Assembly: GCA_902518985.1 (NCBI GenBank)
Contig: CABYIF010000004.1
Location: 1 to 51,721 of the forward strand
Origin: an uncultured Alphaproteobacteria bacterium
Lineage (GTDB): Bacteria > Pseudomonadota > Alphaproteobacteria > HIMB59 > GCA-002718135
Length of the DNA: 51,721 bases
Direction of reading: 5' to 3'
A program made the translations under genes and the position numbers. How positions within the stretch are numbered: the first letter of the stretch is position 1; every line of letters begins with the position of its first letter. The notes below the pieces were generated by a model that saw nothing but the letters and a program-made list of their open reading frames with translations, made no database searches and was not told the DNA's origin. Below, one piece after another: positions 1 through 51,721 of the stretch.

Positions 1-602
1 GTGACAAAGGTTTTTACGCAAGAGATGAATTAAATACTCTCAATAAGTTTGATTCACATTTTATTGGTCATCCAACTAGAAAGGTCAAAGGAATAGAACA
101 TAATACAGGTGCTTTAGGTCACGGATTATCAGTAGCAGTAGGAATGGCAATAGGTCTAAAGCTAGATGAAAAACCACATAAAGTATTTACTCTTTTAGGT
201 GATGGTGAGCTCAGTGAAGGCTCAATATGGGAAGGATTAATGTCAGCTAATAAATACCAATTAGATAATTTAATTATTATTATTGATAGAAATAGACTTC
301 AAATTACTGGAAAGACTGAAGATGTAAATCCTACAGAACCACTAAAAGAAAAATTTTTGTCATTTGGTATGTCTGTTCGAGAAGTTGATGGAAATTCTGT
401 TGAACAATTACAAGATATTTTTAGAAAAATACCTTTTGAAGAAAAAAAACCAAATCTTATTATTGCTAATACTGTTAAAGGAAAAGGTATAAGTTTTATT
501 GAAAACCAAGTTATATGGCATCATAAGGTTCCTACCAAAAATGAATTTCAAGCCGCTCAAAAAGAATTAGATAATGAAAAATTAAGTTTAGAAAATGATT
601 GA
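1..602 (+). CDS. aptA: Transketolase N-terminal (ThDP-binding) subunit, 5' truncated by window edge; probable apulose-4-phosphate transketolase subunit A
   Basis: Frame is open from base 3 (DKGFY...GHPTRKVKGIEHNTGALGHGLSVAVG) into the ORF; GDGELSEG...NRLQ ThDP motif; sits next to the C-terminal subunit, an FGGY kinase and an ApsI-like isomerase. Confidence 0.8.
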   Translation, partial: DKGFYARDELNTLNKFDSHFIGHPTRKVKGIEHNTGALGHGLSVAVGMAIGLKLDEKPHKVFTLLGDGELSEGSIWEGLMSANKYQLDNLIIIIDRNRLQITGKTEDVNPTEPLKEKFLSFGMSVREVDGNSVEQLQDIFRKIPFEEKKPNLIIANTVKGKGISFIENQVIWHHKVPTKNEFQAAQKELDNEKLSLEND

Positions 603-1527
603 AAAAGCTAACTTAGAAATATTTGCAGAAACTTTACTTGATCTAGCAAGAAATGATAAAGATATCATTGTTGTTACAAGTGATTCTAGGGGATCAGGTA
701 AATTAACAAACTTTGGAAAAGAACTTCCAGATCAAATTATTGAAGTTGGAATTGCTGAACAAAATTTAGTTGCAATTTGTGCAGGTCTATCAGCTGTTGG
801 AAAAAAAGTATTTGGAGTATCTCCTTCTAGTTTTTTGACTGCAAGAGCTTTAGAACAAATTAAAAATGACATTGCTTACTCTAATCATCCTGTTACACTT
901 GTTGGGATTAGTTCTGGTGTTAGCTACGGTCAACTTGGATCTACACACCACTCCATTCATGACATTGCTGTATTGAGAGCAATTAACAATTTAAATATTG
1001 TTATCCCTTGTGATAATTTTGAAACAAAAAAAACAATTCAATCGGCAGTAAATTTTGATGAACCATTATTTATAAGATTTGGAAAAAAACCAATGTTAAA
1101 AATACATAATGATAATCAATTATTTAAAATAGGCAAGGGTATCAGAATTAAAGAGGGTAAAGATATAGTGTTTATTGCAACGGGCGAGACTGTTCAAAGA
1201 GCATATCAGGCAATAGAAATACTTCAAAAAGATAATTTTGATTGCACACTAATTAGTATGCACACTATTAGACCTTTTGATGAGAGTCTTTTTTTAGAGT
1301 CTATAAAACATACCAAAGGTATTATAGCAATAGAAGAACATAGTGAAAGTGGAGGTTTGGGAGAAAAATGTGCAAGTATTTTAGCTCAAAAAAAAATAAT
1401 GACGAACTTCAAAATTATTGGTTTTCCAGATGAATATATGGTCAATGGTTCACAAAGTGATGTTCTTGATCATTATAATATGGCGCCTAAAAAATTAGCA
1501 GAAATTGCAAAGAAACTAATAAGTTAA
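595..1527 (+). CDS. aptB: Transketolase C-terminal subunit; probable apulose-4-phosphate transketolase subunit B
   Basis: EVGIAEQN, RALEQIKND and GSTHHS motifs; overlaps the upstream subunit. Confidence 0.8.
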   Translation: MIEKANLEIFAETLLDLARNDKDIIVVTSDSRGSGKLTNFGKELPDQIIEVGIAEQNLVAICAGLSAVGKKVFGVSPSSFLTARALEQIKNDIAYSNHPVTLVGISSGVSYGQLGSTHHSIHDIAVLRAINNLNIVIPCDNFETKKTIQSAVNFDEPLFIRFGKKPMLKIHNDNQLFKIGKGIRIKEGKDIVFIATGETVQRAYQAIEILQKDNFDCTLISMHTIRPFDESLFLESIKHTKGIIAIEEHSESGGLGEKCASILAQKKIMTNFKIIGFPDEYMVNGSQSDVLDHYNMAPKKLAEIAKKLIS

Positions 1528-2993
1528 TGTATTTATCACTTGATCAAAGTACTTCATCTACCACGATTTTTTTATATAATAAAAAATTTAAACTTTTAAC
1601 TAAGCTTTCTAAATCACATAAACAGATTCAAAAATCCAGAGGTTATGTAGAGCATGATGCTAATGAAATAATGAAAAATATATTTTTTTTAGTAAAAAAA
1701 ATTTCTAAAAAAATTAAATATAATAAGGATTTATTTTTAAGCATTACTAACCAAAGGGAAACCTTTGTAATATTTGACAAAAAATCAGGTAAACCTCTCC
1801 ATAATGCAATTGTTTGGCAATGTAGAAGAGGTCAAAAAGTTTGTGATAAAATAAATAAATCAATAAAAAACAAAAATTTAATAAAGAAAAAAACAGGTCT
1901 TACTTTAGACACTTATTTTCCTGCTTCAAAATTAATAGAATTATTAAATTCAAATAAAAAAATTAAAGAAAAATTAAAAAATGGCTCAGCTTTATTTGGA
2001 ACAATTGATACCTTCCTCATTTATCAGTTAACCAATCTAAAAAAATATTCAACTGACTTTACAAATGCGTCCAGAACTCTTTTTTTTGATAATGGGTCAC
2101 TGGTTTGGAGTAAAGAACTTTTAAAATTATTTAAATTAAACTTAGAAAGTCTTCCAGAGGTGAGAGAAAGCTCATCAATATTTGGATACACAAATTTTAA
2201 TGGGATATTAAATAAGAATATTCCTATTTCAGGAGTAATAGGAGATTCACAAGCTTCAATTTTTGCAAATCAATGTTTTAATAAGGGCAATACTAAAATT
2301 ACTTTAGGTACAGGTGCCTCCATCTTAACAAATATAGGCCAGTCATTTGAACATAATAATAATATTATCACTACACTTTCTTATGTTTACAGAAATAAAC
2401 CATTATATTCTTATGAGTGTCTAATTAACTATGCTGGAGCTACAATAAGTTGGCTTAAAAATAATTTAAAAATTATAAGTAATGAGAAAGAGACTAATCA
2501 AGTATTTGTTAATACTAAAAATACTGAAGGTTTAGTTTTTGTTCCAGCTTTTGTTGGTTTGAGCTCTCCTCATTGGAAGCCTAATAGTAAGGCATTGATA
2601 TATGGATTAACACCTTCTATTAACAAGAATCATATAATAAGAGCAGCTCTTGAGTCTATAGCATTTCAAATTAAAGATTATCTAGATGATTTAGAGGTTA
2701 ACAATAAAATAAAATATAATGATATTTTTATTGATGGAGGTATAGTTTCTAATACTTCATTTATTCAGTTCTTAACTAATACTTTAAATAAAAAAATATA
2801 TGTAACTAATTATCAAGATATGTCTTCCTATGGAGCATTAATGATGGGTTTATTAGGTATGAAAATTAAAAAAAATTTCAAAGAAATGGCAGCACTAAAA
2901 CAAAAATATTTAGTTTATACTCCATCAAAAAATAATTCAGCAAACAAAAGTTATGAAAAGTGGAAACTAGTTTTAAAAAAATTTTATTTTTAA
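1527..2993 (+). CDS. aplK: FGGY (glycerol kinase-like) carbohydrate kinase; probable D-apulose kinase
   Basis: DQSTSST, ITNQRET, IVWQCRR, NASRT, GDSQA, RAALESIAFQ; start overlaps the aptB stop; substrate inferred from context. Confidence 0.7.
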   Translation: MYLSLDQSTSSTTIFLYNKKFKLLTKLSKSHKQIQKSRGYVEHDANEIMKNIFFLVKKISKKIKYNKDLFLSITNQRETFVIFDKKSGKPLHNAIVWQCRRGQKVCDKINKSIKNKNLIKKKTGLTLDTYFPASKLIELLNSNKKIKEKLKNGSALFGTIDTFLIYQLTNLKKYSTDFTNASRTLFFDNGSLVWSKELLKLFKLNLESLPEVRESSSIFGYTNFNGILNKNIPISGVIGDSQASIFANQCFNKGNTKITLGTGASILTNIGQSFEHNNNIITTLSYVYRNKPLYSYECLINYAGATISWLKNNLKIISNEKETNQVFVNTKNTEGLVFVPAFVGLSSPHWKPNSKALIYGLTPSINKNHIIRAALESIAFQIKDYLDDLEVNNKIKYNDIFIDGGIVSNTSFIQFLTNTLNKKIYVTNYQDMSSYGALMMGLLGMKIKKNFKEMAALKQKYLVYTPSKNNSANKSYEKWKLVLKKFYF

Positions 2994-2996
2994 AAT

Positions 2997-3974
2997 CTAT
3001 AAAAATTTATAAAGTGATTTCTGTGCAATTTTTAATGCAGTCATTGCATCATGATTAGATTGAGCTTCTTCAAGCGCTTTCATATCTAAATCATCCAAAG
3101 CCTTTTCTATTGATTTTAAGAAGTCAATTGCCTGATTAGCCATCTGTACACTATCTTCTCTAAATGGAAACTGATCAAGTTGCCAAACACCTTCCCAATT
3201 ATTCTTTTTTAAAACATAAAAAAATTCAAATATTTCTATAGGATGCAAGCTACCAGCAATTAGATCGTCATCCCAAGATCTGTAATTGTCATTAACATCC
3301 ATTCCAAATAAGCGACCATAATCTATAGCTAATTGAGCAGAGTCAGCAGCTGACTCACCGCCATAAATGGCATGTCCAAAATCAAGCAATATCCCAATAT
3401 TTGGAAGTCCAATTTTTTCTATACCTAATAAAGTTCTAGAAACAGAGTCATAACTCATTTTAACTCTAGGCTCACGTGGCTTATATTCGATTACAAATTT
3501 TAGATCTGGATTTTCACTTGCTAGTCTTGCAACTCCATCCATTGAATTTTTCCATAATGTTCTGTGATCGACTTGAAAAGGATAATCCCATCCATCTTGA
3601 CCTGGCCACAACTTAACATAAGCTGCATTAAAAAACCGCACGGCATCACAAGCCTGTGTAATAAGTTCATGAGCTCTATTACGAACGCCAGGGTCAGGAT
3701 TTGTAAAAGCCCCTTTTCTAAATTCTTTAGTATAAATCTCTGGAGTAATTCCAATAACTTCTAAATTAACTTTATCTAGCTCATCCTTTATTTCTTGATT
3801 TGAAAAGGAGCCACCAAAATAAGGAAAATTAATATCTACAACTGAGAGATCCTTAACCTGACCTGCTAATTTAATAGCATCCAAGACACTTCTAGGTTCG
3901 CCGTAGCCTTCAGTATTATATCTATCAACGTATGTAGCAAAATGCCAAATACCCGCTCCAAATTTCTGAGTCAT
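2997..3974 (-). CDS. apsI: Xylose-isomerase-like TIM barrel; probable D-apiose isomerase
   Basis: [62 protein letters not shown] match the ApsI family as I recall it; context agrees. Confidence 0.8.
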
Positions 3975-4084
3975 ATATTTTCATACCATAATCTGAAAAT
4001 AGTAGAAATCAAAACGATAATTTCTTTTTCCTGATTTTAGCTTCCATTTATCGAGATGGCACTTAAAAACTGCAAATTGACGCA

Positions 4085-4142
4085 ATTGATACTTATATCA
4101 ATAATTTTTTTAGGTTGTTTCAAATTTGACCTTGATTTGAAA
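4085..4142. promoter_or_regulatory. Two inverted repeats in the divergent apsI / binding-protein promoter region (candidate operators)
   Basis: ATTGATA-ctta-TATCAAT (4085-4102) and TTTCAAAT-N9-ATTTGAAA (4118-4142); AT-rich, so chance is possible. Confidence 0.35.
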
Positions 4143-4192
4143 ACTTGCCCATATTAACGTCCCTCATCTAATAATTATTAGGAGGATATAAT

Positions 4193-5101
4193 ATGAAAAA
4201 ACTTCTTATGACAGTTGTAGCAATCGTATTTGCTACAAGTGCAGCCTTTGCTGAAAGATACGTTATGGTAACTCACGGTGAAGGTAAAGATCCTTTCTGG
4301 CCAGTTGTGCAAAAGGGTGGTGAAGATGCAGCTAGAGCAATCGGTGCTGATTTCGAATACATCTACAACCCTTCAGCTGATATGGCAGATATGGCAAGTT
4401 CAATTCAAGCTGCTGCTGCGACTCAGCCAGACGGTATGGTAATTTCACTACCTGATCCAGATGCGTTAGGCCCTGCAATTAAAGCTGCTGTTGCCGCTGG
4501 TGTACCAGTTGTAACTATGAACTCAGGTCTTGAAAACTCAGCTGCTTTAGGTGCTTTAATGCACGTTGGTCAGCCTGAGTATCTTGCTGGTCAAAAAGCT
4601 GGTGCTAGAGCTGCTTCTGAAGGAGCTACTAAAGCACTATGTATGATTCAAGAAGCATACAATACTGCTCTTGTTGATAGATGTGAAGGTTATGGAGAAG
4701 CTGTTCCAATGGAATTTACAGATACTACTTCTGACCCAGCAACTATCGTAACTCGTGCAACTGCTGCTTTACAAGCTAACCCAGACGTTGATGCAGTTCT
4801 ATCAGTAGGACCTCACGTTTGTGAAGGTGTTGCAAAAGCAATGGATGATCTTGGTATGAGTGGTATTCACCACGCATGTTTCGATTTAAGCCCAGGTGTT
4901 ATGGACTTAATCGGAGCTGGTAAAGTTTCATTTACTATTGACCAACAACAAAGACTACAAGGCTATATGCCAATTATAGTTCTACACTTATACAATAACA
5001 GTGCAGGATTATTACCAGGTGCAAATATTCCATCTGGACCAGGATTTGTTGATAAGTCTAATGCTGCTTCAGTTTCAGCGTTAGCTGGTATCGATAGATA
5101 A
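4193..5101 (+). CDS. Sugar/polyol ABC transporter periplasmic binding protein (CUT2, RbsB-like fold)
   Basis: Signal peptide ending AAFA, VTHGEGKDPFW, TIDQQQRLQGY; strong SD AGGAGG at 4180-4185; biased codon use (GCT, GGT, AAC, TTC) suggesting high expression. Confidence 0.92.
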   Translation: MKKLLMTVVAIVFATSAAFAERYVMVTHGEGKDPFWPVVQKGGEDAARAIGADFEYIYNPSADMADMASSIQAAAATQPDGMVISLPDPDALGPAIKAAVAAGVPVVTMNSGLENSAALGALMHVGQPEYLAGQKAGARAASEGATKALCMIQEAYNTALVDRCEGYGEAVPMEFTDTTSDPATIVTRATAALQANPDVDAVLSVGPHVCEGVAKAMDDLGMSGIHHACFDLSPGVMDLIGAGKVSFTIDQQQRLQGYMPIIVLHLYNNSAGLLPGANIPSGPGFVDKSNAASVSALAGIDR

Positions 5102-5112
5102 CAATTAATTTT

Positions 5113-5138
5113 AAGCCGCCTTCGGGCGGCTTTTTTTT
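5113..5138 (+). terminator. Intrinsic terminator between binding protein and permease
   Basis: AAGCCGCC-TTCG-GGCGGC followed by T8. Confidence 0.9.
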
Positions 5139-5146
5139 ACAATATT

Positions 5147-6739
5147 ATGAATTCTAACGCACAACCTCAAAGAAAAGAATCAGATAGGCTAAAACCTAAA
5201 AGATGGTACTCAGCATTTTTTGCAAGACCAGAAGTTGGACCTTTGGGTGTTATGCTTTTACTTTTTGCAATGCTAGGTTATTTTTCAATCCCGCAAGGAG
5301 AGTTTTCATTAAATCCATTTGCTGGTGAAGGTTTTAATGCACTTGGAATTAGGAATAACTTTAGGGTTATTTCACAGTTAGGTATTGTTGCACTTGGAGC
5401 TGGTATGCTCATTATAGCAGGTGAATTTGATCTTAGTGTTGGTTCAATGATTGGTTTTGCTGGAGGAGCAATGGCGATGATACTTAAATGGGGATTTGCT
5501 GTTGTTATACCTTACATATCATTTGAAGGCAGTTTTCATTTAGAAGGTATAAAATTATTTGAAATAACAAATGTTTCTCCCTTAACAGCGCTTTTAATTA
5601 CTTTAGTAATGACTCTTTCTTTTGGATGGTTTCAAGGCTTTATAATAGTTAAAAGCGGAATCGCTTCTTTTATTGTTACCTTAGGAGGTTTATTTTTCCT
5701 AAGAGGTCTTACAGAAGTTACATATCGAGCCTTTAATAAAAAACCTGATCAAACAGCTGGGTCTACAACAGTGACCGATCTTCCAGATATAAAAAATATC
5801 ATCAATGTTCCTGGTCATGGAGAAATGGAAAGGGATGCTGCAAAAGCTTTGTCAAATGAAGAACTATTAGAAATTTTAAAAACAGCTCCAGAAAAAACAA
5901 TTAATAAACTTACAGAACAACTAACATACATTAACGAAAAAGTTGCGGTTACTAAAACACTTTTACAAAAACAAAAGATGGTAGATACAATGCAAAATAC
6001 TTTAGATAACGCTATAAAGTCAGGAAACGAATCAATGGTTGAAGCAATTCAGAAAAAAATTGATGCAGGTATTCAAGTACCAGAAATAGCAGCTAAAGCA
6101 GTAACAGATTTAGATTTAGCTAGAGAGTATTTAGATTCTTTTATCACTGCAAGACCAGTGGCTAATTTCTTTGGTGGAGATATTATGGAACCTTTCTTTG
6201 ATTGGTTATACTTTACCGCCGATTGGAATGTAAATATGTTTGGTAACAAGTTTGCACCTGGACTTTATTCTTGTGTGATGATTTGGGTGTTATTAGCAAT
6301 AATATGTTATTTTGTATTAAGTAAAACTCAAGTAGGTAACTGGATCTATTCCACAGGTGGTAACTTATCTGCTGCACAAGCAAATGGTGTGCCAACCAAT
6401 AAAGTTAAAATAGGACTGTTTATGTTTACTGCTTTTTGTGCAACAATGTTTGCAGCGTGTCAGGTATTCGAAGTCAATACAGCTGATACAGCTAAAGGAA
6501 ATCTAAAAGAATTAGAAGCTATCGCAGCAGCAGTAATTGGAGGAGTTGTTTTAACTGGGGGGTTTGGAACTATTTTAGGAATCATGTTAGGTGCTGTTAT
6601 TTTTGGAATTGCAAAGGAAGCTTTCTTTTATATACCTGGTGTTGATGGATCATTTTATAGAGTATTCTTAGGCGCAGTATTAGTTGTTGCAGCACTTACA
6701 AATGAAAATATAAGAAAAAGAATAATGGGAAGTATTTGA
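5147..6739 (+). CDS. Sugar ABC transporter permease (BPD_transp_2/RbsC family) with a large soluble insertion
   Basis: GEFDLSVGS, ASFIVTLG, GGNLSAAQANGV, ELEAIAAAVIGG; 530 aa. Confidence 0.92.
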   Translation: MNSNAQPQRKESDRLKPKRWYSAFFARPEVGPLGVMLLLFAMLGYFSIPQGEFSLNPFAGEGFNALGIRNNFRVISQLGIVALGAGMLIIAGEFDLSVGSMIGFAGGAMAMILKWGFAVVIPYISFEGSFHLEGIKLFEITNVSPLTALLITLVMTLSFGWFQGFIIVKSGIASFIVTLGGLFFLRGLTEVTYRAFNKKPDQTAGSTTVTDLPDIKNIINVPGHGEMERDAAKALSNEELLEILKTAPEKTINKLTEQLTYINEKVAVTKTLLQKQKMVDTMQNTLDNAIKSGNESMVEAIQKKIDAGIQVPEIAAKAVTDLDLAREYLDSFITARPVANFFGGDIMEPFFDWLYFTADWNVNMFGNKFAPGLYSCVMIWVLLAIICYFVLSKTQVGNWIYSTGGNLSAAQANGVPTNKVKIGLFMFTAFCATMFAACQVFEVNTADTAKGNLKELEAIAAAVIGGVVLTGGFGTILGIMLGAVIFGIAKEAFFYIPGVDGSFYRVFLGAVLVVAALTNENIRKRIMGSI

Positions 6740-7521
6740 TGGATAAAAAGCCTTTAATTGAAATCAAAGATCTAGTTAAAAAATTTGGAAGCTTTACTGC
6801 TCTAAATGGAGTCTCTTTAGACGTATTCCCAGGAGAAGTTCATGCCTTGCTCGGTGATAATGGTGCCGGTAAGTCAACATTAATAAAAGTTTTATCTGGA
6901 GTTCATACTGCTACAAATGGTGAAATAAAGGTTGATGGAGAGATAGTAAAGTTTGCTTCACCAAGACAAGCATCTGATGCCGGAATCGGAACAGTTTATC
7001 AGGATCTCGCTTTAAATAATTTAACATCTGTTACATTAAATTTTTTCTTAGGTAGAGAATTAAAAAAAGGACCTGGTCCTTTTGGTCTTATGCAAATGGA
7101 CGAAATGCATAAGATAACTATTGAAGAAATGTCTAAGATTGGAATTAATATTGCTGATCCAAATCAAAAGGTTGGAACAATGTCTGGAGGTCAAAGGCAA
7201 ACTTTAGCAATTGCACGTGCAATTTATTTTGGGGCAAAAATATTAATCCTTGATGAGCCAACTTCAGCTCTTGGTCAAAAACAACAAATGGAAGTTCTAA
7301 AAACAATTAAAAAGGTTCAACGACTAGGTAATATTGCCATTATTCTTATCACACATAACGAAATTCATGCACGACTTATTGCAGACCGTTATACCTTCTT
7401 AAGTTTGGGTGAAGTTATTGGAAATGGTTTAGCGAGTGAGCTTGGTGGAGAAGATGTAAAAAGATTAATGGCAGGTGGCGCAGAAATAGGCGACCTTGCA
7501 AAGGAGTTAGATCTAAAATAG
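6739..7521 (+). CDS. Sugar ABC transporter ATP-binding protein (single domain)
   Basis: GDNGAGKST Walker A, MSGGQRQ signature, ILDEPT Walker B; ATG at 6739 overlaps the permease TGA. Confidence 0.93.
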   Translation: MDKKPLIEIKDLVKKFGSFTALNGVSLDVFPGEVHALLGDNGAGKSTLIKVLSGVHTATNGEIKVDGEIVKFASPRQASDAGIGTVYQDLALNNLTSVTLNFFLGRELKKGPGPFGLMQMDEMHKITIEEMSKIGINIADPNQKVGTMSGGQRQTLAIARAIYFGAKILILDEPTSALGQKQQMEVLKTIKKVQRLGNIAIILITHNEIHARLIADRYTFLSLGEVIGNGLASELGGEDVKRLMAGGAEIGDLAKELDLK

Positions 7522-7566
7522 ATCATACCATTTGACTATATCTATGTTTTTTGATTAATTAATTGG

Positions 7567-8415
7567 ATGTTATTAGCTAAGAATGACGATTATAATAAAC
7601 AAGACGTTCTAAATGAACTTTTAAAAGGTAGTGGTGTCGTTGTAATTAAAGATGTTTATAGTTCTGAAGATATTGAAATAACAAGAAATATTATTAATGA
7701 ATTTGCTTCTACACAAGAGCAAAAAGAATCTCATTTTAATGCTGAAGCAGAAGCCTCAGGTAAAATTCACTTACAGCAAAGAGTATGGAACCTTTTTGGA
7801 AAGGGAGCGATTTTTGGAAAACTAATCTCTAGCGATGTTATATTTGATATAATGTCTTCTTTTTTAGGAAATGAATTTACTTGCGGATCTTATTGCGCAA
7901 GTAGATTGATGCCAGGAGCACCTGGTCAGGAATTACACATAGATTATCCTTATTGGGATTATTATAAAAAAGATACATTTCCAATGGGATTGAATAGTTC
8001 TTTCCCTCAAAATTGTCAGGCCACAATTCCCTTAGATGTTTGCTCTGAATTATCAGGTGCAACCGCTTATGTTCCAGGATCTCAAAAAAAACTTCATTAT
8101 CCTAATGATAAAGATGATTTTTCTGATCAAAAACAAATGACAGCAAATCCTGGTGATTTAGTTTTATTTAATGGTAACTGTTGGCATGGTGCATCACCAA
8201 ATAATTCTGATCATCAAAGAGCTGTTTTGCTAATAGAATTTCTTCCTAAATATATTAAACCAGTAGAGGATCTTGTAACTTATCTTGATGATAATTTTAA
8301 AAAAAACTGTCCTGATAGAGTCAAACAACTTTTAGGATTAAATTATAAATATCCAAAAATCATGGATGTAAGTAAGACTGTAAATGATATTGGATTAGGC
8401 TATAAAGCCAAATAA
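7567..8415 (+). CDS. PhyH-family 2-oxoglutarate/Fe(II) dioxygenase
   Basis: HID (HxD) motif, GATAYVPGS, distal WHGA and downstream Arg. Confidence 0.85.
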   Translation: MLLAKNDDYNKQDVLNELLKGSGVVVIKDVYSSEDIEITRNIINEFASTQEQKESHFNAEAEASGKIHLQQRVWNLFGKGAIFGKLISSDVIFDIMSSFLGNEFTCGSYCASRLMPGAPGQELHIDYPYWDYYKKDTFPMGLNSSFPQNCQATIPLDVCSELSGATAYVPGSQKKLHYPNDKDDFSDQKQMTANPGDLVLFNGNCWHGASPNNSDHQRAVLLIEFLPKYIKPVEDLVTYLDDNFKKNCPDRVKQLLGLNYKYPKIMDVSKTVNDIGLGYKAK

Positions 8416-8421
8416 ATTTCT

Positions 8422-9567
8422 ATGAAAAATATTGGTGTAATTGGATGCGGTAATATTCTTGAAACTTATTTGAGATCTCAAGAATATTTTAATAATATCA
8501 ATTTTGTGTCATGTTCAGATATTAATATGGAGTTAGCTAAAAAGACTGCTTCAGAAAATAATCTAAAAGCGCAAACAGTTGAAGAATTATTAAGTGATAA
8601 TTCAATAGATATAGTTTTAAACATTACAATTCCTCAAGCTCATTTTGAAGTATCCAAAAAAATATTAGAAGCAGGAAAGCATGTCTATTCAGAAAAACCC
8701 ATGAGCGTCAAATATGATCAAGCAAAAGAATTGCTTGAAATTTCTAATAGAAAAAATTTATATTTTGGTAATGCCCCAGATACTTTTCTTGGAGGTGGCG
8801 GTCAATTATCTAGAGAAATTATTGACTCAAATGAACTAGGAGAAATACTAACTGGTAACTTTATTTTTGCCTTTCCAGGCGTTCAAGATTTTCATCCAAA
8901 TCCTGAGTCTTGGTTCCAAGATGGTGGAGGGCCTTTAATTGATATGGGTCCTTATTTTTTTACAACACTTGTTAACCTATTAGGACCTGCTAAAAATATT
9001 AGAAGCAGAGGAGTTAAGTTTTCTAATAAAAGAGAATATAAAGCAGGACCAAAAAAAGGAAAATATTTTAATGTTGATATTCCTACTTCGTATATGTTTA
9101 ATTTAGAATTCCAGAATAAATCAATTATACAAGGTTTTATTTCTTTTGATGTTTTAAATCACAAAAGAAATCACGTTGAACTTTATGGCACAAAAGGATC
9201 AATCATTGTGCCTGACCCAAATATGTTTGGTGGTCCTGTAATGACATCTGGCCAGTTAGGTTCAGATTGGCTAGAACATAGTGTTGAATCTAAGCCTTTA
9301 GGTAAAACAAATATATTTAATAAAACTGTTAGAAGTAATGAGGCACCAAAGCAGTCTAATTACAGAGGTGTTGGATTGTCTGAAATGGTTGACTCCATTG
9401 AAAATCAAAGACAACAAAGATGCAATGGAGAACTTGCCTTACATGTTCTTGATATTATTGAAAGTGCCATGGTAGCTGCAAATGATAAAACAGAAGTAAA
9501 TATGAGATCAACTTGTAAAAAACCTCAGCCATTTAATGATAAAGAAATTATAAATTTGTTGAAATAA
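8422..9567 (+). CDS. Gfo/Idh/MocA family NAD(P)-dependent oxidoreductase
   Basis: GVIGCGNI, GKHVYSEKP, GGPLIDMGPY. Confidence 0.9.
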   Translation: MKNIGVIGCGNILETYLRSQEYFNNINFVSCSDINMELAKKTASENNLKAQTVEELLSDNSIDIVLNITIPQAHFEVSKKILEAGKHVYSEKPMSVKYDQAKELLEISNRKNLYFGNAPDTFLGGGGQLSREIIDSNELGEILTGNFIFAFPGVQDFHPNPESWFQDGGGPLIDMGPYFFTTLVNLLGPAKNIRSRGVKFSNKREYKAGPKKGKYFNVDIPTSYMFNLEFQNKSIIQGFISFDVLNHKRNHVELYGTKGSIIVPDPNMFGGPVMTSGQLGSDWLEHSVESKPLGKTNIFNKTVRSNEAPKQSNYRGVGLSEMVDSIENQRQQRCNGELALHVLDIIESAMVAANDKTEVNMRSTCKKPQPFNDKEIINLLK

Positions 9568-9622
9568 ATTTTTATATTATTATATTTTAGTCAATTAATT
9601 TAATAAGAAAATACTTTATATT

Positions 9623-10603
9623 ATGAAAGTTGATTTAAATAAGTGGTATAGACCTGAGGTAAACAAAGAAGAATTTAAAAAACTTTGTGAAAAATCTGAT
9701 TGGCAAGGTTTCAAACATGTTGTTATTTATTTTAGCACTCTCTTTTTTGTCGGATATCTAGCATATTATACATATGGCACATGGTGGAGCTTAATATTCT
9801 TTCTTATATATGCTAACATTTATGCGTGTAGTGATTCCATATGGCATGAGACAGGTCATCAAACAGCTTTTAAGTCAAAATTCTGGAATAACTTTTTTTA
9901 CCAAATTGCAAGTTATATGGATAATTTTGAACCAGTTAGATGGAAGTGGTCGCACTTTAAGCATCATACTCAAACAGCATATGATGAGCCTCATGATTTT
10001 GAAATTGCCATAAGAAAGCCAACTGACTTATTTTTGTTTTTTTCATATTTTATTCCATTTTCTCAAATGATAACTTTTCATAAAACTTTACAATTTGAAA
10101 CTATTAAACATGCTATAGGTATAACTACACCAGTTATGAAGCATGCTATTCCTGAAAAGGAAAGATATAAATGTAGACGGTCTGCAAGAATACACGTTAG
10201 TATATGGTTAATAGTTATTGTTAGTTCTATTTACTTTCAATCTTGGCTACCTGTTTTATATTTAGTTCTTCCTGGATTTTATGGAAAAACACTTGTAGCT
10301 TGCTTTGGATTAACACAACATACGGGGCTGCAAGAAAATATTAAAGATCATAGATACAGCACAAGAACGGTTTATCTTAATCCAATATTTAGTTTTTTAT
10401 ATTGGCATATGGAATATCATATTGAACATCATATGTTTCCAACTGTACCTTCTTATAACCTACCAAAACTACATGAGATGATAAAGGATAAGATGCCACC
10501 GGCTAAAAGAGGATTATTAGGAGCTTATAAAGAAATTTTACCGGCCATTTTTAAACAAGCTAGAAATCCAGATTATCAGATTAAATTAAGTGTTCCTAGT
10601 TAA
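9623..10603 (+). CDS. mocD: Membrane di-iron oxygenase of the fatty-acid-desaturase fold, MocD-like
   Basis: His boxes WHETGH, WSHFKHH and YHIEHH; YHIEHHMFPTVPSYNLPKLHE and WHETGHQTAF resemble rhizopine-catabolism MocD. Confidence 0.72.
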   Translation: MKVDLNKWYRPEVNKEEFKKLCEKSDWQGFKHVVIYFSTLFFVGYLAYYTYGTWWSLIFFLIYANIYACSDSIWHETGHQTAFKSKFWNNFFYQIASYMDNFEPVRWKWSHFKHHTQTAYDEPHDFEIAIRKPTDLFLFFSYFIPFSQMITFHKTLQFETIKHAIGITTPVMKHAIPEKERYKCRRSARIHVSIWLIVIVSSIYFQSWLPVLYLVLPGFYGKTLVACFGLTQHTGLQENIKDHRYSTRTVYLNPIFSFLYWHMEYHIEHHMFPTVPSYNLPKLHEMIKDKMPPAKRGLLGAYKEILPAIFKQARNPDYQIKLSVPS

Positions 10604-11426
10604 TTTTTTCAGCTAACTCTAGAAATTTATCAAATTCATTATCTTCTATTTGAACCGTTATTTTAGGATCATTAAAATTTTTGTTTATTGTGTCCTCATG
10701 AAATTCTCTAAAAGCTCTCACTCTCTCATTTTGTAATCTTTGATATTCTTTTCTAAAATTTCTGTAAACCCTAGCATGTCTAGGTATATGGCCATCATTC
10801 CATCCTAAAACATCATTTGAAAATAAAAACTGTGCATCACAATCTGAGCCACTTCCCATTGACATTGTAATTATTTCAACCTTTTTTGTAATAACCTCTG
10901 CAACTTTTGGAGGAACAACCTCAAGCTCAACACCAATTACCCCAGCCTCTTGTAATTCTAGAGTATTTTTTAAAACCCCTACTGCTTCAACTGCAGTTTT
11001 ACCAATTGCTCGAAGACCGCCAATCCATGTAGATTTTCCAGGAACTAGACCAACATGACCTATTGTTGGAATATTTTCTTGGCGCATTGCCTTGATCCAT
11101 TTTAAACTATAATTTCCGACATAGATGCAATCTACTCCAAAAGATAAATAATTATGTGCATATTTAATAGCTTCGTATTCAGAAGCAGGTGGATAGGGAC
11201 CAGATGATTGCATAAAGCAATTTGGCGCTACTTCACGTATTTTTTTTACATCATCTAAAGTAGCATTAATACCAAATCTTGGCAGGTCATGAGCAGCAAC
11301 AATATAATCAATACCTGCTTCTTCTGCAGCTGCACCTTCTTCAATAGTATGAACAAATAGATTACTTAGTTGTCTCTTACCCTTTGATTTTAAATAATCA
11401 TAAACGGTTAATTTTTTTCTCAACAA
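10596..11426 (-). CDS. Divergent PanB (ketopantoate hydroxymethyltransferase)-like protein
   Basis: Keeps GHVGLVP, LQEAG..GVELEVVP and SMGSGSDCDAQFL..DVLG; lacks LVGDS, DMPF and KLEG. Confidence 0.8.
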   Translation of the reverse strand: MLRKKLTVYDYLKSKGKRQLSNLFVHTIEEGAAAEEAGIDYIVAAHDLPRFGINATLDDVKKIREVAPNCFMQSSGPYPPASEYEAIKYAHNYLSFGVDCIYVGNYSLKWIKAMRQENIPTIGHVGLVPGKSTWIGGLRAIGKTAVEAVGVLKNTLELQEAGVIGVELEVVPPKVAEVITKKVEIITMSMGSGSDCDAQFLFSNDVLGWNDGHIPRHARVYRNFRKEYQRLQNERVRAFREFHEDTINKNFNDPKITVQIEDNEFDKFLELAEKIN

Positions 11427-11434
11427 AATTTAAT

Positions 11435-11860
11435 TTACCAACTACCTGAATTCTCCATGGATTTCCATGGTTCTTGTTCTGGTAGTGACTCTCCTTCTTG
11501 TAAGATTTCAATCGATATTCCGTCAGGTGAACGAACAAAAGCCATATGACCATCTCTTGGAGGTCTATTAATTTTAACACCGTTTTTCATTAGTTTGTCA
11601 CAAATCTCATAGATATTTTTTACACTATATGCAAGATGCCCAAAATTTCTGCCACCTCCATACTCTTCCTTATCCCAATTATAAGTAAGTTCTAATAAGC
11701 CAGTTTTTTCATCACTATTTTCTGCTGCTAAAAAAATTAATGTAAATCTTCCTTTTTCACTCTCTCTTCTTCTTATTTCTTTTAATCCTAAAAGATTACA
11801 ATAAAAATTTAGAGATTTTTCAATATTTTCTATTCTAACCATTGTGTGTAAATATTTCAT
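11435..11860 (-). CDS. gloA: Lactoylglutathione lyase (glyoxalase I, VOC family)
   Basis: YLHTMVRI, ELTYNWD, FGHLAY, SPDGISIE. Confidence 0.9.
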   Translation of the reverse strand: MKYLHTMVRIENIEKSLNFYCNLLGLKEIRRRESEKGRFTLIFLAAENSDEKTGLLELTYNWDKEEYGGGRNFGHLAYSVKNIYEICDKLMKNGVKINRPPRDGHMAFVRSPDGISIEILQEGESLPEQEPWKSMENSGSW

Positions 11861-11931
11861 ATAATATTTATTATATTTAATTTATTTTTAGACTACAATT
11901 AAAATATAATTAAAATCATAGAGGGGAAGAA

Positions 11932-13245
11932 ATGCAAGATTATTTTAAGAATATACCTGAAATACAATTCGAAGGGGAAGATAGTAACAACCCATTAGCT
12001 TTTAAATTCTATGATGAGAACAAAAATATTTTAGGAAAATCGATGAAAGAACATTTCCGCTTTGCAACTTGTTATTGGCATACTTTTACTTGGCCAGGAT
12101 TGGACCCCTTTGGCGGACAAACGTTTGAAAGACCATGGATGAAAAGTGGCGATTCAATGAAAATGGCAGAGGAAAAACTTAATTGTGCCTTTGATTTCTT
12201 TACTAAAATAAAGACACCATTTTTCTGTTTCCACGATAGAGATATTGCTCCAGAAGGGTCAAACTACAAGGAAACACAAAAAAATTTCATGTACATTGTT
12301 GATTTAATGGAGAAGAAGATTGAAGAAACAAAAATGAAATTATTATGGGGTACTGCTAATGCCTTTTCACATAAAAGATATATGAGTGGAGCTTCAACGA
12401 ATCCAGATCCAGAAGTATTTGCCTACAAAGCAGCACAAGTTAAAGATTGCATGGACGCAACATTAAGACTTGGTGGACAAAACTATGTTTTGTGGGGTGG
12501 CAGAGAAGGTTATGAAACAATATTAAACACTAACATGTCTAAGGAAATGGATAATTTGAAAAGATTTCTTGAATTAGTAGTTAATTATAAACATAAAATT
12601 GGATTTAAGGGTCAAATTTTAATTGAACCTAAGCCACACGAACCAACAAAACATCAGTATGATTTTGACTCTGCAGCATGTCTTGCTTTTATTAGAAAAG
12701 CTGGACTTGAAGGAGAAATTAAACTTAATATAGAAGCAAATCATGCGACTCTATCTGGACATAACTATGAACATGAAATAGCATACGCAATTGCAAATAA
12801 TGCATTGGGAAGTTTAGATATTAATAGAGGTGATACATTAATTGGTTGGGATACAGACCAGTTTCCAAATAATCCAGCTGATTTAATTATGGCCTTTTAC
12901 TTTATATTCAGTAATGGAGGACTTGGTAATGGAGGATTAAATTTCGATGCTAAGATTAGAAGGCAATCTATTGATCCGGAGGATTTGTTTTACGCACATA
13001 TTGGTGGAATGGATGTTTGTGCTAAAACATTAATTGCTGTTGAAAAATTAATTAAAGATAATGTTATTCCAAAATTCATAGAAGATCGATATTCTGATTG
13101 GGATAGTGAATTAGGCAAATTTATACATAATAAAGATGCATCATTAGACTCTATCCATAAAAGAGTTATCGATAGTAATATTGAACCAAAAACACGATCT
13201 GGAAGACAAGAATATTTGGAAAATATTATAAACAAATATTTATAG
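11932..13245 (+). CDS. xylA: Xylose isomerase (class II)
   Basis: YWHTF, FHDRD, WGGREGY, EPKPHEP, NIEANHA, WDTDQF, NFDAK. Confidence 0.96.
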   Translation: MQDYFKNIPEIQFEGEDSNNPLAFKFYDENKNILGKSMKEHFRFATCYWHTFTWPGLDPFGGQTFERPWMKSGDSMKMAEEKLNCAFDFFTKIKTPFFCFHDRDIAPEGSNYKETQKNFMYIVDLMEKKIEETKMKLLWGTANAFSHKRYMSGASTNPDPEVFAYKAAQVKDCMDATLRLGGQNYVLWGGREGYETILNTNMSKEMDNLKRFLELVVNYKHKIGFKGQILIEPKPHEPTKHQYDFDSAACLAFIRKAGLEGEIKLNIEANHATLSGHNYEHEIAYAIANNALGSLDINRGDTLIGWDTDQFPNNPADLIMAFYFIFSNGGLGNGGLNFDAKIRRQSIDPEDLFYAHIGGMDVCAKTLIAVEKLIKDNVIPKFIEDRYSDWDSELGKFIHNKDASLDSIHKRVIDSNIEPKTRSGRQEYLENIINKYL

Positions 13246-13300
13246 AACTTATTTAATAAGTTAAGTATTTAGATATTATTAAGGTATTAGTATTAGTAAC

Positions 13301-14230
13301 GTGAAGTATTTTGAATTAGATACACAATCTCAGTTTAAAGAAAAAAACCTATGTTTGGCAATAGGTAATTTTGACGGCTTTCATAAGGGGCATATTGCAA
13401 TACTTGAATCTTTGAAAAAAATTGCCAACCAAAAAAAACAACCTATTGCTATTATGAGCTTTAATCCCCACCCAAGAGAATTTTTTGAAAATAAAAATGA
13501 AAATTTCAATATTTATTCCAAATTAGATAAAATTAATTTTCTTAAGAAATTTGGTATCGATATTTATATTGAATTTATTTTTGATAAAAATCTATCAGAT
13601 TTAACTGCTAACGAATTTGTTAAAAATATTTTAGTTGATAAGCTTGATATAAAAAATGTGGTTGTAGGTAAAGATTTTAAATTTGGTAAAAATAGATCTG
13701 GTAACTTTAAAACATTAGATAATTTTTCAAAAGAAAATAATTTTGATGTTCATTTAATAGAGTCAGTAATGCTTTCTGATGGTTCTGACAAATATTCCTC
13801 TTCGATAATTAGAAGTAATATAAAAAATGGTGAAATAGAAAAGGCAAATTTTGCTTTAGGGCGCAATTGGCATATGACTGGAAAAATTATCGAAGGTGAT
13901 AAAAGAGCAAGAAGAATCAATTTTCCAACTGCAAATGTAATACCTGGTAATCATATTTTTCCAAAAAAAGGAGTTTATTGTGTTAAAGTCAATATTAATA
14001 ATGAAAAATATTTAGGTATTTCAAATTTTGGTGAAAGACCCACCGTTGATGGTTCTAAATTACTCTTGGAAACTCATATATTTAATTTTAATCAAGAAAT
14101 ATACGGTTATGATTTGACTGTTGAATTTCTTACATTTATTAGATCTGAACAAAAATTTGCTAATTTTGATAAATTAACTAAACAGATTAAAAAAGATATA
14201 GAAACAGCAAGAAAATATCACAACGTTTAA
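13301..14230 (+). CDS. ribF: Bifunctional riboflavin kinase/FAD synthetase
   Basis: GNFDGFHKGH, FPTAN, ETHIF; GTG start; upstream of ileS. Confidence 0.95.
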   Translation: MKYFELDTQSQFKEKNLCLAIGNFDGFHKGHIAILESLKKIANQKKQPIAIMSFNPHPREFFENKNENFNIYSKLDKINFLKKFGIDIYIEFIFDKNLSDLTANEFVKNILVDKLDIKNVVVGKDFKFGKNRSGNFKTLDNFSKENNFDVHLIESVMLSDGSDKYSSSIIRSNIKNGEIEKANFALGRNWHMTGKIIEGDKRARRINFPTANVIPGNHIFPKKGVYCVKVNINNEKYLGISNFGERPTVDGSKLLLETHIFNFNQEIYGYDLTVEFLTFIRSEQKFANFDKLTKQIKKDIETARKYHNV

Positions 14231-17004
14231 TGGAATATAAAGATACAATATTTTTACCAAAAACCTCTTTTGAAATGAGAGCAAATTTACCATCTAAAGA
14301 ACCAAAAATTTTAGAGGATTGGAATAAAGAACAAATATTCAAAAAATTAAGAGAAAAATCTAAGGGTAGAGAAAAATTTATACTTCACGATGGTCCCCCA
14401 TATGCAAATGGTCACATTCACATGGGCACTGCACTAAATAAAATTTTGAAAGATGTAATAGTCAGAACTCAACAAATGTCTGGCAAAGATTCAATTTATG
14501 TACCAGGATGGGATTGTCATGGATTGCCTATTGAATGGAAAATCGAAGAAGAGTACAGAAAAAAAGGAAAAAATAAAGATGATGTTCCAATAGTTCAATT
14601 CAGAGATGAGTGCAGAGAATTTGCTGAAAAGTGGATAGAAATCCAAAAAAAAGAATTTCGTCGCTTAGGCGTAGAGGGTGACTGGAACAATCCATACCTT
14701 ACAATGTCTAATCAAGCAGAAGCTCAAATTGTAAGAGAGTTAGGAAAATTTTTAATTGATGAAAGTTTATATAAAGGTGCTAAGCCAGTTCTTTGGTCTG
14801 TGGTTGAAAAAACTGCTTTAGCTGATGCGGAGGTGGAATATGAAGAACATACTTCAAACACAATATATGTTAAGTTTCTGATTTCTAATTCAGAGGATAA
14901 AGATTTAATTGGATCAAGCATAGTAATTTGGACTACAACTCCTTGGACAATACCTGGTAATAGAGCCTTGGCTTATGGAAAAGAATTAGATTACTGCATT
15001 ATAAAAGTAAATGAAGCTGAGAGCTCAAGTTTATTAAAAACTAATGAAAAATTAATTTTTGCTAAAGAATTATTAGAAAAAGTTACAAGTGAAATCGGTA
15101 TAAAAAAATATTCAATATTAAAAACATTCAAGGGTAGCAATTTTTTATCTTGTGAGTGCGAGCATCCTTTTAAAGAGTTAGGTTATGAGTTTATAGTTAG
15201 ACCTTTTCATGGTAATTTTGTAAACTTAGAACAAGGAACTGGTATTGTTCATATTGCCCCTGGTCATGGAGATGATGATTATGTGCTTGGAATAGAAAAT
15301 AATGTTGATATTATTCAAACTGTACAAGATGATGGAAAATATAATCATCATGCAATAGGTTTTGAAGGCGAACATGTCTATAAAGTTGATCAGAAAATTG
15401 CTGATAAACTTAGAGAATTCTCAAAACTTTTATTTCAAGGAACTTTAAGACACAGCTACCCACATTCTTGGAGATCTAAAGCTCCGTTAATTTATAGAAA
15501 TACTCCTCAATGGTTTATTTCAATGGAAAAAAAGGATTTAAGAAAAATTGCATTAAGATCTATTGATGAAACTATTTTTTACCCACCTCAGGGGCAAACT
15601 AGGTTGCGATCAATGATTGAGACCAGGCCAGATTGGTGTGTGTCGAGACAAAGGGTCTGGGGCGTACCTCTTCCATTATTTATTAACAAAAAAACAGGAC
15701 AACCTCTTAGAGATAAAAAAATTGTAAATAGAATCGCAGATATTTATGAAAAAGAGGGAAGTAATACATGGTTTACCGAAGATCCTCAGCGTTTTTTAGG
15801 AAAAGAATATTCCAAAAATGATTTTGACCAAGTTAAGGATGTTGTTGAGGTCTGGTTTGATAGTGGTTCTACCCATGCATTTTGTCTTGAGAAAAGACCT
15901 GATTTAAAGTGGCCAGCATCAATGTATTTAGAGGGAAGCGATCAGCACAGGGGATGGTTTCATTCTTCTCTGTTAGAGTCTTCAGGAACAAGAGGTCGTG
16001 CACCTTACGATAGTGTCTTAACACATGGATTTGTTGTCGATGGTAAGGGAAGAAAAATGTCTAAATCACTTGGTAATGTTATTTCTCCAGATGACATTCT
16101 TAAACAATATGGAGTAGATATATTAAGGTTATGGGTAGTAGCTTCAGATTATTATGATGATTTAAAGTTAGATAGAGGGATTCTACAATCTCAAGCAGAA
16201 TCTTATAGAAGAATAAGAAACACTTTCAGATTTTTAATAGGCAATCTAAATAATTTTAGTAGTCAGGAACTTGTTAAAGAAGAAGATTTTCCAGAACTTG
16301 AAAAATATCTCCTTCATCGTTTGTGGGAAGTTGATCAAATAATTAAAAAATGTGTTGGAAGTTTTAATTTTCATCTAATGTTTACCACATTACTAAATTT
16401 CTGTTCAAATGATCTTTCGGCTTTTTACTTTGATATTAGAAAAGATGTAATTTATTGTGATAATGAAAAATCACATACACGAAAATCATCAAGAACTCTT
16501 TTAAATATTATATTCAATTATTTAGTCAGATGGTTTGCTCCCTCAATTTCTTTTACAACTGAAGAAGCTTGGAAAGCTATGGGCAATAAAACCAGTATAC
16601 ATTTAGAGGATTTTTTGACTTGTAATGATACTTATCAAAATATTGACATAAATAATAAATGGTCAATAGTCAGAAATATAAGAAAAGTTGCAACAGGAGC
16701 AATTGAAAAAATGCGTGAAAATAAAACTATTAGATCTAGTCTGGAAGCTCATTTAGATATATTCGTTAGTGATGATATATTTAAAAAAATTAGAGATGTA
16801 TCATTTGATGAAATAGCCATTACTTCTTCTTTTAAACTAAACACTCTAGAAGATAAAACGAATGGCTTTGAACTAGAAGAACTTCCAAATATCAAAGTTA
16901 AAGCAACTAAAGTTATTGGTAATAAATGTCAAAGATGCTGGAAATATGAAGAAAGACTAATTAATGATGAAATTTGCAAGCGATGCAATAATGCCATAAC
17001 CTAA
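14230..17004 (+). CDS. ileS: Isoleucine--tRNA ligase
   Basis: HDGPPYANGHIHMGT, WTTTPWT, KMSKS, C-terminal CQRC..CKRC zinc finger. Confidence 0.98.
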   Translation: MEYKDTIFLPKTSFEMRANLPSKEPKILEDWNKEQIFKKLREKSKGREKFILHDGPPYANGHIHMGTALNKILKDVIVRTQQMSGKDSIYVPGWDCHGLPIEWKIEEEYRKKGKNKDDVPIVQFRDECREFAEKWIEIQKKEFRRLGVEGDWNNPYLTMSNQAEAQIVRELGKFLIDESLYKGAKPVLWSVVEKTALADAEVEYEEHTSNTIYVKFLISNSEDKDLIGSSIVIWTTTPWTIPGNRALAYGKELDYCIIKVNEAESSSLLKTNEKLIFAKELLEKVTSEIGIKKYSILKTFKGSNFLSCECEHPFKELGYEFIVRPFHGNFVNLEQGTGIVHIAPGHGDDDYVLGIENNVDIIQTVQDDGKYNHHAIGFEGEHVYKVDQKIADKLREFSKLLFQGTLRHSYPHSWRSKAPLIYRNTPQWFISMEKKDLRKIALRSIDETIFYPPQGQTRLRSMIETRPDWCVSRQRVWGVPLPLFINKKTGQPLRDKKIVNRIADIYEKEGSNTWFTEDPQRFLGKEYSKNDFDQVKDVVEVWFDSGSTHAFCLEKRPDLKWPASMYLEGSDQHRGWFHSSLLESSGTRGRAPYDSVLTHGFVVDGKGRKMSKSLGNVISPDDILKQYGVDILRLWVVASDYYDDLKLDRGILQSQAESYRRIRNTFRFLIGNLNNFSSQELVKEEDFPELEKYLLHRLWEVDQIIKKCVGSFNFHLMFTTLLNFCSNDLSAFYFDIRKDVIYCDNEKSHTRKSSRTLLNIIFNYLVRWFAPSISFTTEEAWKAMGNKTSIHLEDFLTCNDTYQNIDINNKWSIVRNIRKVATGAIEKMRENKTIRSSLEAHLDIFVSDDIFKKIRDVSFDEIAITSSFKLNTLEDKTNGFELEELPNIKVKATKVIGNKCQRCWKYEERLINDEICKRCNNAIT

Positions 17005-17008
17005 ATTA

Positions 17009-17461
17009 GTGAAATACATTTTAATATTTACGATATTAGTTTTAGTTGATTTAATTACTAAATTTTTTGTTAAAAATTTGTTTGTTTTAAATCAACTAGT
17101 GAAAATAAATAAATTTTTAGATATTGCCTACATCCAAAATTTTGGTGTATCATTTGGTTTGTTATCAGGCATAGTTTCTTATTGGTTTTTGATTATAATT
17201 GGATTGATTGTAGTTTTATTTATTTTATATTTAATGGCTATTTCAAAAAACAAATTAGAAAAAATAGCTTATTTTATTATAATTGCAGGCGCAATCTCCA
17301 ATATACTTGATAGATCCATAAATACATATGTTGTTGATTTTATATTAGTTCATTATGAAAGCTATTATTGGCCAGCTTTTAATTTTGCAGATATTTATAT
17401 TACTATTGGTATTATCGTGTTAATAATAAGTTTCTTTACTAAATCTGAAGAGAATAAATGA
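17009..17461 (+). CDS. lspA: Lipoprotein signal peptidase II
   Basis: NFGVSFG, NILDR, VVDFI, FNFAD. Confidence 0.95.
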   Translation: MKYILIFTILVLVDLITKFFVKNLFVLNQLVKINKFLDIAYIQNFGVSFGLLSGIVSYWFLIIIGLIVVLFILYLMAISKNKLEKIAYFIIIAGAISNILDRSINTYVVDFILVHYESYYWPAFNFADIYITIGIIVLIISFFTKSEENK

Positions 17462-17952
17462 AAAAAATAATTAGCATCATTATTATTTCTAATTTATTTC
17501 TAGCATCTTGCAACTCTGTAAGAGATAGCGCAGGTGTAAATAGAAAGTCAATTGATGAATATACTGTAGTCGAAAATCCACCATTGGTTATTCCCCCTGA
17601 CTTTAATTTACTTCCTCCTGAGCAAATGGAGTCAAGAAGCATTGAAGATGCAGAAAGTGATTTAGCAAAAGAAATATTATTTGGTCTAGAAGATAGCTCA
17701 GACACCTCATTTTCAGACAACTCTTTAATGTCAGTAATACTTGATGAAACAAAAGCTAATGAAGTAAACAGTAATATTAGAGAATTAATAAATGAACAAT
17801 TTGCTGGAGAAAAATCAACAATTAGTGATGAAGAAAATTTTGATAGTGAGAATGATTTAAATTCAGCAATTAAAGAAACTAAAAATAAAGGAAACAATAA
17901 TAATAATCACAAAGAAAAACAAAAAAAGAAAAAAAGATTTTTCTTTTTTTAA
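17458..17952 (+). CDS. DUF3035-like lipoprotein
   Basis: Lipobox LASC; DEYTVVENPPLVIPPDFNL motif; follows lspA. Confidence 0.75.
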   Translation: MKKIISIIIISNLFLASCNSVRDSAGVNRKSIDEYTVVENPPLVIPPDFNLLPPEQMESRSIEDAESDLAKEILFGLEDSSDTSFSDNSLMSVILDETKANEVNSNIRELINEQFAGEKSTISDEENFDSENDLNSAIKETKNKGNNNNNHKEKQKKKKRFFFF

Positions 17953-17959
17953 ATTTTAA

Positions 17960-19159
17960 ATGGAAATCAAATACATAAATACAAATTTTAATAATATTAA
18001 AAATACCAAATTATATGATAAAAAGATTTTAGATATTATTGCAAATCTACCAGCCTTAAATATTATTAATAATAATAAATTATTAAATGATACAATAAAA
18101 ATAATTAAACAATTTGAACTAAATAAAAAAAAATTTGTTTTATTAGGCACTGGTGGTTCAAATCTAGGCGCACGTGCATTACATAATTTTAACAATAATA
18201 AAAAAGTAAATATAGAATTTTATGATAATATAGATCCTGTTACTTTTGAAAAATCATTTGAAGATATTGATTTTAGCTCAACAGGTTTTATAGTTGTATC
18301 AAAGTCAGGTAGTACTCCAGAAACACTAGCACAATTTTCCTCTTTATATCAAATGGCATTACAAAGAAATTATTTAGATAAATTTTTATCTAATACGCTA
18401 GTAATAACTGAATTTAAAAACTCTCCTCTTTATAAAATATCAAAAGATAAAAAATGTTTATTGTTAGAGCATGATAATAAAATTGGAGGTCGGTATTCTA
18501 TATTTTCTAATGTAGGAATTGTTCCTGCAATATTATCTGGAATAAATATATCAGAATTATACAATGGAGCTGCAGAAATTTATAATAATATTGAAAAATA
18601 TTCTGCTCTTAATCTAAGTAAATATTTGTGCATGCAAGAAAATCAAAAATATTCATCAAATGTATTGATGACTTATTCAGATAATTTGTATTTTTTTGGT
18701 AAATGGTATTTACAATTATGGGCTGAGAGTATTGGAAAAAATAAAAAAGGCATTACAGCAATACATTCTATAGGAACTACTGATCAACATAGTCAATTAC
18801 AATTATATTTAGATGGGCCAAATGATAAATTTTTTACATTTATAACCACTGATCACTCAAAAAAAGGACTTGTAATAAACAATGAAATTTTTGAAAATAC
18901 AGATGTAAATTATTTTAAAAATAAAAGAATGGGTGATTTAATGGAGGCAGAGCAACGAGCAACCATTGAAACATTTAAATTAAATAAATTTAGTTATAGA
19001 GAAATCACAATTCCAAAGATTAATGAGAAAAATTTAGGTAAATTATTAACTTTAAGTATAATTGAAACTATTTCATCTTGTATCTACTTAGACGTTAACC
19101 CCTTTGATCAACCAGCTGTAGAACAAGGAAAAATTCTCACAAGAGAATTCCTAAGATAA
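17960..19159 (+). CDS. pgi: Glucose-6-phosphate isomerase (compact form)
   Basis: GTGGSNLG, SKSGSTPET, IGGRYS, QLWAESIGK, DQHSQLQ, NPFDQPAVEQGK. Confidence 0.92.
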   Translation: MEIKYINTNFNNIKNTKLYDKKILDIIANLPALNIINNNKLLNDTIKIIKQFELNKKKFVLLGTGGSNLGARALHNFNNNKKVNIEFYDNIDPVTFEKSFEDIDFSSTGFIVVSKSGSTPETLAQFSSLYQMALQRNYLDKFLSNTLVITEFKNSPLYKISKDKKCLLLEHDNKIGGRYSIFSNVGIVPAILSGINISELYNGAAEIYNNIEKYSALNLSKYLCMQENQKYSSNVLMTYSDNLYFFGKWYLQLWAESIGKNKKGITAIHSIGTTDQHSQLQLYLDGPNDKFFTFITTDHSKKGLVINNEIFENTDVNYFKNKRMGDLMEAEQRATIETFKLNKFSYREITIPKINEKNLGKLLTLSIIETISSCIYLDVNPFDQPAVEQGKILTREFLR

Positions 19160-19711
19160 AATTAAAAAACTCAAATTAGTTTTTCCATATTTTTTTTGAT
19201 TAATTAATTTTAGTTTGTTCGGAATTTTAAATTTATCTTTAATACTGGTCTCAATTCCAATTATAGTTTCTTTATTTACTTTATCTTGGAGTTTTACTAG
19301 TAAAGTACTAATGTCGTATTTGTTATATGGTGGATCAATGTAAATTATTGAGATGTTTTTAAATTCTATATCTAATCTTGATTTTACCAAATCTTCTATA
19401 ATAATTTCATATTGATTTTCTTGACATAATTTTTTACAATTTTTTTCTAGAATTTTTGATACATCTTGATTATTTTCATAAAAAATTACGTTTTCTATGC
19501 CTCTAGAAACAGCCTCTAAGCCCATCGTTCCAATTCCAGCAAATAGATCAAGAAAAATTTTTTTATTAAAAAGATCATAAGAGTTTTTTAAAGAATAACT
19601 TTCAACTATTGAAAAAAAGGCTTCCCTTTTTAGTGAGGAAGTTGGTCTCACAAATTGAGAAATACTAATTAGCTGTGTTTTTTTTAGTTTACCTCCGGTT
19701 ATTCTAATCAT
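19151..19711 (-). CDS. rsmD: 16S rRNA m2G966 methyltransferase
   Basis: IRITGG, RPTS, LDLFAGIG, IDPPY. Confidence 0.9.
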   Translation of the reverse strand: MIRITGGKLKKTQLISISQFVRPTSSLKREAFFSIVESYSLKNSYDLFNKKIFLDLFAGIGTMGLEAVSRGIENVIFYENNQDVSKILEKNCKKLCQENQYEIIIEDLVKSRLDIEFKNISIIYIDPPYNKYDISTLLVKLQDKVNKETIIGIETSIKDKFKIPNKLKLINQKKYGKTNLSFLILS

Positions 19712-20399
19712 GTTTTATAATTCTAATTTTTTCTATTTTACCAACTTTTAATTTTCCAAGTTTATATGGCCCAAATCCGACTCGTAATAATTTAACAATT
19801 TTCCATGAAAAAAAACTACAAATATTTCTAATTTCTCTATTTTTACCCTCTTTTAACTTAAATATTAACCATGTGTAACTTTGAGATTGTTTCTCAATTA
19901 CTAATTTTACTCTGTTATATTTTATTTCCTCTATCTTTATCCCTTTATTAACTTTCTGAATATCATTCTTATTTACAATCCCATTTACACAAACTCTATA
20001 TGTTCTTTCAATATTTGAAGTTGGTAATTCTAAAAATCTTGAATAATCACCATTATTTGTTAACAAAATTAAGCCTTCACTCATATAATCTAGCCTTCCA
20101 ACGCTAATTAATTTTGGCATCCCTTTTGGTAAAAGATCAAATATTTTATTTCTTTTAAAATTATCTTTAGTACTACAGATATATTTTACAGGTTTATACA
20201 TTTTCCAAAGTTCAACAGTATTTAATTTTTTTAAAATTTTATTATGAATTTTAATTATATCTTTATCGTTAACCTTATGGCTTGGATGAGAACATACCAC
20301 ATTATTTATGTAAACTTTATTTTGGAAAATTAATTTTTCAGCTTCTCTTCTAGAGCAATAACCTGAATTTGAAATATATTTTGCTATTCTTATGTTCAC
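19704..20399 (-). CDS. rRNA pseudouridine synthase, RsuA/RluB family with S4 domain
   Basis: CSRREAE, VGRLDYMSEGL, EGKNREIR. Confidence 0.9.
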   Translation of the reverse strand: MNIRIAKYISNSGYCSRREAEKLIFQNKVYINNVVCSHPSHKVNDKDIIKIHNKILKKLNTVELWKMYKPVKYICSTKDNFKRNKIFDLLPKGMPKLISVGRLDYMSEGLILLTNNGDYSRFLELPTSNIERTYRVCVNGIVNKNDIQKVNKGIKIEEIKYNRVKLVIEKQSQSYTWLIFKLKEGKNREIRNICSFFSWKIVKLLRVGFGPYKLGKLKVGKIEKIRIIKHD

Positions 20400-21094
20400 T
20401 ATATATTTTTAATAAAGTTATTTAAAATCTTGGAGTCATATTGGGTAATTATAAATTCGGGATGCCATTGCAAGCCAATACACCATTTGTGTTTATTATG
20501 TTCAATACCCTCGATTATACCATCCTTTGATATTGCAGATATTTTAAAATCTTTTCCTAGTTTTTTAATTGCTTGGTGATGAGCACTATTTACTTTTATA
20601 GTATTTTTTTTACAAATATTAAATAATTTACTTTTTTTAGCGATATTAACACTATGGCTAGTTTCATTCCTAGGATTTAATTGTTCATGATTTATTGGTT
20701 TTTTTTTCAAGTTTTGAATTAATGTTCCTCCACTAGCAATATTCATAAGTTGGGCTCCCCCACAAATACCTAAAATAGGCTTGTTTAATGATAAAAATTT
20801 TTTATAAATTTTTATTTCAAAATTAGTTCTTTTGTTTTTTATATTTTTTGCTCCATTTCTTTTTTGATTATAAAACTTAGGATTAATGTCAAAATCTCCT
20901 CCTGTTATGATTAGAGCATCAAGAAATTCGCTAAAACTATTAACTAATTTATTATCGTGAGAAAGAGGTATGGGTATAGCATCATATTTAACTATACTTG
21001 ACAGATAGTTCTCTCTCAATGCATACCAAGGGAATTTTGAATAATGTCCTCCTTTTTCACTATCAAGAGTAATGCCAACTAAAGGTTTTTTCAT
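20399..21094 (-). CDS. Peptidase C26 / gamma-glutamyl-GABA hydrolase family glutamine amidotransferase
   Basis: LGICGGAQ, VNSAHHQ, QWHPE; start placed at MKKPLVG. Confidence 0.85.
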   Translation of the reverse strand: MKKPLVGITLDSEKGGHYSKFPWYALRENYLSSIVKYDAIPIPLSHDNKLVNSFSEFLDALIITGGDFDINPKFYNQKRNGAKNIKNKRTNFEIKIYKKFLSLNKPILGICGGAQLMNIASGGTLIQNLKKKPINHEQLNPRNETSHSVNIAKKSKLFNICKKNTIKVNSAHHQAIKKLGKDFKISAISKDGIIEGIEHNKHKWCIGLQWHPEFIITQYDSKILNNFIKNI

Positions 21095-21132
21095 TATAGT
21101 ATATATAATATACATGACACATAGGTTCCATA

Positions 21133-21582
21133 ATGAACGTTGATTATTTTATGAATGAGGCAATAGTTGAAGCTAATAAAGCACTGGCTTTCAATGAAAT
21201 TCCTGTTGGAGCAGTAATTGTGGATAATAATACTGAAAAAATAATTTCCAGAAATTATAATCAAATGAATAGATTAAATAATGCAATCAGACATTGTGAA
21301 ATAGATATAATTTTTGATACTTGTAAAAAATTAAACCAAAAATATCTTGAGGATACAACAATCTTTGTAACACTCGAGCCATGCTCAATGTGCGCTAGTG
21401 CAATTAGTAAAGCGCATATACACTCTCTATACTATGGCGCATTTGATGAAAAGAATGGAGGTATTGAAAATATAAGAATAACTTTTGAAAGAAAAAATAT
21501 TTTTACTCCTAATATTTATGGTGGAATAATGGAAGATAAATGTAAAAAATTATTAAAGAATTTTTTTAAGAGCATGAGATGA
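21133..21582 (+). CDS. tadA: tRNA adenosine deaminase (nucleoside deaminase family)
   Basis: EIPVGAV, HCE, TLEPCSMC. Confidence 0.85.
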   Translation: MNVDYFMNEAIVEANKALAFNEIPVGAVIVDNNTEKIISRNYNQMNRLNNAIRHCEIDIIFDTCKKLNQKYLEDTTIFVTLEPCSMCASAISKAHIHSLYYGAFDEKNGGIENIRITFERKNIFTPNIYGGIMEDKCKKLLKNFFKSMR

Positions 21583-22910
21583 ATACAAAAATTAATATAC
21601 CTGAATTCGAAGTCTCCGAGTTTAACAAAGCTTTTAAAAATATTATAGAAACTAATTTTAATTATGTAAGAATTAAGGGGGAAATATCTGAAATAAAAAC
21701 TGCTACAAAAGGTCAAATATATTTAACATTAAAAGATAATGACTCAATTTTAAGTGGTGTAATTTGGGATCAAAAAAAAAAATATCTTGATATTATTCCC
21801 GAACTTGGGCTTGAAATAATAGCGACTGGAAAAATTACTACATGGTCTAGATTTAAAACTACTTATCAAATCGATATTGATAAAATTGAAATTGCTGGTG
21901 AAGGTGCTTTATTAAAAATAATAGAAGAAAGAAAAAAAAGGCTACAAAAAAAAGGTTATTTTGAAATAGATAAGAAAAATTCTTTACCTTATTTACCAAG
22001 TAGAATTGGGATTATAACTTCACCAACTGGTTCAGTAGTTTACGACATTATTAATAGGGTAAATGATCGATTTCCTATGCCTTTAGATATATGGCCGGTT
22101 TCTGTTCAAGGTATTGATGCAGTTTCAAGTATAATTAATGCAATTGATGGTTTTAACGAAATGATAAAAGATAAGCCAGATGTTATTATTATTGCCAGAG
22201 GTGGAGGAAGTACAGAGGACTTAATGGCATTTAATGATGAGAAATTAGCTATTAAAGTATTTGAATCAAAAATACCAATTGTATCAGCCATAGGTCATGA
22301 AACAGATACTACTATTATTGACCTAGTTTCTGATTTACGAGCTTCCACACCAACTGCAGCAGCAGAAAAAACTGTTCCAGTTAAAAATGAAATTGAGGGA
22401 CAATTAAAGAATTTTCATTTCCAATTAGAAAACAAACTGAAGTCTAAATTATCAATAATTAGAGATAACTTAGAATATTTAAACAAACTGTTAAAAGCAC
22501 CAATTTTTATTATTAATATTTATGGAGATAAAATTAACCAATCACTTAAAAAAATAGATTTATCTATAAAAAATAAACTTAATTTAATAAACCTTAATTT
22601 ATTAAACGTGAAAAAATCGATTAATTCACCTGATAATATTTTAAAAATAAAAAAAATGTCAATTAAAGAGCATACAAAAAATTTAGAAAGCAAAATAGTT
22701 GAAAAATATAATAACAATAAGTTAAATCTTAAATCAAACTTAAGGTTGTTAAATTCAAATTCAGTTTCAACAAACCTTAAAAAAGGCTATTCAATTCTTA
22801 CTCAAAAAAATAAAATACTTAGTAGTGTAAAAAAAATTAATATAAACTTGGACCTAGAAGCAAAACTCTCAGACGGAAAACTGAAAGTTAATGTAAAAAA
22901 AATTAATTGA
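21579..22910 (+). CDS. xseA: Exodeoxyribonuclease VII large subunit
   Basis: GEISE, ITSPTG, ARGGGSTEDL, IGHETD, TPTAAAE. Confidence 0.95.
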   Translation: MNTKINIPEFEVSEFNKAFKNIIETNFNYVRIKGEISEIKTATKGQIYLTLKDNDSILSGVIWDQKKKYLDIIPELGLEIIATGKITTWSRFKTTYQIDIDKIEIAGEGALLKIIEERKKRLQKKGYFEIDKKNSLPYLPSRIGIITSPTGSVVYDIINRVNDRFPMPLDIWPVSVQGIDAVSSIINAIDGFNEMIKDKPDVIIIARGGGSTEDLMAFNDEKLAIKVFESKIPIVSAIGHETDTTIIDLVSDLRASTPTAAAEKTVPVKNEIEGQLKNFHFQLENKLKSKLSIIRDNLEYLNKLLKAPIFIINIYGDKINQSLKKIDLSIKNKLNLINLNLLNVKKSINSPDNILKIKKMSIKEHTKNLESKIVEKYNNNKLNLKSNLRLLNSNSVSTNLKKGYSILTQKNKILSSVKKININLDLEAKLSDGKLKVNVKKIN

Positions 22911-23766
22911 ATCTTTTATGTTGCCAAAACCATTGTGTTGGATTTGAAGTTATCCAATTTTGGATCAATTTATGAATATTTTCCATCATTTTAGAGTCAT
23001 CAATATTTTCATTATTATGGTATATTGGTTCCTGAAAACTTAGCTCAATCTGACCATTTGCTAGTCGTGTATTCCTAATTGGAACAATTGGTAAATTAAA
23101 TTTACGCGCAATTTTCAAAAATCCAATTTGGGTTTTTACTTTTTTGTTAAAAAAACTTATACTTTCACCAGCTGAGTCTTTTTGATCTATTAACAAAACA
23201 ATTGAAAAATTATTATTTATCGCCTCTACTAAATCTTTGGCACTTTGTTTGCCTTTAGGAGTATAAAAATTATCATCTGACAGTAATGTATTTTTTCTAA
23301 TTTTTAAAATTAATTTATCTAAAAAAAAATTATTTATATGTCTGTAAATACCACCTATCTGTAAATTTAACCTATCTAACATTGGAACTAAAATTTCCCA
23401 ATTAGACTGATGTATGCTTATATAAATTGCCTGCTGTTTTTTTTCTTTCAAATCTTTAATATTAGATAGCCCAGAGAGTGTAATTTTTCTTTTATTTATA
23501 AGATTTTTGAATTTTAATAACTCACTTATTGTCATCCCAATATTATTCCAACTTTCATCAATTATTTCTCTTATTTTGTTCTTTTCTAATTTAGGAAAAA
23601 CAAACTTACAGTTATTCATAGCCGTCTTATCAGCGCTTGAGAATTTTCCAAAAGTTCTAAAAATAAAAGATCCAAATTTTTTTGAATAACTCAATGGTAA
23701 GAATTCTAGTATAAAAAATAATACTCTCACAAAAATATATTGTAAAAAATATAAAAGTATTTTCAT
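22903..23766 (-). CDS. Lipid A late acyltransferase (LpxL/HtrB family)
   Basis: HQSNWE, LLIDQ, PTQWFWQHKRF; downstream of lpxK. Confidence 0.88.
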   Translation of the reverse strand: MKILLYFLQYIFVRVLFFILEFLPLSYSKKFGSFIFRTFGKFSSADKTAMNNCKFVFPKLEKNKIREIIDESWNNIGMTISELLKFKNLINKRKITLSGLSNIKDLKEKKQQAIYISIHQSNWEILVPMLDRLNLQIGGIYRHINNFFLDKLILKIRKNTLLSDDNFYTPKGKQSAKDLVEAINNNFSIVLLIDQKDSAGESISFFNKKVKTQIGFLKIARKFNLPIVPIRNTRLANGQIELSFQEPIYHNNENIDDSKMMENIHKLIQNWITSNPTQWFWQHKRFN

Positions 23767-24761
23767 AAGGAATACTCATTAATTTTGTTTTCTAAAAGAT
23801 TGCTCAATATTTCAATAAATAATTGCTCGTCTTCAAACTCAATCTCACCATTCAGAGTTGTCACTAAAGATCGATAAGATTTAGGAATTCTTACAAAATC
23901 TTTTTTTGTTGTAACGAGTATTGATTTTGTAATATTTGCCATTTCTGCTAAATTTAACATATCATTTTCATCAAAAATATGATGATCTGGATAACTGATC
24001 TTTTTTTCCAAAATTGCGCCTTGCTCATTAAGTGAATTATAAAACTTATCTGGGTAAGCTATGCCAGCAAAAGCTGTAACCTTCTGTTTTTTGTAAATCA
24101 TATTATTCTTGCTTATTTTAAAGTTTGCATGAATTAAAGGTACAGTACTTGGTATTTTTCTTTTAACATCTTCAGTTATTTCGCCAATGACAATTATTAA
24201 ATTAGCTCTCGAAATTCCTCTTGATATACTTTCTCTTAACGGACCTGAAGGAATTACTCTTTTATTACCAAATCCTTGCTCTCCATTTATTACAATAATT
24301 GAGAAATCCTTTTGCAATGTAGGATTTTGAAATCCATCATCCATAATTATGCAATCAGCGCCATTTTCTCTTGCCAACATAAATGATTTATTTCTATCTT
24401 TACCTATCCAAGTTGGGGCTATTTCTGAAAGCAATAAGGACTCATCACCCACACTTTGTGCTGAATGCCATTCTTTTATGAGTGTATTGTTTGTTTCAAT
24501 ACCCCCGTAACCTTTAGTTACAAAATGTGGTTTGTAACCATTTTTTTTTAGTAGGGTTCCCAATTTTATTGCAACAGGAGTTTTACCGGCACCACCTACT
24601 ACAATGTTACCAATGCATATAACAGGAATTTTAAATATTTTTTTATGACTTAATACATTTCTTATTTTAGTTCCAAAACGAAATAAAAGAGAGAGAGGAT
24701 ATAATGTATTTGATAAGTAAGTATCTTTCTTTTTATACCAAAATTTTGGAGCTTTTAACAT
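23763..24761 (-). CDS. lpxK: Tetraacyldisaccharide 4'-kinase
   Basis: GNIVVGGAGKTP, VGDE, MDDGFQ, GPLRE. Confidence 0.95.
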   Translation of the reverse strand: MLKAPKFWYKKKDTYLSNTLYPLSLLFRFGTKIRNVLSHKKIFKIPVICIGNIVVGGAGKTPVAIKLGTLLKKNGYKPHFVTKGYGGIETNNTLIKEWHSAQSVGDESLLLSEIAPTWIGKDRNKSFMLARENGADCIIMDDGFQNPTLQKDFSIIVINGEQGFGNKRVIPSGPLRESISRGISRANLIIVIGEITEDVKRKIPSTVPLIHANFKISKNNMIYKKQKVTAFAGIAYPDKFYNSLNEQGAILEKKISYPDHHIFDENDMLNLAEMANITKSILVTTKKDFVRIPKSYRSLVTTLNGEIEFEDEQLFIEILSNLLENKINEYSL

Positions 24762-25982
24762 TTAATTTAGAACCAAATCTATCTCATTGAATAATCTTTC
24801 ATTATCAAAAAACTTTTTATTAGAAAAGTCTATAGCTTTCTCTCTAAATTTTTGAATTTGATTGGTATTTATCATTAATTTATCTATTCTATTCCCTAAA
24901 TCATTAACGTTATTTATTATTATGCATGCCTTTTCATTAGCCATTTCATCATAAATATTTTGCCAGTTATAAATTAAATTACCACTTATTAATGTACAGC
25001 CATATTTTGCAGGCTCAAGCGGATTATGCCCTCCTTTATTTACAAAGGAACCTCCTAAAATTACAATTTCACTCTTATTAAAGTATGAATCTAAATTTCC
25101 ATAACTATCAACAATTGTAACATCCTTAATTGCATTTTTTTTATTACTTTCTAATACATAGCTAAGATTATATTTTTCAAGAATTTTAGATATTACATTT
25201 ATTCTATTAAGGTGTCTTGGAGCAATGCATAATTTTAACTTTCTGCTTATAATAATATCTTTTAAGTTTTTAATAATTAATTCTTCTTCTGTTTCATGAC
25301 TACTTGTAATCATTATATTGAATATTTTTTTATTATCTGAATTAATTAAATTTCTCTGTATATCTGATAACTTTAAGTTACCAATATAATGAGCATTTGT
25401 GGTGGCTAAAGCATTTATTCTTTTCAAATCATTTTTGCTTTGTGCAAATATTTTAAAAAAAACTTTTAATGTTTCAGAATAAAAACTTTTTAAATATTTC
25501 CATTTGTTAAATGATTTTGGGGAAATTCTAGCATTGATATATAGAGATTTTATTTTTTTATCTTTTATAATTTTTAGCATATTGGGCCAAATATCTGACT
25601 CAATCCATAGTACTATACTTGGTTTCCAATAATTAATAAATCTTATGCACCATATTGGGACATCAAAAGGTATGTACTGGTGTATTACTTTATGGTTGTA
25701 ATGTTTTTCTATATACTCTGCTGAAGTTTTTGTCGTTGTAGTAACTAAAATTTGATAATCTTTGTGATATTTTTTTATTATAATATCACTTGATTTAAAC
25801 TCCCCAATACTTGCTGCGTGTAACCAAATAATCTTTTTTGATATTGGTAATTTATAATTAGTTTTTCCTAGTCTTTCTTTGTATCTTTTTTTATCCTCTT
25901 TTTTTTTAATTATTCTTAAATTTAAATTTAACAAAATTATTGGAATAAAAATATAACTGAGAAATTTATATAATTTAAGCAT
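24762..25982 (-). CDS. waaA: 3-deoxy-D-manno-octulosonic acid transferase
   Basis: WLHAASIGE, APRH, GGHNPLEPA. Confidence 0.93.
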   Translation of the reverse strand: MLKLYKFLSYIFIPIILLNLNLRIIKKKEDKKRYKERLGKTNYKLPISKKIIWLHAASIGEFKSSDIIIKKYHKDYQILVTTTTKTSAEYIEKHYNHKVIHQYIPFDVPIWCIRFINYWKPSIVLWIESDIWPNMLKIIKDKKIKSLYINARISPKSFNKWKYLKSFYSETLKVFFKIFAQSKNDLKRINALATTNAHYIGNLKLSDIQRNLINSDNKKIFNIMITSSHETEEELIIKNLKDIIISRKLKLCIAPRHLNRINVISKILEKYNLSYVLESNKKNAIKDVTIVDSYGNLDSYFNKSEIVILGGSFVNKGGHNPLEPAKYGCTLISGNLIYNWQNIYDEMANEKACIIINNVNDLGNRIDKLMINTNQIQKFREKAIDFSNKKFFDNERLFNEIDLVLN

Positions 25983-26646
25983 TTAAATTTAATTTAGCTT
26001 TAGTAATACAATAGTTTATCTTTTCTTCTAAGATTATTTTATACTTTTCAATTTCTGTTTCTTTAGTTGATGATGGTATAATTATTGGTTCACCCCAAAC
26101 AAAACTACATTTTGAAAAAGGGTAAGTTATAACAAATGAATCCCATGATTTTAACTTAAAATTTTTATTAGAAGCAAAACCTAGAGGAATTATAGGAACT
26201 TGTGAATGAATTGCTATCTTTATAATTCCTTCAGAAACCTTTTGATTTGGTCCTCTAGGTCCATCAGGAGTTATGCCAATATAATTATCTTTATTAAGTA
26301 TTTTGAAAACTTGCCTAAGTGAAGGAGATTTATTTTTAGCCTCAATAGATATATTTTTCATATTGAAGTGCGATGCTATATATGCGCCAAATCTACCATC
26401 ACTATGACTTGAAGCAAGCATGTTTAAAATTGCTTTACTTTTCCAAACATATCCAATCATCATTAATTGTCCATGCCAAAATGCTAATATAAAAGGTTTT
26501 TTTTCTTCCCACATTTTGTTTGAAAAATCTTTGTTTTCAATTGTTATATTTGATGTGATGCCTACGAAAAGAATATACAAATAGCCGAGAAAAGCTAAAA
26601 ATTTTTGTGTTAAGGTAAATTTAAATATTTTTTTTTTAAAACTCAT
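25975..26646 (-). CDS. DUF374 / lysophospholipid acyltransferase-family protein
   Basis: AFWHGQ, SHSDG, ITPDGPRGP, SWD; usual position upstream of waaA. Confidence 0.85.
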   Translation of the reverse strand: MSFKKKIFKFTLTQKFLAFLGYLYILFVGITSNITIENKDFSNKMWEEKKPFILAFWHGQLMMIGYVWKSKAILNMLASSHSDGRFGAYIASHFNMKNISIEAKNKSPSLRQVFKILNKDNYIGITPDGPRGPNQKVSEGIIKIAIHSQVPIIPLGFASNKNFKLKSWDSFVITYPFSKCSFVWGEPIIIPSSTKETEIEKYKIILEEKINYCITKAKLNLNA

Positions 26647-28384
26647 TTTCTAGCTTTTCTTTTAATTGAAGCTTTTTGTAAATTTCTGATTTATTGAATA
26701 AATCTTTATGAGAACCATAATTATCAACTTTGCCCTTATCCATTACATATATTATATCTGAATCCTCAATTGTGCTTAATCTGTGTGCTATAATTAAAAT
26801 TGTTTTATTTTTCATTAAATTTTTTATTGTTTTATAAATTTCTTTTTCGGTAATATTGTCAAGAGATGAAGTTGCCTCATCCATTATCAGTATAGGCGCA
26901 TCTTTGATCATTGCTCTTGCAATCGCTACTCGTTGTCTCTGTCCTCCTGATAACTTAACTCCACTCTCTCCAATAACTGTTTCTAATTTATTTTTTAAAT
27001 TTTCTGAGAATTCTGAAATTCCTGCAAGCTTAGCAACGTTTTCAATTTCATCATAGGTTGCTTCTAATTTTCCATATTTAATATTATTAGCTATAGTATC
27101 ATTAAATAAAATTGTTTCTTGTGTAACCATTGAAATATTATTTCTAAGATCACCTAATGAAATTTCTCTAATATTTTTAGAGTCAATAGTTATTTCGCCA
27201 GTATAACTATCAAAAAATCTTGATATTATGTTTACGATAGTAGATTTACCTGAGCCAGACAAACCAACAAGAGCCACTCTTTTATTTTTAGGAATCTTTA
27301 AATTAATATTTTTTAAGACCTTTTTTTCATCATACCCGAATGAAACGTCCTTTAAAATTATGTCTCCATCTAAAGTAAGATCATTTTTTATAGAGACCTT
27401 CTCCATTCTTTCTTCAGGTGTATCAAGGAGCTTAAAGATTCTTTCTGCTCCAGCTAAACCTTCTTGGACACTAATGTTCAGATTACCAAGCGCCTTTACC
27501 GGTTGGTATGCCAGAAGAAGACTAACTAGGAAACTCATAAATTGTCCTGTTGTCATTGTTTCGTTTAAAACAAATACACCACCAGCATATATTGAAAGAG
27601 CAATTGCTAAACTACCAATAAACTCCATCAGAGGACTTAATCGATTACTTATAAAGGCAGATCTTGTAAAATATTTTTGTATAAAACTTATGGTCTCAAA
27701 TGCTCTATTCTTTTCAAAGTTTTCTTTTGTATAAGATTTAACTTGCTTAATTCCTTTAATACTTTCTGCAAGTACATTTGAAAATACAGCAATTTCACTT
27801 TGTATTGTATAGGTAATTTTTCTAATACTTTTACCAATTTTTCTTATAGGCCACAAAGCAAGTGGAAAAGCAAAAAAAGCAAAAAGTGTAAGAGTCCAAC
27901 TTTGATAAAACATGTTTCCTAGTAGAAATATAATTACCAAAACATCTTTTATCACACCTGTAACTGATTTTACAATTGCAAGTCTTAGATAATAAGTGTC
28001 ATTAATAAGTCTTGAAATCAGATTGCCAGACTTAGAGTCATTATAAAATTGCATATTTAAATACATTAGTTTTTCAAACATTTGTGTTTGTAATTTTGCT
28101 ATTGTTGCATGCGCTACTTTACTCATTTGATAAGAGTGAGTATAGGTAGCCAAACCTTTAAGCAATGTTACTATTATAATTGCTATGGGTATTAAAAATA
28201 GCATTTCTTTATTCCCTTTAATTAGTACATCATCTAAAGCTGGCCTTACTAACCAAGCATGTAATCCTGTAGCAGCTGCTGAAATAATCATCATTATTAA
28301 AGCTAGAAATATCTTAAGTTTATGCTCTAAAAGATAGTTGACTATTATTCTCGATGTAACTGATTGTTTTTTTGAGGAGTTCAT
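26636..28384 (-). CDS. msbA: Lipid A export ABC transporter (MsbA family)
   Basis: Transmembrane domain plus GLSGSGKST, LSGGQRQR, MDEATS; heads the lipid A operon. Confidence 0.88.
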   Translation of the reverse strand: MNSSKKQSVTSRIIVNYLLEHKLKIFLALIMMIISAAATGLHAWLVRPALDDVLIKGNKEMLFLIPIAIIIVTLLKGLATYTHSYQMSKVAHATIAKLQTQMFEKLMYLNMQFYNDSKSGNLISRLINDTYYLRLAIVKSVTGVIKDVLVIIFLLGNMFYQSWTLTLFAFFAFPLALWPIRKIGKSIRKITYTIQSEIAVFSNVLAESIKGIKQVKSYTKENFEKNRAFETISFIQKYFTRSAFISNRLSPLMEFIGSLAIALSIYAGGVFVLNETMTTGQFMSFLVSLLLAYQPVKALGNLNISVQEGLAGAERIFKLLDTPEERMEKVSIKNDLTLDGDIILKDVSFGYDEKKVLKNINLKIPKNKRVALVGLSGSGKSTIVNIISRFFDSYTGEITIDSKNIREISLGDLRNNISMVTQETILFNDTIANNIKYGKLEATYDEIENVAKLAGISEFSENLKNKLETVIGESGVKLSGGQRQRVAIARAMIKDAPILIMDEATSSLDNITEKEIYKTIKNLMKNKTILIIAHRLSTIEDSDIIYVMDKGKVDNYGSHKDLFNKSEIYKKLQLKEKLENEF

Positions 28385-29247
28385 TAAAAAACTAATAAAT
28401 ATATAAATAACATAAAAGCAAATATATTATTCTGGCGAAAATAAAAATTTGAGCTTTCTGATGAGCTTATATCCCATTTTTGAATTGCTATATACGTACA
28501 AATTCCAATGATAGCTATAACAAATAAACTAATTAGAGAATTTGAGGAATTCCAGCCTAAATATCCAAAAATTAAAAGAACAATACAATAACAAATCAAT
28601 ACCAGCCATCTCCCATTGTTACCAAAAAGAACTGCGGTAGATTTAATATTATGTTTTATGTCGTCTTCCCTATCTTGATATGCATAGATTGTGTCATATC
28701 CTAATGTCCAAATTACGCACGCCACATACAGTAAAATAAATTGAGAAGTTATTGATTGGTTAAATTGTGTTGAGACTATTAAAGCCCCCCAACTAAATGT
28801 TATTCCTAAAAAAACTTGAGGCCAAAATGTTATTCTTTTCATAAATGGATAAAGAATGACAAATGGAGCACTCATTAATCCAAAAATAATTGAATATAAA
28901 TTAAATTGTAAAAGTATAATTAAGCCTAGCAATAGAAAAATTAATAATAATAAAACTGCCTCAAATATACTAATTCTTTTTGATGCTATAGGTCTGAACT
29001 GAGTTCTTTGAACAGATTTATCTATATCCTTATCAACAATGTCATTTATTATACAGCCCGCACTTCTCATAAAAAAGGAACCTAATAAAAAAATTATTAA
29101 CCAACTGATCAGCTCTTTTATTTCCAAATCTAAAAGTGATAAACCAAACCAGCATGGCCACATTAATAATAGGAACCCAATAGGTTTATTAAACCTAATT
29201 AATTCTAAATAATTAGTGAATTTTTTTAAAACTAAACTATCCAACAT
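28384..29247 (-). CDS. ubiA: 4-hydroxybenzoate polyprenyltransferase
   Basis: RFNKPIG, GCIINDIVDKDID, YDTIYAYQDREDD. Confidence 0.94.
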   Translation of the reverse strand: MLDSLVLKKFTNYLELIRFNKPIGFLLLMWPCWFGLSLLDLEIKELISWLIIFLLGSFFMRSAGCIINDIVDKDIDKSVQRTQFRPIASKRISIFEAVLLLLIFLLLGLIILLQFNLYSIIFGLMSAPFVILYPFMKRITFWPQVFLGITFSWGALIVSTQFNQSITSQFILLYVACVIWTLGYDTIYAYQDREDDIKHNIKSTAVLFGNNGRWLVLICYCIVLLIFGYLGWNSSNSLISLFVIAIIGICTYIAIQKWDISSSESSNFYFRQNNIFAFMLFIYLLVF

Positions 29248-29282
29248 ATATGAATAAAGTGTTATTATTTTAAACTATTGTT

Positions 29283-30023
29283 ATGAAAATGTCTAAAACA
29301 CGATTGTATATAGAAAAGAAATTATCATCAAATATAATGATTTATATTAAAAACAAGCAGCATCACTATTTAAAAAATGTTTTAAGAATCAAAATCCAGG
29401 ATAATATTTTAATTTTTGATGGTTTAACAGGTGAATGGCTTTCTAAAGTTGTTTCAATTAATCGTGATAATATTGTACTTCAGGTAATAAAGAAAACTAG
29501 GGAGTTAAAATTAGAAACTGATATTTGGCTTATCTTTGCTCCGATAAAATTATTTCGTATGAATATAACGATCCAAAAAGCAACTGAACTGGGCATATCC
29601 AGATTTATACCTTGCATTACACAAAATACAAATCAGTCAAAAATAAATATTAGAAATTTAAAGATGAATATTACTGAAGCCGCTGAGCAATCCGAACGAT
29701 TATCACTTCCTTTAATAGATGAGCCAATCAAAATAGATAAAATAATAGAAAATTTTCCAAAAGATAGATGCTTGATCTTTTGTAATGAAAGTCATGAAAA
29801 CTTACCTATGATATATCAAGCTATATCAACGAAAGTTGATCAATACAATAAATGGGCAATTTTAATTGGTCCAGAAGGAGGTTTTTCAAAACAAGAGTCA
29901 GAAAATATACTATCTTTAAAATCAACCATACCAGTTTCACTTGGACAGAGAATTTTAAGATCAGATACAGCTACAACTGCAGCAATTTTTTCACTACAGT
30001 CATTAGTTGAAAATAACAAATAA
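29283..30023 (+). CDS. rsmE: 16S rRNA m3U1498 methyltransferase
   Basis: QKATELG, EAAEQS, IGPEGG, LGQRILRSDTA. Confidence 0.94.
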   Translation: MKMSKTRLYIEKKLSSNIMIYIKNKQHHYLKNVLRIKIQDNILIFDGLTGEWLSKVVSINRDNIVLQVIKKTRELKLETDIWLIFAPIKLFRMNITIQKATELGISRFIPCITQNTNQSKINIRNLKMNITEAAEQSERLSLPLIDEPIKIDKIIENFPKDRCLIFCNESHENLPMIYQAISTKVDQYNKWAILIGPEGGFSKQESENILSLKSTIPVSLGQRILRSDTATTAAIFSLQSLVENNK

Positions 30024-30038
30024 GCGACATCCTGTCCT
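30024..30038 (+). promoter_or_regulatory. Possible RegA/PrrA-type binding site upstream of the cox operon
   Basis: GCGAC-atcct-GTCCT, a partial match to GCGRC-N5-GYCGC, GC-rich within an AT-rich spacer. Confidence 0.3.
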
Positions 30039-30109
30039 AGAAATTGAACATAAAATCCTTTGTATATTGCTGAATTATTTATTCATAAGTGTTATATGGT
30101 AATTACAAG

Positions 30110-32516
<2,407 letters not shown>

Positions 32517-32521
32517 AGAAG

Positions 32522-33436
32522 GTGTACAATAAATCTACATTAGAAAGATATAGTGACAATCTCTTTTTGCGAAAGCTTAAAGGGTATTATGAACTTATGA
32601 AACCTAGAGTAATGAGTTTAGTAATATTTACTGCTTTTGTTGGAATGTTTCTAGCACCAGGAAAAATAGAAAGTATTAATTATATTATTGTCATCATAGC
32701 AATTGCAATTGGAGCGGGCTCATCAGCAGCTATTAATATGTGGTTTGATGAAGATATTGATAAGACAATGGAGAGAACTAAGACTCGGCCTATTCCACTA
32801 GGTATTGTCTCCAAAAACGAAGCTCTTGTATTAGGAATTTTTACGGGAATCATATCCTTAATTTTAATGCAGTGGTTCTCTAATCCACTATCGACGAGTT
32901 TACTATTATTCACAATATTATTTTATATTTTTATTTATACCTTTTGGTTAAAACGCACCACTTCTCTAAACATTGTAATTGGAGGCGCAGCTGGCGCAAT
33001 ACCTCCTATCATAGGTTGGACAGCAGTCACTCCAGAAATCAGCTTTCTACCTATTAGTATGTTCTTAATTATATTCTTTTGGACACCACCACATTTTTGG
33101 GCATTGTCTGTATATAGATTTAATGATTATGAAAACGCTAAAGTACCCATGCTTCCTAATGTTAAAAGCATAGATAACACTAAACAACAAATTGTCTCTT
33201 ACACATTAATTTTAATTATTACTAGTTATCTTCCTTATATCAGTGAGAGCGTTGGAATTATTTATTTAGGATTAGCAACTATACTAAATTTCTTTTTAAT
33301 AACTGGCTCAATTAAATTAAAAAATAGTAAAGAAAAGAAATCATTACCTAATCCCGAAGGTCTAAAATTTTTTGCTATATCTATATTTTATTTATTTAGT
33401 TTATTTTCAGCTATGCTTATAGATCATCTCATTTAA
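32522..33436 (+). CDS. ctaB: Protoheme IX farnesyltransferase (heme O synthase)
   Basis: MKPRVM, DEDIDKTMERTKTRP, WTPPHFWAL. Confidence 0.95.
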   Translation: MYNKSTLERYSDNLFLRKLKGYYELMKPRVMSLVIFTAFVGMFLAPGKIESINYIIVIIAIAIGAGSSAAINMWFDEDIDKTMERTKTRPIPLGIVSKNEALVLGIFTGIISLILMQWFSNPLSTSLLLFTILFYIFIYTFWLKRTTSLNIVIGGAAGAIPPIIGWTAVTPEISFLPISMFLIIFFWTPPHFWALSVYRFNDYENAKVPMLPNVKSIDNTKQQIVSYTLILIITSYLPYISESVGIIYLGLATILNFFLITGSIKLKNSKEKKSLPNPEGLKFFAISIFYLFSLFSAMLIDHLI

Positions 33437-33438
33437 TT

Positions 33439-33546
33439 ATGAAAAATAGAAGAAAAAAAAATATAATAACATTAATAATACTTCTTTGTATTGTTGCTTT
33501 TTTTTACCTGTGGACATTGTTTAAAGCAAACATTTTTGGGGTTTAA
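33439..33546 (+). CDS. Small single-TM CoxF-like protein, 35 aa (MKNRRKKNIITLIILLCIVAFFYLWTLFKANIFGV), missing from the ORF track
   Basis: Translated by hand; basic N-terminus plus hydrophobic helix; fills the ctaB-ctaG gap; TAA overlaps the ctaG ATG. Confidence 0.75.
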   Translation: MKNRRKKNIITLIILLCIVAFFYLWTLFKANIFGV

Positions 33547-34061
33547 TGACAAATAATAGAACAGCTCTGAGCTTATCATTAATAGTTTTAACTATGATTA
33601 TTTTAGTAGGTTTCTCAGTTCCACTATATGATCTTTTTTGTCGTGTCACAGGATATGGAGGCAAAACAAATATTTCTGAATTTCAGTCTTCAACTATTCT
33701 TGAGAGAGATATAAGTTTGAAATTTAATGCTGATGTAAATGATAGTATAAACTGGTCTTTTAAAGCACCTGAGAATATTAAATTTAAGGTTGGAGAAAAT
33801 ATGCTAGTTAAATACAAAGCTCAAAATTTATCTAATACTCCAACAACAGGAACTGCGACATTTAATGTGCTACCAGAAAAAGTTGGACCTTATTTTATTA
33901 AAACTCAATGTTTTTGTTTTGAAAAACAGACTCTAAATCCTGGTGAAATCATAGACATGCCTGTGGTATTTTATGTAGACCCTGCTATAAGTCAAGATCC
34001 AACAATGAAAGATGTAGAAGAGATAACATTGTCATACACCTTTTTTAAATATATAGATTAA
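33546..34061 (+). CDS. ctaG: Cytochrome c oxidase copper chaperone CtaG/Cox11
   Basis: VPLYDLFCRVTGYGG, CFCF, TLSYTF. Confidence 0.95.
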   Translation: MTNNRTALSLSLIVLTMIILVGFSVPLYDLFCRVTGYGGKTNISEFQSSTILERDISLKFNADVNDSINWSFKAPENIKFKVGENMLVKYKAQNLSNTPTTGTATFNVLPEKVGPYFIKTQCFCFEKQTLNPGEIIDMPVVFYVDPAISQDPTMKDVEEITLSYTFFKYID

Positions 34062-34065
34062 TCCT

Positions 34066-34914
34066 ATGGCTAACAAATCAATATCAACCGGTCAAAAACA
34101 CCCATATCACTTAGTTGATCCTAGCCCTCTTCCTTTCTTATCATCAATAGCTGGCCTAGCAATGGCAGCTGGATTAGTTTTCTATATGCACTATGATACA
34201 AAATGGTTGTTAATATTAGGAACAATTGGCCTTCTTACTGTTATGTTTTTATGGTGGAGAGATGTAATTAAAGAGTCTACCTTTCAAAAAGTTCATACTC
34301 CTGTTGTAGAGTTAGGGTTACGTTATGGTATGGCCTTATTTATTGCATCAGAAGTTATGTTTTTTGTAGCATTTTTCTGGGCATTTTTTGACGCCAGTTT
34401 AACACCTAAACTTCCTATTGAAGAATTTTCTGAAACATTTGATTCCGATGGTGCGGTAGGTATTTGGCCACCTGAGGGTATTAAAACTTTTGATCCCTTA
34501 GATGTTCCTTTCTTAAATACATTAATATTACTTATGTCTGGAACAACCTGTACATGGGCACACCATGCAGTCAGAGAAGGTCATAAAGACCAAGCAATTC
34601 AAGCTTTGTGGATTACTGTTGGATTAGGAATATTCTTTTCTTTCATGCAAGGAGTTGAGTATTACGAAGCTGCTCATCACTATTTCAGTTTCACTGATGG
34701 AATTTATCCATCTGTATTTTACATGGCAACAGGTTTTCATGGATTTCATGTAATGGTAGGTACAATATTTCTGGCAGTATGTTTATATAGAATTTATAAA
34801 AATCATTTTACTCCAGATAGACATTTTGGTCTAGAAGCTGCTGCATGGTACTGGCATTTTGTTGATGTAGTATGGCTTTTTCTTTTTGTCTGTGTGTATG
34901 TTTGGGGAGCATAA
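34066..34914 (+). CDS. coxC: Cytochrome c oxidase subunit III
   Basis: HPYHLVDPSP, FIASEVMFF, TGFHGFHV, WYWHFVDVVW. Confidence 0.97.
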   Translation: MANKSISTGQKHPYHLVDPSPLPFLSSIAGLAMAAGLVFYMHYDTKWLLILGTIGLLTVMFLWWRDVIKESTFQKVHTPVVELGLRYGMALFIASEVMFFVAFFWAFFDASLTPKLPIEEFSETFDSDGAVGIWPPEGIKTFDPLDVPFLNTLILLMSGTTCTWAHHAVREGHKDQAIQALWITVGLGIFFSFMQGVEYYEAAHHYFSFTDGIYPSVFYMATGFHGFHVMVGTIFLAVCLYRIYKNHFTPDRHFGLEAAAWYWHFVDVVWLFLFVCVYVWGA

Positions 34915-35604
34915 ATTAGTAAATTTCCTTTAAAATTTTCTTTATTTAGTTTTTTTTGTATAGCTCTAACATTATATTTAGGTAGCTGGCAGCTTGAGAG
35001 ACTGGAATGGAAAAAAAATTTAATTCAAGAATTTAATGATTTGGTAAAAGAAAAACCCCTATCTTTATCAATGGGTAAGATGAAGTATAGAAATATGGAT
35101 GAGTTCACAAAGATTATTACAAAAGGGACTGTTGACAGATCAAAAAAAATTTTTTTTCCTGCTAAAACATACAATGGAAAAAATGGTTTTTTTATTGCTA
35201 GTTTGTTGATTGATAACCATAATAATAAATACCTTATTGATGAAGGTTGGTTTGAATATAATAAATTAAATTATTTTAAAAATAATTCTGATGTTATTTC
35301 CTCAGAAATAATCGGGTATTTGAGATATCCAACTGAAAAAAAAATGTTTACTCCAAAAAATTCTCCAGAAACCAATGAGTGGTATTACTATGACTTAAAA
35401 GAAATTCAAAAATATTTTAAAACAGATATCAATCAAAAGTTTTTTATTAAAAATATTACTAGTTATAGTGAAGAATTTTTGTTACCTTCAACAGTAAAAA
35501 ACAATTTTTCTAATAATCATTTACAATATGCTATTACCTGGTTTTTAATGAGTTTTTCGATTTTGGTTATTTTTATTATTTATTTAATTAGAAAGTACAA
35601 ATGA
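34915..35604 (+). CDS. surf1: SURF1/Shy1 cytochrome oxidase assembly protein, extended 5' of the ORF-track start, probable ATT start
   Basis: In-frame upstream sequence encodes a TM helix and LGSWQLERLEWK; C-terminal NNHLQYAITWF; no ATG or GTG, and no TTG before 35041. Confidence 0.85.
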   Translation: MSKFPLKFSLFSFFCIALTLYLGSWQLERLEWKKNLIQEFNDLVKEKPLSLSMGKMKYRNMDEFTKIITKGTVDRSKKIFFPAKTYNGKNGFFIASLLIDNHNNKYLIDEGWFEYNKLNYFKNNSDVISSEIIGYLRYPTEKKMFTPKNSPETNEWYYYDLKEIQKYFKTDINQKFFIKNITSYSEEFLLPSTVKNNFSNNHLQYAITWFLMSFSILVIFIIYLIRKYK

Positions 35605-37079
35605 GCGCCTATATAAAACTTAAAGAAATCTTTAAAGAGGCCTCTCTTTCATCAGATATTGCAGGAATTTTACATTGGGATATGTCTACAATGATGCCTC
35701 TTAACTCTAGAAACCAAAGAGCTGAGCAGCTCGCCTATCTATCCAAGTTAAGCCATGATAAAGTTTCTTCAAAACAAGTAAGAGATTTAATATTTGAAGC
35801 AAAAAATGAAGATTTAAATCAAAATGACTTACATAACCTAAGGGAAATTGAAAGAGAACATAAATTAACATCTTCAGTTCCATCTGATCTTGTCCAAAAA
35901 ATTTCTAGAACTGCAGCAAAATGTGAAGGTGAGTGGCAGGAAGCAAGAAAAAATTCTAATTTTAATTTAATAAAAAATAATTTGAATGAATTAATTAATC
36001 TTACCAAAGAGGAAGCAAATATATTAGGAAATGAATTTAATTTATCACCCTATGAAGCGCTAGTTAATAAATTTGAACCAGGATCGAATACACAATTAAT
36101 CGCAAATGTATTTGATGATCTTCAACAATTTTTAACACCTTTAATAGATACTATAATCGAAAAACAAAAGTCTCAAAAAATCTTACCTATTCCAAATAAA
36201 ATCAGCAAAACACAACAGAAAGAGCTAGCTGAACACATTATGAAAATAATAGGCTTTGATTTTAAAAGAGGAAGACTTGATAAAAGTGTGCATCCATTTT
36301 GTGGAGGCTCTACAAATGATGTAAGAATTACAACAAGATATAATGAAGAAAATCCATTTTCGTCTCTTGATGGAGTTATGCATGAAACAGGGCACGCCTT
36401 ATATGAATTAAATCTTCCAAAAAAATGGAATCATCAACCTGTAGGCAAATCAAGAGGAATGGCAATGCATGAAAGCCAATCTCTTTTGATTGAAATGCAA
36501 ATAACAAGATCACTAGCTTTTAAAAAATTTTTATCAAAGCTATTAAAAGATAAATTCAATATTATGGATAAATCTTTTGATGAAGATAATTTATACTTAC
36601 TGGGAACAAGAGTTAAAAAATCTTTTATTCGTGTTGAATCTGACGAAGTCACATACCCTTTGCATATTATTTTACGCTTTAATCTTGAGAGAAAAATATT
36701 TAATAATGAAATCGGCGTTAATGATATTCCTGATGCATGGAATACAGAATATAAAAGACTATTTGATAGAGAAGTTGAAAAAGATAATGATGGAAGCTTA
36801 CAAGATGTACATTGGTATGCAGGTTTATTCGGTTATTTCCCAACGTATTCACTTGGAGCTTTGACTGCTGCACAATTTGCAAGCCAATTAAGAATTGATT
36901 TACCAGAATTAGATTTAAATATTGAAAAAGGGAAATTCGATGATTTAATTAAATGGTTGAAAACAAATATTCATGAAAAAGCTAGCTTTTTTAGTACAAA
37001 TGAAGTTTTAGAACAGGTTACAAACTCAAGTTTAAATGCTAAATATTTTAAAAATTATATAACTAATCGATATCTTTAA
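35601..37079 (+). CDS. Carboxypeptidase M32 (Taq family)
   Basis: HPFC, DVRITTR, HETGHALYE, HESQS, QDVHW, YFPTY. Confidence 0.94.
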   Translation: MSAYIKLKEIFKEASLSSDIAGILHWDMSTMMPLNSRNQRAEQLAYLSKLSHDKVSSKQVRDLIFEAKNEDLNQNDLHNLREIEREHKLTSSVPSDLVQKISRTAAKCEGEWQEARKNSNFNLIKNNLNELINLTKEEANILGNEFNLSPYEALVNKFEPGSNTQLIANVFDDLQQFLTPLIDTIIEKQKSQKILPIPNKISKTQQKELAEHIMKIIGFDFKRGRLDKSVHPFCGGSTNDVRITTRYNEENPFSSLDGVMHETGHALYELNLPKKWNHQPVGKSRGMAMHESQSLLIEMQITRSLAFKKFLSKLLKDKFNIMDKSFDEDNLYLLGTRVKKSFIRVESDEVTYPLHIILRFNLERKIFNNEIGVNDIPDAWNTEYKRLFDREVEKDNDGSLQDVHWYAGLFGYFPTYSLGALTAAQFASQLRIDLPELDLNIEKGKFDDLIKWLKTNIHEKASFFSTNEVLEQVTNSSLNAKYFKNYITNRYL

Positions 37080-38447
37080 ATGAAATATTTAAGCACAAGA
37101 GATAATTCTCTTAAAAAATCATTCAATGAAATTCTTTATCAAGGCCTTTCGAAAGATGGTGGGTTATATTTGCCAGTTGAATGGCCAAATATTGATATCC
37201 ATAACTTGGAAAATAAATCATATGAAGATGTAGCATTAGAAATTATTTTTCCATTTGTTAAAGAAAATTTCTCTAAAGGTGAATTACAAAATATTTTAAA
37301 TGAAAGTTATTCAACCTTTAGTCATGAAAAAAAAGCTCCAGTAAAAGAATTACAAACAAATAAGTATATTTTAGAGCTAATTTATGGTCCCACATATGCT
37401 TTCAAAGATTATGCATTACAGTTTTTAGGAAAATTATTTTCATATAGCTTAATTAAAAATCCAAAAAAAATAACTGTATTAGGCGCCACATCTGGAGACA
37501 CTGGCTCAGCAGCTATTCATGCTTTTAAAACAAATCAAGATATTAATGTGTTTATATTACACCCACATGGCAAAGTTTCTCCAATGCAACAGAAACAAAT
37601 GACAACAGTTAATGAAGAAAATATTTTTAATATAGCAATTGAGGGTAATTTTGATGATTGTCAAAAAATTGTAAAAACTTTATTTATTGATGATGAAATA
37701 CAAAATAAAACTTCATTGACTGCAATAAATTCAATAAATTGGGCTAGATTAATAGCTCAGGTCGTATATTATTTTTGGAGTCACTTACAAATAAAAAATA
37801 AAGATATTAATTTCATAGTACCATCAGGAAATTTTGGAAATATATTTTCTGCTTATGTTGCAAAAAAAATGGGCTTACCCATTAATCGACTTCATGTTGC
37901 AACAAATAAAAATGATATTTTGAAATCGATTATAACACATGGTCAAATGAACAAAAAAATTGTATCGCAAACATTCAGTCCAAGTATGGATATACAAATT
38001 TCTAGTAATTTTGAAAGACAGATGTTTGAAAGTTTTGATAGAGATAGTAATCAAGTAAATAATGCTTTTAATGAATTTAATAAAACAGGAAGTTATCAAT
38101 TTAGTTCAAGTGTAATTGATAATTTTAAAAAGATTTATGACGCTTCTAGTATTAATGATGATGAAACTTTAGACACAATTTCTAAAATATTTAAAAAGTA
38201 CAATTATATATCTGATCCTCATACTGCTACTGGCTTTAAACTACTTATGGATAAAAATGATGACGAGACTTGGGTCTCACTGGCATGTGCTCATCCTGCT
38301 AAATTTAATACAGCTGTTGAAAAAGCTATTGGTAAAGCAACAGATATACCAATAGAATTAAGCAATCTCTTTGATAAAAAAGAAAACATGACTATATTAC
38401 CTAATAATATTCAAGAAGTGAAAAATTACTTATTACAAAATATTTGA
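37080..38447 (+). CDS. thrC: Threonine synthase
   Basis: YLSTR, AFKD (PLP lysine), ATSGDTGSAA, NSINWAR, PSGNFGN. Confidence 0.96.
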   Translation: MKYLSTRDNSLKKSFNEILYQGLSKDGGLYLPVEWPNIDIHNLENKSYEDVALEIIFPFVKENFSKGELQNILNESYSTFSHEKKAPVKELQTNKYILELIYGPTYAFKDYALQFLGKLFSYSLIKNPKKITVLGATSGDTGSAAIHAFKTNQDINVFILHPHGKVSPMQQKQMTTVNEENIFNIAIEGNFDDCQKIVKTLFIDDEIQNKTSLTAINSINWARLIAQVVYYFWSHLQIKNKDINFIVPSGNFGNIFSAYVAKKMGLPINRLHVATNKNDILKSIITHGQMNKKIVSQTFSPSMDIQISSNFERQMFESFDRDSNQVNNAFNEFNKTGSYQFSSSVIDNFKKIYDASSINDDETLDTISKIFKKYNYISDPHTATGFKLLMDKNDDETWVSLACAHPAKFNTAVEKAIGKATDIPIELSNLFDKKENMTILPNNIQEVKNYLLQNI

Positions 38448-38448
38448 T

Positions 38449-39702
38449 ATGCAAAAAATTACACAATTAGATAATGGATTAAGAATAGTTACTCAAAATA
38501 TGCCTGGTCTCGAGACTGTTTCAATGGGGATTTGGAATTACGTTGGTGGAAGAGATGAGACTATGGAAGTTAATGGAGTAGCACATCTTCTAGAACATAT
38601 GGCATTTAAGGGGACAAAAACTAAAAATGCTTTGCAAATTGCTGAAACCATTGAAAACGTTGGTGGTGACATTAACGCGTATACTTCTAAAGAAATTACC
38701 GCATATTATGTTAAATTATTAGCAAATGACTTACCGTATGGAATAGACATATTAACAGACATACTTCAAAACTCAACCTTTGCTGAAGAAGAACTTAATA
38801 GAGAAAGAGGTGTAATTATTCAGGAGATTGGCATGTATCTTGATACACCAGATGATATGATTTTTGATTATTGGCAAGAAAAAGCCTATCCAAACCAACC
38901 TATGGGTCGATCAATATTAGGTAAAACCGATATTATTAAAAATATTTCCAGAGAAGAAGTTAAATCTTTTATGATGAATCACTACAATCCAAAGAAGATG
39001 ATAATTAGTGCTGCAGGTAAAATAAATCATGACGAGTTTGTTGACTCCATAAAAAAAGCTTGCACTAACCTACCATCAGGACATTCAAATTCTAGAGTTA
39101 AAGCTGATTATAAATCAGGAGAATACAGAGAAGACAAAAAGTTAGAACAAATCCATCTACTTCTAGGTTTTGAAGGTGTCGATTATCATCATGATGATTT
39201 CTACTCTTTACTTGTTTATTCATCTCTTTTAGGTGGTGGTATGTCATCACGATTATTTCAGGAAATACGTGAAAAAAGAGGTTTGGTGTATGGCATTTCC
39301 TCTTTTAGTTCGTCATATACAGACACAGGTGTATTTGGAATTTACTGTGGTACTGGTGAGACTCAAATTCAAGAGTTAATTCCAGTATTATGTGATGAAT
39401 TAAATAATAGCCCTAATTCAATTACTGAAAAAGAAATTAATAGAGGCAAGGCACAGTTAAAAGCAAGTTTAATGATGGGTCGTGAAAGTGCTTTTAGGCG
39501 TTGTGAAAGTGCCGCTAGACAACTATTAGTTTTTAATCGCATTATTGAGCCGTCCGAAACTATTAAAAAAATTGATTTAGTTTCTAAAGAAACAGTTCAA
39601 AATATAGCTAAAAAAATAGTAACAGGCCCTATCACCATTTCTAGTATAGGACCATTATCCAAACTTGAAAATTTAGACAAAATACAAGCTCGAATAAATT
39701 AA
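38449..39702 (+). CDS. M16 family zinc peptidase (mitochondrial-processing-peptidase-like)
   Basis: HLLEH (HxxEH), GGGMSSRLFQEIREKRGL. Confidence 0.94.
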   Translation: MQKITQLDNGLRIVTQNMPGLETVSMGIWNYVGGRDETMEVNGVAHLLEHMAFKGTKTKNALQIAETIENVGGDINAYTSKEITAYYVKLLANDLPYGIDILTDILQNSTFAEEELNRERGVIIQEIGMYLDTPDDMIFDYWQEKAYPNQPMGRSILGKTDIIKNISREEVKSFMMNHYNPKKMIISAAGKINHDEFVDSIKKACTNLPSGHSNSRVKADYKSGEYREDKKLEQIHLLLGFEGVDYHHDDFYSLLVYSSLLGGGMSSRLFQEIREKRGLVYGISSFSSSYTDTGVFGIYCGTGETQIQELIPVLCDELNNSPNSITEKEINRGKAQLKASLMMGRESAFRRCESAARQLLVFNRIIEPSETIKKIDLVSKETVQNIAKKIVTGPITISSIGPLSKLENLDKIQARIN

Positions 39703-39712
39703 TATTAAAATT

Positions 39713-39919
39713 TTATTTTATCCTAATTTTTTCAGCAACAATGTGATCTTTAGCAAAGTTATTAATTGATAACTTCATTTCTAATTCAATATCATCACCT
39801 AAATTAATATCTCCACTTTTTAATTTTTCTATTATTAATGTTTCAATAACTCTTTGAGAAGATATACCAACTTTTTTCAAGAACTTTCTTATTTCTATAT
39901 TTAAATTATCATGATCCAT
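39713..39919 (-). CDS. Small conserved hypothetical protein (DUF6494-like)
   Basis: IRKFLKKVGISSQRVIE motif; start placed at MDHD. Confidence 0.65.
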   Translation of the reverse strand: MDHDNLNIEIRKFLKKVGISSQRVIETLIIEKLKSGDINLGDDIELEMKLSINNFAKDHIVAEKIRIK

Positions 39920-39974
39920 GTTTTTATTATAGATTATTTGATAAGATTCCTTCAATAATGTAATAAAAATATCA

Positions 39975-40421
39975 ATGAATTCTTATTCTTTTAAAACTAT
40001 TTTTGGTTGGATAACTGTTAAATCATTAGAGTCTAAACTTGTATCTGTTAAATTTGGCAAGACTAAAAATTTAGGAAATGATAAATATCTTATTCATATT
40101 TCTAAACAAATCAAATTGTATTCATTAGGTAAATTAAAAAAATTTAATATAGATTACAGCCTTTTAGGATCACCATTACAAATAAAAATATGGAACGAAT
40201 TATCAAAAATAAAATACGGTCAAACAAAATCTTATGGTCAAATAGCAAAAAATATAAAAACCTCTCCTCGTTACGTGGGCAATGTTTGTGGACAAAATAA
40301 TCTTTTACTAATTATTCCTTGTCACAGAGTTATCAAGAGTGATGGATCATTGGGTGGCTTTTCAGGTTTAGGTGGTATAAAACTTAAAAAAAAATTACTT
40401 AATCTAGAAGTCAATGTCTAA
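39975..40421 (+). CDS. ogt: Methylated-DNA--protein-cysteine methyltransferase
   Basis: IPCHRV active site; SYGQIA helix-turn-helix region. Confidence 0.92.
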   Translation: MNSYSFKTIFGWITVKSLESKLVSVKFGKTKNLGNDKYLIHISKQIKLYSLGKLKKFNIDYSLLGSPLQIKIWNELSKIKYGQTKSYGQIAKNIKTSPRYVGNVCGQNNLLLIIPCHRVIKSDGSLGGFSGLGGIKLKKKLLNLEVNV

Positions 40422-41139
40422 AAATATAATAATATTACAACATATACCCATAGAAACACCTGGTTATATACTTGACCTAATGGAAACAGATAAATTTAAT
40501 ATAACAACTATAGAATTAGATCAGGGAGAGAAAATTCCTGACAATCTATCTTCTTATGATGCTATGTTTTGTATGGGTGGCCCAATGGATACATGGATGG
40601 AAGAAACATATCCATGGTTAATAGAAGAAAAGAATAAGATTAAGGAATACGTTATTAATCTTAAAAAACCTTATTTAGGTTTTTGTCTTGGTTGTCAGCT
40701 GCTTGGAGAAGTTCTAGGAGGTCAAGTTGTTAAATCGAATCCACCAGAAATTGGAATATTGGAGATAAATATGACTAAGAATAAAAATTTTGATAAGTTA
40801 TTTTCAGAATATCCTGAAAAAATAAAGGCTCTTCAGTGGCATAGTTATGAAGTAATAGAATTGGAAAAAAATAAAGATGTAAAAATTTTAGCTTCATCTC
40901 CTACTACTAAGTATCAAATTTTTAAATACATGGAACATGCATATGGGATCCAATTTCATATAGAAATTAAAGCAGATACAGTTAGTCAGTGGTCATGTGT
41001 ACCAGAATATGAAAAAGCTTTAGAGGATAGTTTAGGTAAAGGTGCTTTAAAAATTTTCGATCAAAATGCAAAAATTAATATGAAATCAATGAATACTAGT
41101 GCAAAAATATTATATAAAAATTTCAAAAAAATAATTTAA
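40414..41139 (+). CDS. Type 1 glutamine amidotransferase
   Basis: MGGPM, GFCLGCQ, QFHIE. Confidence 0.88.
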   Translation: MSKNIIILQHIPIETPGYILDLMETDKFNITTIELDQGEKIPDNLSSYDAMFCMGGPMDTWMEETYPWLIEEKNKIKEYVINLKKPYLGFCLGCQLLGEVLGGQVVKSNPPEIGILEINMTKNKNFDKLFSEYPEKIKALQWHSYEVIELEKNKDVKILASSPTTKYQIFKYMEHAYGIQFHIEIKADTVSQWSCVPEYEKALEDSLGKGALKIFDQNAKINMKSMNTSAKILYKNFKKII

Positions 41140-41187
41140 TTTAGATGACTAGAATTGTAAATCATGTTTAAATATTTTTAAATAAAA

Positions 41188-42240
41188 ATGAAAAAAATTA
41201 GAGGCCCTGCTATATTTCTTGCTCAATTTGTTGGAGATGAAGATCCATTCAATTCATTAGATGGTATTTCCAAATGGGCTTCCAATTTAGGTTATAAAGG
41301 TGTGCAGATACCCTCATGGGATAAACGTCTGATTGATTTATCTAAAGCTGCTGAGAGTAAAAGCTATTGTGATGAAATAAAAGGCATTTTAAATGAAAAT
41401 AAAATTGAGCTAACAGAATTATCAACTCATCTCCAAGGACAGTTAGTAGCAGTTCATCCTGCATATGATATTCCATTTGATGGATTTGCAGATGAGGGCG
41501 TTAGAGGCAATCCATCAAAAAGAAAAGATTGGGCAATAAATCAATTAATGATGGCTGCAAAAGCATCTAAAAATTTAGGGTTGACAGAGCATGCTACATT
41601 TTCTGGAGCACTAGCTTGGCCTTATATGTATCCATGGCCTCAACGACCATCAGGTTTAGTTGAAGAAGCATTTAATGAACTTGCAAATCGTTGGTTACCA
41701 ATTCTAAACGCTTTTGATGAATCAGGGATAAATTTATGTTATGAAATTCATCCTGGTGAGGACCTGCATGATGGCATTTCATTTGAAATGTTTCTAGAAA
41801 AAGTAAAAAATCATCCGAGATGCAATATGCTTTATGATCCAAGTCATTTTGTACTTCAGCATTTAAATTATCTTGATCATATTGACATTTACCATGAAAA
41901 ATTGAAAATGTTTCATGTTAAGGATGCTGAATTAAACCCAACAGGTAAGCAGGGAGTTTATGGAGGTTTTCAATCTTGGATAGATAGAGCTGGAAGATTT
42001 AGATCCCTAGGAGATGGTCAGGTAGATTTTAAGTCAATTTTTTCTAAGTTGTCTCAGTACAATTTCAATGGATGGGCGGTACTTGAATGGGAATGTTGTA
42101 TTAAAAGTCCTCAACAGGGAGCAGAAGAAGGCGCAAAATTTATTAGTGATCACATAATTGATGTTACTGAAAAAGCTTTTGATGACTTTGCAGGCTCCGG
42201 TATGGATCAAGACACAAATAAGAAACTTCTAGGCATATAA
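41188..42240 (+). CDS. Sugar phosphate isomerase/epimerase-family TIM barrel, resembling 2-hydroxy-3-keto-glucal hydratases
   Basis: GPAIFLAQF, STHLQGQL, YEIHPGEDLHDG, YDPSH, FHVKDAE, LEWECC. Confidence 0.8.
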   Translation: MKKIRGPAIFLAQFVGDEDPFNSLDGISKWASNLGYKGVQIPSWDKRLIDLSKAAESKSYCDEIKGILNENKIELTELSTHLQGQLVAVHPAYDIPFDGFADEGVRGNPSKRKDWAINQLMMAAKASKNLGLTEHATFSGALAWPYMYPWPQRPSGLVEEAFNELANRWLPILNAFDESGINLCYEIHPGEDLHDGISFEMFLEKVKNHPRCNMLYDPSHFVLQHLNYLDHIDIYHEKLKMFHVKDAELNPTGKQGVYGGFQSWIDRAGRFRSLGDGQVDFKSIFSKLSQYNFNGWAVLEWECCIKSPQQGAEEGAKFISDHIIDVTEKAFDDFAGSGMDQDTNKKLLGI

Positions 42241-42248
42241 AATTTTAA

Positions 42249-43400
42249 ATGAATAAAAAACTTAAACTTGGAATGATTGGTGGTGGAAATGGAGCTTTCA
42301 TAGGTGCTGTTCATCGACTATGTGCGAGGATGGATAACAAATACGAATTTGTTGCTGGATGTTTATCTTCAACTCCAGAAAAGGCTGCAAAATCAGCTGA
42401 AGAAATTGGCTTAGATCCATCAAGAAGCTATCCTGATTTTAAGACAATGGCAGAAAAAGAATCGCTTAGAGAAGATGGAATAGATGTTGTTTCAATTGTA
42501 ACTCCCAATCATATGCATGCAGAACCTGCAATTGAATTTTTAAAAAAAAATATACATGTTATTTGTGATAAACCGATGACTTCAACAATGGAGGATGCTC
42601 ATAAATTATTTGAAACAGTTTCTCAATCTAAAGCACACTTTTTTCTAACGCATAATTATTCCGGCTATCCAGTTGTAAGAGAAATGCGTTCATTAATTAA
42701 AATTGGTGAACTTGGTAAAATAAGAACAGTTAAAGGTTCATATCTTCAAGGATGGTTGGGCTCGAAAGAAGAAGAAACAGGTGAAAATAAACAAGCAGAG
42801 TGGAGAACAGATCCAAAAAGGAGTGGTGTTGCTGGTGCTGTCGGAGATATTGGGAGTCATACAATGCATTTAATTGAATTTATTACTGGAGAAAAATTAA
42901 TCTCTGTAGCTGCTGATCTAACAACATTTGTTGATGGAAGAAAACTTGAGGATGATGCCTCAATTATGATTAGGATGTCAAATAAGGTAAAAGGTAATTT
43001 GTCAATCTCTCAAGTTGCAACTGGTGAAGAAAATAATTTTAGATTATCAATATATGGAGACAAAGGGGCACTTCATTGGTCACAAGAGAATCCAAATTAT
43101 GCTACGTTTAGTAAACTTGAAAAGCCAAACCAAATAATAACTAGAGGTGGATCAATAAAACAAGATGGATCATTTTCTCATGAAAGAGTACCAGCTGGCC
43201 ATCCAGAAGGATATCTTGAAGCTTTTGCACAAATTTATTCAGATGCTGCAGATGTCATACAAAATAAAGAAAATAAAACCGACTTAATTAAAATTCTACC
43301 AAATGTTAATGATGGACTTCACATTATGAAATTCATTAAGGCTACTGTAGATTCGAATAATAATAACTCTGCATGGACAGATTTATCAACAATCAAATAG
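42249..43400 (+). CDS. Gfo/Idh/MocA oxidoreductase (possible 3-keto-sugar reductase)
   Basis: LGMIGGGNGAFIGAVHR, ICDKP, WRTDP, GDIGSH, PAGHPEGYLEAF. Confidence 0.88.
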   Translation: MNKKLKLGMIGGGNGAFIGAVHRLCARMDNKYEFVAGCLSSTPEKAAKSAEEIGLDPSRSYPDFKTMAEKESLREDGIDVVSIVTPNHMHAEPAIEFLKKNIHVICDKPMTSTMEDAHKLFETVSQSKAHFFLTHNYSGYPVVREMRSLIKIGELGKIRTVKGSYLQGWLGSKEEETGENKQAEWRTDPKRSGVAGAVGDIGSHTMHLIEFITGEKLISVAADLTTFVDGRKLEDDASIMIRMSNKVKGNLSISQVATGEENNFRLSIYGDKGALHWSQENPNYATFSKLEKPNQIITRGGSIKQDGSFSHERVPAGHPEGYLEAFAQIYSDAADVIQNKENKTDLIKILPNVNDGLHIMKFIKATVDSNNNNSAWTDLSTIK

Positions 43401-43508
43401 ATATAATTTCCTATAAAACTTAGATATATTGGCATATGCATTTTTTGCATACTTATTTTTACATTTTGAAACTTAATAAATTAAAGAATTAAATTATATA
43501 CATCATTA

Positions 43509-43558
43509 CGTTCATCACTCTTAGGAGTGACGGAAGTAGACGAAAGTCGAAGGAACGC
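43509..43558 (+). ncRNA. Glutamine riboswitch aptamer 1 (glnA RNA motif)
   Basis: P1 CGTTC/GAACG; P2 TCACTC-ttag-GAGTGA; P3 CGGAAGTA-GAC-gaaa-GTC-GAAG with E-loop; lies in the amt leader. Confidence 0.88.
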
Positions 43559-43575
43559 ATGCTAAGTTATTAAAT

Positions 43576-43626
43576 CGTTCAATCTGAATTTATTCAGATC
43601 GGAAGTAGGTAATACCGAAGGAACGC
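43576..43626 (+). ncRNA. Glutamine riboswitch aptamer 2 (glnA RNA motif)
   Basis: P1 CGTTC/GAACG; P2 ATCTGAA-ttta-TTCAGAT; CGGAAGTA-GGT-aat-ACC-GAAG; stems differ from aptamer 1 but still pair. Confidence 0.88.
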
Positions 43627-43666
43627 GGATCTTATATATTAATTTCCATAGCGACGCATGAATAGT

Positions 43667-43695
43667 AACACACTGCTCACGGTGAGCTGTGTTTT
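43667..43695 (+). terminator. Leader hairpin; candidate expression platform or attenuator
   Basis: AACACA-ct-GCTCA-cgg-TGAGC-TGTGTT followed by TT, about 15 nt before SD GGAGG (43710-43714). Confidence 0.5.
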
Positions 43696-43718
43696 GTGAA
43701 ATTTATAATGGAGGATTA

Positions 43719-45005
43719 ATGTTAAAAAAATCTCTTTATTTAATTGGAATAGTATCTTGTTTTTTACTATTTAGCTCTCATGCTAGAGCAGAAGTAGATG
43801 CTGAAGTAGCATATATTTTAAATACATTTTCATTTTTAGTTTGTGGTTTCCTAGTGATGTGGATGGCTGCAGGTTTCTTATTTTTAGAGTCAGGTCTTGT
43901 TACTACTAGAAGTGTTTCAACTATTGCTGCTAAAAATATTGGCAAGTTTGCAATAGTTTCTATTGTTTTTTATTTATTTGGATACAATTTAGGTTACGGA
44001 GTAGAAGAAGGCGGTATTTTAGGTTTTCCTTCATTGTGGACTGATAATACATCTATAGAAACAGGATATTCAGATGCCTCAGATTGGTTTTTTCAGGCCT
44101 TATTTGTATGTGCAACAGTATCAATTGTATCTGGTGCAGTTGCTGAAAGAATTAAAATTTGGCCTTTTTTTGTTTTTGCTGCAATATTAGGTGGTTTTAT
44201 ATATCCTATACAGATGGGATGGGAGTGGGGAGGTGGTTGGCTTGATGCTCTAGGCTTTTCTGATTTTGCTGGATCTACATTAGTTCATGCATGTGGTGGA
44301 TCTGCAGCTTTAGCAGGTGTTATCTTACTTGGGCCAAGGTTAGGTAGATTTACAGAATCAGGTGAGCCAGCAAATATGGCTCCATTTGCACCTTCTTCAA
44401 TTCCATTAGTTACTCTAGGCACTTTCATTTTATGGATGGGTTGGTATGGTTTTAATGGTGGATCGCAACTAGCATTGGGCTCCTATGAAGATGCAACCGC
44501 AATGTCTCAAATTTTTATGAATACGCAGTTGGCTGCGTGTGGCGGTTGTATGGCAGGAGCAATTATAACAAGAGTAATAGGTGGTAAAACCGACATAGTA
44601 ATGATGCTTAATGGTGCTTTAGCAGGATTAGTATCTATAACAGCAGAGCCTTTGATGCCAACACCTCTTTTAGCAATCTTTATTGGAGCAATTGGTGGAG
44701 TAATTATGTATTATGGTACTAAGCTTCTTAATTCATTAAAACTTGATGATGTTGTAGGAGCTATTCCAGTTCATATGTTTGCAGGAATTTGGGGAACAAT
44801 GATAGTGCCTTTTACAAATCCTGAAGCATCATTTGGGATTCAGCTAATAGGTGTAATTTCAATTTGTTTATTTGTATTTATATTTTCTTACATAGTTATT
44901 TACATAATCAAATACACTATGGGACTTCGGATCAGTGAAGAAGCTGAGAAGCTTGGTACTGATAAAGCTGAAGTAGGAGTAATAGCCTACTCTATACGTG
45001 ATTAA
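43719..45005 (+). CDS. amtB: Ammonium transporter (Amt family)
   Basis: Signal peptide, SGAVAER, DFAGSTLVH, GWYGFNGGS, NGALAGLV, DDVVGAIPVH (twin His); ATG 43719 after GGAGG. Confidence 0.95.
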   Translation: MLKKSLYLIGIVSCFLLFSSHARAEVDAEVAYILNTFSFLVCGFLVMWMAAGFLFLESGLVTTRSVSTIAAKNIGKFAIVSIVFYLFGYNLGYGVEEGGILGFPSLWTDNTSIETGYSDASDWFFQALFVCATVSIVSGAVAERIKIWPFFVFAAILGGFIYPIQMGWEWGGGWLDALGFSDFAGSTLVHACGGSAALAGVILLGPRLGRFTESGEPANMAPFAPSSIPLVTLGTFILWMGWYGFNGGSQLALGSYEDATAMSQIFMNTQLAACGGCMAGAIITRVIGGKTDIVMMLNGALAGLVSITAEPLMPTPLLAIFIGAIGGVIMYYGTKLLNSLKLDDVVGAIPVHMFAGIWGTMIVPFTNPEASFGIQLIGVISICLFVFIFSYIVIYIIKYTMGLRISEEAEKLGTDKAEVGVIAYSIRD

Positions 45006-45012
45006 TACAAAA

Positions 45013-45051
45013 TTAGTGATTGCCTCTCAAACTCCTTATATCAATCACTAA
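45013..45051 (+). ncRNA. Hairpin with C/U-rich anti-SD loop in the amt 3' region (candidate sRNA)
   Basis: Perfect 10-bp stem TTAGTGATTG/CAATCACTAA enclosing CCTCTCAAACTCCTTATAT. Confidence 0.45.
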
Positions 45052-45052
45052 C

Positions 45053-45079
45053 ATGGGGGATTTATTCCCCCATTTAATT
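45053..45079 (+). terminator. Terminator-like hairpin downstream of amt
   Basis: ATGGGGGA-tttat-TCCCCCAT followed by TTAATT. Confidence 0.7.
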
Positions 45080-45143
45080 ACTTTTAATTTATTAATTCAT
45101 AGATTAAAAAGATTTAAATATTTCAAATACAATGGAGAAATAA

Positions 45144-45335
45144 ATGAAGACAGTTTTTATAATTTCTGGAAAAAAATACATACTTAAATATGAAAGAAAA
45201 ATGCCTGAAAAAGAAGTTATTAAAATGAAGTCTTTCGTAACAGAAAAGGGTGAAAAATTAATTAAAACATCAAAATTTAAAATAAAAAAAATTGTTGAAA
45301 AGGATGATAAGAGAAATTTTGAGATAATTTTGTAA
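45144..45335 (+). CDS. Small basic hypothetical protein (63 aa)
   Basis: GGAG SD upstream of ATG; fills the gap and abuts the convergent yqgE stop. Confidence 0.7.
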   Translation: MKTVFIISGKKYILKYERKMPEKEVIKMKSFVTEKGEKLIKTSKFKIKKIVEKDDKRNFEIIL

Positions 45336-45887
45336 TTAACAATTACCTGAAATATACGACAGCTTAGAGGCGTCAACACCTAGTAAATTATAAGCATCTT
45401 TCCATTTATTAGTAACGCTTTCTTCAAATATAAAACTATTGTCAGTTTCTAAAGTCATCCAACTATTAGATGCTAATTCTGTTTCTATCTGTCCAGGACC
45501 CCATCCAGCATAACCCAATGCTAATATACTATTTTTAGGACCATTACCTCTAGACAAATCTTCAAAAAACTCTGAGGTACTAGTTAAAGCAATACCTTTG
45601 GCTATATTTAAAGTTTCTTTTTGAACAACTTCATCAGAATGAAGAACAAAACCTCTGCCACTTTCGACTGGGCCCCCATACCTTATATATAATTTTTTAT
45701 CTGTGATTGGTTTATCAATACCTAGTTGTTCTAGGAGATCTGGATATAAGTCATAATCTATTTTCTTATTTATTATTATACCCATTGCTCCGTCCTTAGA
45801 ATGGGCACACATATAAATCACTGTTTTTTCAAACCTCTCATCTTCTAAAGAGGGCATTGAAATTAAGAACTGTCCTGTTAAATTCAT
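45336..45887 (-). CDS. YqgE/AlgH (DUF179) family protein
   Basis: GAMGIIIN, GGPVE..RGFVLH, LGYAGWGPGQ. Confidence 0.92.
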   Translation of the reverse strand: MNLTGQFLISMPSLEDERFEKTVIYMCAHSKDGAMGIIINKKIDYDLYPDLLEQLGIDKPITDKKLYIRYGGPVESGRGFVLHSDEVVQKETLNIAKGIALTSTSEFFEDLSRGNGPKNSILALGYAGWGPGQIETELASNSWMTLETDNSFIFEESVTNKWKDAYNLLGVDASKLSYISGNC

Positions 45888-45943
45888 ATAATATATATAT
45901 TTTAATAATTAATTATATTTCAATATTGTATTAATTTTTTCTT

Positions 45944-48001
45944 ATGGACAAGATAATAAAAACTATAAAATATCTAATAATTTCAATAATTTTTAGTTCT
46001 GTGTCAATATATAGCAACACTATTTATGCTTTATCTAGTGAGTGGGTAGTTAACGATAAATCAAAAGTAAGATTAGTTTCATCAAAGACAAATTCTGATT
46101 TTGCAGACTCAATTTTAATTGGTTTAGAATATCAATTAGAACCAGGGTGGAAAACATATTGGAAATCTCCAGGAGGAGGAGGTTTTCCTCAAGAAATTGT
46201 TTGGAATAAATCAGAAAATATTAAAAAATTTGAAATTGATTGGCCTACGCCAAAAAAATTTAAGATACTCGGATTGTCCTCATTAGGATATGAAGATAGT
46301 GTAATTTTTCCCATAGAATTAAAATTAATTGATATTAATAAAACAACATTAATTAAATTAAATACTAATTATTTAGTTTGTAAAAATATTTGTATACCTG
46401 GAAATGCAAATTTGACTCTTGAAGTTCCACCAGGAATTGGAAAATACACTAACTTTTTATATGAAATAGAAAAAACAAAATCTTCATTACCGTTTACTGA
46501 CTTAGAATTGAGTCCAATTAATAAAATAGATGTTACCGCAATTAATAATACAAAAAGTATAGAAATATATATCAATGCAGACTCTAAAAAGTCTTTCATA
46601 AATCCAGATATTTTTATTCATACTCCTTATGGTTTGCCAGTATCAGAACCAATAAATGAATTTTCTTTAAATTTAAAAAAAATAAGCTCAAAGTTCAATT
46701 TCAACACAAAACTTTTTAATGAAAAAATTTTTCCTATAGAAATTTTAATAAATGATAAAAATCATAATTATAAATTTATTAAAAATGTAAAAATAAATGA
46801 CTCAGTATCAAAAGTAATAATAAAAGATCCAATATTATATATATTAATAATTTCTGTATTAGGTGGATTAATATTAAATTTGATGCCTTGTGTTTTTCCA
46901 GTTTTATCAATCAAACTAATGTCTGTTATGAATAATAAATCTGAAAAAATTAGATTAAGTTTTATCTATACATCCATTGGAATTATATTTTCATTTTTAC
47001 TGCTAGCAATTTTTTTTCTTACCTTAAAACAACTAAATTTTTCTGTTGCTTGGGGCATGCAATTCCAGGAACCATATTTTTTAATATTTATTTTATTAGT
47101 ACTATCAATATTTTCTCTAAATACCCTTGGATTATTTCAAATTGATCTGCCACTTTCAATTAGATCTTCAAATATTTTTAATGAAAGAAATAGTTTTTTT
47201 GCTAAAAATTTTTTTAATGGTTTCTTTGCTACACTATTAGCTACACCTTGCTCAGCTCCTTTTATTGGAACTGCTATTACAGCTGCATTTACACAAAGTT
47301 CTTTAACACTTTTTCTGATTTTTATTTCAATGGGGTTGGGTATGAGTATGCCGTATTTAATTGTAGTACTTTTTCCTAAGTTAGTGTTTTTATTACCTAG
47401 ATCAGGAAAGTGGACAATTTATACTAAATACTTTTTATCTATTCTTTTAATTGGAACAATAATTTGGATTTTTAATATACTTTTAAATTTTTATAATTTT
47501 TATTTTGTTTTAATTTTTATACTCATTGTAGTTTTATTTATTATTTCTATAAGAATAAATTTACTCAAATATACAATATCAATTTTATCGTTAATTATTA
47601 TGTTTTTAATTCCTTCTTTTGATTTAATAAAAGTAAATAATACAAATGATGATAATGGTAATTGGTTAAATTTTTTAGAAACGGATATCACAGAGCTCAT
47701 TGAAAACGACAAATTAGTTTTTATTGACATAACTGCAGATTGGTGTGCTACTTGTCAATTCAATAAAATCAATGTTTTGCAAACAAAAATAATAAAAGAA
47801 GCATTTGATAAAAATGAAATTATATTAGTAAGGGCAGATTGGACAAAACCTAGTAAAGAGATTGATAATTACTTAAAAAAATATAACAAATTTGGAATTC
47901 CTTTCAATGCCTTTTTTTCCTCAAAATATCGAAATGGATTAATATTATCTGAAATATTATCTAAAAAACAAATATTAAATTCAATTGATAAAATCAAATG
48001 A
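45944..48001 (+). CDS. DsbD/ScsB-family thiol:disulfide interchange protein
   Basis: GWKTYWKSPG and CKNIC (alpha domain); NLMPCVFP and ATPCSAP (TM domain); WCATC (thioredoxin domain). Confidence 0.92.
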   Translation: MDKIIKTIKYLIISIIFSSVSIYSNTIYALSSEWVVNDKSKVRLVSSKTNSDFADSILIGLEYQLEPGWKTYWKSPGGGGFPQEIVWNKSENIKKFEIDWPTPKKFKILGLSSLGYEDSVIFPIELKLIDINKTTLIKLNTNYLVCKNICIPGNANLTLEVPPGIGKYTNFLYEIEKTKSSLPFTDLELSPINKIDVTAINNTKSIEIYINADSKKSFINPDIFIHTPYGLPVSEPINEFSLNLKKISSKFNFNTKLFNEKIFPIEILINDKNHNYKFIKNVKINDSVSKVIIKDPILYILIISVLGGLILNLMPCVFPVLSIKLMSVMNNKSEKIRLSFIYTSIGIIFSFLLLAIFFLTLKQLNFSVAWGMQFQEPYFLIFILLVLSIFSLNTLGLFQIDLPLSIRSSNIFNERNSFFAKNFFNGFFATLLATPCSAPFIGTAITAAFTQSSLTLFLIFISMGLGMSMPYLIVVLFPKLVFLLPRSGKWTIYTKYFLSILLIGTIIWIFNILLNFYNFYFVLIFILIVVLFIISIRINLLKYTISILSLIIMFLIPSFDLIKVNNTNDDNGNWLNFLETDITELIENDKLVFIDITADWCATCQFNKINVLQTKIIKEAFDKNEIILVRADWTKPSKEIDNYLKKYNKFGIPFNAFFSSKYRNGLILSEILSKKQILNSIDKIK

Positions 48002-48474
48002 CAAAAAATATACCTAACATTAAAGTTCCAATAATTAAAAATGGAATTACTTATATCTCTTCACTAAAAGAAGAGTTTAAAAATAAAAATATTGTTTTTT
48101 TTGGTGTACCAGGTGCTTTTACGCCTACTTGCTCTGAGAAACATTTACCCGATTATATTAAATCCATAAATTTATTTGAAAAAAAGGGTATTTTTAATAT
48201 TTATTGTTTATCTGTAAATGATGAACATGTGATGAAAGCATGGTTGCTAAGTCACTCAAATTCAGAAAAAATAATAGGTATAGCAGATGGAAATGCTGAA
48301 ATTACAAAATATTTTGAATTATTATCAGATAAAACAAAAAATTTTATGGGTTTTAGATCTTCTAGATTTGCTATGATTATTAATAATAATATTATTAAAA
48401 ATATTTTTGTTGAAAAACCAGGTGAATATAAAGTAAGCTCCCCATTAAGTATCTTAGAGGAATTAAATGAATAA
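47998..48474 (+). CDS. Peroxiredoxin, Prx5/redoxin family
   Basis: VPGAFTPTCS, SVND, RSSRFAM. Confidence 0.92.
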   Translation: MTKNIPNIKVPIIKNGITYISSLKEEFKNKNIVFFGVPGAFTPTCSEKHLPDYIKSINLFEKKGIFNIYCLSVNDEHVMKAWLLSHSNSEKIIGIADGNAEITKYFELLSDKTKNFMGFRSSRFAMIINNNIIKNIFVEKPGEYKVSSPLSILEELNE

Positions 48475-49204
48475 AATTAACTTAAATAATAAAGTAGCAG
48501 TTGTAACAGGTGGAGTTCAGGGATTTGGTTTAGCTATAACAAAAAGATTTATAGAATCTGGTTGTAAAGTTATCATCTGGGATCAAGATGAAAAGTTACT
48601 AAATGAATTGAATTTAGATAACATAATTAAAATAAAAGTAGATGTTACAAATTTTGATAATGTGCAAGAAGCATTTTCTAAATCAATAGATCAAACTGGT
48701 AGAATTGACATTTTAATTAATAATGCAGGTATTGCTGGACCAAGTTACAAGTCTTGGGAATATCCTAATAGAGATTGGCAAAAAGTAATGAATGTGGATG
48801 TCGATAGTGTCTTTTATTGTTGTAAAACTATTGTTCCACACATGATAAAAAATAATTATGGCAGGATAGTTAATATATCTTCAATTGCTGGTAAAGAAGG
48901 TAATCCAAACGCTATGCCTTACAGTGCTGCAAAAGCTGCTGTGATTGCTCTCACAAAATCACTAGGCAAAGAACTAGCTGATAAAAATATTGCAGTCAAT
49001 TGTGTTACTCCAGCTGCGGCCAAAACACGAATATTTGATCAAATTAGTCAAGAACACATAGACTACATGCTATCCAAAATTCCAAGAAATAGGTTTATAC
49101 TTGTAGATGAGCTTGCTTCTCTAGTATCATGGATGTCTTCAGAGGAAAATTCATTTACAACTGGAGCAGTATTTGATCTTAGTGGAGGAAGAGCTACTTA
49201 TTAG
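48467..49204 (+). CDS. SDR oxidoreductase, 2-keto-3-deoxy-L-rhamnonate 4-dehydrogenase (LRA5)-like
   Basis: TGGVQGFG, NNAG, YSAAK; AGKEGNPNA and C-terminal SFTTGAVFDLSGGRATY recall LRA5. Confidence 0.75.
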   Translation: MNKINLNNKVAVVTGGVQGFGLAITKRFIESGCKVIIWDQDEKLLNELNLDNIIKIKVDVTNFDNVQEAFSKSIDQTGRIDILINNAGIAGPSYKSWEYPNRDWQKVMNVDVDSVFYCCKTIVPHMIKNNYGRIVNISSIAGKEGNPNAMPYSAAKAAVIALTKSLGKELADKNIAVNCVTPAAAKTRIFDQISQEHIDYMLSKIPRNRFILVDELASLVSWMSSEENSFTTGAVFDLSGGRATY

Positions 49205-49211
49205 TGATAAT

Positions 49212-50945
49212 ATGAGTAAGAAAAATAAGCTTAGATCATCAAATTGGTATAATTCTCAAACTCATAGAAGAGACACGTTTGTTCATCGTGGGTGGATGAG
49301 AAATCAAGGACATCCAAGTCACTTGTTTGATGGTAGACCAGTAATAGGGATTTGTAACACTTGGTCAGAATTAACACCATGCAATGGACACTTTAGAGAA
49401 ATATCTGAGTCAGTAAAAAAAGGTGTTTATGAAGCAGGAGGTTTTCCATTAGAGTTTCCAGTTTTTTCAGCAAGTGAATCAAATTTAAGACCAACTGCAA
49501 TGTTATTTAGAAACCTAGCAAGTATGGATGTTGAAGAAGCAATCAGAGGTAATCCAATTGATGGAGTAGTTCTTTTAATGGGTTGTGATAAAACTACTCC
49601 TTCGTTATTAATGGGAGCAGGAAGTGTTGATCTTCCAACTATTGGTATATCAGGAGGTCCGATGCTTAATGGTCAGCATAGAGGAGAAACTATTGGTTCT
49701 GGAACAGGAGTATGGGAGCTAGACGCGGATTTAAATGCAGGATTAATAACAGAAGAAGATTTTGTAGAGGCAGAAATTTCTATGAGTCGGTCCAAAGGAA
49801 ATTGTATGACTATGGGAACTGCATCTACAATGGGCAGTATGGTTGAGGCTTTAGGTATGTCATTACCTGGAAATGCAGCAATACCTGCTGTTGACGCTAG
49901 AAGATATTCGTTAGCCCATATGTCAGGAAGAAGAATAGTTGAAATGGTAAAAGAAAATCTAATAATGTCTAAAATTATTTCAAAAAAATCTTTCGAAAAT
50001 GCAATTAAAGTAAATGGCGCAATAGGTGGATCAACAAATGCAGTTATTCATCTAGCTGCAGTTGCAGGAAGACTAGAAATTGATTTGGATCTTAGTGATT
50101 GGGAAGTATGTGGAAAGGATATTCCAACTATAGTAAATTTACAACCCTCTGGAAAATATTTAATGGAAGACTTTTATTACGCAGGAGGCTTACCAGTAGT
50201 TATAAAGCGTCTTCTTGAACAAAATTTACTAAATGGAGATTGTGTTACTGTAAATGGAAAAACTATTTCTGAAAATAACATGAAAGCAAATTGTTGGAAT
50301 AATGAAGTAATAAAAAAATTTGATGACCCTCTTATAAGGGATGGAGGCATAAAAATTTTAAGAGGAAATATTGCTCCTGATGGAGCAATTATCAAACCAT
50401 CAGCTGCAACTCCTAAATTAATGAAACATAAAGGTAAAGCAGTTGTTTTTGAGTCAATAGAAGATCTCCACACTAAAATTGATGATCCTAATTTAGAAGT
50501 AGATGAAAACTCAATTCTTGTTTTAAAAAATTGTGGCCCTAGAGGATATCCCGGGATGGCTGAAGTTGGAAATATGAGACTACCTAAGAAACTTTTGAAA
50601 AAAGGTGTCAGAGATATGATTAGAATTTCTGATGCTAGGATGAGCGGTACTGCTTTTGGTACTGTTATTTTACATACATCACCAGAAGCTGCTATTAAAG
50701 GCCCATTAGCGGCTGTTCAAAATGGTGACTTTATAGAAGTAGATGTTAATAAAGGTTTAATGAATTTATTAGTTGATGAAAAAATAATATTAAAAAGATT
50801 AGAGTCATACAAGCCAATTCTTCCAGATATAAGTAGTGGATATCAAAAAATGTATATCGACCATGTTATGCAAGCTGATAAAGGAGCAGATTTAGATTTT
50901 TTAGTTGGTAAAAGAGGACATGAAGTTAAAAGGCATAGTCATTAA
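49212..50945 (+). CDS. IlvD/Edd-family sugar-acid dehydratase (L-arabinonate dehydratase-like)
   Basis: ELTPCN, GCDKT, CMTMGTAS (three Fe-S Cys), ISDARMSGT; ATG 49212. Confidence 0.88.
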   Translation: MSKKNKLRSSNWYNSQTHRRDTFVHRGWMRNQGHPSHLFDGRPVIGICNTWSELTPCNGHFREISESVKKGVYEAGGFPLEFPVFSASESNLRPTAMLFRNLASMDVEEAIRGNPIDGVVLLMGCDKTTPSLLMGAGSVDLPTIGISGGPMLNGQHRGETIGSGTGVWELDADLNAGLITEEDFVEAEISMSRSKGNCMTMGTASTMGSMVEALGMSLPGNAAIPAVDARRYSLAHMSGRRIVEMVKENLIMSKIISKKSFENAIKVNGAIGGSTNAVIHLAAVAGRLEIDLDLSDWEVCGKDIPTIVNLQPSGKYLMEDFYYAGGLPVVIKRLLEQNLLNGDCVTVNGKTISENNMKANCWNNEVIKKFDDPLIRDGGIKILRGNIAPDGAIIKPSAATPKLMKHKGKAVVFESIEDLHTKIDDPNLEVDENSILVLKNCGPRGYPGMAEVGNMRLPKKLLKKGVRDMIRISDARMSGTAFGTVILHTSPEAAIKGPLAAVQNGDFIEVDVNKGLMNLLVDEKIILKRLESYKPILPDISSGYQKMYIDHVMQADKGADLDFLVGKRGHEVKRHSH

Positions 50946-50951
50946 ATATTT

Positions 50952-51721
50952 TTAGTCAAAAATTTTCCCAGGATTCATAATATTATTTGGATCAAGAGTT
51001 TTTTTTATTGATTTCATAACAGGAATATTATTTGCATGTTGTTTAATAAGATATTCTTTTTTATGAATTCCAACTCCATGTTCACCTGTGATTGTACCTT
51101 CAAGTTGGAGCGCTTTATCGATAAGTTTATCACAAAAATTTCTAATTAAATCATAATCTTCTTTTTTTTCTGGATCGTAAAGGATAGTTGTATGAAAATT
51201 TCCATCTCCAACATGACCTACCATAGGAGCTTTAAGCCCATACTTTTGTACCTCTACTTCAGCAAATTTAATACATTCAACTAGTCTTGAAATTGGAACA
51301 CAAACATCTGTTGTATAAACTCTGGCATTATTCCTTTGTGATTTTACTGAATAATAAACATCATGTCTTGCTTTCCACAATTTATTTCTTGCTTCAGTTG
51401 TTTCTGCCCACTTAAATTTACTTCCTGAGTTATTATGAGAAAGATTTTCTACTACTTCTATATTCTCCTTATTAGAATTTTCACTACCATGAAATTCAAA
51501 GAAAAGAGTAGGTTTCGCTTCTAGATTTTCTAGGCCAGAATATTTTATACTTATATCCATTTGATCACTATTTAACATTTCTATTCTTGCTATAGGAATT
51601 CCATATTGGATTATTTCTTGTGCAGTTAATACAGCTTTTTCTAAACTTGGAAACTGGCAAACAGCACTCATGATACTTTCTGGTATAGGGGATAATCGTA
51701 AATGAATTTCAGTTATAATTC
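50952..51721 (-). CDS. FAD-linked oxidase, D-lactate dehydrogenase/GlcD family, 5' truncated by window edge
   Basis: Frame open to the window end (IITEIHLRL); TDVCVP, GHVGDGNFH, TGEHGVG, LDPNNIMNPGK. Confidence 0.88.
   Translation of the reverse strand, partial: IITEIHLRLSPIPESIMSAVCQFPSLEKAVLTAQEIIQYGIPIARIEMLNSDQMDISIKYSGLENLEAKPTLFFEFHGSENSNKENIEVVENLSHNNSGSKFKWAETTEARNKLWKARHDVYYSVKSQRNNARVYTTDVCVPISRLVECIKFAEVEVQKYGLKAPMVGHVGDGNFHTTILYDPEKKEDYDLIRNFCDKLIDKALQLEGTITGEHGVGIHKKEYLIKQHANNIPVMKSIKKTLDPNNIMNPGKIFD

Follow-up and report, generated by a model that had tools for sequence, protein, structure and literature searches.

Apiose, a branched sugar linked to vascular plants, is familiar chiefly as a constituent of plant cell walls. 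A non-oxidative (transketolase) pathway for D-apiose, ApsI-AplK-AptAB (MetaCyc PWY-8089), was reportedly described by Carter et al. in 2018. The non-oxidative route is also treated in PMC13001218 and PMC13753588; in the former, the names aptA and aptB are given to genes of Escherichia coli SE15, the E. coli ST131/ST14 apiose cluster corresponds to ECSF_RS02670-02715 of that strain, and growth on apiose is shown for cluster-positive strains, whereas E. coli K-12 fails to grow on it. According to PMC3245297, clusters of glycerol kinase (GlpK) do not differ in the signature R83, E84, Y135, D245 and F270, and AEGEAN-169/HIMB59 bacteria are described as abundant surface-ocean oligotrophs and sugar specialists (PMC10308909).

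We analyzed a stretch of 51,721 nt, referred to as the window, from a draft genome (1.18 Mb, 29% GC, 70% complete) whose ileS is 84-92% identical to those of the named single-cell genomes L002, L004 and L006, members of family GCA-002718135 of order HIMB59 (PMC10734472 supplement); by this sequence match the host is assigned to order HIMB59/AEGEAN-169 and to that family. The window opens with four genes. The first, aptA (3..602, + strand; Pfam Transketolase_N), encodes the N-terminal, ThDP-binding subunit of a split transketolase and has lost its 5' end at the contig end, and it overlaps by 8 nt with aptB (595..1527, + strand; Pfam Transket_pyr and Transketolase_C), encoding the C-terminal subunit. 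These are followed by a GlpK-derived FGGY kinase (1527..2993, + strand), predicted to be an apulose kinase, and by an apsI-like sugar isomerase of the xylose-isomerase-type TIM barrel fold (2997..3974, - strand); the stop codons of the isomerase and kinase genes are 3 nt apart. A preliminary description of this DNA had reported an isomerase converging on an FGGY kinase and a split transketolase, and we find all four genes in that place and orientation. It had also called the pathway complete, which the sequence does not show, as the contig start cuts aptA; the missing part of aptA and the upstream transporter are absent from every contig of the 70%-complete draft.

Judging from sequence, we put the probability that these four genes constitute the known non-oxidative D-apiose pathway at roughly 0.75, and the apsI-aplK-aptAB reading of the preliminary description is supported by the similarity of the isomerase to 3KTC, by AptA and AptB being mutual best matches of their E. 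coli counterparts, and by a kinase that is not GlpK. In this scheme, every reaction and substrate of which we infer, the isomerase would convert imported D-apiose to apulose, the kinase would yield apulose 4-phosphate, and AptAB would transfer a two-carbon ketol unit to glyceraldehyde 3-phosphate, giving dihydroxyacetone phosphate and D-xylulose 5-phosphate. Triose-phosphate isomerase, a gene for which is present in the draft, would recycle dihydroxyacetone phosphate to the acceptor, so that the net conversion would be of apiose and ATP to xylulose 5-phosphate; neither Rpe nor transaldolase turned up in this draft, which is 70% complete.

The locus resembles the Carter et al. pathway in its four-gene content, its split transketolase, its GlpK-derived kinase with S246 and S270 (GlpK numbering), its Pectobacterium-like isomerase, and a DUF2291 transporter in part of its relatives. 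It differs in its oligotrophic marine host, in an isomerase gene convergent on the other three, in a kinase of another subfamily, in usual flanks of fructose-type and inositol-type transporters, and in having no regulator beside the cluster, either in the window or in close relatives. With the E. coli SE15 cluster it shares AptA, AptB and the kinase pocket changes as well as, in some relatives, a homologous SBP, permease, ATPase and DUF2291 (40%, 54% and 49% in L005), while E. coli carries two SDRs and no apsI.

The isomerase matches 3KTC of P. atrosepticum SCRI1043, which we take to be the characterised ApsI of Pectobacterium, at E 4.5e-132, with the next match at 3.9e-18. Its structural model (pLDDT 83) superimposes on 3KTC at TM 0.85 and 60% identity, and the metal-binding set E163, K165, D198, H201, D226, D235, D237 and D267 is kept. 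Identity reaches 76-82% with isomerases of rhizobial and actinobacterial clusters, compared with only 18-20% for L-rhamnose isomerases, 25% for the genome's own XylA and 23% for its own rhamnose-type isomerase, the latter two being encoded elsewhere (at window position 11932 and on contig C7, respectively). No NCBIfam match was found at 1e-20, and together with the identities of 18-25% this argues against XylA and L-rhamnose isomerase as assignments, including the L-rhamnose grouping that the preliminary description had named as a possible refutation. These comparisons place the isomerase in the ApsI (3KTC) group of PF01261; outgroup branches being long in the isomerase tree, the grouping rests on the identities. 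A Pantoea plasmid carries an isomerase copy (60%) alone beside pckA, with no cluster there.

For the transketolase, the window AptA fragment corresponds to residues 79-277 of a 277-residue full-length form, the first 78 being missing: it is 81% identical to the full-length AptA of L003 in an alignment starting at residue 79 of the latter, and bears a GDG..E ThDP motif at fragment residue 66. AptA and E. coli SE15 AptA are mutual best matches (47% over 190 aa), as are the two AptB proteins (34%), and a second split transketolase pair in the genome (contig C20) scores lower against SE15 AptA and AptB (30% and 28%). The best PDB match of AptB is the split transketolase C chain 6YAJ, and a one-chain transketolase-like ORF lies separately on C12. 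The sequences thus indicate a two-chain transketolase orthologous to AptA/AptB. One record (P0087), possibly a sequencing error, shows an AptB-kinase fusion and was counted as adjacency only.

The kinase falls below both GlpK cut-offs (TIGR01311, 456.8 bits vs. 590.35; NF000756, 438.6 vs. 498), and a separate GlpK of the same genome, on contig C35, passes both. Its fold, ATP motifs and four of the five glycerol-binding signature residues are those of GlpK (R77, E78, Y130 and D240, for R83, E84, Y135 and D245), whereas S241 stands for GlpK Q246, S265 for the signature residue F270, and G12 is likewise replaced by serine. An assignment as GlpK was therefore rejected on the loss of F270 and the missed equivalog cut-off, and at the sequence level the glycerol kinase that the preliminary description had offered as a refutation is not what we see. 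Serine at both 246 and 270 occurs in 14/14 kinases of E. coli, rhizobial and actinobacterial clusters vs. 0/4 GlpKs, and a tree separates the GlpKs from all kinases with the GDS motif (SH-aLRT 99; unrooted). Structurally, apulose amounts to glycerol bearing a glycoloyl substituent at C2. This would account for a pocket that keeps the four residues hydrogen-bonding glycerol and loses the Phe packing on its carbon backbone.

The name aplK, as given in the preliminary description, fits this kinase in part: the AplK changes S246 and S270 are present, and there is no ortholog-level match. The kinase is 27-31% identical to the E. coli/rhizobial AplK group (27% to E. coli AplK), 34% to E. coli GlpK and 42% to the genome's GlpK, and the best match of E. 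coli AplK in the genome is GlpK rather than the window kinase. Window-type kinases form their own group among GDS kinases in an unrooted tree, and the window kinase retains Y at position 135, a site occupied by L or M in the E. coli/rhizobial group. Since both kinase trees are quick and unrooted, with many rows of odd composition, we claim neither a donor nor an order of events. The kinase belongs to a second AplK-like subfamily with DQST/GDS motifs, and is a predicted apulose kinase. Among the best 80 metagenome loci for the kinase, 76 carry the GDS motif, with aptB in 69, aptA in 55, a fucose-isomerase-family gene in 41, DUF2291 in 22 and an apsI-like gene in 5; the 4 with GDQQ have none of these five.

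Read routinely, such a locus would hold an additional glycerol kinase and a redundant transketolase next to a xylose or rhamnose isomerase, as chance neighbors. The best PDB and NCBIfam matches of the kinase are indeed glycerol kinases, and sources name its relatives "glycerol kinase", the kind of mislabelling (glpK, tkt, xylose isomerase) that the preliminary description had foreseen. This reading is in our view extremely improbable and, on sequence, largely refuted, given the cut-offs and signature residue that the kinase lacks, the true GlpK elsewhere, the low identity of the isomerase to the genome's own isomerases, and a clustering kept across distant taxa. Among the 80 genome loci that best match the isomerase, aptA, aptB and the kinase lie within 10 kb in 27/29 marine and 40-43/51 rhizobial/actinobacterial loci, a recurrence which argues that the grouping of the four genes is not chance, and in order HIMB59 all 43 other isomerase-bearing genomes also have aptB.

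A different route for the same genes would take D-arabinose or a similar aldose to D-ribulose and, after phosphorylation, into the pentose phosphate pathway. The ribose operon of Thermotoga, with a comparable isomerase-kinase-transketolase set, has been assigned such a route, in a 2013 prediction predating the description of the apiose pathway. D-ribulose 5-phosphate is no transketolase donor, and a dedicated transketolase would be unneeded. Characterised D-ribulokinases come from the AraB branch rather than from GlpK (PMC3245297), and the window isomerase is of the 3KTC type; we regard a linear-pentose route as very improbable.

Of 14 aptB-positive close relatives examined, 7 have an apiose-type DUF2291 transporter flanking the cluster and 7 a fructose-type one; the closest by aptB identity, G129 and G024, have an FrcB-like fructose-type transporter at the cluster, and an FrcB-like SBP also flanks it in L002. 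Across the order, the DUF2291 transporter occurs in 7/187 genomes, with 0/71 in the sister family, and none was found in the window's own 70%-complete draft, where DNA upstream of aptA is missing. The cluster-side SBP of L005, for which single-sequence modelling gave a poor structure (pLDDT 48), shares 58% identity with the EFI-511357 protein of R. etli (4RY0/5IBQ); 5IBQ is presumably an apiose complex, whereas the title of 4RY0 names a ribose transporter SBP. A homolog of the L005 SBP (61% identity), accompanied by DUF2291, shares an operon with a gene that RefSeq names 3-oxo-isoapionate-4-phosphate decarboxylase OiaX, which acts in the oxidative route for apiose. The ABC transporter next to the cluster in the window (4193-7521) best matches 4RU1 and, below cut-off, a rhizopine/inositol-type model; as an apiose importer it was rejected as unproven, its SBP (4193-5101) looking inositol-like. 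A search of 187 genomes of the order for a GH140 apiosidase gave none, so the cell is predicted to import free monomer released by others.

Some of these observations would also suit the same chemistry acting on another natural substrate, with an apiose-related branched sugar or polyol (such as apiitol, or a branched pentose of algae or bacteria that is yet to be described) entering at apulose or a close analogue, and apiose being minor in the sea. The scarcity of the DUF2291 transporter among marine copies, most of which sit with fructose-type and inositol-type transporters, and the missing apiosidase fit such a substrate, as do kinase pockets that are unlike between the two families (F135, A246 and N270 in 4/4 sister-family kinases examined) and the addition in L014, L015, L018, L019, L021 and L217 of an SDR pair (52-56% to those of E. 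coli) and an ABC transporter of their own, with the isomerase intact. We nevertheless hold this unlikely: the close identity of the isomerase to copies from plant-associated rhizobia speaks for a shared substrate, 7 of the 14 close relatives examined have the window-type kinase directly beside an apiose-type transporter, and apiose producers also include seagrass, green algae and certain marine bacteria (PMC5607165).

With the apiose pathway as the favored reading and already known as such, what is new is the host lineage. Orthologs of aptB are found in 75/187 genomes of order HIMB59, the gene set being accessory in the window's family (15/115 other genomes) and near-core in the sister family (59/71). 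Sister-family genomes fill the isomerase position either with the window-type enzyme (29 genomes) or with an unrelated fucose-isomerase-family protein (27), never both; one such protein, of 467 aa, is encoded at 7365-8765 (- strand) of L191. A PF02952 gene with aptAB and the DQST/GDS kinase was also found in metagenome loci, some resembling Bacteroidetes susC/susD regions; this variant shares its kinase subfamily with the window, and its aptB is closer to the window's (50-58% in many loci) than that of rhizobial clusters (37-43%), while the window isomerase is of the TIM-barrel type. For the fucose-isomerase-type protein, we found no PDB sequence match at E 0.001, no NCBIfam match at 1e-30 and no literature on such an enzyme acting on apiose, which Carter et al. 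2018 may cover. One-for-one exchange of unrelated isomerases in otherwise matching loci amounts to a natural experiment, from which a function can be predicted for a PF02952 subfamily so far uncharacterised.

A broader interpretation, to which we give slightly less than even odds, is that the open ocean steadily supplies dissolved carbon as apiose, or as an undescribed branched sugar of like chemistry, important enough for one streamlined family to keep the pathway in most of its genomes. On at least three occasions that family would have exchanged one isomerase fold for an unrelated one at this position, and the exchange would make an orphan fucose-isomerase-like family, without a solved relative, an apiose isomerase. 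A route common across the lineage would point to an unmeasured seawater source of apiose or a look-alike sugar, and a plant-linked sugar route in streamlined genomes names a concrete compound to seek in seawater, as well as a candidate medium additive for poorly growing HIMB59/AEGEAN-169 isolates. Our literature search found no report of apiose in open-ocean dissolved organic matter and no paper on an apiose pathway in HIMB59 or SAR11; apiose is unmentioned in the main text of two lineage papers searched, and the supplements of PMC10308909 could list the genes. The 40%-identity screen of PMC13001218 would miss the marine version, and these genes, mislabelled by routine annotation, fall under such published screens.

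Finally, among 18 DNA runs containing at least 0.28 of the window's words, 17 are labelled marine metagenome, and two of these DNA runs, when placed on the window, covered 30/30 bins. Together with the small, AT-rich draft and the ileS match, this confirms the streamlined, marine alphaproteobacterium of the preliminary description. Two RNA runs contain 0.05 of the window's words; their contigs, which show neither transcription nor its level and were left out of the argument, cover a few short pieces of the kinase and isomerase genes at low depth, and contigs from the same two runs also cover much of the neighboring SBP gene.

At the contig start we find four genes, namely the N-terminal half of a split transketolase with its 5′ end cut (aptA; 3-602, + strand), the C-terminal half (aptB; 595-1527, +), an FGGY kinase (1527-2993, +) and a xylose-isomerase-like TIM barrel (2997-3974, −); the two halves overlap by 8 nt, the C-half and kinase by 1 nt, and 3 nt separate the kinase stop from the isomerase stop on the opposite strand. 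Like the preliminary description, we read this set as most likely the known non-oxidative D-apiose pathway (ApsI-AplK-AptAB), at a probability of about three in four judged from sequence. That description had also called the pathway complete; the four genes are real and lie where it placed them, but completeness is not established, because aptA matches residues 79-277 of a relative's full-length protein (81% identity), and its missing first 78 residues, like the transporter that relatives carry upstream, are on no other contig of the 70%-complete draft.

The draft genome (1.18 Mb, 29% GC) belongs to a lineage that PMC10308909 describes as streamlined bacteria of the surface ocean with an enlarged repertoire for using sugars. 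Its ileS is 84-92% identical to those of loci L002, L004 and L006, whose genomes the supplement of PMC10734472 assigns to family GCA-002718135 of order HIMB59, so we take this as its own family; L012 and L021, with another architecture, are assigned there to family HIMB59, probably the sister family discussed below. The label "marine metagenome" is on 17 of the 18 DNA runs holding at least 0.28 of the window's words (9 studies in all), and the best-matching run may be the window's source sample. The non-oxidative pathway, credited to Carter 2018 and cited here by way of PMC13001218 and PMC13753588, is already published, and this is most likely a known pathway in a notable new host, the weight of the finding lying mostly in an ecological question and in an isomerase swap in relatives. 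Literature searches found no paper on the non-oxidative pathway in HIMB59 or SAR11, and the word "apiose" occurs neither in the main text of PMC10308909 nor in the main text and eight supplementary files (one in part) of PMC10734472. Passages of PMC5607165 and PMC11747546 describe, respectively, apiose production in green algae, in seagrass and in certain marine bacteria, and an oxidative route by which a coastal roseobacter consumes the sugar.

As reference we used cluster ECSF_RS02670-02715 of E. coli SE15, which includes aplK, aptA and aptB; PMC13001218 uses these gene names and reports growth of cluster-positive strains on apiose. The best matches in the draft to SE15 AptA and AptB are the window's aptA (47%) and aptB (34%). 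A second split pair, on contig C20, ranks lower (30% and 28%), as does a transketolase-like ORF of one chain on C12. In a single 756-aa record (P0087), which may be an error, a stretch 50% identical to the window's AptB is fused to a kinase (47%). At loci L007 and L201, a stop codon interrupts aptB and the kinase is split in two beside an intact isomerase and DUF2291 transporter, through either pathway decay or single-cell sequencing error.

The window kinase falls under both glycerol kinase (GlpK) cut-offs, and a partial GlpK on C35 lies above them. The GlpK signature R83, E84, Y135, D245 and F270 is given in an excerpt of PMC3245297 as identical across clusters; the window kinase keeps the first four and has Ser at 270 and 246 (GlpK numbering), a pair present in 14/14 E. 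coli, rhizobial and actinobacterial cluster kinases and 0/4 GlpKs. Only 27% of its residues match E. coli AplK, as against 34% for E. coli GlpK and 42% for the draft's GlpK, and quick, unrooted trees place it in a separate group beside kinases from records named Chloroflexi and Planctomycetes. In a quick 31-row tree a branch with SH-aLRT 99 separates the eight GlpK-type rows from all others, which permits, rather than proves, a single AplK family with two subfamilies. Scanning metagenomes with an alignment of 17 non-marine kinase-subfamily members, we found among the best 80 of 592 loci 76 with a GDS motif and 4 with canonical GDQQ. Many contigs are short, so neighbour counts at the 76 GDS loci are lower bounds: aptB at least 69, aptA at least 55, a fucose-isomerase-family (PF02952) gene at least 41, DUF2291 at least 22 and an apsI-like gene at least 5; none of these five accompanies the 4 GDQQ loci. 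Sister-family kinases carry F135, A246 and N270 in 4/4 examined, a differing predicted pocket that speaks against one uniform substrate.

For the isomerase, a PDB sequence search returns as closest solved structure 3KTC (E = 4.5e-132; runner-up 3.9e-18), a P. atrosepticum SCRI1043 protein, putatively a sugar isomerase, that is 60% identical to the window protein (TM 0.85, window side modelled) and that we take to be the enzyme later named ApsI. Set against 18-22% identity to xylose and L-rhamnose isomerases, this argues against a grouping with L-rhamnose isomerases, the outcome that the preliminary description had named as contrary to its reading. Rhizobial and actinobacterial copies are 76-82% identical to the window isomerase, and within the same genome a C20 paralog reaches 35%, XylA 25% and a rhamnose-type isomerase 23%; equivalents of the acidic and His residues of the XylA metal motif are invariant or nearly so across 18 aligned sequences. 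The best 80 of the 547 confirmed loci divide into 29 marine ones, all from single-cell or metagenome-assembled alphaproteobacteria, and 51 non-marine ones, with aptA at 41, aptB at 40, an E. coli-AplK-like kinase at 43 and the DUF2291 transporter at 28. Ten Pantoea plasmid records hold a 3KTC-like isomerase gene; in Pantoea sp. At-9b (L207:9980-10972) it is 60% identical to the window's and adjoins pckA, and neither a kinase nor a transketolase gene lies close by. The window also encodes a true class II xylose isomerase (11932-13245, +; TIGR02630 passed), an isolated gene flanked by a glyoxalase-family gene and ribF; a xylulokinase-like gene is on C32.

Drawing on the published pathway and general chemistry, we propose that the isomerase would convert apiose to apulose by metal-dependent aldose-ketose isomerisation and that the kinase would phosphorylate one hydroxymethyl arm of apulose. 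The two-chain transketolase would then perform a ThDP-dependent C2-C3 cleavage, releasing DHAP and passing the glycolaldehyde unit to glyceraldehyde 3-phosphate to yield xylulose 5-phosphate. Structurally, apulose is a glycerol whose C2 carries a glycoloyl group, which would fit a GlpK pocket that keeps its hydroxyl-binding residues and has its hydrophobic face opened. Triose-phosphate isomerase is present in the draft, which is incomplete; searches for Rpe and transaldolase found neither.

A minor alternative is that such an isomerase-kinase-transketolase set serves D-arabinose catabolism, as a 2013 prediction has it for a similar Thermotoga set (PMC3750489). The best independent pointer to apiose comes from a transporter. 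Among 14 of the 15 aptB-positive own-family relatives (G013 left out), a set of substrate-binding protein (SBP), permease, ATPase and DUF2291 adjoins aptA in seven (observed at L199, L200, L201 and L213; inferred in G082, G033 and G134 from DUF2291 about 5 kb from aptB), and an FrcB-like fructose-type set does so in the other seven, including the two relatives nearest by aptB identity. The SBP of the DUF2291 set is 58% identical to the R. etli EFI-511357 protein, whose entry 4RY0 is titled a ribose transporter SBP and whose entry 5IBQ is presumably its apiose complex. A 61% homolog of that SBP lies with DUF2291 in a Rhizobium anhuiense operon with the 3-oxo-isoapionate-4-phosphate decarboxylase OiaX, so the same transporter goes with two different apiose routes; PMC13753588 counts four such routes, one via transketolase. 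DUF2291 occurs in only 7/187 genomes of the order and 0 of the sister family, so most carriers would take up the substrate by other means; PF13204 apiosidase was found in none of the 187 (control positive in 2/14). In genome G132 (85% complete), a DUF2291 apiose-type transporter sits at a contig end (L216, C23), and no ortholog of aptB, the kinase or the isomerase was found. Divergent from the window isomerase is another sugar ABC transporter (4193-7521, +), with a 530-aa permease bearing a long insert in its middle and an SBP best matching 4RU1 and a rhizopine-type model, the latter below cut-off; many contigs of RNA run X20 map to this SBP gene, and in relatives the transporter lies beside genes resembling iolD/iolE/iolG.

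Across all 187 genomes of the order (own family, 115 others; sister family, 71), aptB is found in 75 (15/115 and 59/71), the kinase in 69, the TIM-barrel isomerase in 44 (14/115 and 29/71) and a 467-aa PF02952 gene, whose protein has no PDB sequence match, in 27 (0/115 and 27/71). The 59 aptB-positive sister-family genomes carry the TIM barrel in 29 cases, the PF02952 type in 26, both in 0 and neither in 4 (63-81% complete). The comparison sets L189, L191-L196, L202 and L219 (genomes G037, G039, G047, G046, G043, G051, G055, G146, G187) against L008-L030. In seven of nine fetched PF02952-type loci the gene occupies the TIM-barrel slot between the SBP gene and aptA, and in the other two it lies 3′ of the kinase. 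L193 (fucose type) and L012 (TIM barrel) align at 95% over 9,955 bp on one flank and 89% over 7,424 bp on the other, the isomerase region giving no alignment, and isomerase type changes at least three times on an AptA+AptB+kinase tree of 21 of 22 loci (one, without kinase, left out). Because the genomes are related and mostly incomplete, this exclusivity and exchange are a pattern rather than a statistical test. The one-for-one exchange in matching loci implies that both folds would produce the same ketose. Beside an intact apsI-like gene (L014, L015, L018, L019, L021, L158, L217; rhizobial L063, L067, L080) lies an SDR pair that is 52-64% identical to the two SDRs of E. coli SE15 and has an ABC transporter of its own; this suggests that the SDRs do more than stand in for the isomerase and feed in a second substrate, for instance the polyol apiitol.

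A second, uncharacterised sugar cluster lies on C20 (9264-24053; L204), comprising DeoC, two proteins judged by eye to resemble an aldehyde dehydrogenase (786 aa) and RbsD/FucU (150 aa), the split transketolase, BtpA/SgcQ, an M42 peptidase, an FGGY kinase, an ABC transporter, a ribokinase and the isomerase paralog, which was seen in 7/36 same-genus relatives. After the window's transporter, 7567-11426 encodes a PhyH-family dioxygenase, a Gfo/Idh/MocA oxidoreductase, a fatty-acid-desaturase-family protein and a PanB-like protein (below cut-off), and C3 holds similar desaturase-like and PanB-like ORFs.

What the first reader, a model, noticed from the sequence alone, without database searches (positions are those of the whole stretch)
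4193..11860. Candidate undescribed catabolic module for a methylated or branched sugar/cyclitol: ABC transporter + PhyH dioxygenase + dehydrogenase + MocD-like oxygenase + PanB paralog
Seen: downstream of the transporter, on the same strand with gaps under 60 bp, lie a 2OG-Fe dioxygenase, a Gfo/Idh/MocA dehydrogenase and a MocD-like oxygenase, met convergently by gloA and a PanB paralog; the block is flanked by apiose genes and xylA. Known: MocD is proposed to O-demethylate the rhizopine 3-O-methyl-scyllo-inosamine; some 2OG-Fe enzymes demethylate and release formaldehyde; PanB moves a hydroxymethyl unit to or from tetrahydrofolate. Inferred: import, oxidative removal of a C1 unit from an O-methyl sugar or methyl-inositol, C1 capture, then isomerase entry into pentose metabolism. 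I know of no described pathway with this combination.
Basis: inference. Interest (0 to 1): 0.82.

Follow-up and report, generated by a model that had tools for sequence, protein, structure and literature searches.

The report
SAR11 methyl-sugar/cyclitol demethylation gene module
An abundant ocean bacterium carries a gene cluster that probably imports a methyl-decorated cyclitol or sugar and oxidatively removes the decoration, helped by an uncharacterised PanB-like enzyme that sits beside the same kind of oxygenase in many seawater bacteria and in legume symbionts.

Summary
The window comes from a SAR11-type alphaproteobacterium. The module is an ABC importer, a PhyH 2OG oxygenase, a Gfo/Idh/MocA dehydrogenase, a MocD-type membrane di-iron oxygenase and a convergent PanB-like gene.

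The main new result is that MocD-like and PanB-like genes form a recurrent pair.
- In 40 sampled loci of this family, 45 of 55 PanB-like genes have a MocD-like gene within 3 kb.
- The pair also occurs in a rhizobial operon, LacI | MocD-MocE-MocF-PanB-like.

The PanB-like protein lacks PanB's Mg/oxo-acid ligands, so it is not a true PanB. In the closest relatives the importer follows iolD directly. One more distant variant lies inside a full iol cluster.

- The upstream "apiose" genes are a separate module, which has its own transporter in a relative.
- gloA is a conserved anchor gene.
- MocE/MocF are absent from this copy.

No paper searched describes the combination. Best reading: oxidative demethylation of an O-methyl cyclitol or sugar with C1 capture. 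The substrate and the PanB-like chemistry remain inferred.

The parts
4193..5101 (+). Periplasmic solute-binding protein (CUT2 type, MocB/inositol-SBP-like)
   Evidence: Pfam Peripla_BP_4 scores 133.6 bits. The NCBIfam rhizopine SBP model NF052284 scores 241 bits, below its cut-off of 420. The best solved relative is 4RU1: E 6.8e-48, and Z 38.6 with 36% identity on a pLDDT 88 model. RNA-library contigs cover this gene in 4 runs from 3 studies.
5113..5132 (+). Terminator-like hairpin plus T-run directly after the SBP gene
   Evidence: The stem has 8 pairs, 6 of them G-C, and is followed by TTTTTT. RNA-contig cover falls after about 5100. Contig depth cannot rank genes, so this is a hint only.
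5147..6739 (+). ABC permease of 530 aa with a hydrophilic insert of about 180 aa (residues about 186-367)
   Evidence: BPD_transp_2 matches in two stretches. A hydropathy scan finds TM-like segments at 30-185 and 368-517. The full length is kept at 81-95% identity in relatives.
6736..7521 (+). ABC ATPase with a single nucleotide-binding domain (261 aa)
   Evidence: ABC_tran scores 113 bits. It matches only the first half of the roughly 500-aa CUT2 sugar ATPases.
7567..8415 (+). PhyH-family Fe(II)/2-oxoglutarate oxygenase
   Evidence: PF05721 scores 76.3 bits. H124-x-D126, H207 and R218 are present. Solved relatives are only distant, E about 1e-6. It always sits next to the dehydrogenase in relatives.
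8422..9567 (+). Gfo/Idh/MocA NAD(P) dehydrogenase
   Evidence: PF01408 and PF22725 match. It is not an IolG equivalog: 50.7 bits against a cut-off of 355.
9623..10603 (+). MocD-like membrane di-iron oxygenase (FA_desaturase family)
   Evidence: PF00487 scores 121.9 bits. It is 41% identical to rhizobial 'MocD-like' proteins. The His boxes H75xxxH79, H111xxH114H115 and H266xxH269H270 are invariant in 43 relatives.
10596..11426 (-). PanB-like protein (PanB fold, Mg/oxo-acid site lost)
   Evidence: PF02548 scores 116 bits but covers only profile positions 90-256. The NCBIfam panB equivalog scores 90.7 against a cut-off of 207.55. Alignments show loss of the GDS, D84 and K112/E114 equivalents, while the H136 and E181 equivalents are kept. 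The genome's canonical panB is on contig C16.
11435..11860 (-). Glyoxalase I-like gene, co-directional with and 8 bp upstream of the PanB-like gene; probably a core anchor rather than a module member
   Evidence: PF00903 matches. TIGR00068 scores 118.4 against a cut-off of 120. It is 79-89% conserved next to ribF in loci with other neighbours.
11932..13245 (+). Xylose isomerase XylA, adjacent; a link to the module is not shown
   Evidence: TIGR02630 scores 661 against a cut-off of 533. It is present in window-type loci and in L050/L052, and was not detected in L008 or L012.
2997..3974 (-). Xylose-isomerase-like TIM-barrel sugar isomerase, divergent from the SBP gene; belongs with the upstream apiose-type module
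   Evidence: AP_endonuc_2 matches. It scores 443 bits against PDB 3KTC. It is 95% identical in G030, where it follows tktN-tktC-FGGY.
3..2993 (+). Split transketolase (N part cut by the contig start, plus C part) and an FGGY kinase: a neighbouring apiose-type module
   Evidence: Pfam assignments are. tktC is 34% identical to E. coli AptB and the FGGY kinase is 27% identical to AplK. In G030 these genes follow an ABC transporter whose SBP is 41% identical to the SBP of the E. coli apiose cluster.

Best explanation
Region 4193-11426 is an uptake-and-oxidative-tailoring module of a SAR11-type bacterium. Its substrate is a decorated cyclitol or sugar, most likely an O-methyl one.

**Shown by sequence**
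- A binding-protein-dependent importer whose binding protein is of the MocB/inositol-binding kind.
- Two oxygenases with intact metal sites: PhyH (2OG/Fe) and MocD-type (membrane di-iron).
- A Gfo/Idh/MocA dehydrogenase.
- A PanB-fold protein that keeps the equivalents of PanB's His136 and Glu181 but has lost the Mg2+/2-oxo-acid ligands.

**Inferred mechanism**
1. The importer brings in the methylated polyol.
2. MocD hydroxylates the methyl group. Electrons come from a flavodoxin or Rieske ferredoxin encoded elsewhere in the genome.
3. The hemiacetal collapses to the free polyol plus a C1 unit at the formaldehyde level.
4. The PanB-like enzyme handles that C1 unit. It probably passes it to tetrahydrofolate, which feeds the FolD/FTHFS C1-oxidation route that the genome has.
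5. The dehydrogenase oxidises the freed hydroxyl so that the product can enter inositol (iol) or pentose catabolism.
6. PhyH performs a second hydroxylation or demethylation at another position.

gloA and the upstream transketolase/kinase/isomerase genes are neighbours, not parts of this pathway.
For: 1. **The array is conserved.** SBP-permease-ATPase-PhyH-GFO-MocD/PanB-like-gloA-xylA-ribF recurs in L001 and L004-L006 at 70-92% identity. PanB-like orthologues of at least 87% identity occur in 7 of 116 genomes of the family, G000 included.
2. **MocD-like and PanB-like are a recurrent pair.**
   - 45 of 55 PanB-like genes in 40 sampled loci have a MocD-like gene within 3 kb, and 40 of 55 within 300 bp.
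   - Two of two rhizobial plasmids inspected carry LacI | MocD-like, Rieske MocE-like, FAD reductase, PanB-like.
   - MocD-like occurs in 285 plasmid records and PanB-like in 268, with nearly equal genus counts. In 5 of 5 records seen in both listings the two genes lie 1.7-2.0 kb apart on one strand.
   - 6 of 20 loci from other Alphaproteobacteria pair them. One more locus (L115) pairs PanB-like with a FA_hydroxylase di-iron enzyme plus MocE/F.
3. **The subfamily without MocD still sits beside an oxygenase.** It lies in a PhyH-GH4-PanB-like operon.
4. **Cyclitol link.**
   - The SBP scores 241 bits on the rhizopine SBP model, and its best solved relative is 4RU1.
   - iolD (87% identical to a copy that scores 762 against a cut-off of 715) lies 96 bp upstream of, and co-directional with, the orthologous SBP in G036 and G044.
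   - The L012 variant has IolG, IolD, IolC and IolE over their cut-offs around MocD-TIM-GFO.
   - IolE is over its cut-off in 4 of 5 relatives that carry the locus.
5. **Electron donors swap next to the paralogous MocD2.** This genome has a flavodoxin there. G057 has a Rieske protein.
6. **Metal sites are intact**.
7. **A C1 route exists.** FolD and FTHFS are present, and no class-III formaldehyde dehydrogenase is over its cut-off.
8. **Literature.**
   - MocDEF is taken to act in rhizopine catabolism together with the inositol pathway (passages of PMC10107442, and PMC5789663).
   - mocDEF homologues rose 1.5-2.1-fold with a root exudate whose largest component was pinitol (PMC5789663).
   - Oxidative sugar O-demethylation yields formaldehyde, and methylated carbohydrates accumulate in surface ocean water (passages of PMC6292453).
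9. **RNA-library contigs** cover the SBP gene in 4 runs from 3 studies and touch the permease, ATPase, PhyH and MocD genes.
Against: - No substrate is known. Every chemical step is inferred.
- This copy has no MocE/MocF or reductase. Its donor is assumed to be encoded elsewhere, and the genome is only 70% complete.
- The PanB-like protein lacks the residues that do PanB's chemistry. A tetrahydrofolate-linked role therefore rests on fold and context alone.
- Free formaldehyde reacts with tetrahydrofolate without an enzyme (my knowledge), so need for such an enzyme is not obvious.
- Up to 7 PanB-like copies per genome is odd for a generic C1 handler.
- MocD and PanB-like paralogs show no clear co-diversification: Mantel r 0.19, with 357 of 5000 permutations as high.
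- In the window's own genome only IolG passes its cut-off. IolD, IolE and IolC were not found.
- The island is a mosaic. An SDR or a Gig2-like oxygenase is inserted in some copies, and other variants link the cassette to lactonase/dehydratase/aldolase genes of sugar-acid pathways. The neighbours therefore need not form one pathway, and the substrates may be aldoses in some variants.
- 12 of 20 PanB-like loci from other Alphaproteobacteria showed no Moc component within about 7 kb.
- The ligand of 4RU1 is from my memory only, because the title was cut.
- The role of PhyH is unexplained.
Confidence: 0.5

Rival explanations
1. The module acts on a C-branched substrate. This would be a C-methyl or C-hydroxymethyl cyclitol or sugar, for example the C-methyl-inositols of algae (recalled, no call). 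MocD hydroxylates the C-methyl group. The dehydrogenase makes the neighbouring ketone. The PanB-like enzyme then removes the hydroxymethyl branch by a retro-aldol step, the reverse of PanB's reaction type, with tetrahydrofolate as acceptor.
For: - PanB chemistry makes and breaks a C-CH2OH bond next to a carbonyl (established knowledge).
- A dehydrogenase is always in the array.
- Loss of the oxo-acid/Mg site fits a substrate that is not a 2-oxo acid.
- Several PanB-like copies per genome fit a substrate-specific enzyme better than a generic formaldehyde handler.
- A branched-sugar (apiose-type) module lies next door.
Against: - The rhizobial operon has MocDEF plus PanB-like but no dehydrogenase.
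- The plant compounds that rhizobia meet, and that a paper I read names, are O-methyl-inositols such as pinitol (PMC5789663).
- The only function on record for MocDEF is in catabolism of the O-methylated rhizopine.
- Without a metal site to hold the enolate, the retro-aldol step lacks an obvious catalyst.
- There is no co-diversification of PanB-like with MocD.
Confidence: 0.15
2. The array is a mosaic rather than one pathway. The importer with PhyH and the dehydrogenase is one unit for one substrate. MocD/PanB-like is a mobile two-gene cassette that serves other substrates. The two units are merely juxtaposed in a variable sugar island next to gloA-ribF-ileS.
For: - At the same chromosomal site the cassette occurs with quite different partners: MocE/F, further MocD copies, SMP30 lactonase, enolase-type dehydratases, DapA-like aldolase and IlvD-type dehydratase, or iol genes.
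- Some copies have an SDR inserted between PhyH and GFO, or a Gig2-like oxygenase inserted between GFO and MocD.
- MocD-like is separated from GFO by 55 bp, and a promoter-like site (10 of 12 matches) lies at 9559-9586. Such sites are no more frequent here than in shuffles.
- PanB-like is on the opposite strand.
Against: - The full order importer-PhyH-GFO-MocD/PanB-like is kept in every window-type locus long enough to show it (L001, L004, L005, L006; L046-L048).
- The PhyH-GFO pair also travels with MocD/PanB-like in other arrangements (L051, L057, L069, L073).
- Gaps of 6-55 bp with no terminator-like site between ATPase and MocD fit one transcript, except for weak stems inside genes.
Confidence: 0.17
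3. The substrate is an amino-cyclitol of the rhizopine/inosamine kind and is used partly as a nitrogen source. The MocB-like importer takes it up and MocD demethylates it. PhyH removes the amino group oxidatively, as the PhyH-family kanamycin B dioxygenase does (recalled). The dehydrogenase then links the product to inositol catabolism.
For: - The best NCBIfam match of the SBP is the rhizopine catabolism SBP model (241 bits).
- MocA-, MocB- and MocD-like proteins occur together, as in the moc locus described in PMC10107442.
- Kanamycin B dioxygenase appears among the distant PhyH matches (E 0.03).
Against: - The SBP is far below the model's cut-off (241 against 420).
- The match of PhyH to kanamycin B dioxygenase is not significant, and better matches are unrelated fungal dioxygenases.
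- No MocR-type regulator or aminotransferase lies in the locus.
- I found no report of inosamines in seawater. Two searches combined SAR11 with rhizopine or inositol.
Confidence: 0.07
4. The FA_desaturase-family protein is an ordinary lipid or hydrocarbon desaturase/hydroxylase. The PanB-like protein serves pantothenate synthesis. Their nearness to sugar genes means nothing.
For: The Pfam names are fatty acid desaturase and ketopantoate hydroxymethyltransferase. Sources name the PanB-like protein 3-methyl-2-oxobutanoate hydroxymethyltransferase.
Against: - A canonical panB with the GDS, D..P and K.E motifs is elsewhere in the genome, on C16. The PanB-like family lacks those motifs.
- Streamlined genomes hold up to 7 PanB-like copies.
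- The pair is embedded in transporter and sugar or cyclitol genes in SAR11, rhizobia and other Alphaproteobacteria, under LacI-type regulators in rhizobia.
Confidence: 0.03

Closest known systems
Rhizopine catabolism (moc) locus of Sinorhizobium meliloti L5-30 / Rhizobium leguminosarum: mocDEF, mocR, mocBA, mocC
   Same: It has a MocB-type binding protein, a MocA-type Gfo/Idh/MocA dehydrogenase, a MocD-type FA_desaturase-family oxygenase and a link to inositol catabolism. The organisation is as described in passages of PMC10107442 and PMC5789663. The window's SBP best matches the rhizopine SBP model, and its MocD-like protein is 41% identical to rhizobial MocD-like proteins.
   Different: - This copy has no MocE (Rieske), MocF (reductase), MocR or MocC.
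- PhyH and the PanB-like gene are extra.
- The SBP is below the model's cut-off (241 against 420).
- The ATPase has a single domain and the permease carries an insert of about 180 aa.
- The organism is a marine oligotroph, not a legume symbiont.
Uncharacterised rhizobial operon LacI | MocD-like - Rieske MocE-like - FAD reductase - PanB-like (e.g. pRetIE4803a IE4803_PA00405-00402; S. meliloti HB772_29910-29895)
   Same: It has the same MocD-like/PanB-like pair (41% and 43-44% identity to the window's proteins). The genes lie 1.7-2.0 kb apart on one strand, and in R. etli a xylose-isomerase-like TIM-barrel gene is adjacent.
   Different: The rhizobial operon carries its own electron-transfer proteins and a LacI regulator. 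It has no transporter, PhyH or dehydrogenase in the operon. I found no paper on its function: 0 papers hold both 'mocD' and 'panB'.
Cytochrome P450 (CYP236A) 6-O-methyl-D-galactose demethylase of marine Bacteroidetes, with its ferredoxin and ferredoxin reductase
   Same: It works the same way. A methyl group on a sugar is hydroxylated, the intermediate breaks down to the free sugar plus formaldehyde, and cognate electron-transfer proteins are needed. It also acts on marine methylated carbohydrates (passages of PMC6292453).
   Different: The enzyme family is unrelated (haem P450 against membrane di-iron and 2OG/Fe enzymes). No PanB-like partner is mentioned in the passages read. The host lifestyle differs: polysaccharide degraders against a free-living oligotroph that takes up monomers.
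Ketopantoate hydroxymethyltransferase PanB (PDB 1M3U, 1OY0 and others)
   Same: The fold family is the same: PF02548 at 116 bits, and 1M3U at E 1.3e-16. The equivalents of His136 (H124), Glu181 (E169), the G-x-G..C-D-x-Q stretch and the C-terminal F-P motif are conserved.
   Different: - The equivalents of Asp45/Ser46 (GDS), Asp84 and Lys112/Glu114 are lost.
- Family-specific residues are gained: E167 and the P-R-H-A motif with H217.
- The NCBIfam panB equivalog is failed (90.7 against 207.55).
- A true panB exists elsewhere in the genome.

Residue roles in E. coli PanB are recalled from the literature and come from no call.
D-apiose degradation pathway I (apsI, aplK, aptA, aptB with an ABC transporter and DUF2291), as in Pectobacterium and E. 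coli ST131
   Same: The genes upstream of the finding have the same architecture: split transketolase, FGGY kinase and TIM-barrel isomerase. In relative G030 they are preceded by DUF2291-like, ATPase, permease and SBP genes, and that SBP is 41% identical to the one in the E. coli SE15 cluster. Gene names are from PMC13001218.
   Different: Identity to E. coli AplK is 27% and to AptB 34%. The kinase scores higher on glycerol kinase models. This is a neighbouring module and not part of the finding. The original apiose paper was not held.
mocDEF next to an alternative xylose isomerase gene (xylA2) in woody-host Pseudomonas syringae
   Same: A mocDEF-type oxygenase system lies directly beside a xylose-isomerase-type gene, outside any rhizopine locus. 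Its authors call the function unclear (passages of PMC5132102). In the window, MocD-like lies 1.3 kb from xylA.
   Different: I did not compare the sequences. The passages read mention no PanB-like gene and no transporter.

Membership tests
Membrane di-iron oxygenases of the FA_desaturase family (MocD type) | Pfam PF00487 above the gathering score, and three histidine boxes (HxxxH, HxxHH, HxxHH) | tested here: met
   PF00487 scores 121.9 against 29.7. H75/H79, H111/H114/H115 and H266/H269/H270 are present and invariant in 43 aligned relatives.
MocDEF oxygenase system | Adjacent Rieske ferredoxin (MocE) and FAD reductase (MocF) | tested here: not met
   Neither is in the window locus. In the own genome there is only a distant 109-aa Rieske ORF on C13 (31% identity) and weak reductase matches. 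Both genes are present in variants of the locus (L007, L057 and others). The genome is 70% complete.
MocDEF oxygenase system | Demethylation of 3-O-methyl-scyllo-inosamine | not testable with these tools
   This needs an enzyme assay.
PanB (3-methyl-2-oxobutanoate hydroxymethyltransferase) | NCBIfam equivalog TIGR00222 above its cut-off | tested here: not met
   It scores 90.7 bits against a cut-off of 207.55. NF001452 scores 101.7 against 272.
PanB (3-methyl-2-oxobutanoate hydroxymethyltransferase) | Mg2+/2-oxo-acid site: Asp45-Ser46 (GDS), Asp84, Lys112, Glu114 (E. coli numbering, recalled) | tested here: not met
   In the alignment to 1M3U, D84 aligns to Ser, K112 to Tyr and E114 falls in a gap. 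In the family alignment against the genome's own canonical PanB, the GDS, D-x-P and K-x-E motifs are all absent.
PanB (3-methyl-2-oxobutanoate hydroxymethyltransferase) | Catalytic Glu181 and His136 equivalents | tested here: met
   E169 and H124 are invariant in 34 aligned sequences, and they align to E181 and H136 of 1M3U.
PhyH-type Fe(II)/2OG oxygenases | PF05721 above its cut-off, and the HxD...H triad with a 2OG-binding Arg | tested here: met
   PF05721 scores 76.3 against 22. H124, D126, H207 and R218 are present. The roles of these residues are assigned by analogy.
Rhizopine catabolism SBP (NCBIfam NF052284) | Score above the curated cut-off | tested here: not met
   It scores 241 bits against 420, although this is the best-scoring NCBIfam model.
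Inositol 2-dehydrogenase IolG (TIGR04380) | Score above the curated cut-off | tested here: not met
   The window's dehydrogenase scores 50.7 against 355. A true IolG is on C19 at 377 bits.
myo-Inositol (iol) catabolic pathway in the same genome | IolD, IolE and IolC over their cut-offs | tested here: inconclusive
   They were not found in the 70%-complete own genome. They are found in relatives: IolD next to the orthologous SBP, IolE over its cut-off in 4 of 5 relatives, and IolC over its cut-off in 1 of 5 relatives, with two more at 298.5 and 298.6 bits just under the cut-off of 300.
D-apiose pathway I (upstream neighbours) | Orthology to aplK, aptA/aptB and apsI | tested here: inconclusive
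   The architecture is the same, and in G030 the SBP of the associated transporter is 41% identical to the E. coli one. Identity is only 27% to AplK and 34% to AptB. No ApsI sequence was at hand. TIM1 matches PDB 3KTC at 443 bits.
Xylose isomerase XylA (TIGR02630) | Score above the curated cut-off | tested here: met
   It scores 661.2 against 533.25.
CUT2 sugar ABC transporters | Peripla_BP_4 SBP, BPD_transp_2 permease and a fused two-domain ATPase of about 500 aa | tested here: inconclusive
   The SBP and permease families are met. The ATPase has a single domain of 261 aa that matches only the first half of the 500-aa models. The permease has an unusual insert.

The most novel reading that the evidence does not exclude
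The PanB-like proteins are a new enzyme family derived from PanB. They take the hydroxymethyl or formaldehyde-level C1 unit made by oxidative O-demethylases (MocD-type di-iron or PhyH-type 2OG enzymes) and deliver it to tetrahydrofolate.

If so, the MocD/PanB-like cassettes would be the way the most abundant ocean heterotrophs strip methyl groups from the methylated sugars and cyclitols of dissolved organic matter. The cassettes are present in 105 of 116 genomes of this family, with up to 7 copies each. The cells would gain both the carbon skeleton and energy from C1 oxidation. The same cassette would explain methyl-inositol (pinitol-type) use by rhizobia.
Probability: 0.25. Interest if true: 0.85.

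Novelty: new variant of a known kind. Interest (0 to 1): 0.66.

Why it matters
Methylated carbohydrates are reported to accumulate in surface ocean water as if they were hard to degrade. The only marine sugar demethylase in the papers I read is a P450 of polysaccharide-degrading Bacteroidetes (PMC6292453).

This work points to a different oxygenase-based system in SAR11-type bacteria.
- It is widespread. PanB-like genes occur in 105 of 116 genomes of the family, and there are more than 1000 protein clusters in metagenomes.
- The binding-protein gene is present in RNA-library contigs of 4 runs from 3 studies.

If the reading holds, three things follow.
1. A named substrate class would be tied to one of the ocean's commonest uncharacterised transporters.
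2. A function would be assigned to a PanB-derived enzyme family that annotation pipelines now mislabel as pantothenate synthesis.
3. A testable function (pinitol or methyl-inositol demethylation) would be given to a mocDEF-panB-like operon present in about 270 rhizobial plasmid records.

It would also tie methyl-group removal to the tetrahydrofolate-linked C1 oxidation already described for SAR11 (PMC3160333, passages seen).

Tried and rejected
- **Complex prediction.** MocD-like (alignment A3) with PanB-like (A2) gave 'no answer', score 0.00. This is no evidence either way.
- **Co-diversification of adjacent MocD/PanB-like pairs.** Among 18 representative pairs, picked from 47 nearest-neighbour pairs, Mantel r was 0.19 and 357 of 5000 permutations were as high. 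I dropped the idea that each PanB-like copy is matched to its own MocD. Pairing by the 'nearest MocD' is ambiguous where a PanB-like gene has a MocD on both sides.
- **Solved structures.** The MocD-like protein had no sequence match at E up to 0.01. PhyH had only distant matches.
- **ESM Atlas.** The PanB-like query returned only clusters named as PanB.
- **The search for homologous proteins.** The PanB-like and SBP queries gave only close marine relatives with generic names. They were of little use for function or as deep alignments.
- **Ligand of 4RU1.** The entry title was cut before the ligand. 'myo-inositol' is my recollection only.
- **Apiose paper (Carter et al. 2018).** It is not held under its DOI or its PMC id. 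A search for apiose + apulose + transketolase found 0 papers. Gene names were taken from PMC13001218 instead.
- **SAR11 binding-protein survey (PMC11485210).** There were no occurrences of inositol, xylose or CUT2 in the main text. Its supplementary tables were not seen and may list related transporters.
- **Supplements in general.** Supplementary gene lists of PMC5789663 could show whether a PanB-like gene rose together with mocDEF.
- **RNA contigs.**
  - Parts of the region had no cover in some runs.
  - Depth on the SBP gene was in the hundreds to thousands of words, against single digits elsewhere.
  - Contig depth cannot rank genes, so I make no claim of co-expression or of silence.
  - The four joints in table 5 are single low-depth contigs at 88% likeness and were ignored.
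- **DNA runs.** They held at most 0.49 of the sampled words, and I laid none of them, so they support no claim of habitat or strain.
- **Promoter-like sites.** 49 were found against 47.3 expected, so they are not enriched.
- **Own genome.** IolD, IolE, IolC, MocF-like proteins and class-III alcohol dehydrogenase were 'not found with these queries' in a 70%-complete assembly. This is not absence.
- **Other Alphaproteobacteria.**
  - 12 of 20 PanB-like loci showed no Moc component.
  - I scanned neighbours by Pfam in only five of the 20 loci (L113, L114, L115, L118, L127).
  - One further place (G217:C58, a 3-kb contig) was not fetched.
  - ORF calling in these high-GC loci by longest ORF was unreliable.
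- **Plasmid record.** The S. meliloti 2011 pSymB region carries no annotation in the plasmid collection, so I obtained no locus tags for a literature search.

Full report
**Organism and setting**

The window has about 30% G+C. It is contig C4, from its first base, of a 1.18-Mb assembly in 54 contigs that is 70% complete. The closest relatives of its genes are single-cell genomes titled 'uncultured Alphaproteobacteria bacterium AG-...' and a Pelagibacteraceae MAG. It is therefore a SAR11-type marine bacterium. Downstream of the finding lie ribF, ileS, lspA, a DUF3035 gene and pgi, which are core genes.

**The observation**

Gaps on the + strand run from -4 to 55 bp. There is a convergent 8-bp overlap between the MocD-like and PanB-like genes, an 8-bp gap between gloA and the PanB-like gene on the - strand, and a 71-bp divergent gap to xylA.

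Pfam assigns these families, all above gathering scores:
- Peripla_BP_4, BPD_transp_2 and ABC_tran for the importer
- PhyH
- GFO_IDH_MocA
- FA_desaturase
- Pantoate_transf
- Glyoxalase

xylA passes its NCBIfam equivalog (661 against 533). gloA is just under its own (118.4 against 120). The same order recurs in other genomes at 70-92% protein identity (L001, L004-L006), so the arrangement is not chance.

**What each part is**

*Binding protein.* It scores best on NCBI's rhizopine-catabolism SBP model, at 241 bits against a cut-off of 420. Its nearest solved relative is 4RU1 (E 6.8e-48). A pLDDT 88 model gives Z 38.6, rmsd 1.7 over 280 residues and 36% identity. I recall that entry as an inositol complex, but the title was cut in the output. 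Entries I recall as apiose binders (4RY0, 5HQJ, 4ZJP) are only 18-20% identical.

*Transporter.* The ATPase has one nucleotide-binding domain and matches only the first half of the 500-aa sugar ATPases. The permease carries a hydrophilic insert of about 180 residues between two blocks of membrane segments.

*PhyH.* It has H124-x-D126, H207 and R218. Solved relatives are only distant.

*MocD-like protein.* It has the three histidine boxes, invariant across 43 relatives. It is 41% identical to proteins annotated 'hydrocarbon oxygenase MocD-like' on rhizobial plasmids.

*PanB-like protein.* It is a PanB-fold protein, but:
- it fails the panB equivalog (90.7 against 207.55);
- against E. coli PanB 1M3U, Asp84 aligns to Ser, Lys112 to Tyr, and Glu114 falls in a gap;
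- against the genome's own canonical PanB (C16), the GDS, D-x-P and K-x-E motifs are all missing, while the His136 and Glu181 equivalents and the C-terminal half are kept;
- in 34 diverse family members the invariant residues are G97, H124, G126, G162, E169, G193, D197 and D205, and D99, E167 and H217 (a P-R-H-A motif) are nearly invariant.

It is not a PanB. It is a derived family of modest diversity, with 70 clusters at 50% identity at E up to 1e-30.

**The key result: a recurrent oxygenase/PanB-like pair**

*Rhizobia.*
- On R. etli pRetIE4803a and an S. meliloti megaplasmid, the MocD-like gene heads an operon MocD-like, Rieske MocE-like, FAD reductase, PanB-like. It stands behind a divergent LacI regulator, and in R. 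etli a xylose-isomerase-like TIM-barrel gene is adjacent.
- Across the plasmid collection, MocD-like occurs in 285 records and PanB-like in 268. Genus counts match closely: Rhizobium 146/141, Sinorhizobium 85/86, Ensifer 9/9.
- In all 5 records that appear in both listings the two genes are 1.7-2.0 kb apart on one strand.

*The window's own family.*
- PanB-like genes occur in 105 of 116 species genomes, with up to 7 per genome.
- I fetched 40 regions centred on PanB-like hits. I chose them across identity tiers from the 150 listed places; 112 more places were not listed.
- Of the 55 PanB-like genes in those regions, 45 have a MocD-like gene within 3 kb and 40 within 300 bp.
- A common arrangement is MocD-MocF-MocE-PanB-like-MocD-PanB-like, next to an ABC transporter and lactonase/dehydratase/aldolase genes.
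- The ten exceptions are mostly one subfamily. It lies in a PhyH-GH4-PanB-like operon with a second GH4, a flavoprotein and a CUT1 binding protein. That is again an oxygenase with carbohydrate genes.

*Other Alphaproteobacteria.*
- In a class-wide sample, 19 of 401 genomes (13 of 307 genera) have a PanB-like gene at E up to 1e-40.
- Of 20 loci fetched from outside the family, 6 have MocD-like adjacent.
- One locus (L115) has a FA_hydroxylase-family di-iron enzyme with MocE/F and LacI.
- One locus (L127) has MocE with TIM-barrel, dehydrogenase and IolC genes.
- The other 12 showed no Moc component.

Kin are not independent, so these are descriptive counts and not statistics.

*A second module in the same genome.* Contig C3 carries CUT1 transporter genes, MocD2, a flavodoxin on the opposite strand, an aldehyde dehydrogenase, PanB-like 2, a CUT2 transporter, ThuA and a dehydrogenase. 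In G057 the orthologous module has a Rieske MocE-like gene beside MocD2 where this genome has the flavodoxin. This swap supports the view that these small redox proteins feed the oxygenase. It also offers a donor for the window's MocD, whose own locus has none. A variant of the window's locus in G030 (SBP 96%, permease 95%, ATPase 96% identical) does carry MocE and MocF next to its PanB-like gene.

**Link to cyclitols**

- In G036 and G044 the SBP is 91% identical to the window's. There a 614-aa gene lies 96 bp upstream of the SBP gene and is co-directional with it. It is 87% identical to an IolD that passes its equivalog (762 against 715).
- In G030 the same IolD is followed by an inserted apiose-type module and then by the SBP array.
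- In the more distant variant L012, MocD (60% identical), a TIM-barrel gene, the dehydrogenase (59%) and a Gig2-like oxygenase lie between IolG, IolD and transporters on one side and IolC, IolB-like, a class II aldolase and IolE on the other. IolG, IolD, IolC and IolE pass their cut-offs.
- IolE is over its cut-off in 4 of 5 relatives that carry the window-type locus.
- In the window's own incomplete genome only IolG passes.

Other variants tie the cassette to sugar-acid pathway genes. The cassette therefore probably serves several substrates, both cyclitols and aldoses.

**The neighbours**

*Apiose-type module.* The split transketolase, FGGY kinase and TIM-barrel isomerase upstream mirror the aptA/aptB, aplK and apsI genes of D-apiose pathway I (names from PMC13001218). 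Identity to the E. coli SE15 proteins is low: 34% to AptB and 27% to AplK. In G030 these genes follow a DUF2291-like gene, a two-domain ATPase, a permease and an SBP. That SBP is 41% identical to the SBP of the E. coli apiose cluster. They are thus a self-contained neighbouring module, whose transporter is cut off by the start of the window's contig.

*gloA.* It is 79-89% conserved beside ribF whatever lies next to it and is best seen as an anchor gene.

*xylA.* It is a real xylose isomerase but is only adjacent. A paper on Pseudomonas syringae notes mocDEF directly beside an alternative xylA and calls the function unclear (PMC5132102).

**Expression**

A terminator-like hairpin (8 pairs, 6 G-C, then a T-run) lies at 5113-5132, directly after the SBP gene. 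Contigs from four metatranscriptome runs of three studies cover the SBP gene, some without a single difference. They also touch the permease, ATPase, PhyH, MocD-like, gloA and xylA genes. Contigs cannot rank genes or prove transcription, so this is only weak support that the locus is in use in the sea.

**Mechanism proposed**

*Shown:* the parts list, intact metal sites, the conserved array, the recurrent oxygenase/PanB-like pairing, the iol linkage in relatives, and FolD and FTHFS in the genome with no class-III formaldehyde dehydrogenase over its cut-off.

*Inferred:*
1. A methylated cyclitol or sugar is imported.
2. MocD hydroxylates the methyl group. This follows the role given to MocDEF in rhizopine catabolism (passages) and the general scheme of oxidative sugar demethylation (PMC6292453).
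3. The demethylated polyol and a formaldehyde-level C1 unit are released.
4. The PanB-like enzyme captures that unit, probably onto tetrahydrofolate.
5. The Gfo/Idh/MocA enzyme oxidises the product.
6. The product enters iol or pentose routes.

PhyH may act on a second position. One piece of circumstantial support for methyl-inositols comes from R. mesoamericanum. Its mocDEF homologues rose 1.5-2.1-fold with a root exudate whose most concentrated component was pinitol. The authors read this as rhizopine catabolism (PMC5789663).

**Weak points**

- No substrate is known.
- This copy has no electron-transfer genes.
- The PanB-like chemistry cannot be PanB's.
- Several PanB-like copies per genome sit oddly with a generic C1 role, yet I found no co-diversification with MocD.
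- The island is a mosaic.
- The complex prediction gave no answer.

**Novelty**

No paper in the library holds both 'mocD' and 'panB'. Five other searches found no description of this cassette:
- MocD with rhizopine
- SAR11 with rhizopine
- SAR11 with inositol and binding proteins
- SAR11 with methylated sugars, demethylase and formaldehyde
- ketopantoate hydroxymethyltransferase with desaturase, Rieske and inositol

The library lacks most subscription-journal papers, including the original moc papers. I rate the finding a new variant of a known kind: MocDEF-type oxidative tailoring that feeds inositol or sugar catabolism. It contains a probably new enzyme family, the PanB-like proteins.

Noticed in passing
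window 5147-6739 (permease residues about 186-367): The ABC permease carries a hydrophilic, helix-rich insert of about 180 residues between two blocks of membrane segments. The insert is kept at full length in relatives (81-95% identity). Its function is unknown.
   Followed up: partly
window 5113-5132: A strong terminator-like hairpin lies directly after the binding-protein gene. RNA-library contig cover is concentrated on that gene. This may be an attenuator that gives excess binding-protein mRNA.
   Followed up: partly
L043 (own genome C3:32000-51000), 3696-15833: This is a second MocD/PanB-like module in the same genome. It has a CUT1 transporter, a flavodoxin beside MocD2, an aldehyde dehydrogenase, a CUT2 transporter, ThuA and a dehydrogenase. 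In G057 (L081) a Rieske MocE-like gene stands beside MocD2 where this genome has the flavodoxin.
   Followed up: partly
L082 2820-8831 (also L075-L077, L079, L080): A PanB-like subfamily without MocD is translationally coupled to a family 4 glycoside hydrolase. It sits in a PhyH-GH4-PanB-like operon next to a second GH4 and a tryptophan-halogenase-like flavoprotein.
   Followed up: partly
P0241: This is a 542-aa protein with two PanB-like stretches, i.e. a tandem fusion of the family.
   Followed up: no
L135/L136 about 3900-8100; L137 322-4359: Upstream of iolD in relatives lies a set of enolase-superfamily dehydratase, SDR, 286-aa and FMN-dependent L-lactate-dehydrogenase-like genes. It resembles a non-phosphorylative deoxy-sugar (fuconate-type) pathway. 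The dehydratase matched no NCBIfam equivalog above its cut-off.
   Followed up: partly
window 41188-43400: Two adjacent ORFs of 350 and 383 aa give weak matches to IolE (59 bits) and IolG (57 bits) models. This is possibly another TIM-barrel/Gfo-Idh-MocA sugar pair in the same window.
   Followed up: no
window 4001-6000: G+C is 37% over the binding-protein gene and the start of the permease gene, against about 26-32% in most of the window.
   Followed up: no
L004 8713-9948; L005, L012, L017: Some copies of the locus carry a Gig2-like (PF07350, 405 bits) putative oxygenase between the dehydrogenase and MocD. Others (L001, L006) carry an SDR between PhyH and the dehydrogenase. The window has neither.
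   Followed up: partly
own genome C20:13472-14907 and C20:22244-23197: A second split-transketolase pair (27-36% identical) and a second TIM-barrel isomerase (35% identical to TIM1) lie on another contig of the same genome.
   Followed up: no

Follow-up and report, generated by a model that had tools for sequence, protein, structure and literature searches.

The ammonium transporter gene (amt) in the 51,721 nt window, the whole of the stretch of DNA analysed here, is preceded by two true glutamine riboswitch aptamers arranged in tandem within its leader. This basic arrangement is not new, having been known from marine metagenomes since 2010. Near-identical leaders occur throughout a SAR11-like family of alphaproteobacteria, and this one belongs to that set. 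The segment from 43507 to 43718 is probably the 5' leader of the amt mRNA, in which the tandem type-1 aptamers would tie expression of the transporter to the glutamine pool.

Searching the whole window with cmscan gave exactly two matches above the Rfam gathering scores, both to the Glutamine family (RF01739), for which that score is 35 bits. Aptamer 1 (43507-43561, +) scored 63.1 bits (E = 1.1e-11) and aptamer 2 (43574-43629, +) scored 60.7 bits (E = 5e-11), both of them spanning the full length of the model (positions 1-53 of 53); the two aptamers placed 5' of amt in the preliminary description are thereby upheld. They lie in a 318 nt gap 5' of amt (43719-45005), on the same strand as the gene and 90 nt from its start codon. 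A permissive Rfam scan of positions 43400-43800 found no credible third aptamer or other family; the sole related match, to Glutamine-II and overlapping aptamer 2, was rejected at 19.8 bits against a gathering score of 33. Going by membership of this family, the two RNAs would be expected to bind L-glutamine selectively, with an accompanying change in structure.

Alignments of the two aptamers bear out the earlier observation of common cores combined with stems that differ yet still pair. The P2 helix is formed by UCACUC and GAGUGA in aptamer 1 and by AUCUGAA and UUCAGAU in aptamer 2, and the P3 helix by GAC and GUC as against GGU and ACC. The conserved cores CGUUCA, CGGAAGUAG and GAAGGAACGC, whose junction is closed by P1, are invariant across 123 distinct sequences. 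The claim of covariation also stands: when the aptamer stems and two putative clamp helices, described below, were scored in an alignment of these 123 distinct tandem cores from relatives, 96.6% of cells were paired and 17 P2 and P3 pairs had changed on both sides. In 500 column shuffles, neither the proportion of paired cells nor the covariation score of the real alignment was ever reached, and 17 of the 500 reached its number of doubly changed pairs, whilst sliding the structure by one to three columns left just 25.6-39.9% of cells paired. P1, being invariant, is uninformative on covariation either way.

The downstream gene encodes an ammonium transporter with an N-terminal signal-like segment (43719-45005, +; PF00909, 333.7 bits), assigned to the 'probable ammonium transporter, marine subtype' model TIGR03644 at 541.3 bits against a cut-off of 514. 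It is the sole Amt match in the window's own genome, which is 69.6% complete. Its ribosome-binding region (43707-43721, +), read from the sequence, comprises AUGGAGG, with the Shine-Dalgarno (SD) sequence GGAGG at 43710-43714, and the start codon AUG at 43719-43721; alternative starts at 43720 and at a GTG at 43689 were discarded. As originally reported, no PII gene adjoins amt: the flanking genes encode a GFO/IDH/MocA oxidoreductase upstream (42249-43400, +) and an AlgH-like DUF179 protein downstream (45336-45887, opposite strand). A terminator-like hairpin, GGGGGAUUUAUUCCCC, was found by pattern scan 3' of amt (45055-45070, +). A promoter-like site, TTGAAA-18 nt-TAAATT (43466-43495, +), matching the consensus at 9 of 12 positions, is predicted to set the transcript start a few bases 5' of aptamer 1; such sites are weak evidence alone, seven being seen in the region where 8.7 are expected from shuffles. 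A 364 nt contig from a marine metatranscriptome run starts inside aptamer 1 and ends in the amt CDS (43527-43888, 10 mismatches), although contigs from RNA libraries may represent DNA and transcript ends are not readable from them. Positions 43300-43504 had no covering contig in four metatranscriptome runs, an absence that is no evidence for a start site.

Further tandem pairs were found throughout the lineage. A second one in the window's own genome has glnB on its 5' side and glnA on its 3' side; in the genus, 23 of 24 relatives have the riboswitch, always as pairs, and across the family the proportion is 77 of 79, whereas none of the 71 from the sister family has it. The family's leaders precede amt (one or two paralogues, the second here termed amt2), glnA, or an operon of an ATP-grasp gene (CP_ATPgrasp_2) with Alpha-E and transglutaminase-like genes; at 80 loci from marine metagenomes, this type of leader is followed by the same three classes of gene. 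SAR86 leaders were found as well. The shares of the metatranscriptome runs, at 0.04-0.15, are too small alone to name a habitat. A phage origin was rejected, the linker pattern having no matches in viral contigs.

Besides the aptamers, these leaders share two further elements. The inter-aptamer linker, GCAUGC UA AGUUAU UAAAU (43557-43575, +), is near-invariant in the 123 sequences and complementary to a conserved trailer 3' of aptamer 2 (43630-43662, +), which contains GGAUC as well as UUAAUUUCC, a candidate mask for the ribosome-binding site (RBS), and AUAGCGACGCAUG, the 3' strand of the predicted clamp of which the linker would be the 5' strand. All three classes of leader, those of amt, glnA and the ATP-grasp operon, keep the sequence CCAUAGCUA-AGCAUGA. 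Of the two clamp helices, a pairs in all 123 sequences and b is fully paired in 119, being two pairs short in two lineages (L030 and L148); the window's own clamp has one A-G mismatch. The linker-trailer duplex of the window has a predicted energy of -10.3 kcal/mol, which is equalled by 0.3% of shuffled linkers. The mean is -11.1 kcal/mol, as against -5.6 kcal/mol for dinucleotide-shuffled linkers, and among 143 distinct linker/tail pairs there are 141 in which no more than 5% of shuffles do as well, although these sequences are close kin and the test hence amounts to few independent observations. With the aptamers forced, RNAfold predicts the clamp in the window, amt2 and glnA leaders, and it is present in both the MFE and the centroid structures of 43557-43665. 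Both of its strands are almost invariant, and the clamp positions of the 123-sequence alignment have zero compensatory double changes, such changes as there are being wobble-compatible only, which counts against the clamp.

These elements suggest how the leader might work, the formation of the clamp in vivo, its coupling to the RBS and the sign of the response being the parts that we infer. Pairing of the linker with the trailer would enclose aptamer 2 within a clamp; whilst this is closed, the U-rich/UUUCC part of the trailer would be held and the RBS left open. The first C of the linker is the residue after P1 of aptamer 1, the equivalent of C60 in the glutamine-bound crystal structure, in which glutamine sits at the base of P1 and a G23-C60 pair is described only when ligand is bound (PMC11477058). 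Binding of glutamine would recruit this C, with which the clamp starts, to the G23-C60 pair that forms at the foot of P1; the clamp would loosen, and the trailer could then cover AUGGAGG and the start codon, such that translation would fall. On balance we favour such a glutamine-dependent OFF switch for amt, which is plausible, physiologically reasonable and in keeping with this one structural argument.

Modelling of the amt leaders is consistent with a coupling between linker and RBS. With the aptamers forced, the predicted unpaired probability of the RBS in amt1 leaders was 0.68 when the linker was free and 0.32 when it was blocked (a fall in 42 of 45), and in amt2 leaders 0.59 and 0.32 (28 of 30); for the RBS region of the window (43707-43721), the change was from 0.55 to 0.23. 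No such coupling was seen in the modelled glnA (0.45 to 0.44) or ATP-grasp (0.45 to 0.43) leaders, which share the linker and trailer with the amt leaders; either the model is incomplete, or these leaders have another output. The masking of the RBS itself is a hypothesis only, since the duplex energies are not clearly above those of shuffled controls: for a 14 nt element of the trailer, the median share of shuffles equalling the observed complementarity to the RBS was 0.045-0.12, no better than chance for so AU-rich an RNA, and for the whole segment following P1 it was 0.15-0.53. The candidate mask elements of the trailer are UUUCCAUAG and AUUUCAUAA, which seem able to pair with AUGGAGG (amt) and UAUGAAAU (at the glnA start), and elements and targets vary together in a few lineages (L147, L213 and L231). 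An A-tract/U-tract pairing of CAUCAAAAG with CUUUUGAUG in glnA leaders was discarded as trivial in AT-rich RNA, and RNAalifold gave weak, uninformative consensus structures for the class-specific tails.

The same tandem riboswitch could be read as an ON switch, with glutamine steadying both P1 helices and so promoting the clamp, sequestering the trailer and opening the RBS. On this reading the transporter would be produced under nitrogen plenty, for instance to release surplus ammonium from the catabolism of organic nitrogen. RNAfold finds the clamp compatible with folded aptamers, and when the aptamers are forced, the clamp forms and the RBS is left open; if glutamine merely stabilises P1, an ON switch is favoured, which counts against the OFF model. 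The Synechocystis gifB leader, the only member of the class to be characterised, needs both its aptamer and glutamine for expression (PMC6212724). However, C60 of aptamer 1 is unable to pair with G23 and the trailer simultaneously, and the leader type is common to glnA, where induction of glutamine synthetase by its own product is hard to rationalise; Klahn et al. regard a negative control of such glnA leaders from metagenomes as 'reasonable' (PMC6212724). The Amt leaders of Candidatus Pelagibacter ubique, moreover, have other, non-RF01739 structures, its family having no RF01739 match among the genomes scanned. We consider an ON response rather unlikely.

The output might instead be transcriptional. 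The further hairpin noted previously 5' of the SD is present at about 43668-43692 (+), where pattern scan and folding identify ACACA-CU-GCUCA CGG UGAGC UGUGU followed by UUUUGUG; this could be a glutamine-dependent intrinsic terminator, with the clamp serving merely to fold or couple the aptamers. A terminator-like pattern matches at 43671-43691, one of six such sites in the region where 0.9 are expected, and the glnA leaders have clearer hairpins with a stem and U-run at the equivalent place, an example in the window's own genome being UUAAUCUCAAUAGUUGAGAUUAA-UCUUUUU (z = -2.03) and another GGGUA...UACCC-UUUUGUUG in the glnA leaders of most of the genus. In other leaders the arms of the hairpin appear by eye to differ in sequence whilst keeping their complementarity. 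The hairpin in the window folds at -11.4 kcal/mol, a stability that, for the hairpin alone, does not exceed that of shuffles (z = -0.62), and a U-run is missing 3' of most of the amt1 hairpins. Comparison of the arms with the aptamers and trailer revealed no antiterminator, as the freely varying arms match no conserved part of either, and blocking the linker makes little difference to the predicted probability of the hairpin (amt1 leaders, 0.82 to 0.59; glnA leaders, 0.87 to 0.85). A terminator seems quite improbable as the main output.

Upstream of the promoter-like site is a palindrome, TATGCA-N5-TGCATA (43435-43451), read from the sequence and a candidate operator; its presence suggests an additional protein regulator of amt. 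The motif RTGCR-N4-7-YGCAY, starting 72-75 nt 5' of aptamer 1, is found at this fixed place in 62 of 78 distinct amt (non-amt2) upstream regions and in 30 of 31 ATP-grasp upstream regions, and in none of 54 glnA or 33 amt2 upstream regions. There are 14 matches to it in the window's own genome, three intergenic and 11 inside ORFs, and with most of them inside ORFs no palindrome regulon can be drawn from that genome alone; one match lies 5' of a ccrM-like methylase gene and another in the rRNA operon. That the aptamers might be vestiges, or have their function in another place (a stable small RNA, say), with amt mainly under a palindrome-bound protein, is very improbable: the palindrome is indeed positionally fixed 5' of the amt and ATP-grasp leaders, and an NtrX-like regulator is present, but both aptamers score some 25 bits over the gathering score, which together with their invariant cores and covarying stems indicates purifying selection and not decay, they always lie between a promoter-like site and a nitrogen gene, and the glnA and amt2 leaders have aptamers without the palindrome.

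The preliminary description went on to propose that RNA sensing replaces control by PII and NtrBC. As worded, this is not supported: the window's own genome has a glnB gene (contig C35, 4939-5280; 112.6-113.4 bits) directly 5' of its second tandem riboswitch, which is in turn followed by glnA, an NtrX-like response regulator is present in the genus, and the palindrome suggests a protein regulator too. A narrower form of the claim survives, in that GlnD, GlnE and a second PII were not found. PII was detected in 32 of 41 genus genomes, one copy in each, and never in more than one copy in genus or family; no second PII or GlnK was found in the lineage. GlnD was found in 0 of the 41 genus genomes and in 0 of 27 family relatives of at least 85% completeness, and GlnE in 0 of the 41, the genus genomes being 55-89% complete, such that these regulators are to be described as 'not found' and not as 'absent'. 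The single sigma-54-type regulator adjoins a histidine kinase in the genus and has NtrX as its best NCBIfam match (414 bits, under the 600 bit cut-off), compared with 221 bits for NtrC. The canonical GlnD-PII-NtrBC set was thus not found complete in this lineage, which has one PII and an NtrX-like regulator and gave no GlnD or GlnE matches. In the riboswitch-free sister family, GlnD is found in 24 of 24 genomes and two copies of PII in 20 of 24; the one genome checked for gene order has glnK-amtB, plus glnB-glnA with a 44 nt spacer. As the family without the riboswitch has GlnD, glnK-amtB and glnB-glnA, the RNA probably replaces the GlnD/GlnK branch of glutamine sensing, and not PII as a whole, although this is a single contrast between families.

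Tandem glycine riboswitches, in which two aptamers share one expression platform and a helix forms between leader and linker, resemble the present arrangement in having paired aptamers on one downstream platform and a helix made by the linker. Fold and ligand differ, and here the linker pairs with the 3' trailer instead of the 5' leader. The type-1 glutamine riboswitch, or glnA RNA motif, is described from marine metagenomes 5' of amt, glutamine synthetase, GOGAT and PII genes, with 'some in tandem' (Weinberg et al. 2010, PMC2864571). These examples share with the window the RF01739 family, the association with amt and glnA, the tandem layout and a marine habitat, the last judged partly from metatranscriptome runs. 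The published loci are unassigned environmental reads, whereas the host here belongs to an uncultured SAR11-like alphaproteobacterial family, for which a conserved pairing of linker with trailer and the complement of nitrogen regulators are also described.

In cyanobacteria, PII is described as present and GlnD as absent (Klahn et al. 2018, PMC6212724), and the Synechocystis gifB leader shares with the present one its aptamer class, a PII without GlnD and the use of RNA as a direct glutamine signal. However, gifB has a single aptamer acting as an ON switch for a factor that inactivates glutamine synthetase (PMC6212724), whereas here two aptamers, with an added linker-trailer layer, stand 5' of genes for uptake and assimilation; the sign of the response is likely opposite to that of gifB. 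P. ubique is reported to be without GlnD, GlnK and NtrBC, and to keep NtrX, with structured RNAs in its amt leaders; GlnB is missing too, and the amt leader structures are of other, uncharacterised types (Smith et al. 2013, PMC3870248). The two lineages are alike as streamlined marine alphaproteobacteria in which GlnD, GlnK and NtrBC were not found, NtrX is kept and RNA structures occur in amt leaders, but the window's lineage keeps glnB beside glnA and uses RF01739. When 20 amt loci from further afield were scanned, most of them carrying the labels Pelagibacter, Pelagibacteraceae or Pelagibacterales, RF01739 was found at only one.

Tests of glutamine riboswitches have been confined to cyanobacteria, where they turn on an inhibitor of glutamine synthetase, and the ocean metagenome copies 5' of amt and glnA had neither a host nor an established sign. 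The window supplies a genome context for them, in an abundant-looking, uncultured SAR11-like family. It is possible, if doubtful, that pairs of aptamers have here taken over the GlnD/GlnK/GlnE/NtrBC branch, with GlnB and NtrX kept, and act through a shared, apparently undescribed clamp platform that turns genes off by RBS masking. If so, an extra pairing layer would reverse the sign of the cyanobacterial ON switch, and the ATP-grasp/Alpha-E/transglutaminase operon would fall within the nitrogen regulon. The leader at 43500-43730 is well suited for asking whether two aptamers drive one platform. As riboswitch pairs coincide with GlnD, GlnK and GlnE not being found, whilst in the sister family the proteins are present and the riboswitch is missing, the two families offer a clean natural contrast in how a streamlined cell swaps a protein signalling cascade for RNA.

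Scanning the entire window with covariance models gave exactly two matches above the Rfam curated thresholds, both full-length glutamine riboswitch aptamers (RF01739) on the forward strand, at 43507-43561 (63.1 bits) and 43574-43629 (60.7 bits). With each well over the gathering score of 35, the tandem glutamine aptamers proposed from sequence to precede the ammonium transporter gene amt are confirmed; a permissive scan of 43400-43800 revealed no further credible RNA family. The pair sits in the 318 nt that separate amt from an upstream GFO/IDH/MocA oxidoreductase gene (42249-43400). The transporter gene starts with an ATG at 43719, just after a GGAGG, and encodes a protein matching PF00909 (333.7 bits) and the NCBIfam 'probable ammonium transporter, marine subtype' (541.3 bits, cut-off 514). 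The next gene downstream, on the opposite strand to amt, is AlgH-like; neither neighbour is a PII gene, as originally noted. Leaders of the amt1 paralog, such as window 43689-43718, also contain an in-frame upstream GTG or ATG giving ten extra codons (M-x-C-E-I-Y-N-G-G-L), which would precede a signal-like N-terminus and are conserved across the genus, probably due to their overlap with the Shine-Dalgarno (SD) region rather than to translation.

In an alignment of 123 distinct tandem cores gathered from relatives, the conserved cores and P1 stems of the aptamers show zero variation, while P2 and P3 of both vary in sequence with pairing kept: 17 pairs have changed on both sides, and 96.6% of cells pair. 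None of 500 column shuffles paired as large a share of cells or scored as high for covariation, and 17 matched the count of doubly changed pairs, the kinship of these cores meaning that the shuffle figure overstates independence. Sliding the structure by one to three columns left just 25.6-39.9% of cells paired. Given so many different stem sequences, there is little doubt that the structure exceeds chance, and the initial observation that the P2 and P3 stems of the two aptamers differ yet pair holds across the alignment.

The linker between the aptamers, 17-19 nt long and of the form GCAUGC-A(1-3)-AGUUAU-(U/A)AAAU, varies hardly more than the aptamer cores do, and the same holds for the trailer after aptamer 2, the neighbouring hairpins varying freely. 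In amt and ATP-grasp leaders the trailer has the sequence ...UUUCC-AUAGCU-AA-GCAUGA, in glnA leaders ...AUUUC-AUAACU-AGA-GCAUGA. The two segments (43557-43575 and 43630-43662 in the window) are predicted to form a two-helix clamp enclosing aptamer 2: linker CAUGC is complementary to trailer GCAUG in all 123 sequences, and AGUUAU pairs fully with AUARCU in 119, with one A-G mismatch in the window. RNAfold predicts the clamp with the aptamers forced, and often also unconstrained. The mean duplex energy is -11.1 kcal/mol, against -5.6 kcal/mol for dinucleotide-shuffled linkers, and for 141 of the 143 distinct pairs of linker and tail, no more than 5% of shuffles were as good. No compensatory double changes occur in the clamp among the 123 sequences, and two lineages have lost two clamp pairs. 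The near-invariance of both strands would be expected if each joins two alternative pairings, and equally of a protein site.

According to a 2024 review of crystal structures (PMC11477058), glutamine binds at the base of P1, and junction residue G23 pairs with C60, just after P1, only in the ligand-bound state. The clamp strand CAUGC begins with C60 of aptamer 1, which therefore cannot pair with G23 and the trailer simultaneously. Glutamine binding would cost the clamp one G-C pair and its stacking on P1; the loosened clamp would free the trailer, masking the ribosome-binding site. From this capture of C60 we infer that glutamine turns the leader OFF, in agreement with expectation for amt and glnA. 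Alternatively, a stabilised P1 might favour the clamp and so produce an ON switch, which would fit a SAR11 Amt detected only in nitrogen-replete cells (PMC3870248).

Leaders were folded in silico with the aptamers forced and the linker made unavailable, and the predicted unpaired probability of the SD-to-AUG stretch was taken as readout. This fell from 0.68 to 0.32 for amt1 (a drop in 42 of 45 leaders), from 0.59 to 0.32 for amt2, the other paralog (28 of 30), and from 0.55 to 0.23 in the window, with the freed trailer of amt leaders, carrying UUAAUUUCCAU, pairing with AUGGAGGAUUAAU. The model thus points to coupling between clamp and ribosome-binding site in amt leaders; it gave none in glnA and ATP-grasp leaders, and trailer complementarity to the ribosome-binding site was no better than in shuffled controls. 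The UAUGGAG-type SD of glnA leaders with an amt-type trailer (loci L147, L213 and L231) suggests that trailer and SD covary. Transcription attenuation ranks lower as the output at amt: a pattern scan found a terminator-like hairpin at 43668-43692, but it is no more stable than shuffles, the U-run is missing after it in most amt1 leaders and no antiterminator is visible. Attenuation may be relevant for glnA, where stem and U-run are clearer.

Related sequence is present as assembled contigs in four marine metatranscriptome runs. One of 364 nt covers 43527-43888 with 10 mismatches, linking both aptamers through trailer and hairpin to 170 nt of amt. It would fit one mRNA carrying leader and amt, though contigs cannot show transcript ends and an RNA library can contain DNA. 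Upstream of the leader lies a palindrome, TATGCA-N5-TGCATA (43435-43451). Across the family its start keeps a fixed spacing of 72-75 nt from aptamer 1, in 62 of 78 distinct upstream regions of amt (amt2 excluded) and 30 of 31 of the ATP-grasp class; none of the 54 glnA or 33 amt2 regions has it. The bare motif is unspecific in the window's genome, G000 (14 matches, 11 inside ORFs). Going by a weak promoter-like site at 43466-43495, the palindrome would lie about 60 nt upstream of the start, an activator-like position. It is a candidate operator, for which NtrX as regulator is a guess; a protein layer of control probably still acts at amt.

G000 (1.18 Mb in 54 contigs, 69.6% complete) carries a second tandem RF01739 pair on contig 35 (4777-4897, reverse strand; 62.5 and 63.7 bits), located between the PII gene glnB (4939-5280, 112.6 bits) and glnA, encoding a type I glutamine synthetase (GS; 3258-4691), with an aminotransferase gene upstream of glnB. 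This neighbouring glnB contradicts the proposal in the preliminary description that RNA sensing replaces PII. Most glnA leaders that follow glnB share a conserved box, CTTTAC(A/T), about 38 nt 5' of aptamer 1; it looks like a -35 element, in which case glnA would have its own promoter just after glnB. The peptide GRT(M/K)GFEPT..SGTTS.RSNQLSY recurs in translation, both in the N-terminal 30 codons of 5277-6566 on contig 35 and ahead of glnA in L145 and L147; it looks like a frame over conserved non-coding tRNA-like sequence rather than a real protein. Contig 9 (13800-16500) holds part of an rRNA operon: the 3' part of the 16S gene, two tRNAs and the 5' part of the 23S gene.

RF01739 was found in 23 of 24 genus relatives, always as pairs, with one to four per genome. 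In an order-level draw of 150 relatives it occurred in 77 of 79 from the window's family, representing seven of the eight genera sampled there, and in none of 71 from the sister family; only one of 20 more distant amt loci had a pair. Three gene classes lie behind the pairs: amt, often as two neighbouring paralogs with a pair apiece; glnA; and a circularly permuted ATP-grasp gene (CP_ATPgrasp_2) followed by Alpha-E and transglutaminase-like genes, as at 471-3666 of L300 (G018:C5:75800-83800), L008-L019 and others. No such operon turned up in G000, whose assembly is incomplete. By eye, ATP-grasp leaders such as L008 and L010 have a short upstream reading frame of 17-20 codons between hairpin and ATP-grasp start; its stop codon touches or overlaps the main start (UGAUG), and it begins inside CUAUGG, complementary to trailer CCAUAG.

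A marine metagenome pattern scan for any two aptamers in tandem gave 80 loci with DNA, among which leaders with the window's linker type precede only these three classes. Two other architectures were seen, neither with clamp-like linker-trailer pairing. One has an 11 nt linker and runs straight into the SD (L172, L179, L196, L198, L202); here the tail that directly follows aptamer 2 (CACCU...) could base-pair with the SD (GGGAGGGUGG), a direct anti-SD layout. Capture of its first C by ligand would make this an ON switch. The other has a 24 nt hairpin linker and up to three aptamers (L173, L197, L210, L211, L216, L228), preceding a type II-like GS (WSFDGSSTQQAEG motif) and a porin-like gene.

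A tandem glutamine riboswitch before amt is of an already-known kind. Weinberg et al. 2010 (PMC2864571) describe glnA RNAs, including tandem copies, before genes for PII, GS, GOGAT and ammonium transporters; a review (PMC6316151) and Klahn et al. 2018 (PMC6212724) trace such links to environmental sequence, its affiliation and sign unknown. RF01739 has also been reported from SAR86 MAGs, in 2025 (PMC12379486). Literature searches on the glutamine riboswitch, covering Pelagibacter, SAR11, SAR86 and AEGEAN-169, found no paper that places the tandem leaders of amt and glnA in this alphaproteobacterial family, reports pairing of linker and trailer or remarks on the GlnD/GlnK contrast set out below. 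We regard the comparative context as modestly interesting and the platform model as testable but unproven.

Across 41 genus genomes (55-89% complete), PII was found in 32, never in more than one copy, and at the glnA riboswitch wherever coordinates were compared; GlnD and GlnE were found in none. The only sigma-54-type activator in the genus, of about 445 aa, best matches NtrX in NCBIfam (414 bits, below the 600-bit cut-off; 221 bits against NtrC), its gene lying between those for a histidine kinase and, downstream, trkA. Among genomes of the order that are at least 85% complete, 20 of 27 from the window's family had PII, in one copy each, and none had GlnD, whereas all 24 from the sister family had both, 20 with two PII copies. 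A complete genome from the sister family has one PII gene 9 nt upstream of amt and the other 44 nt upstream of glnA, without a riboswitch. Hence the riboswitch goes with the absence of GlnD and GlnK, the protein parts that sense glutamine and gate Amt, this being a single phylogenetic contrast and not a statistical association. The cyanobacteria, from which RF01739 is otherwise known, likewise have PII and lack GlnD (PMC6212724). Of the proposed replacement of PII/NtrBC by RNA, then, the PII part fails, as the genome encodes PII, and amt probably has a protein operator; no glnK was found, and in the window's family RNA probably replaces sensing of the GlnD/GlnK type. In this family the tandem leader before the ATP-grasp operon would put that widespread three-gene system under the control of glutamine.
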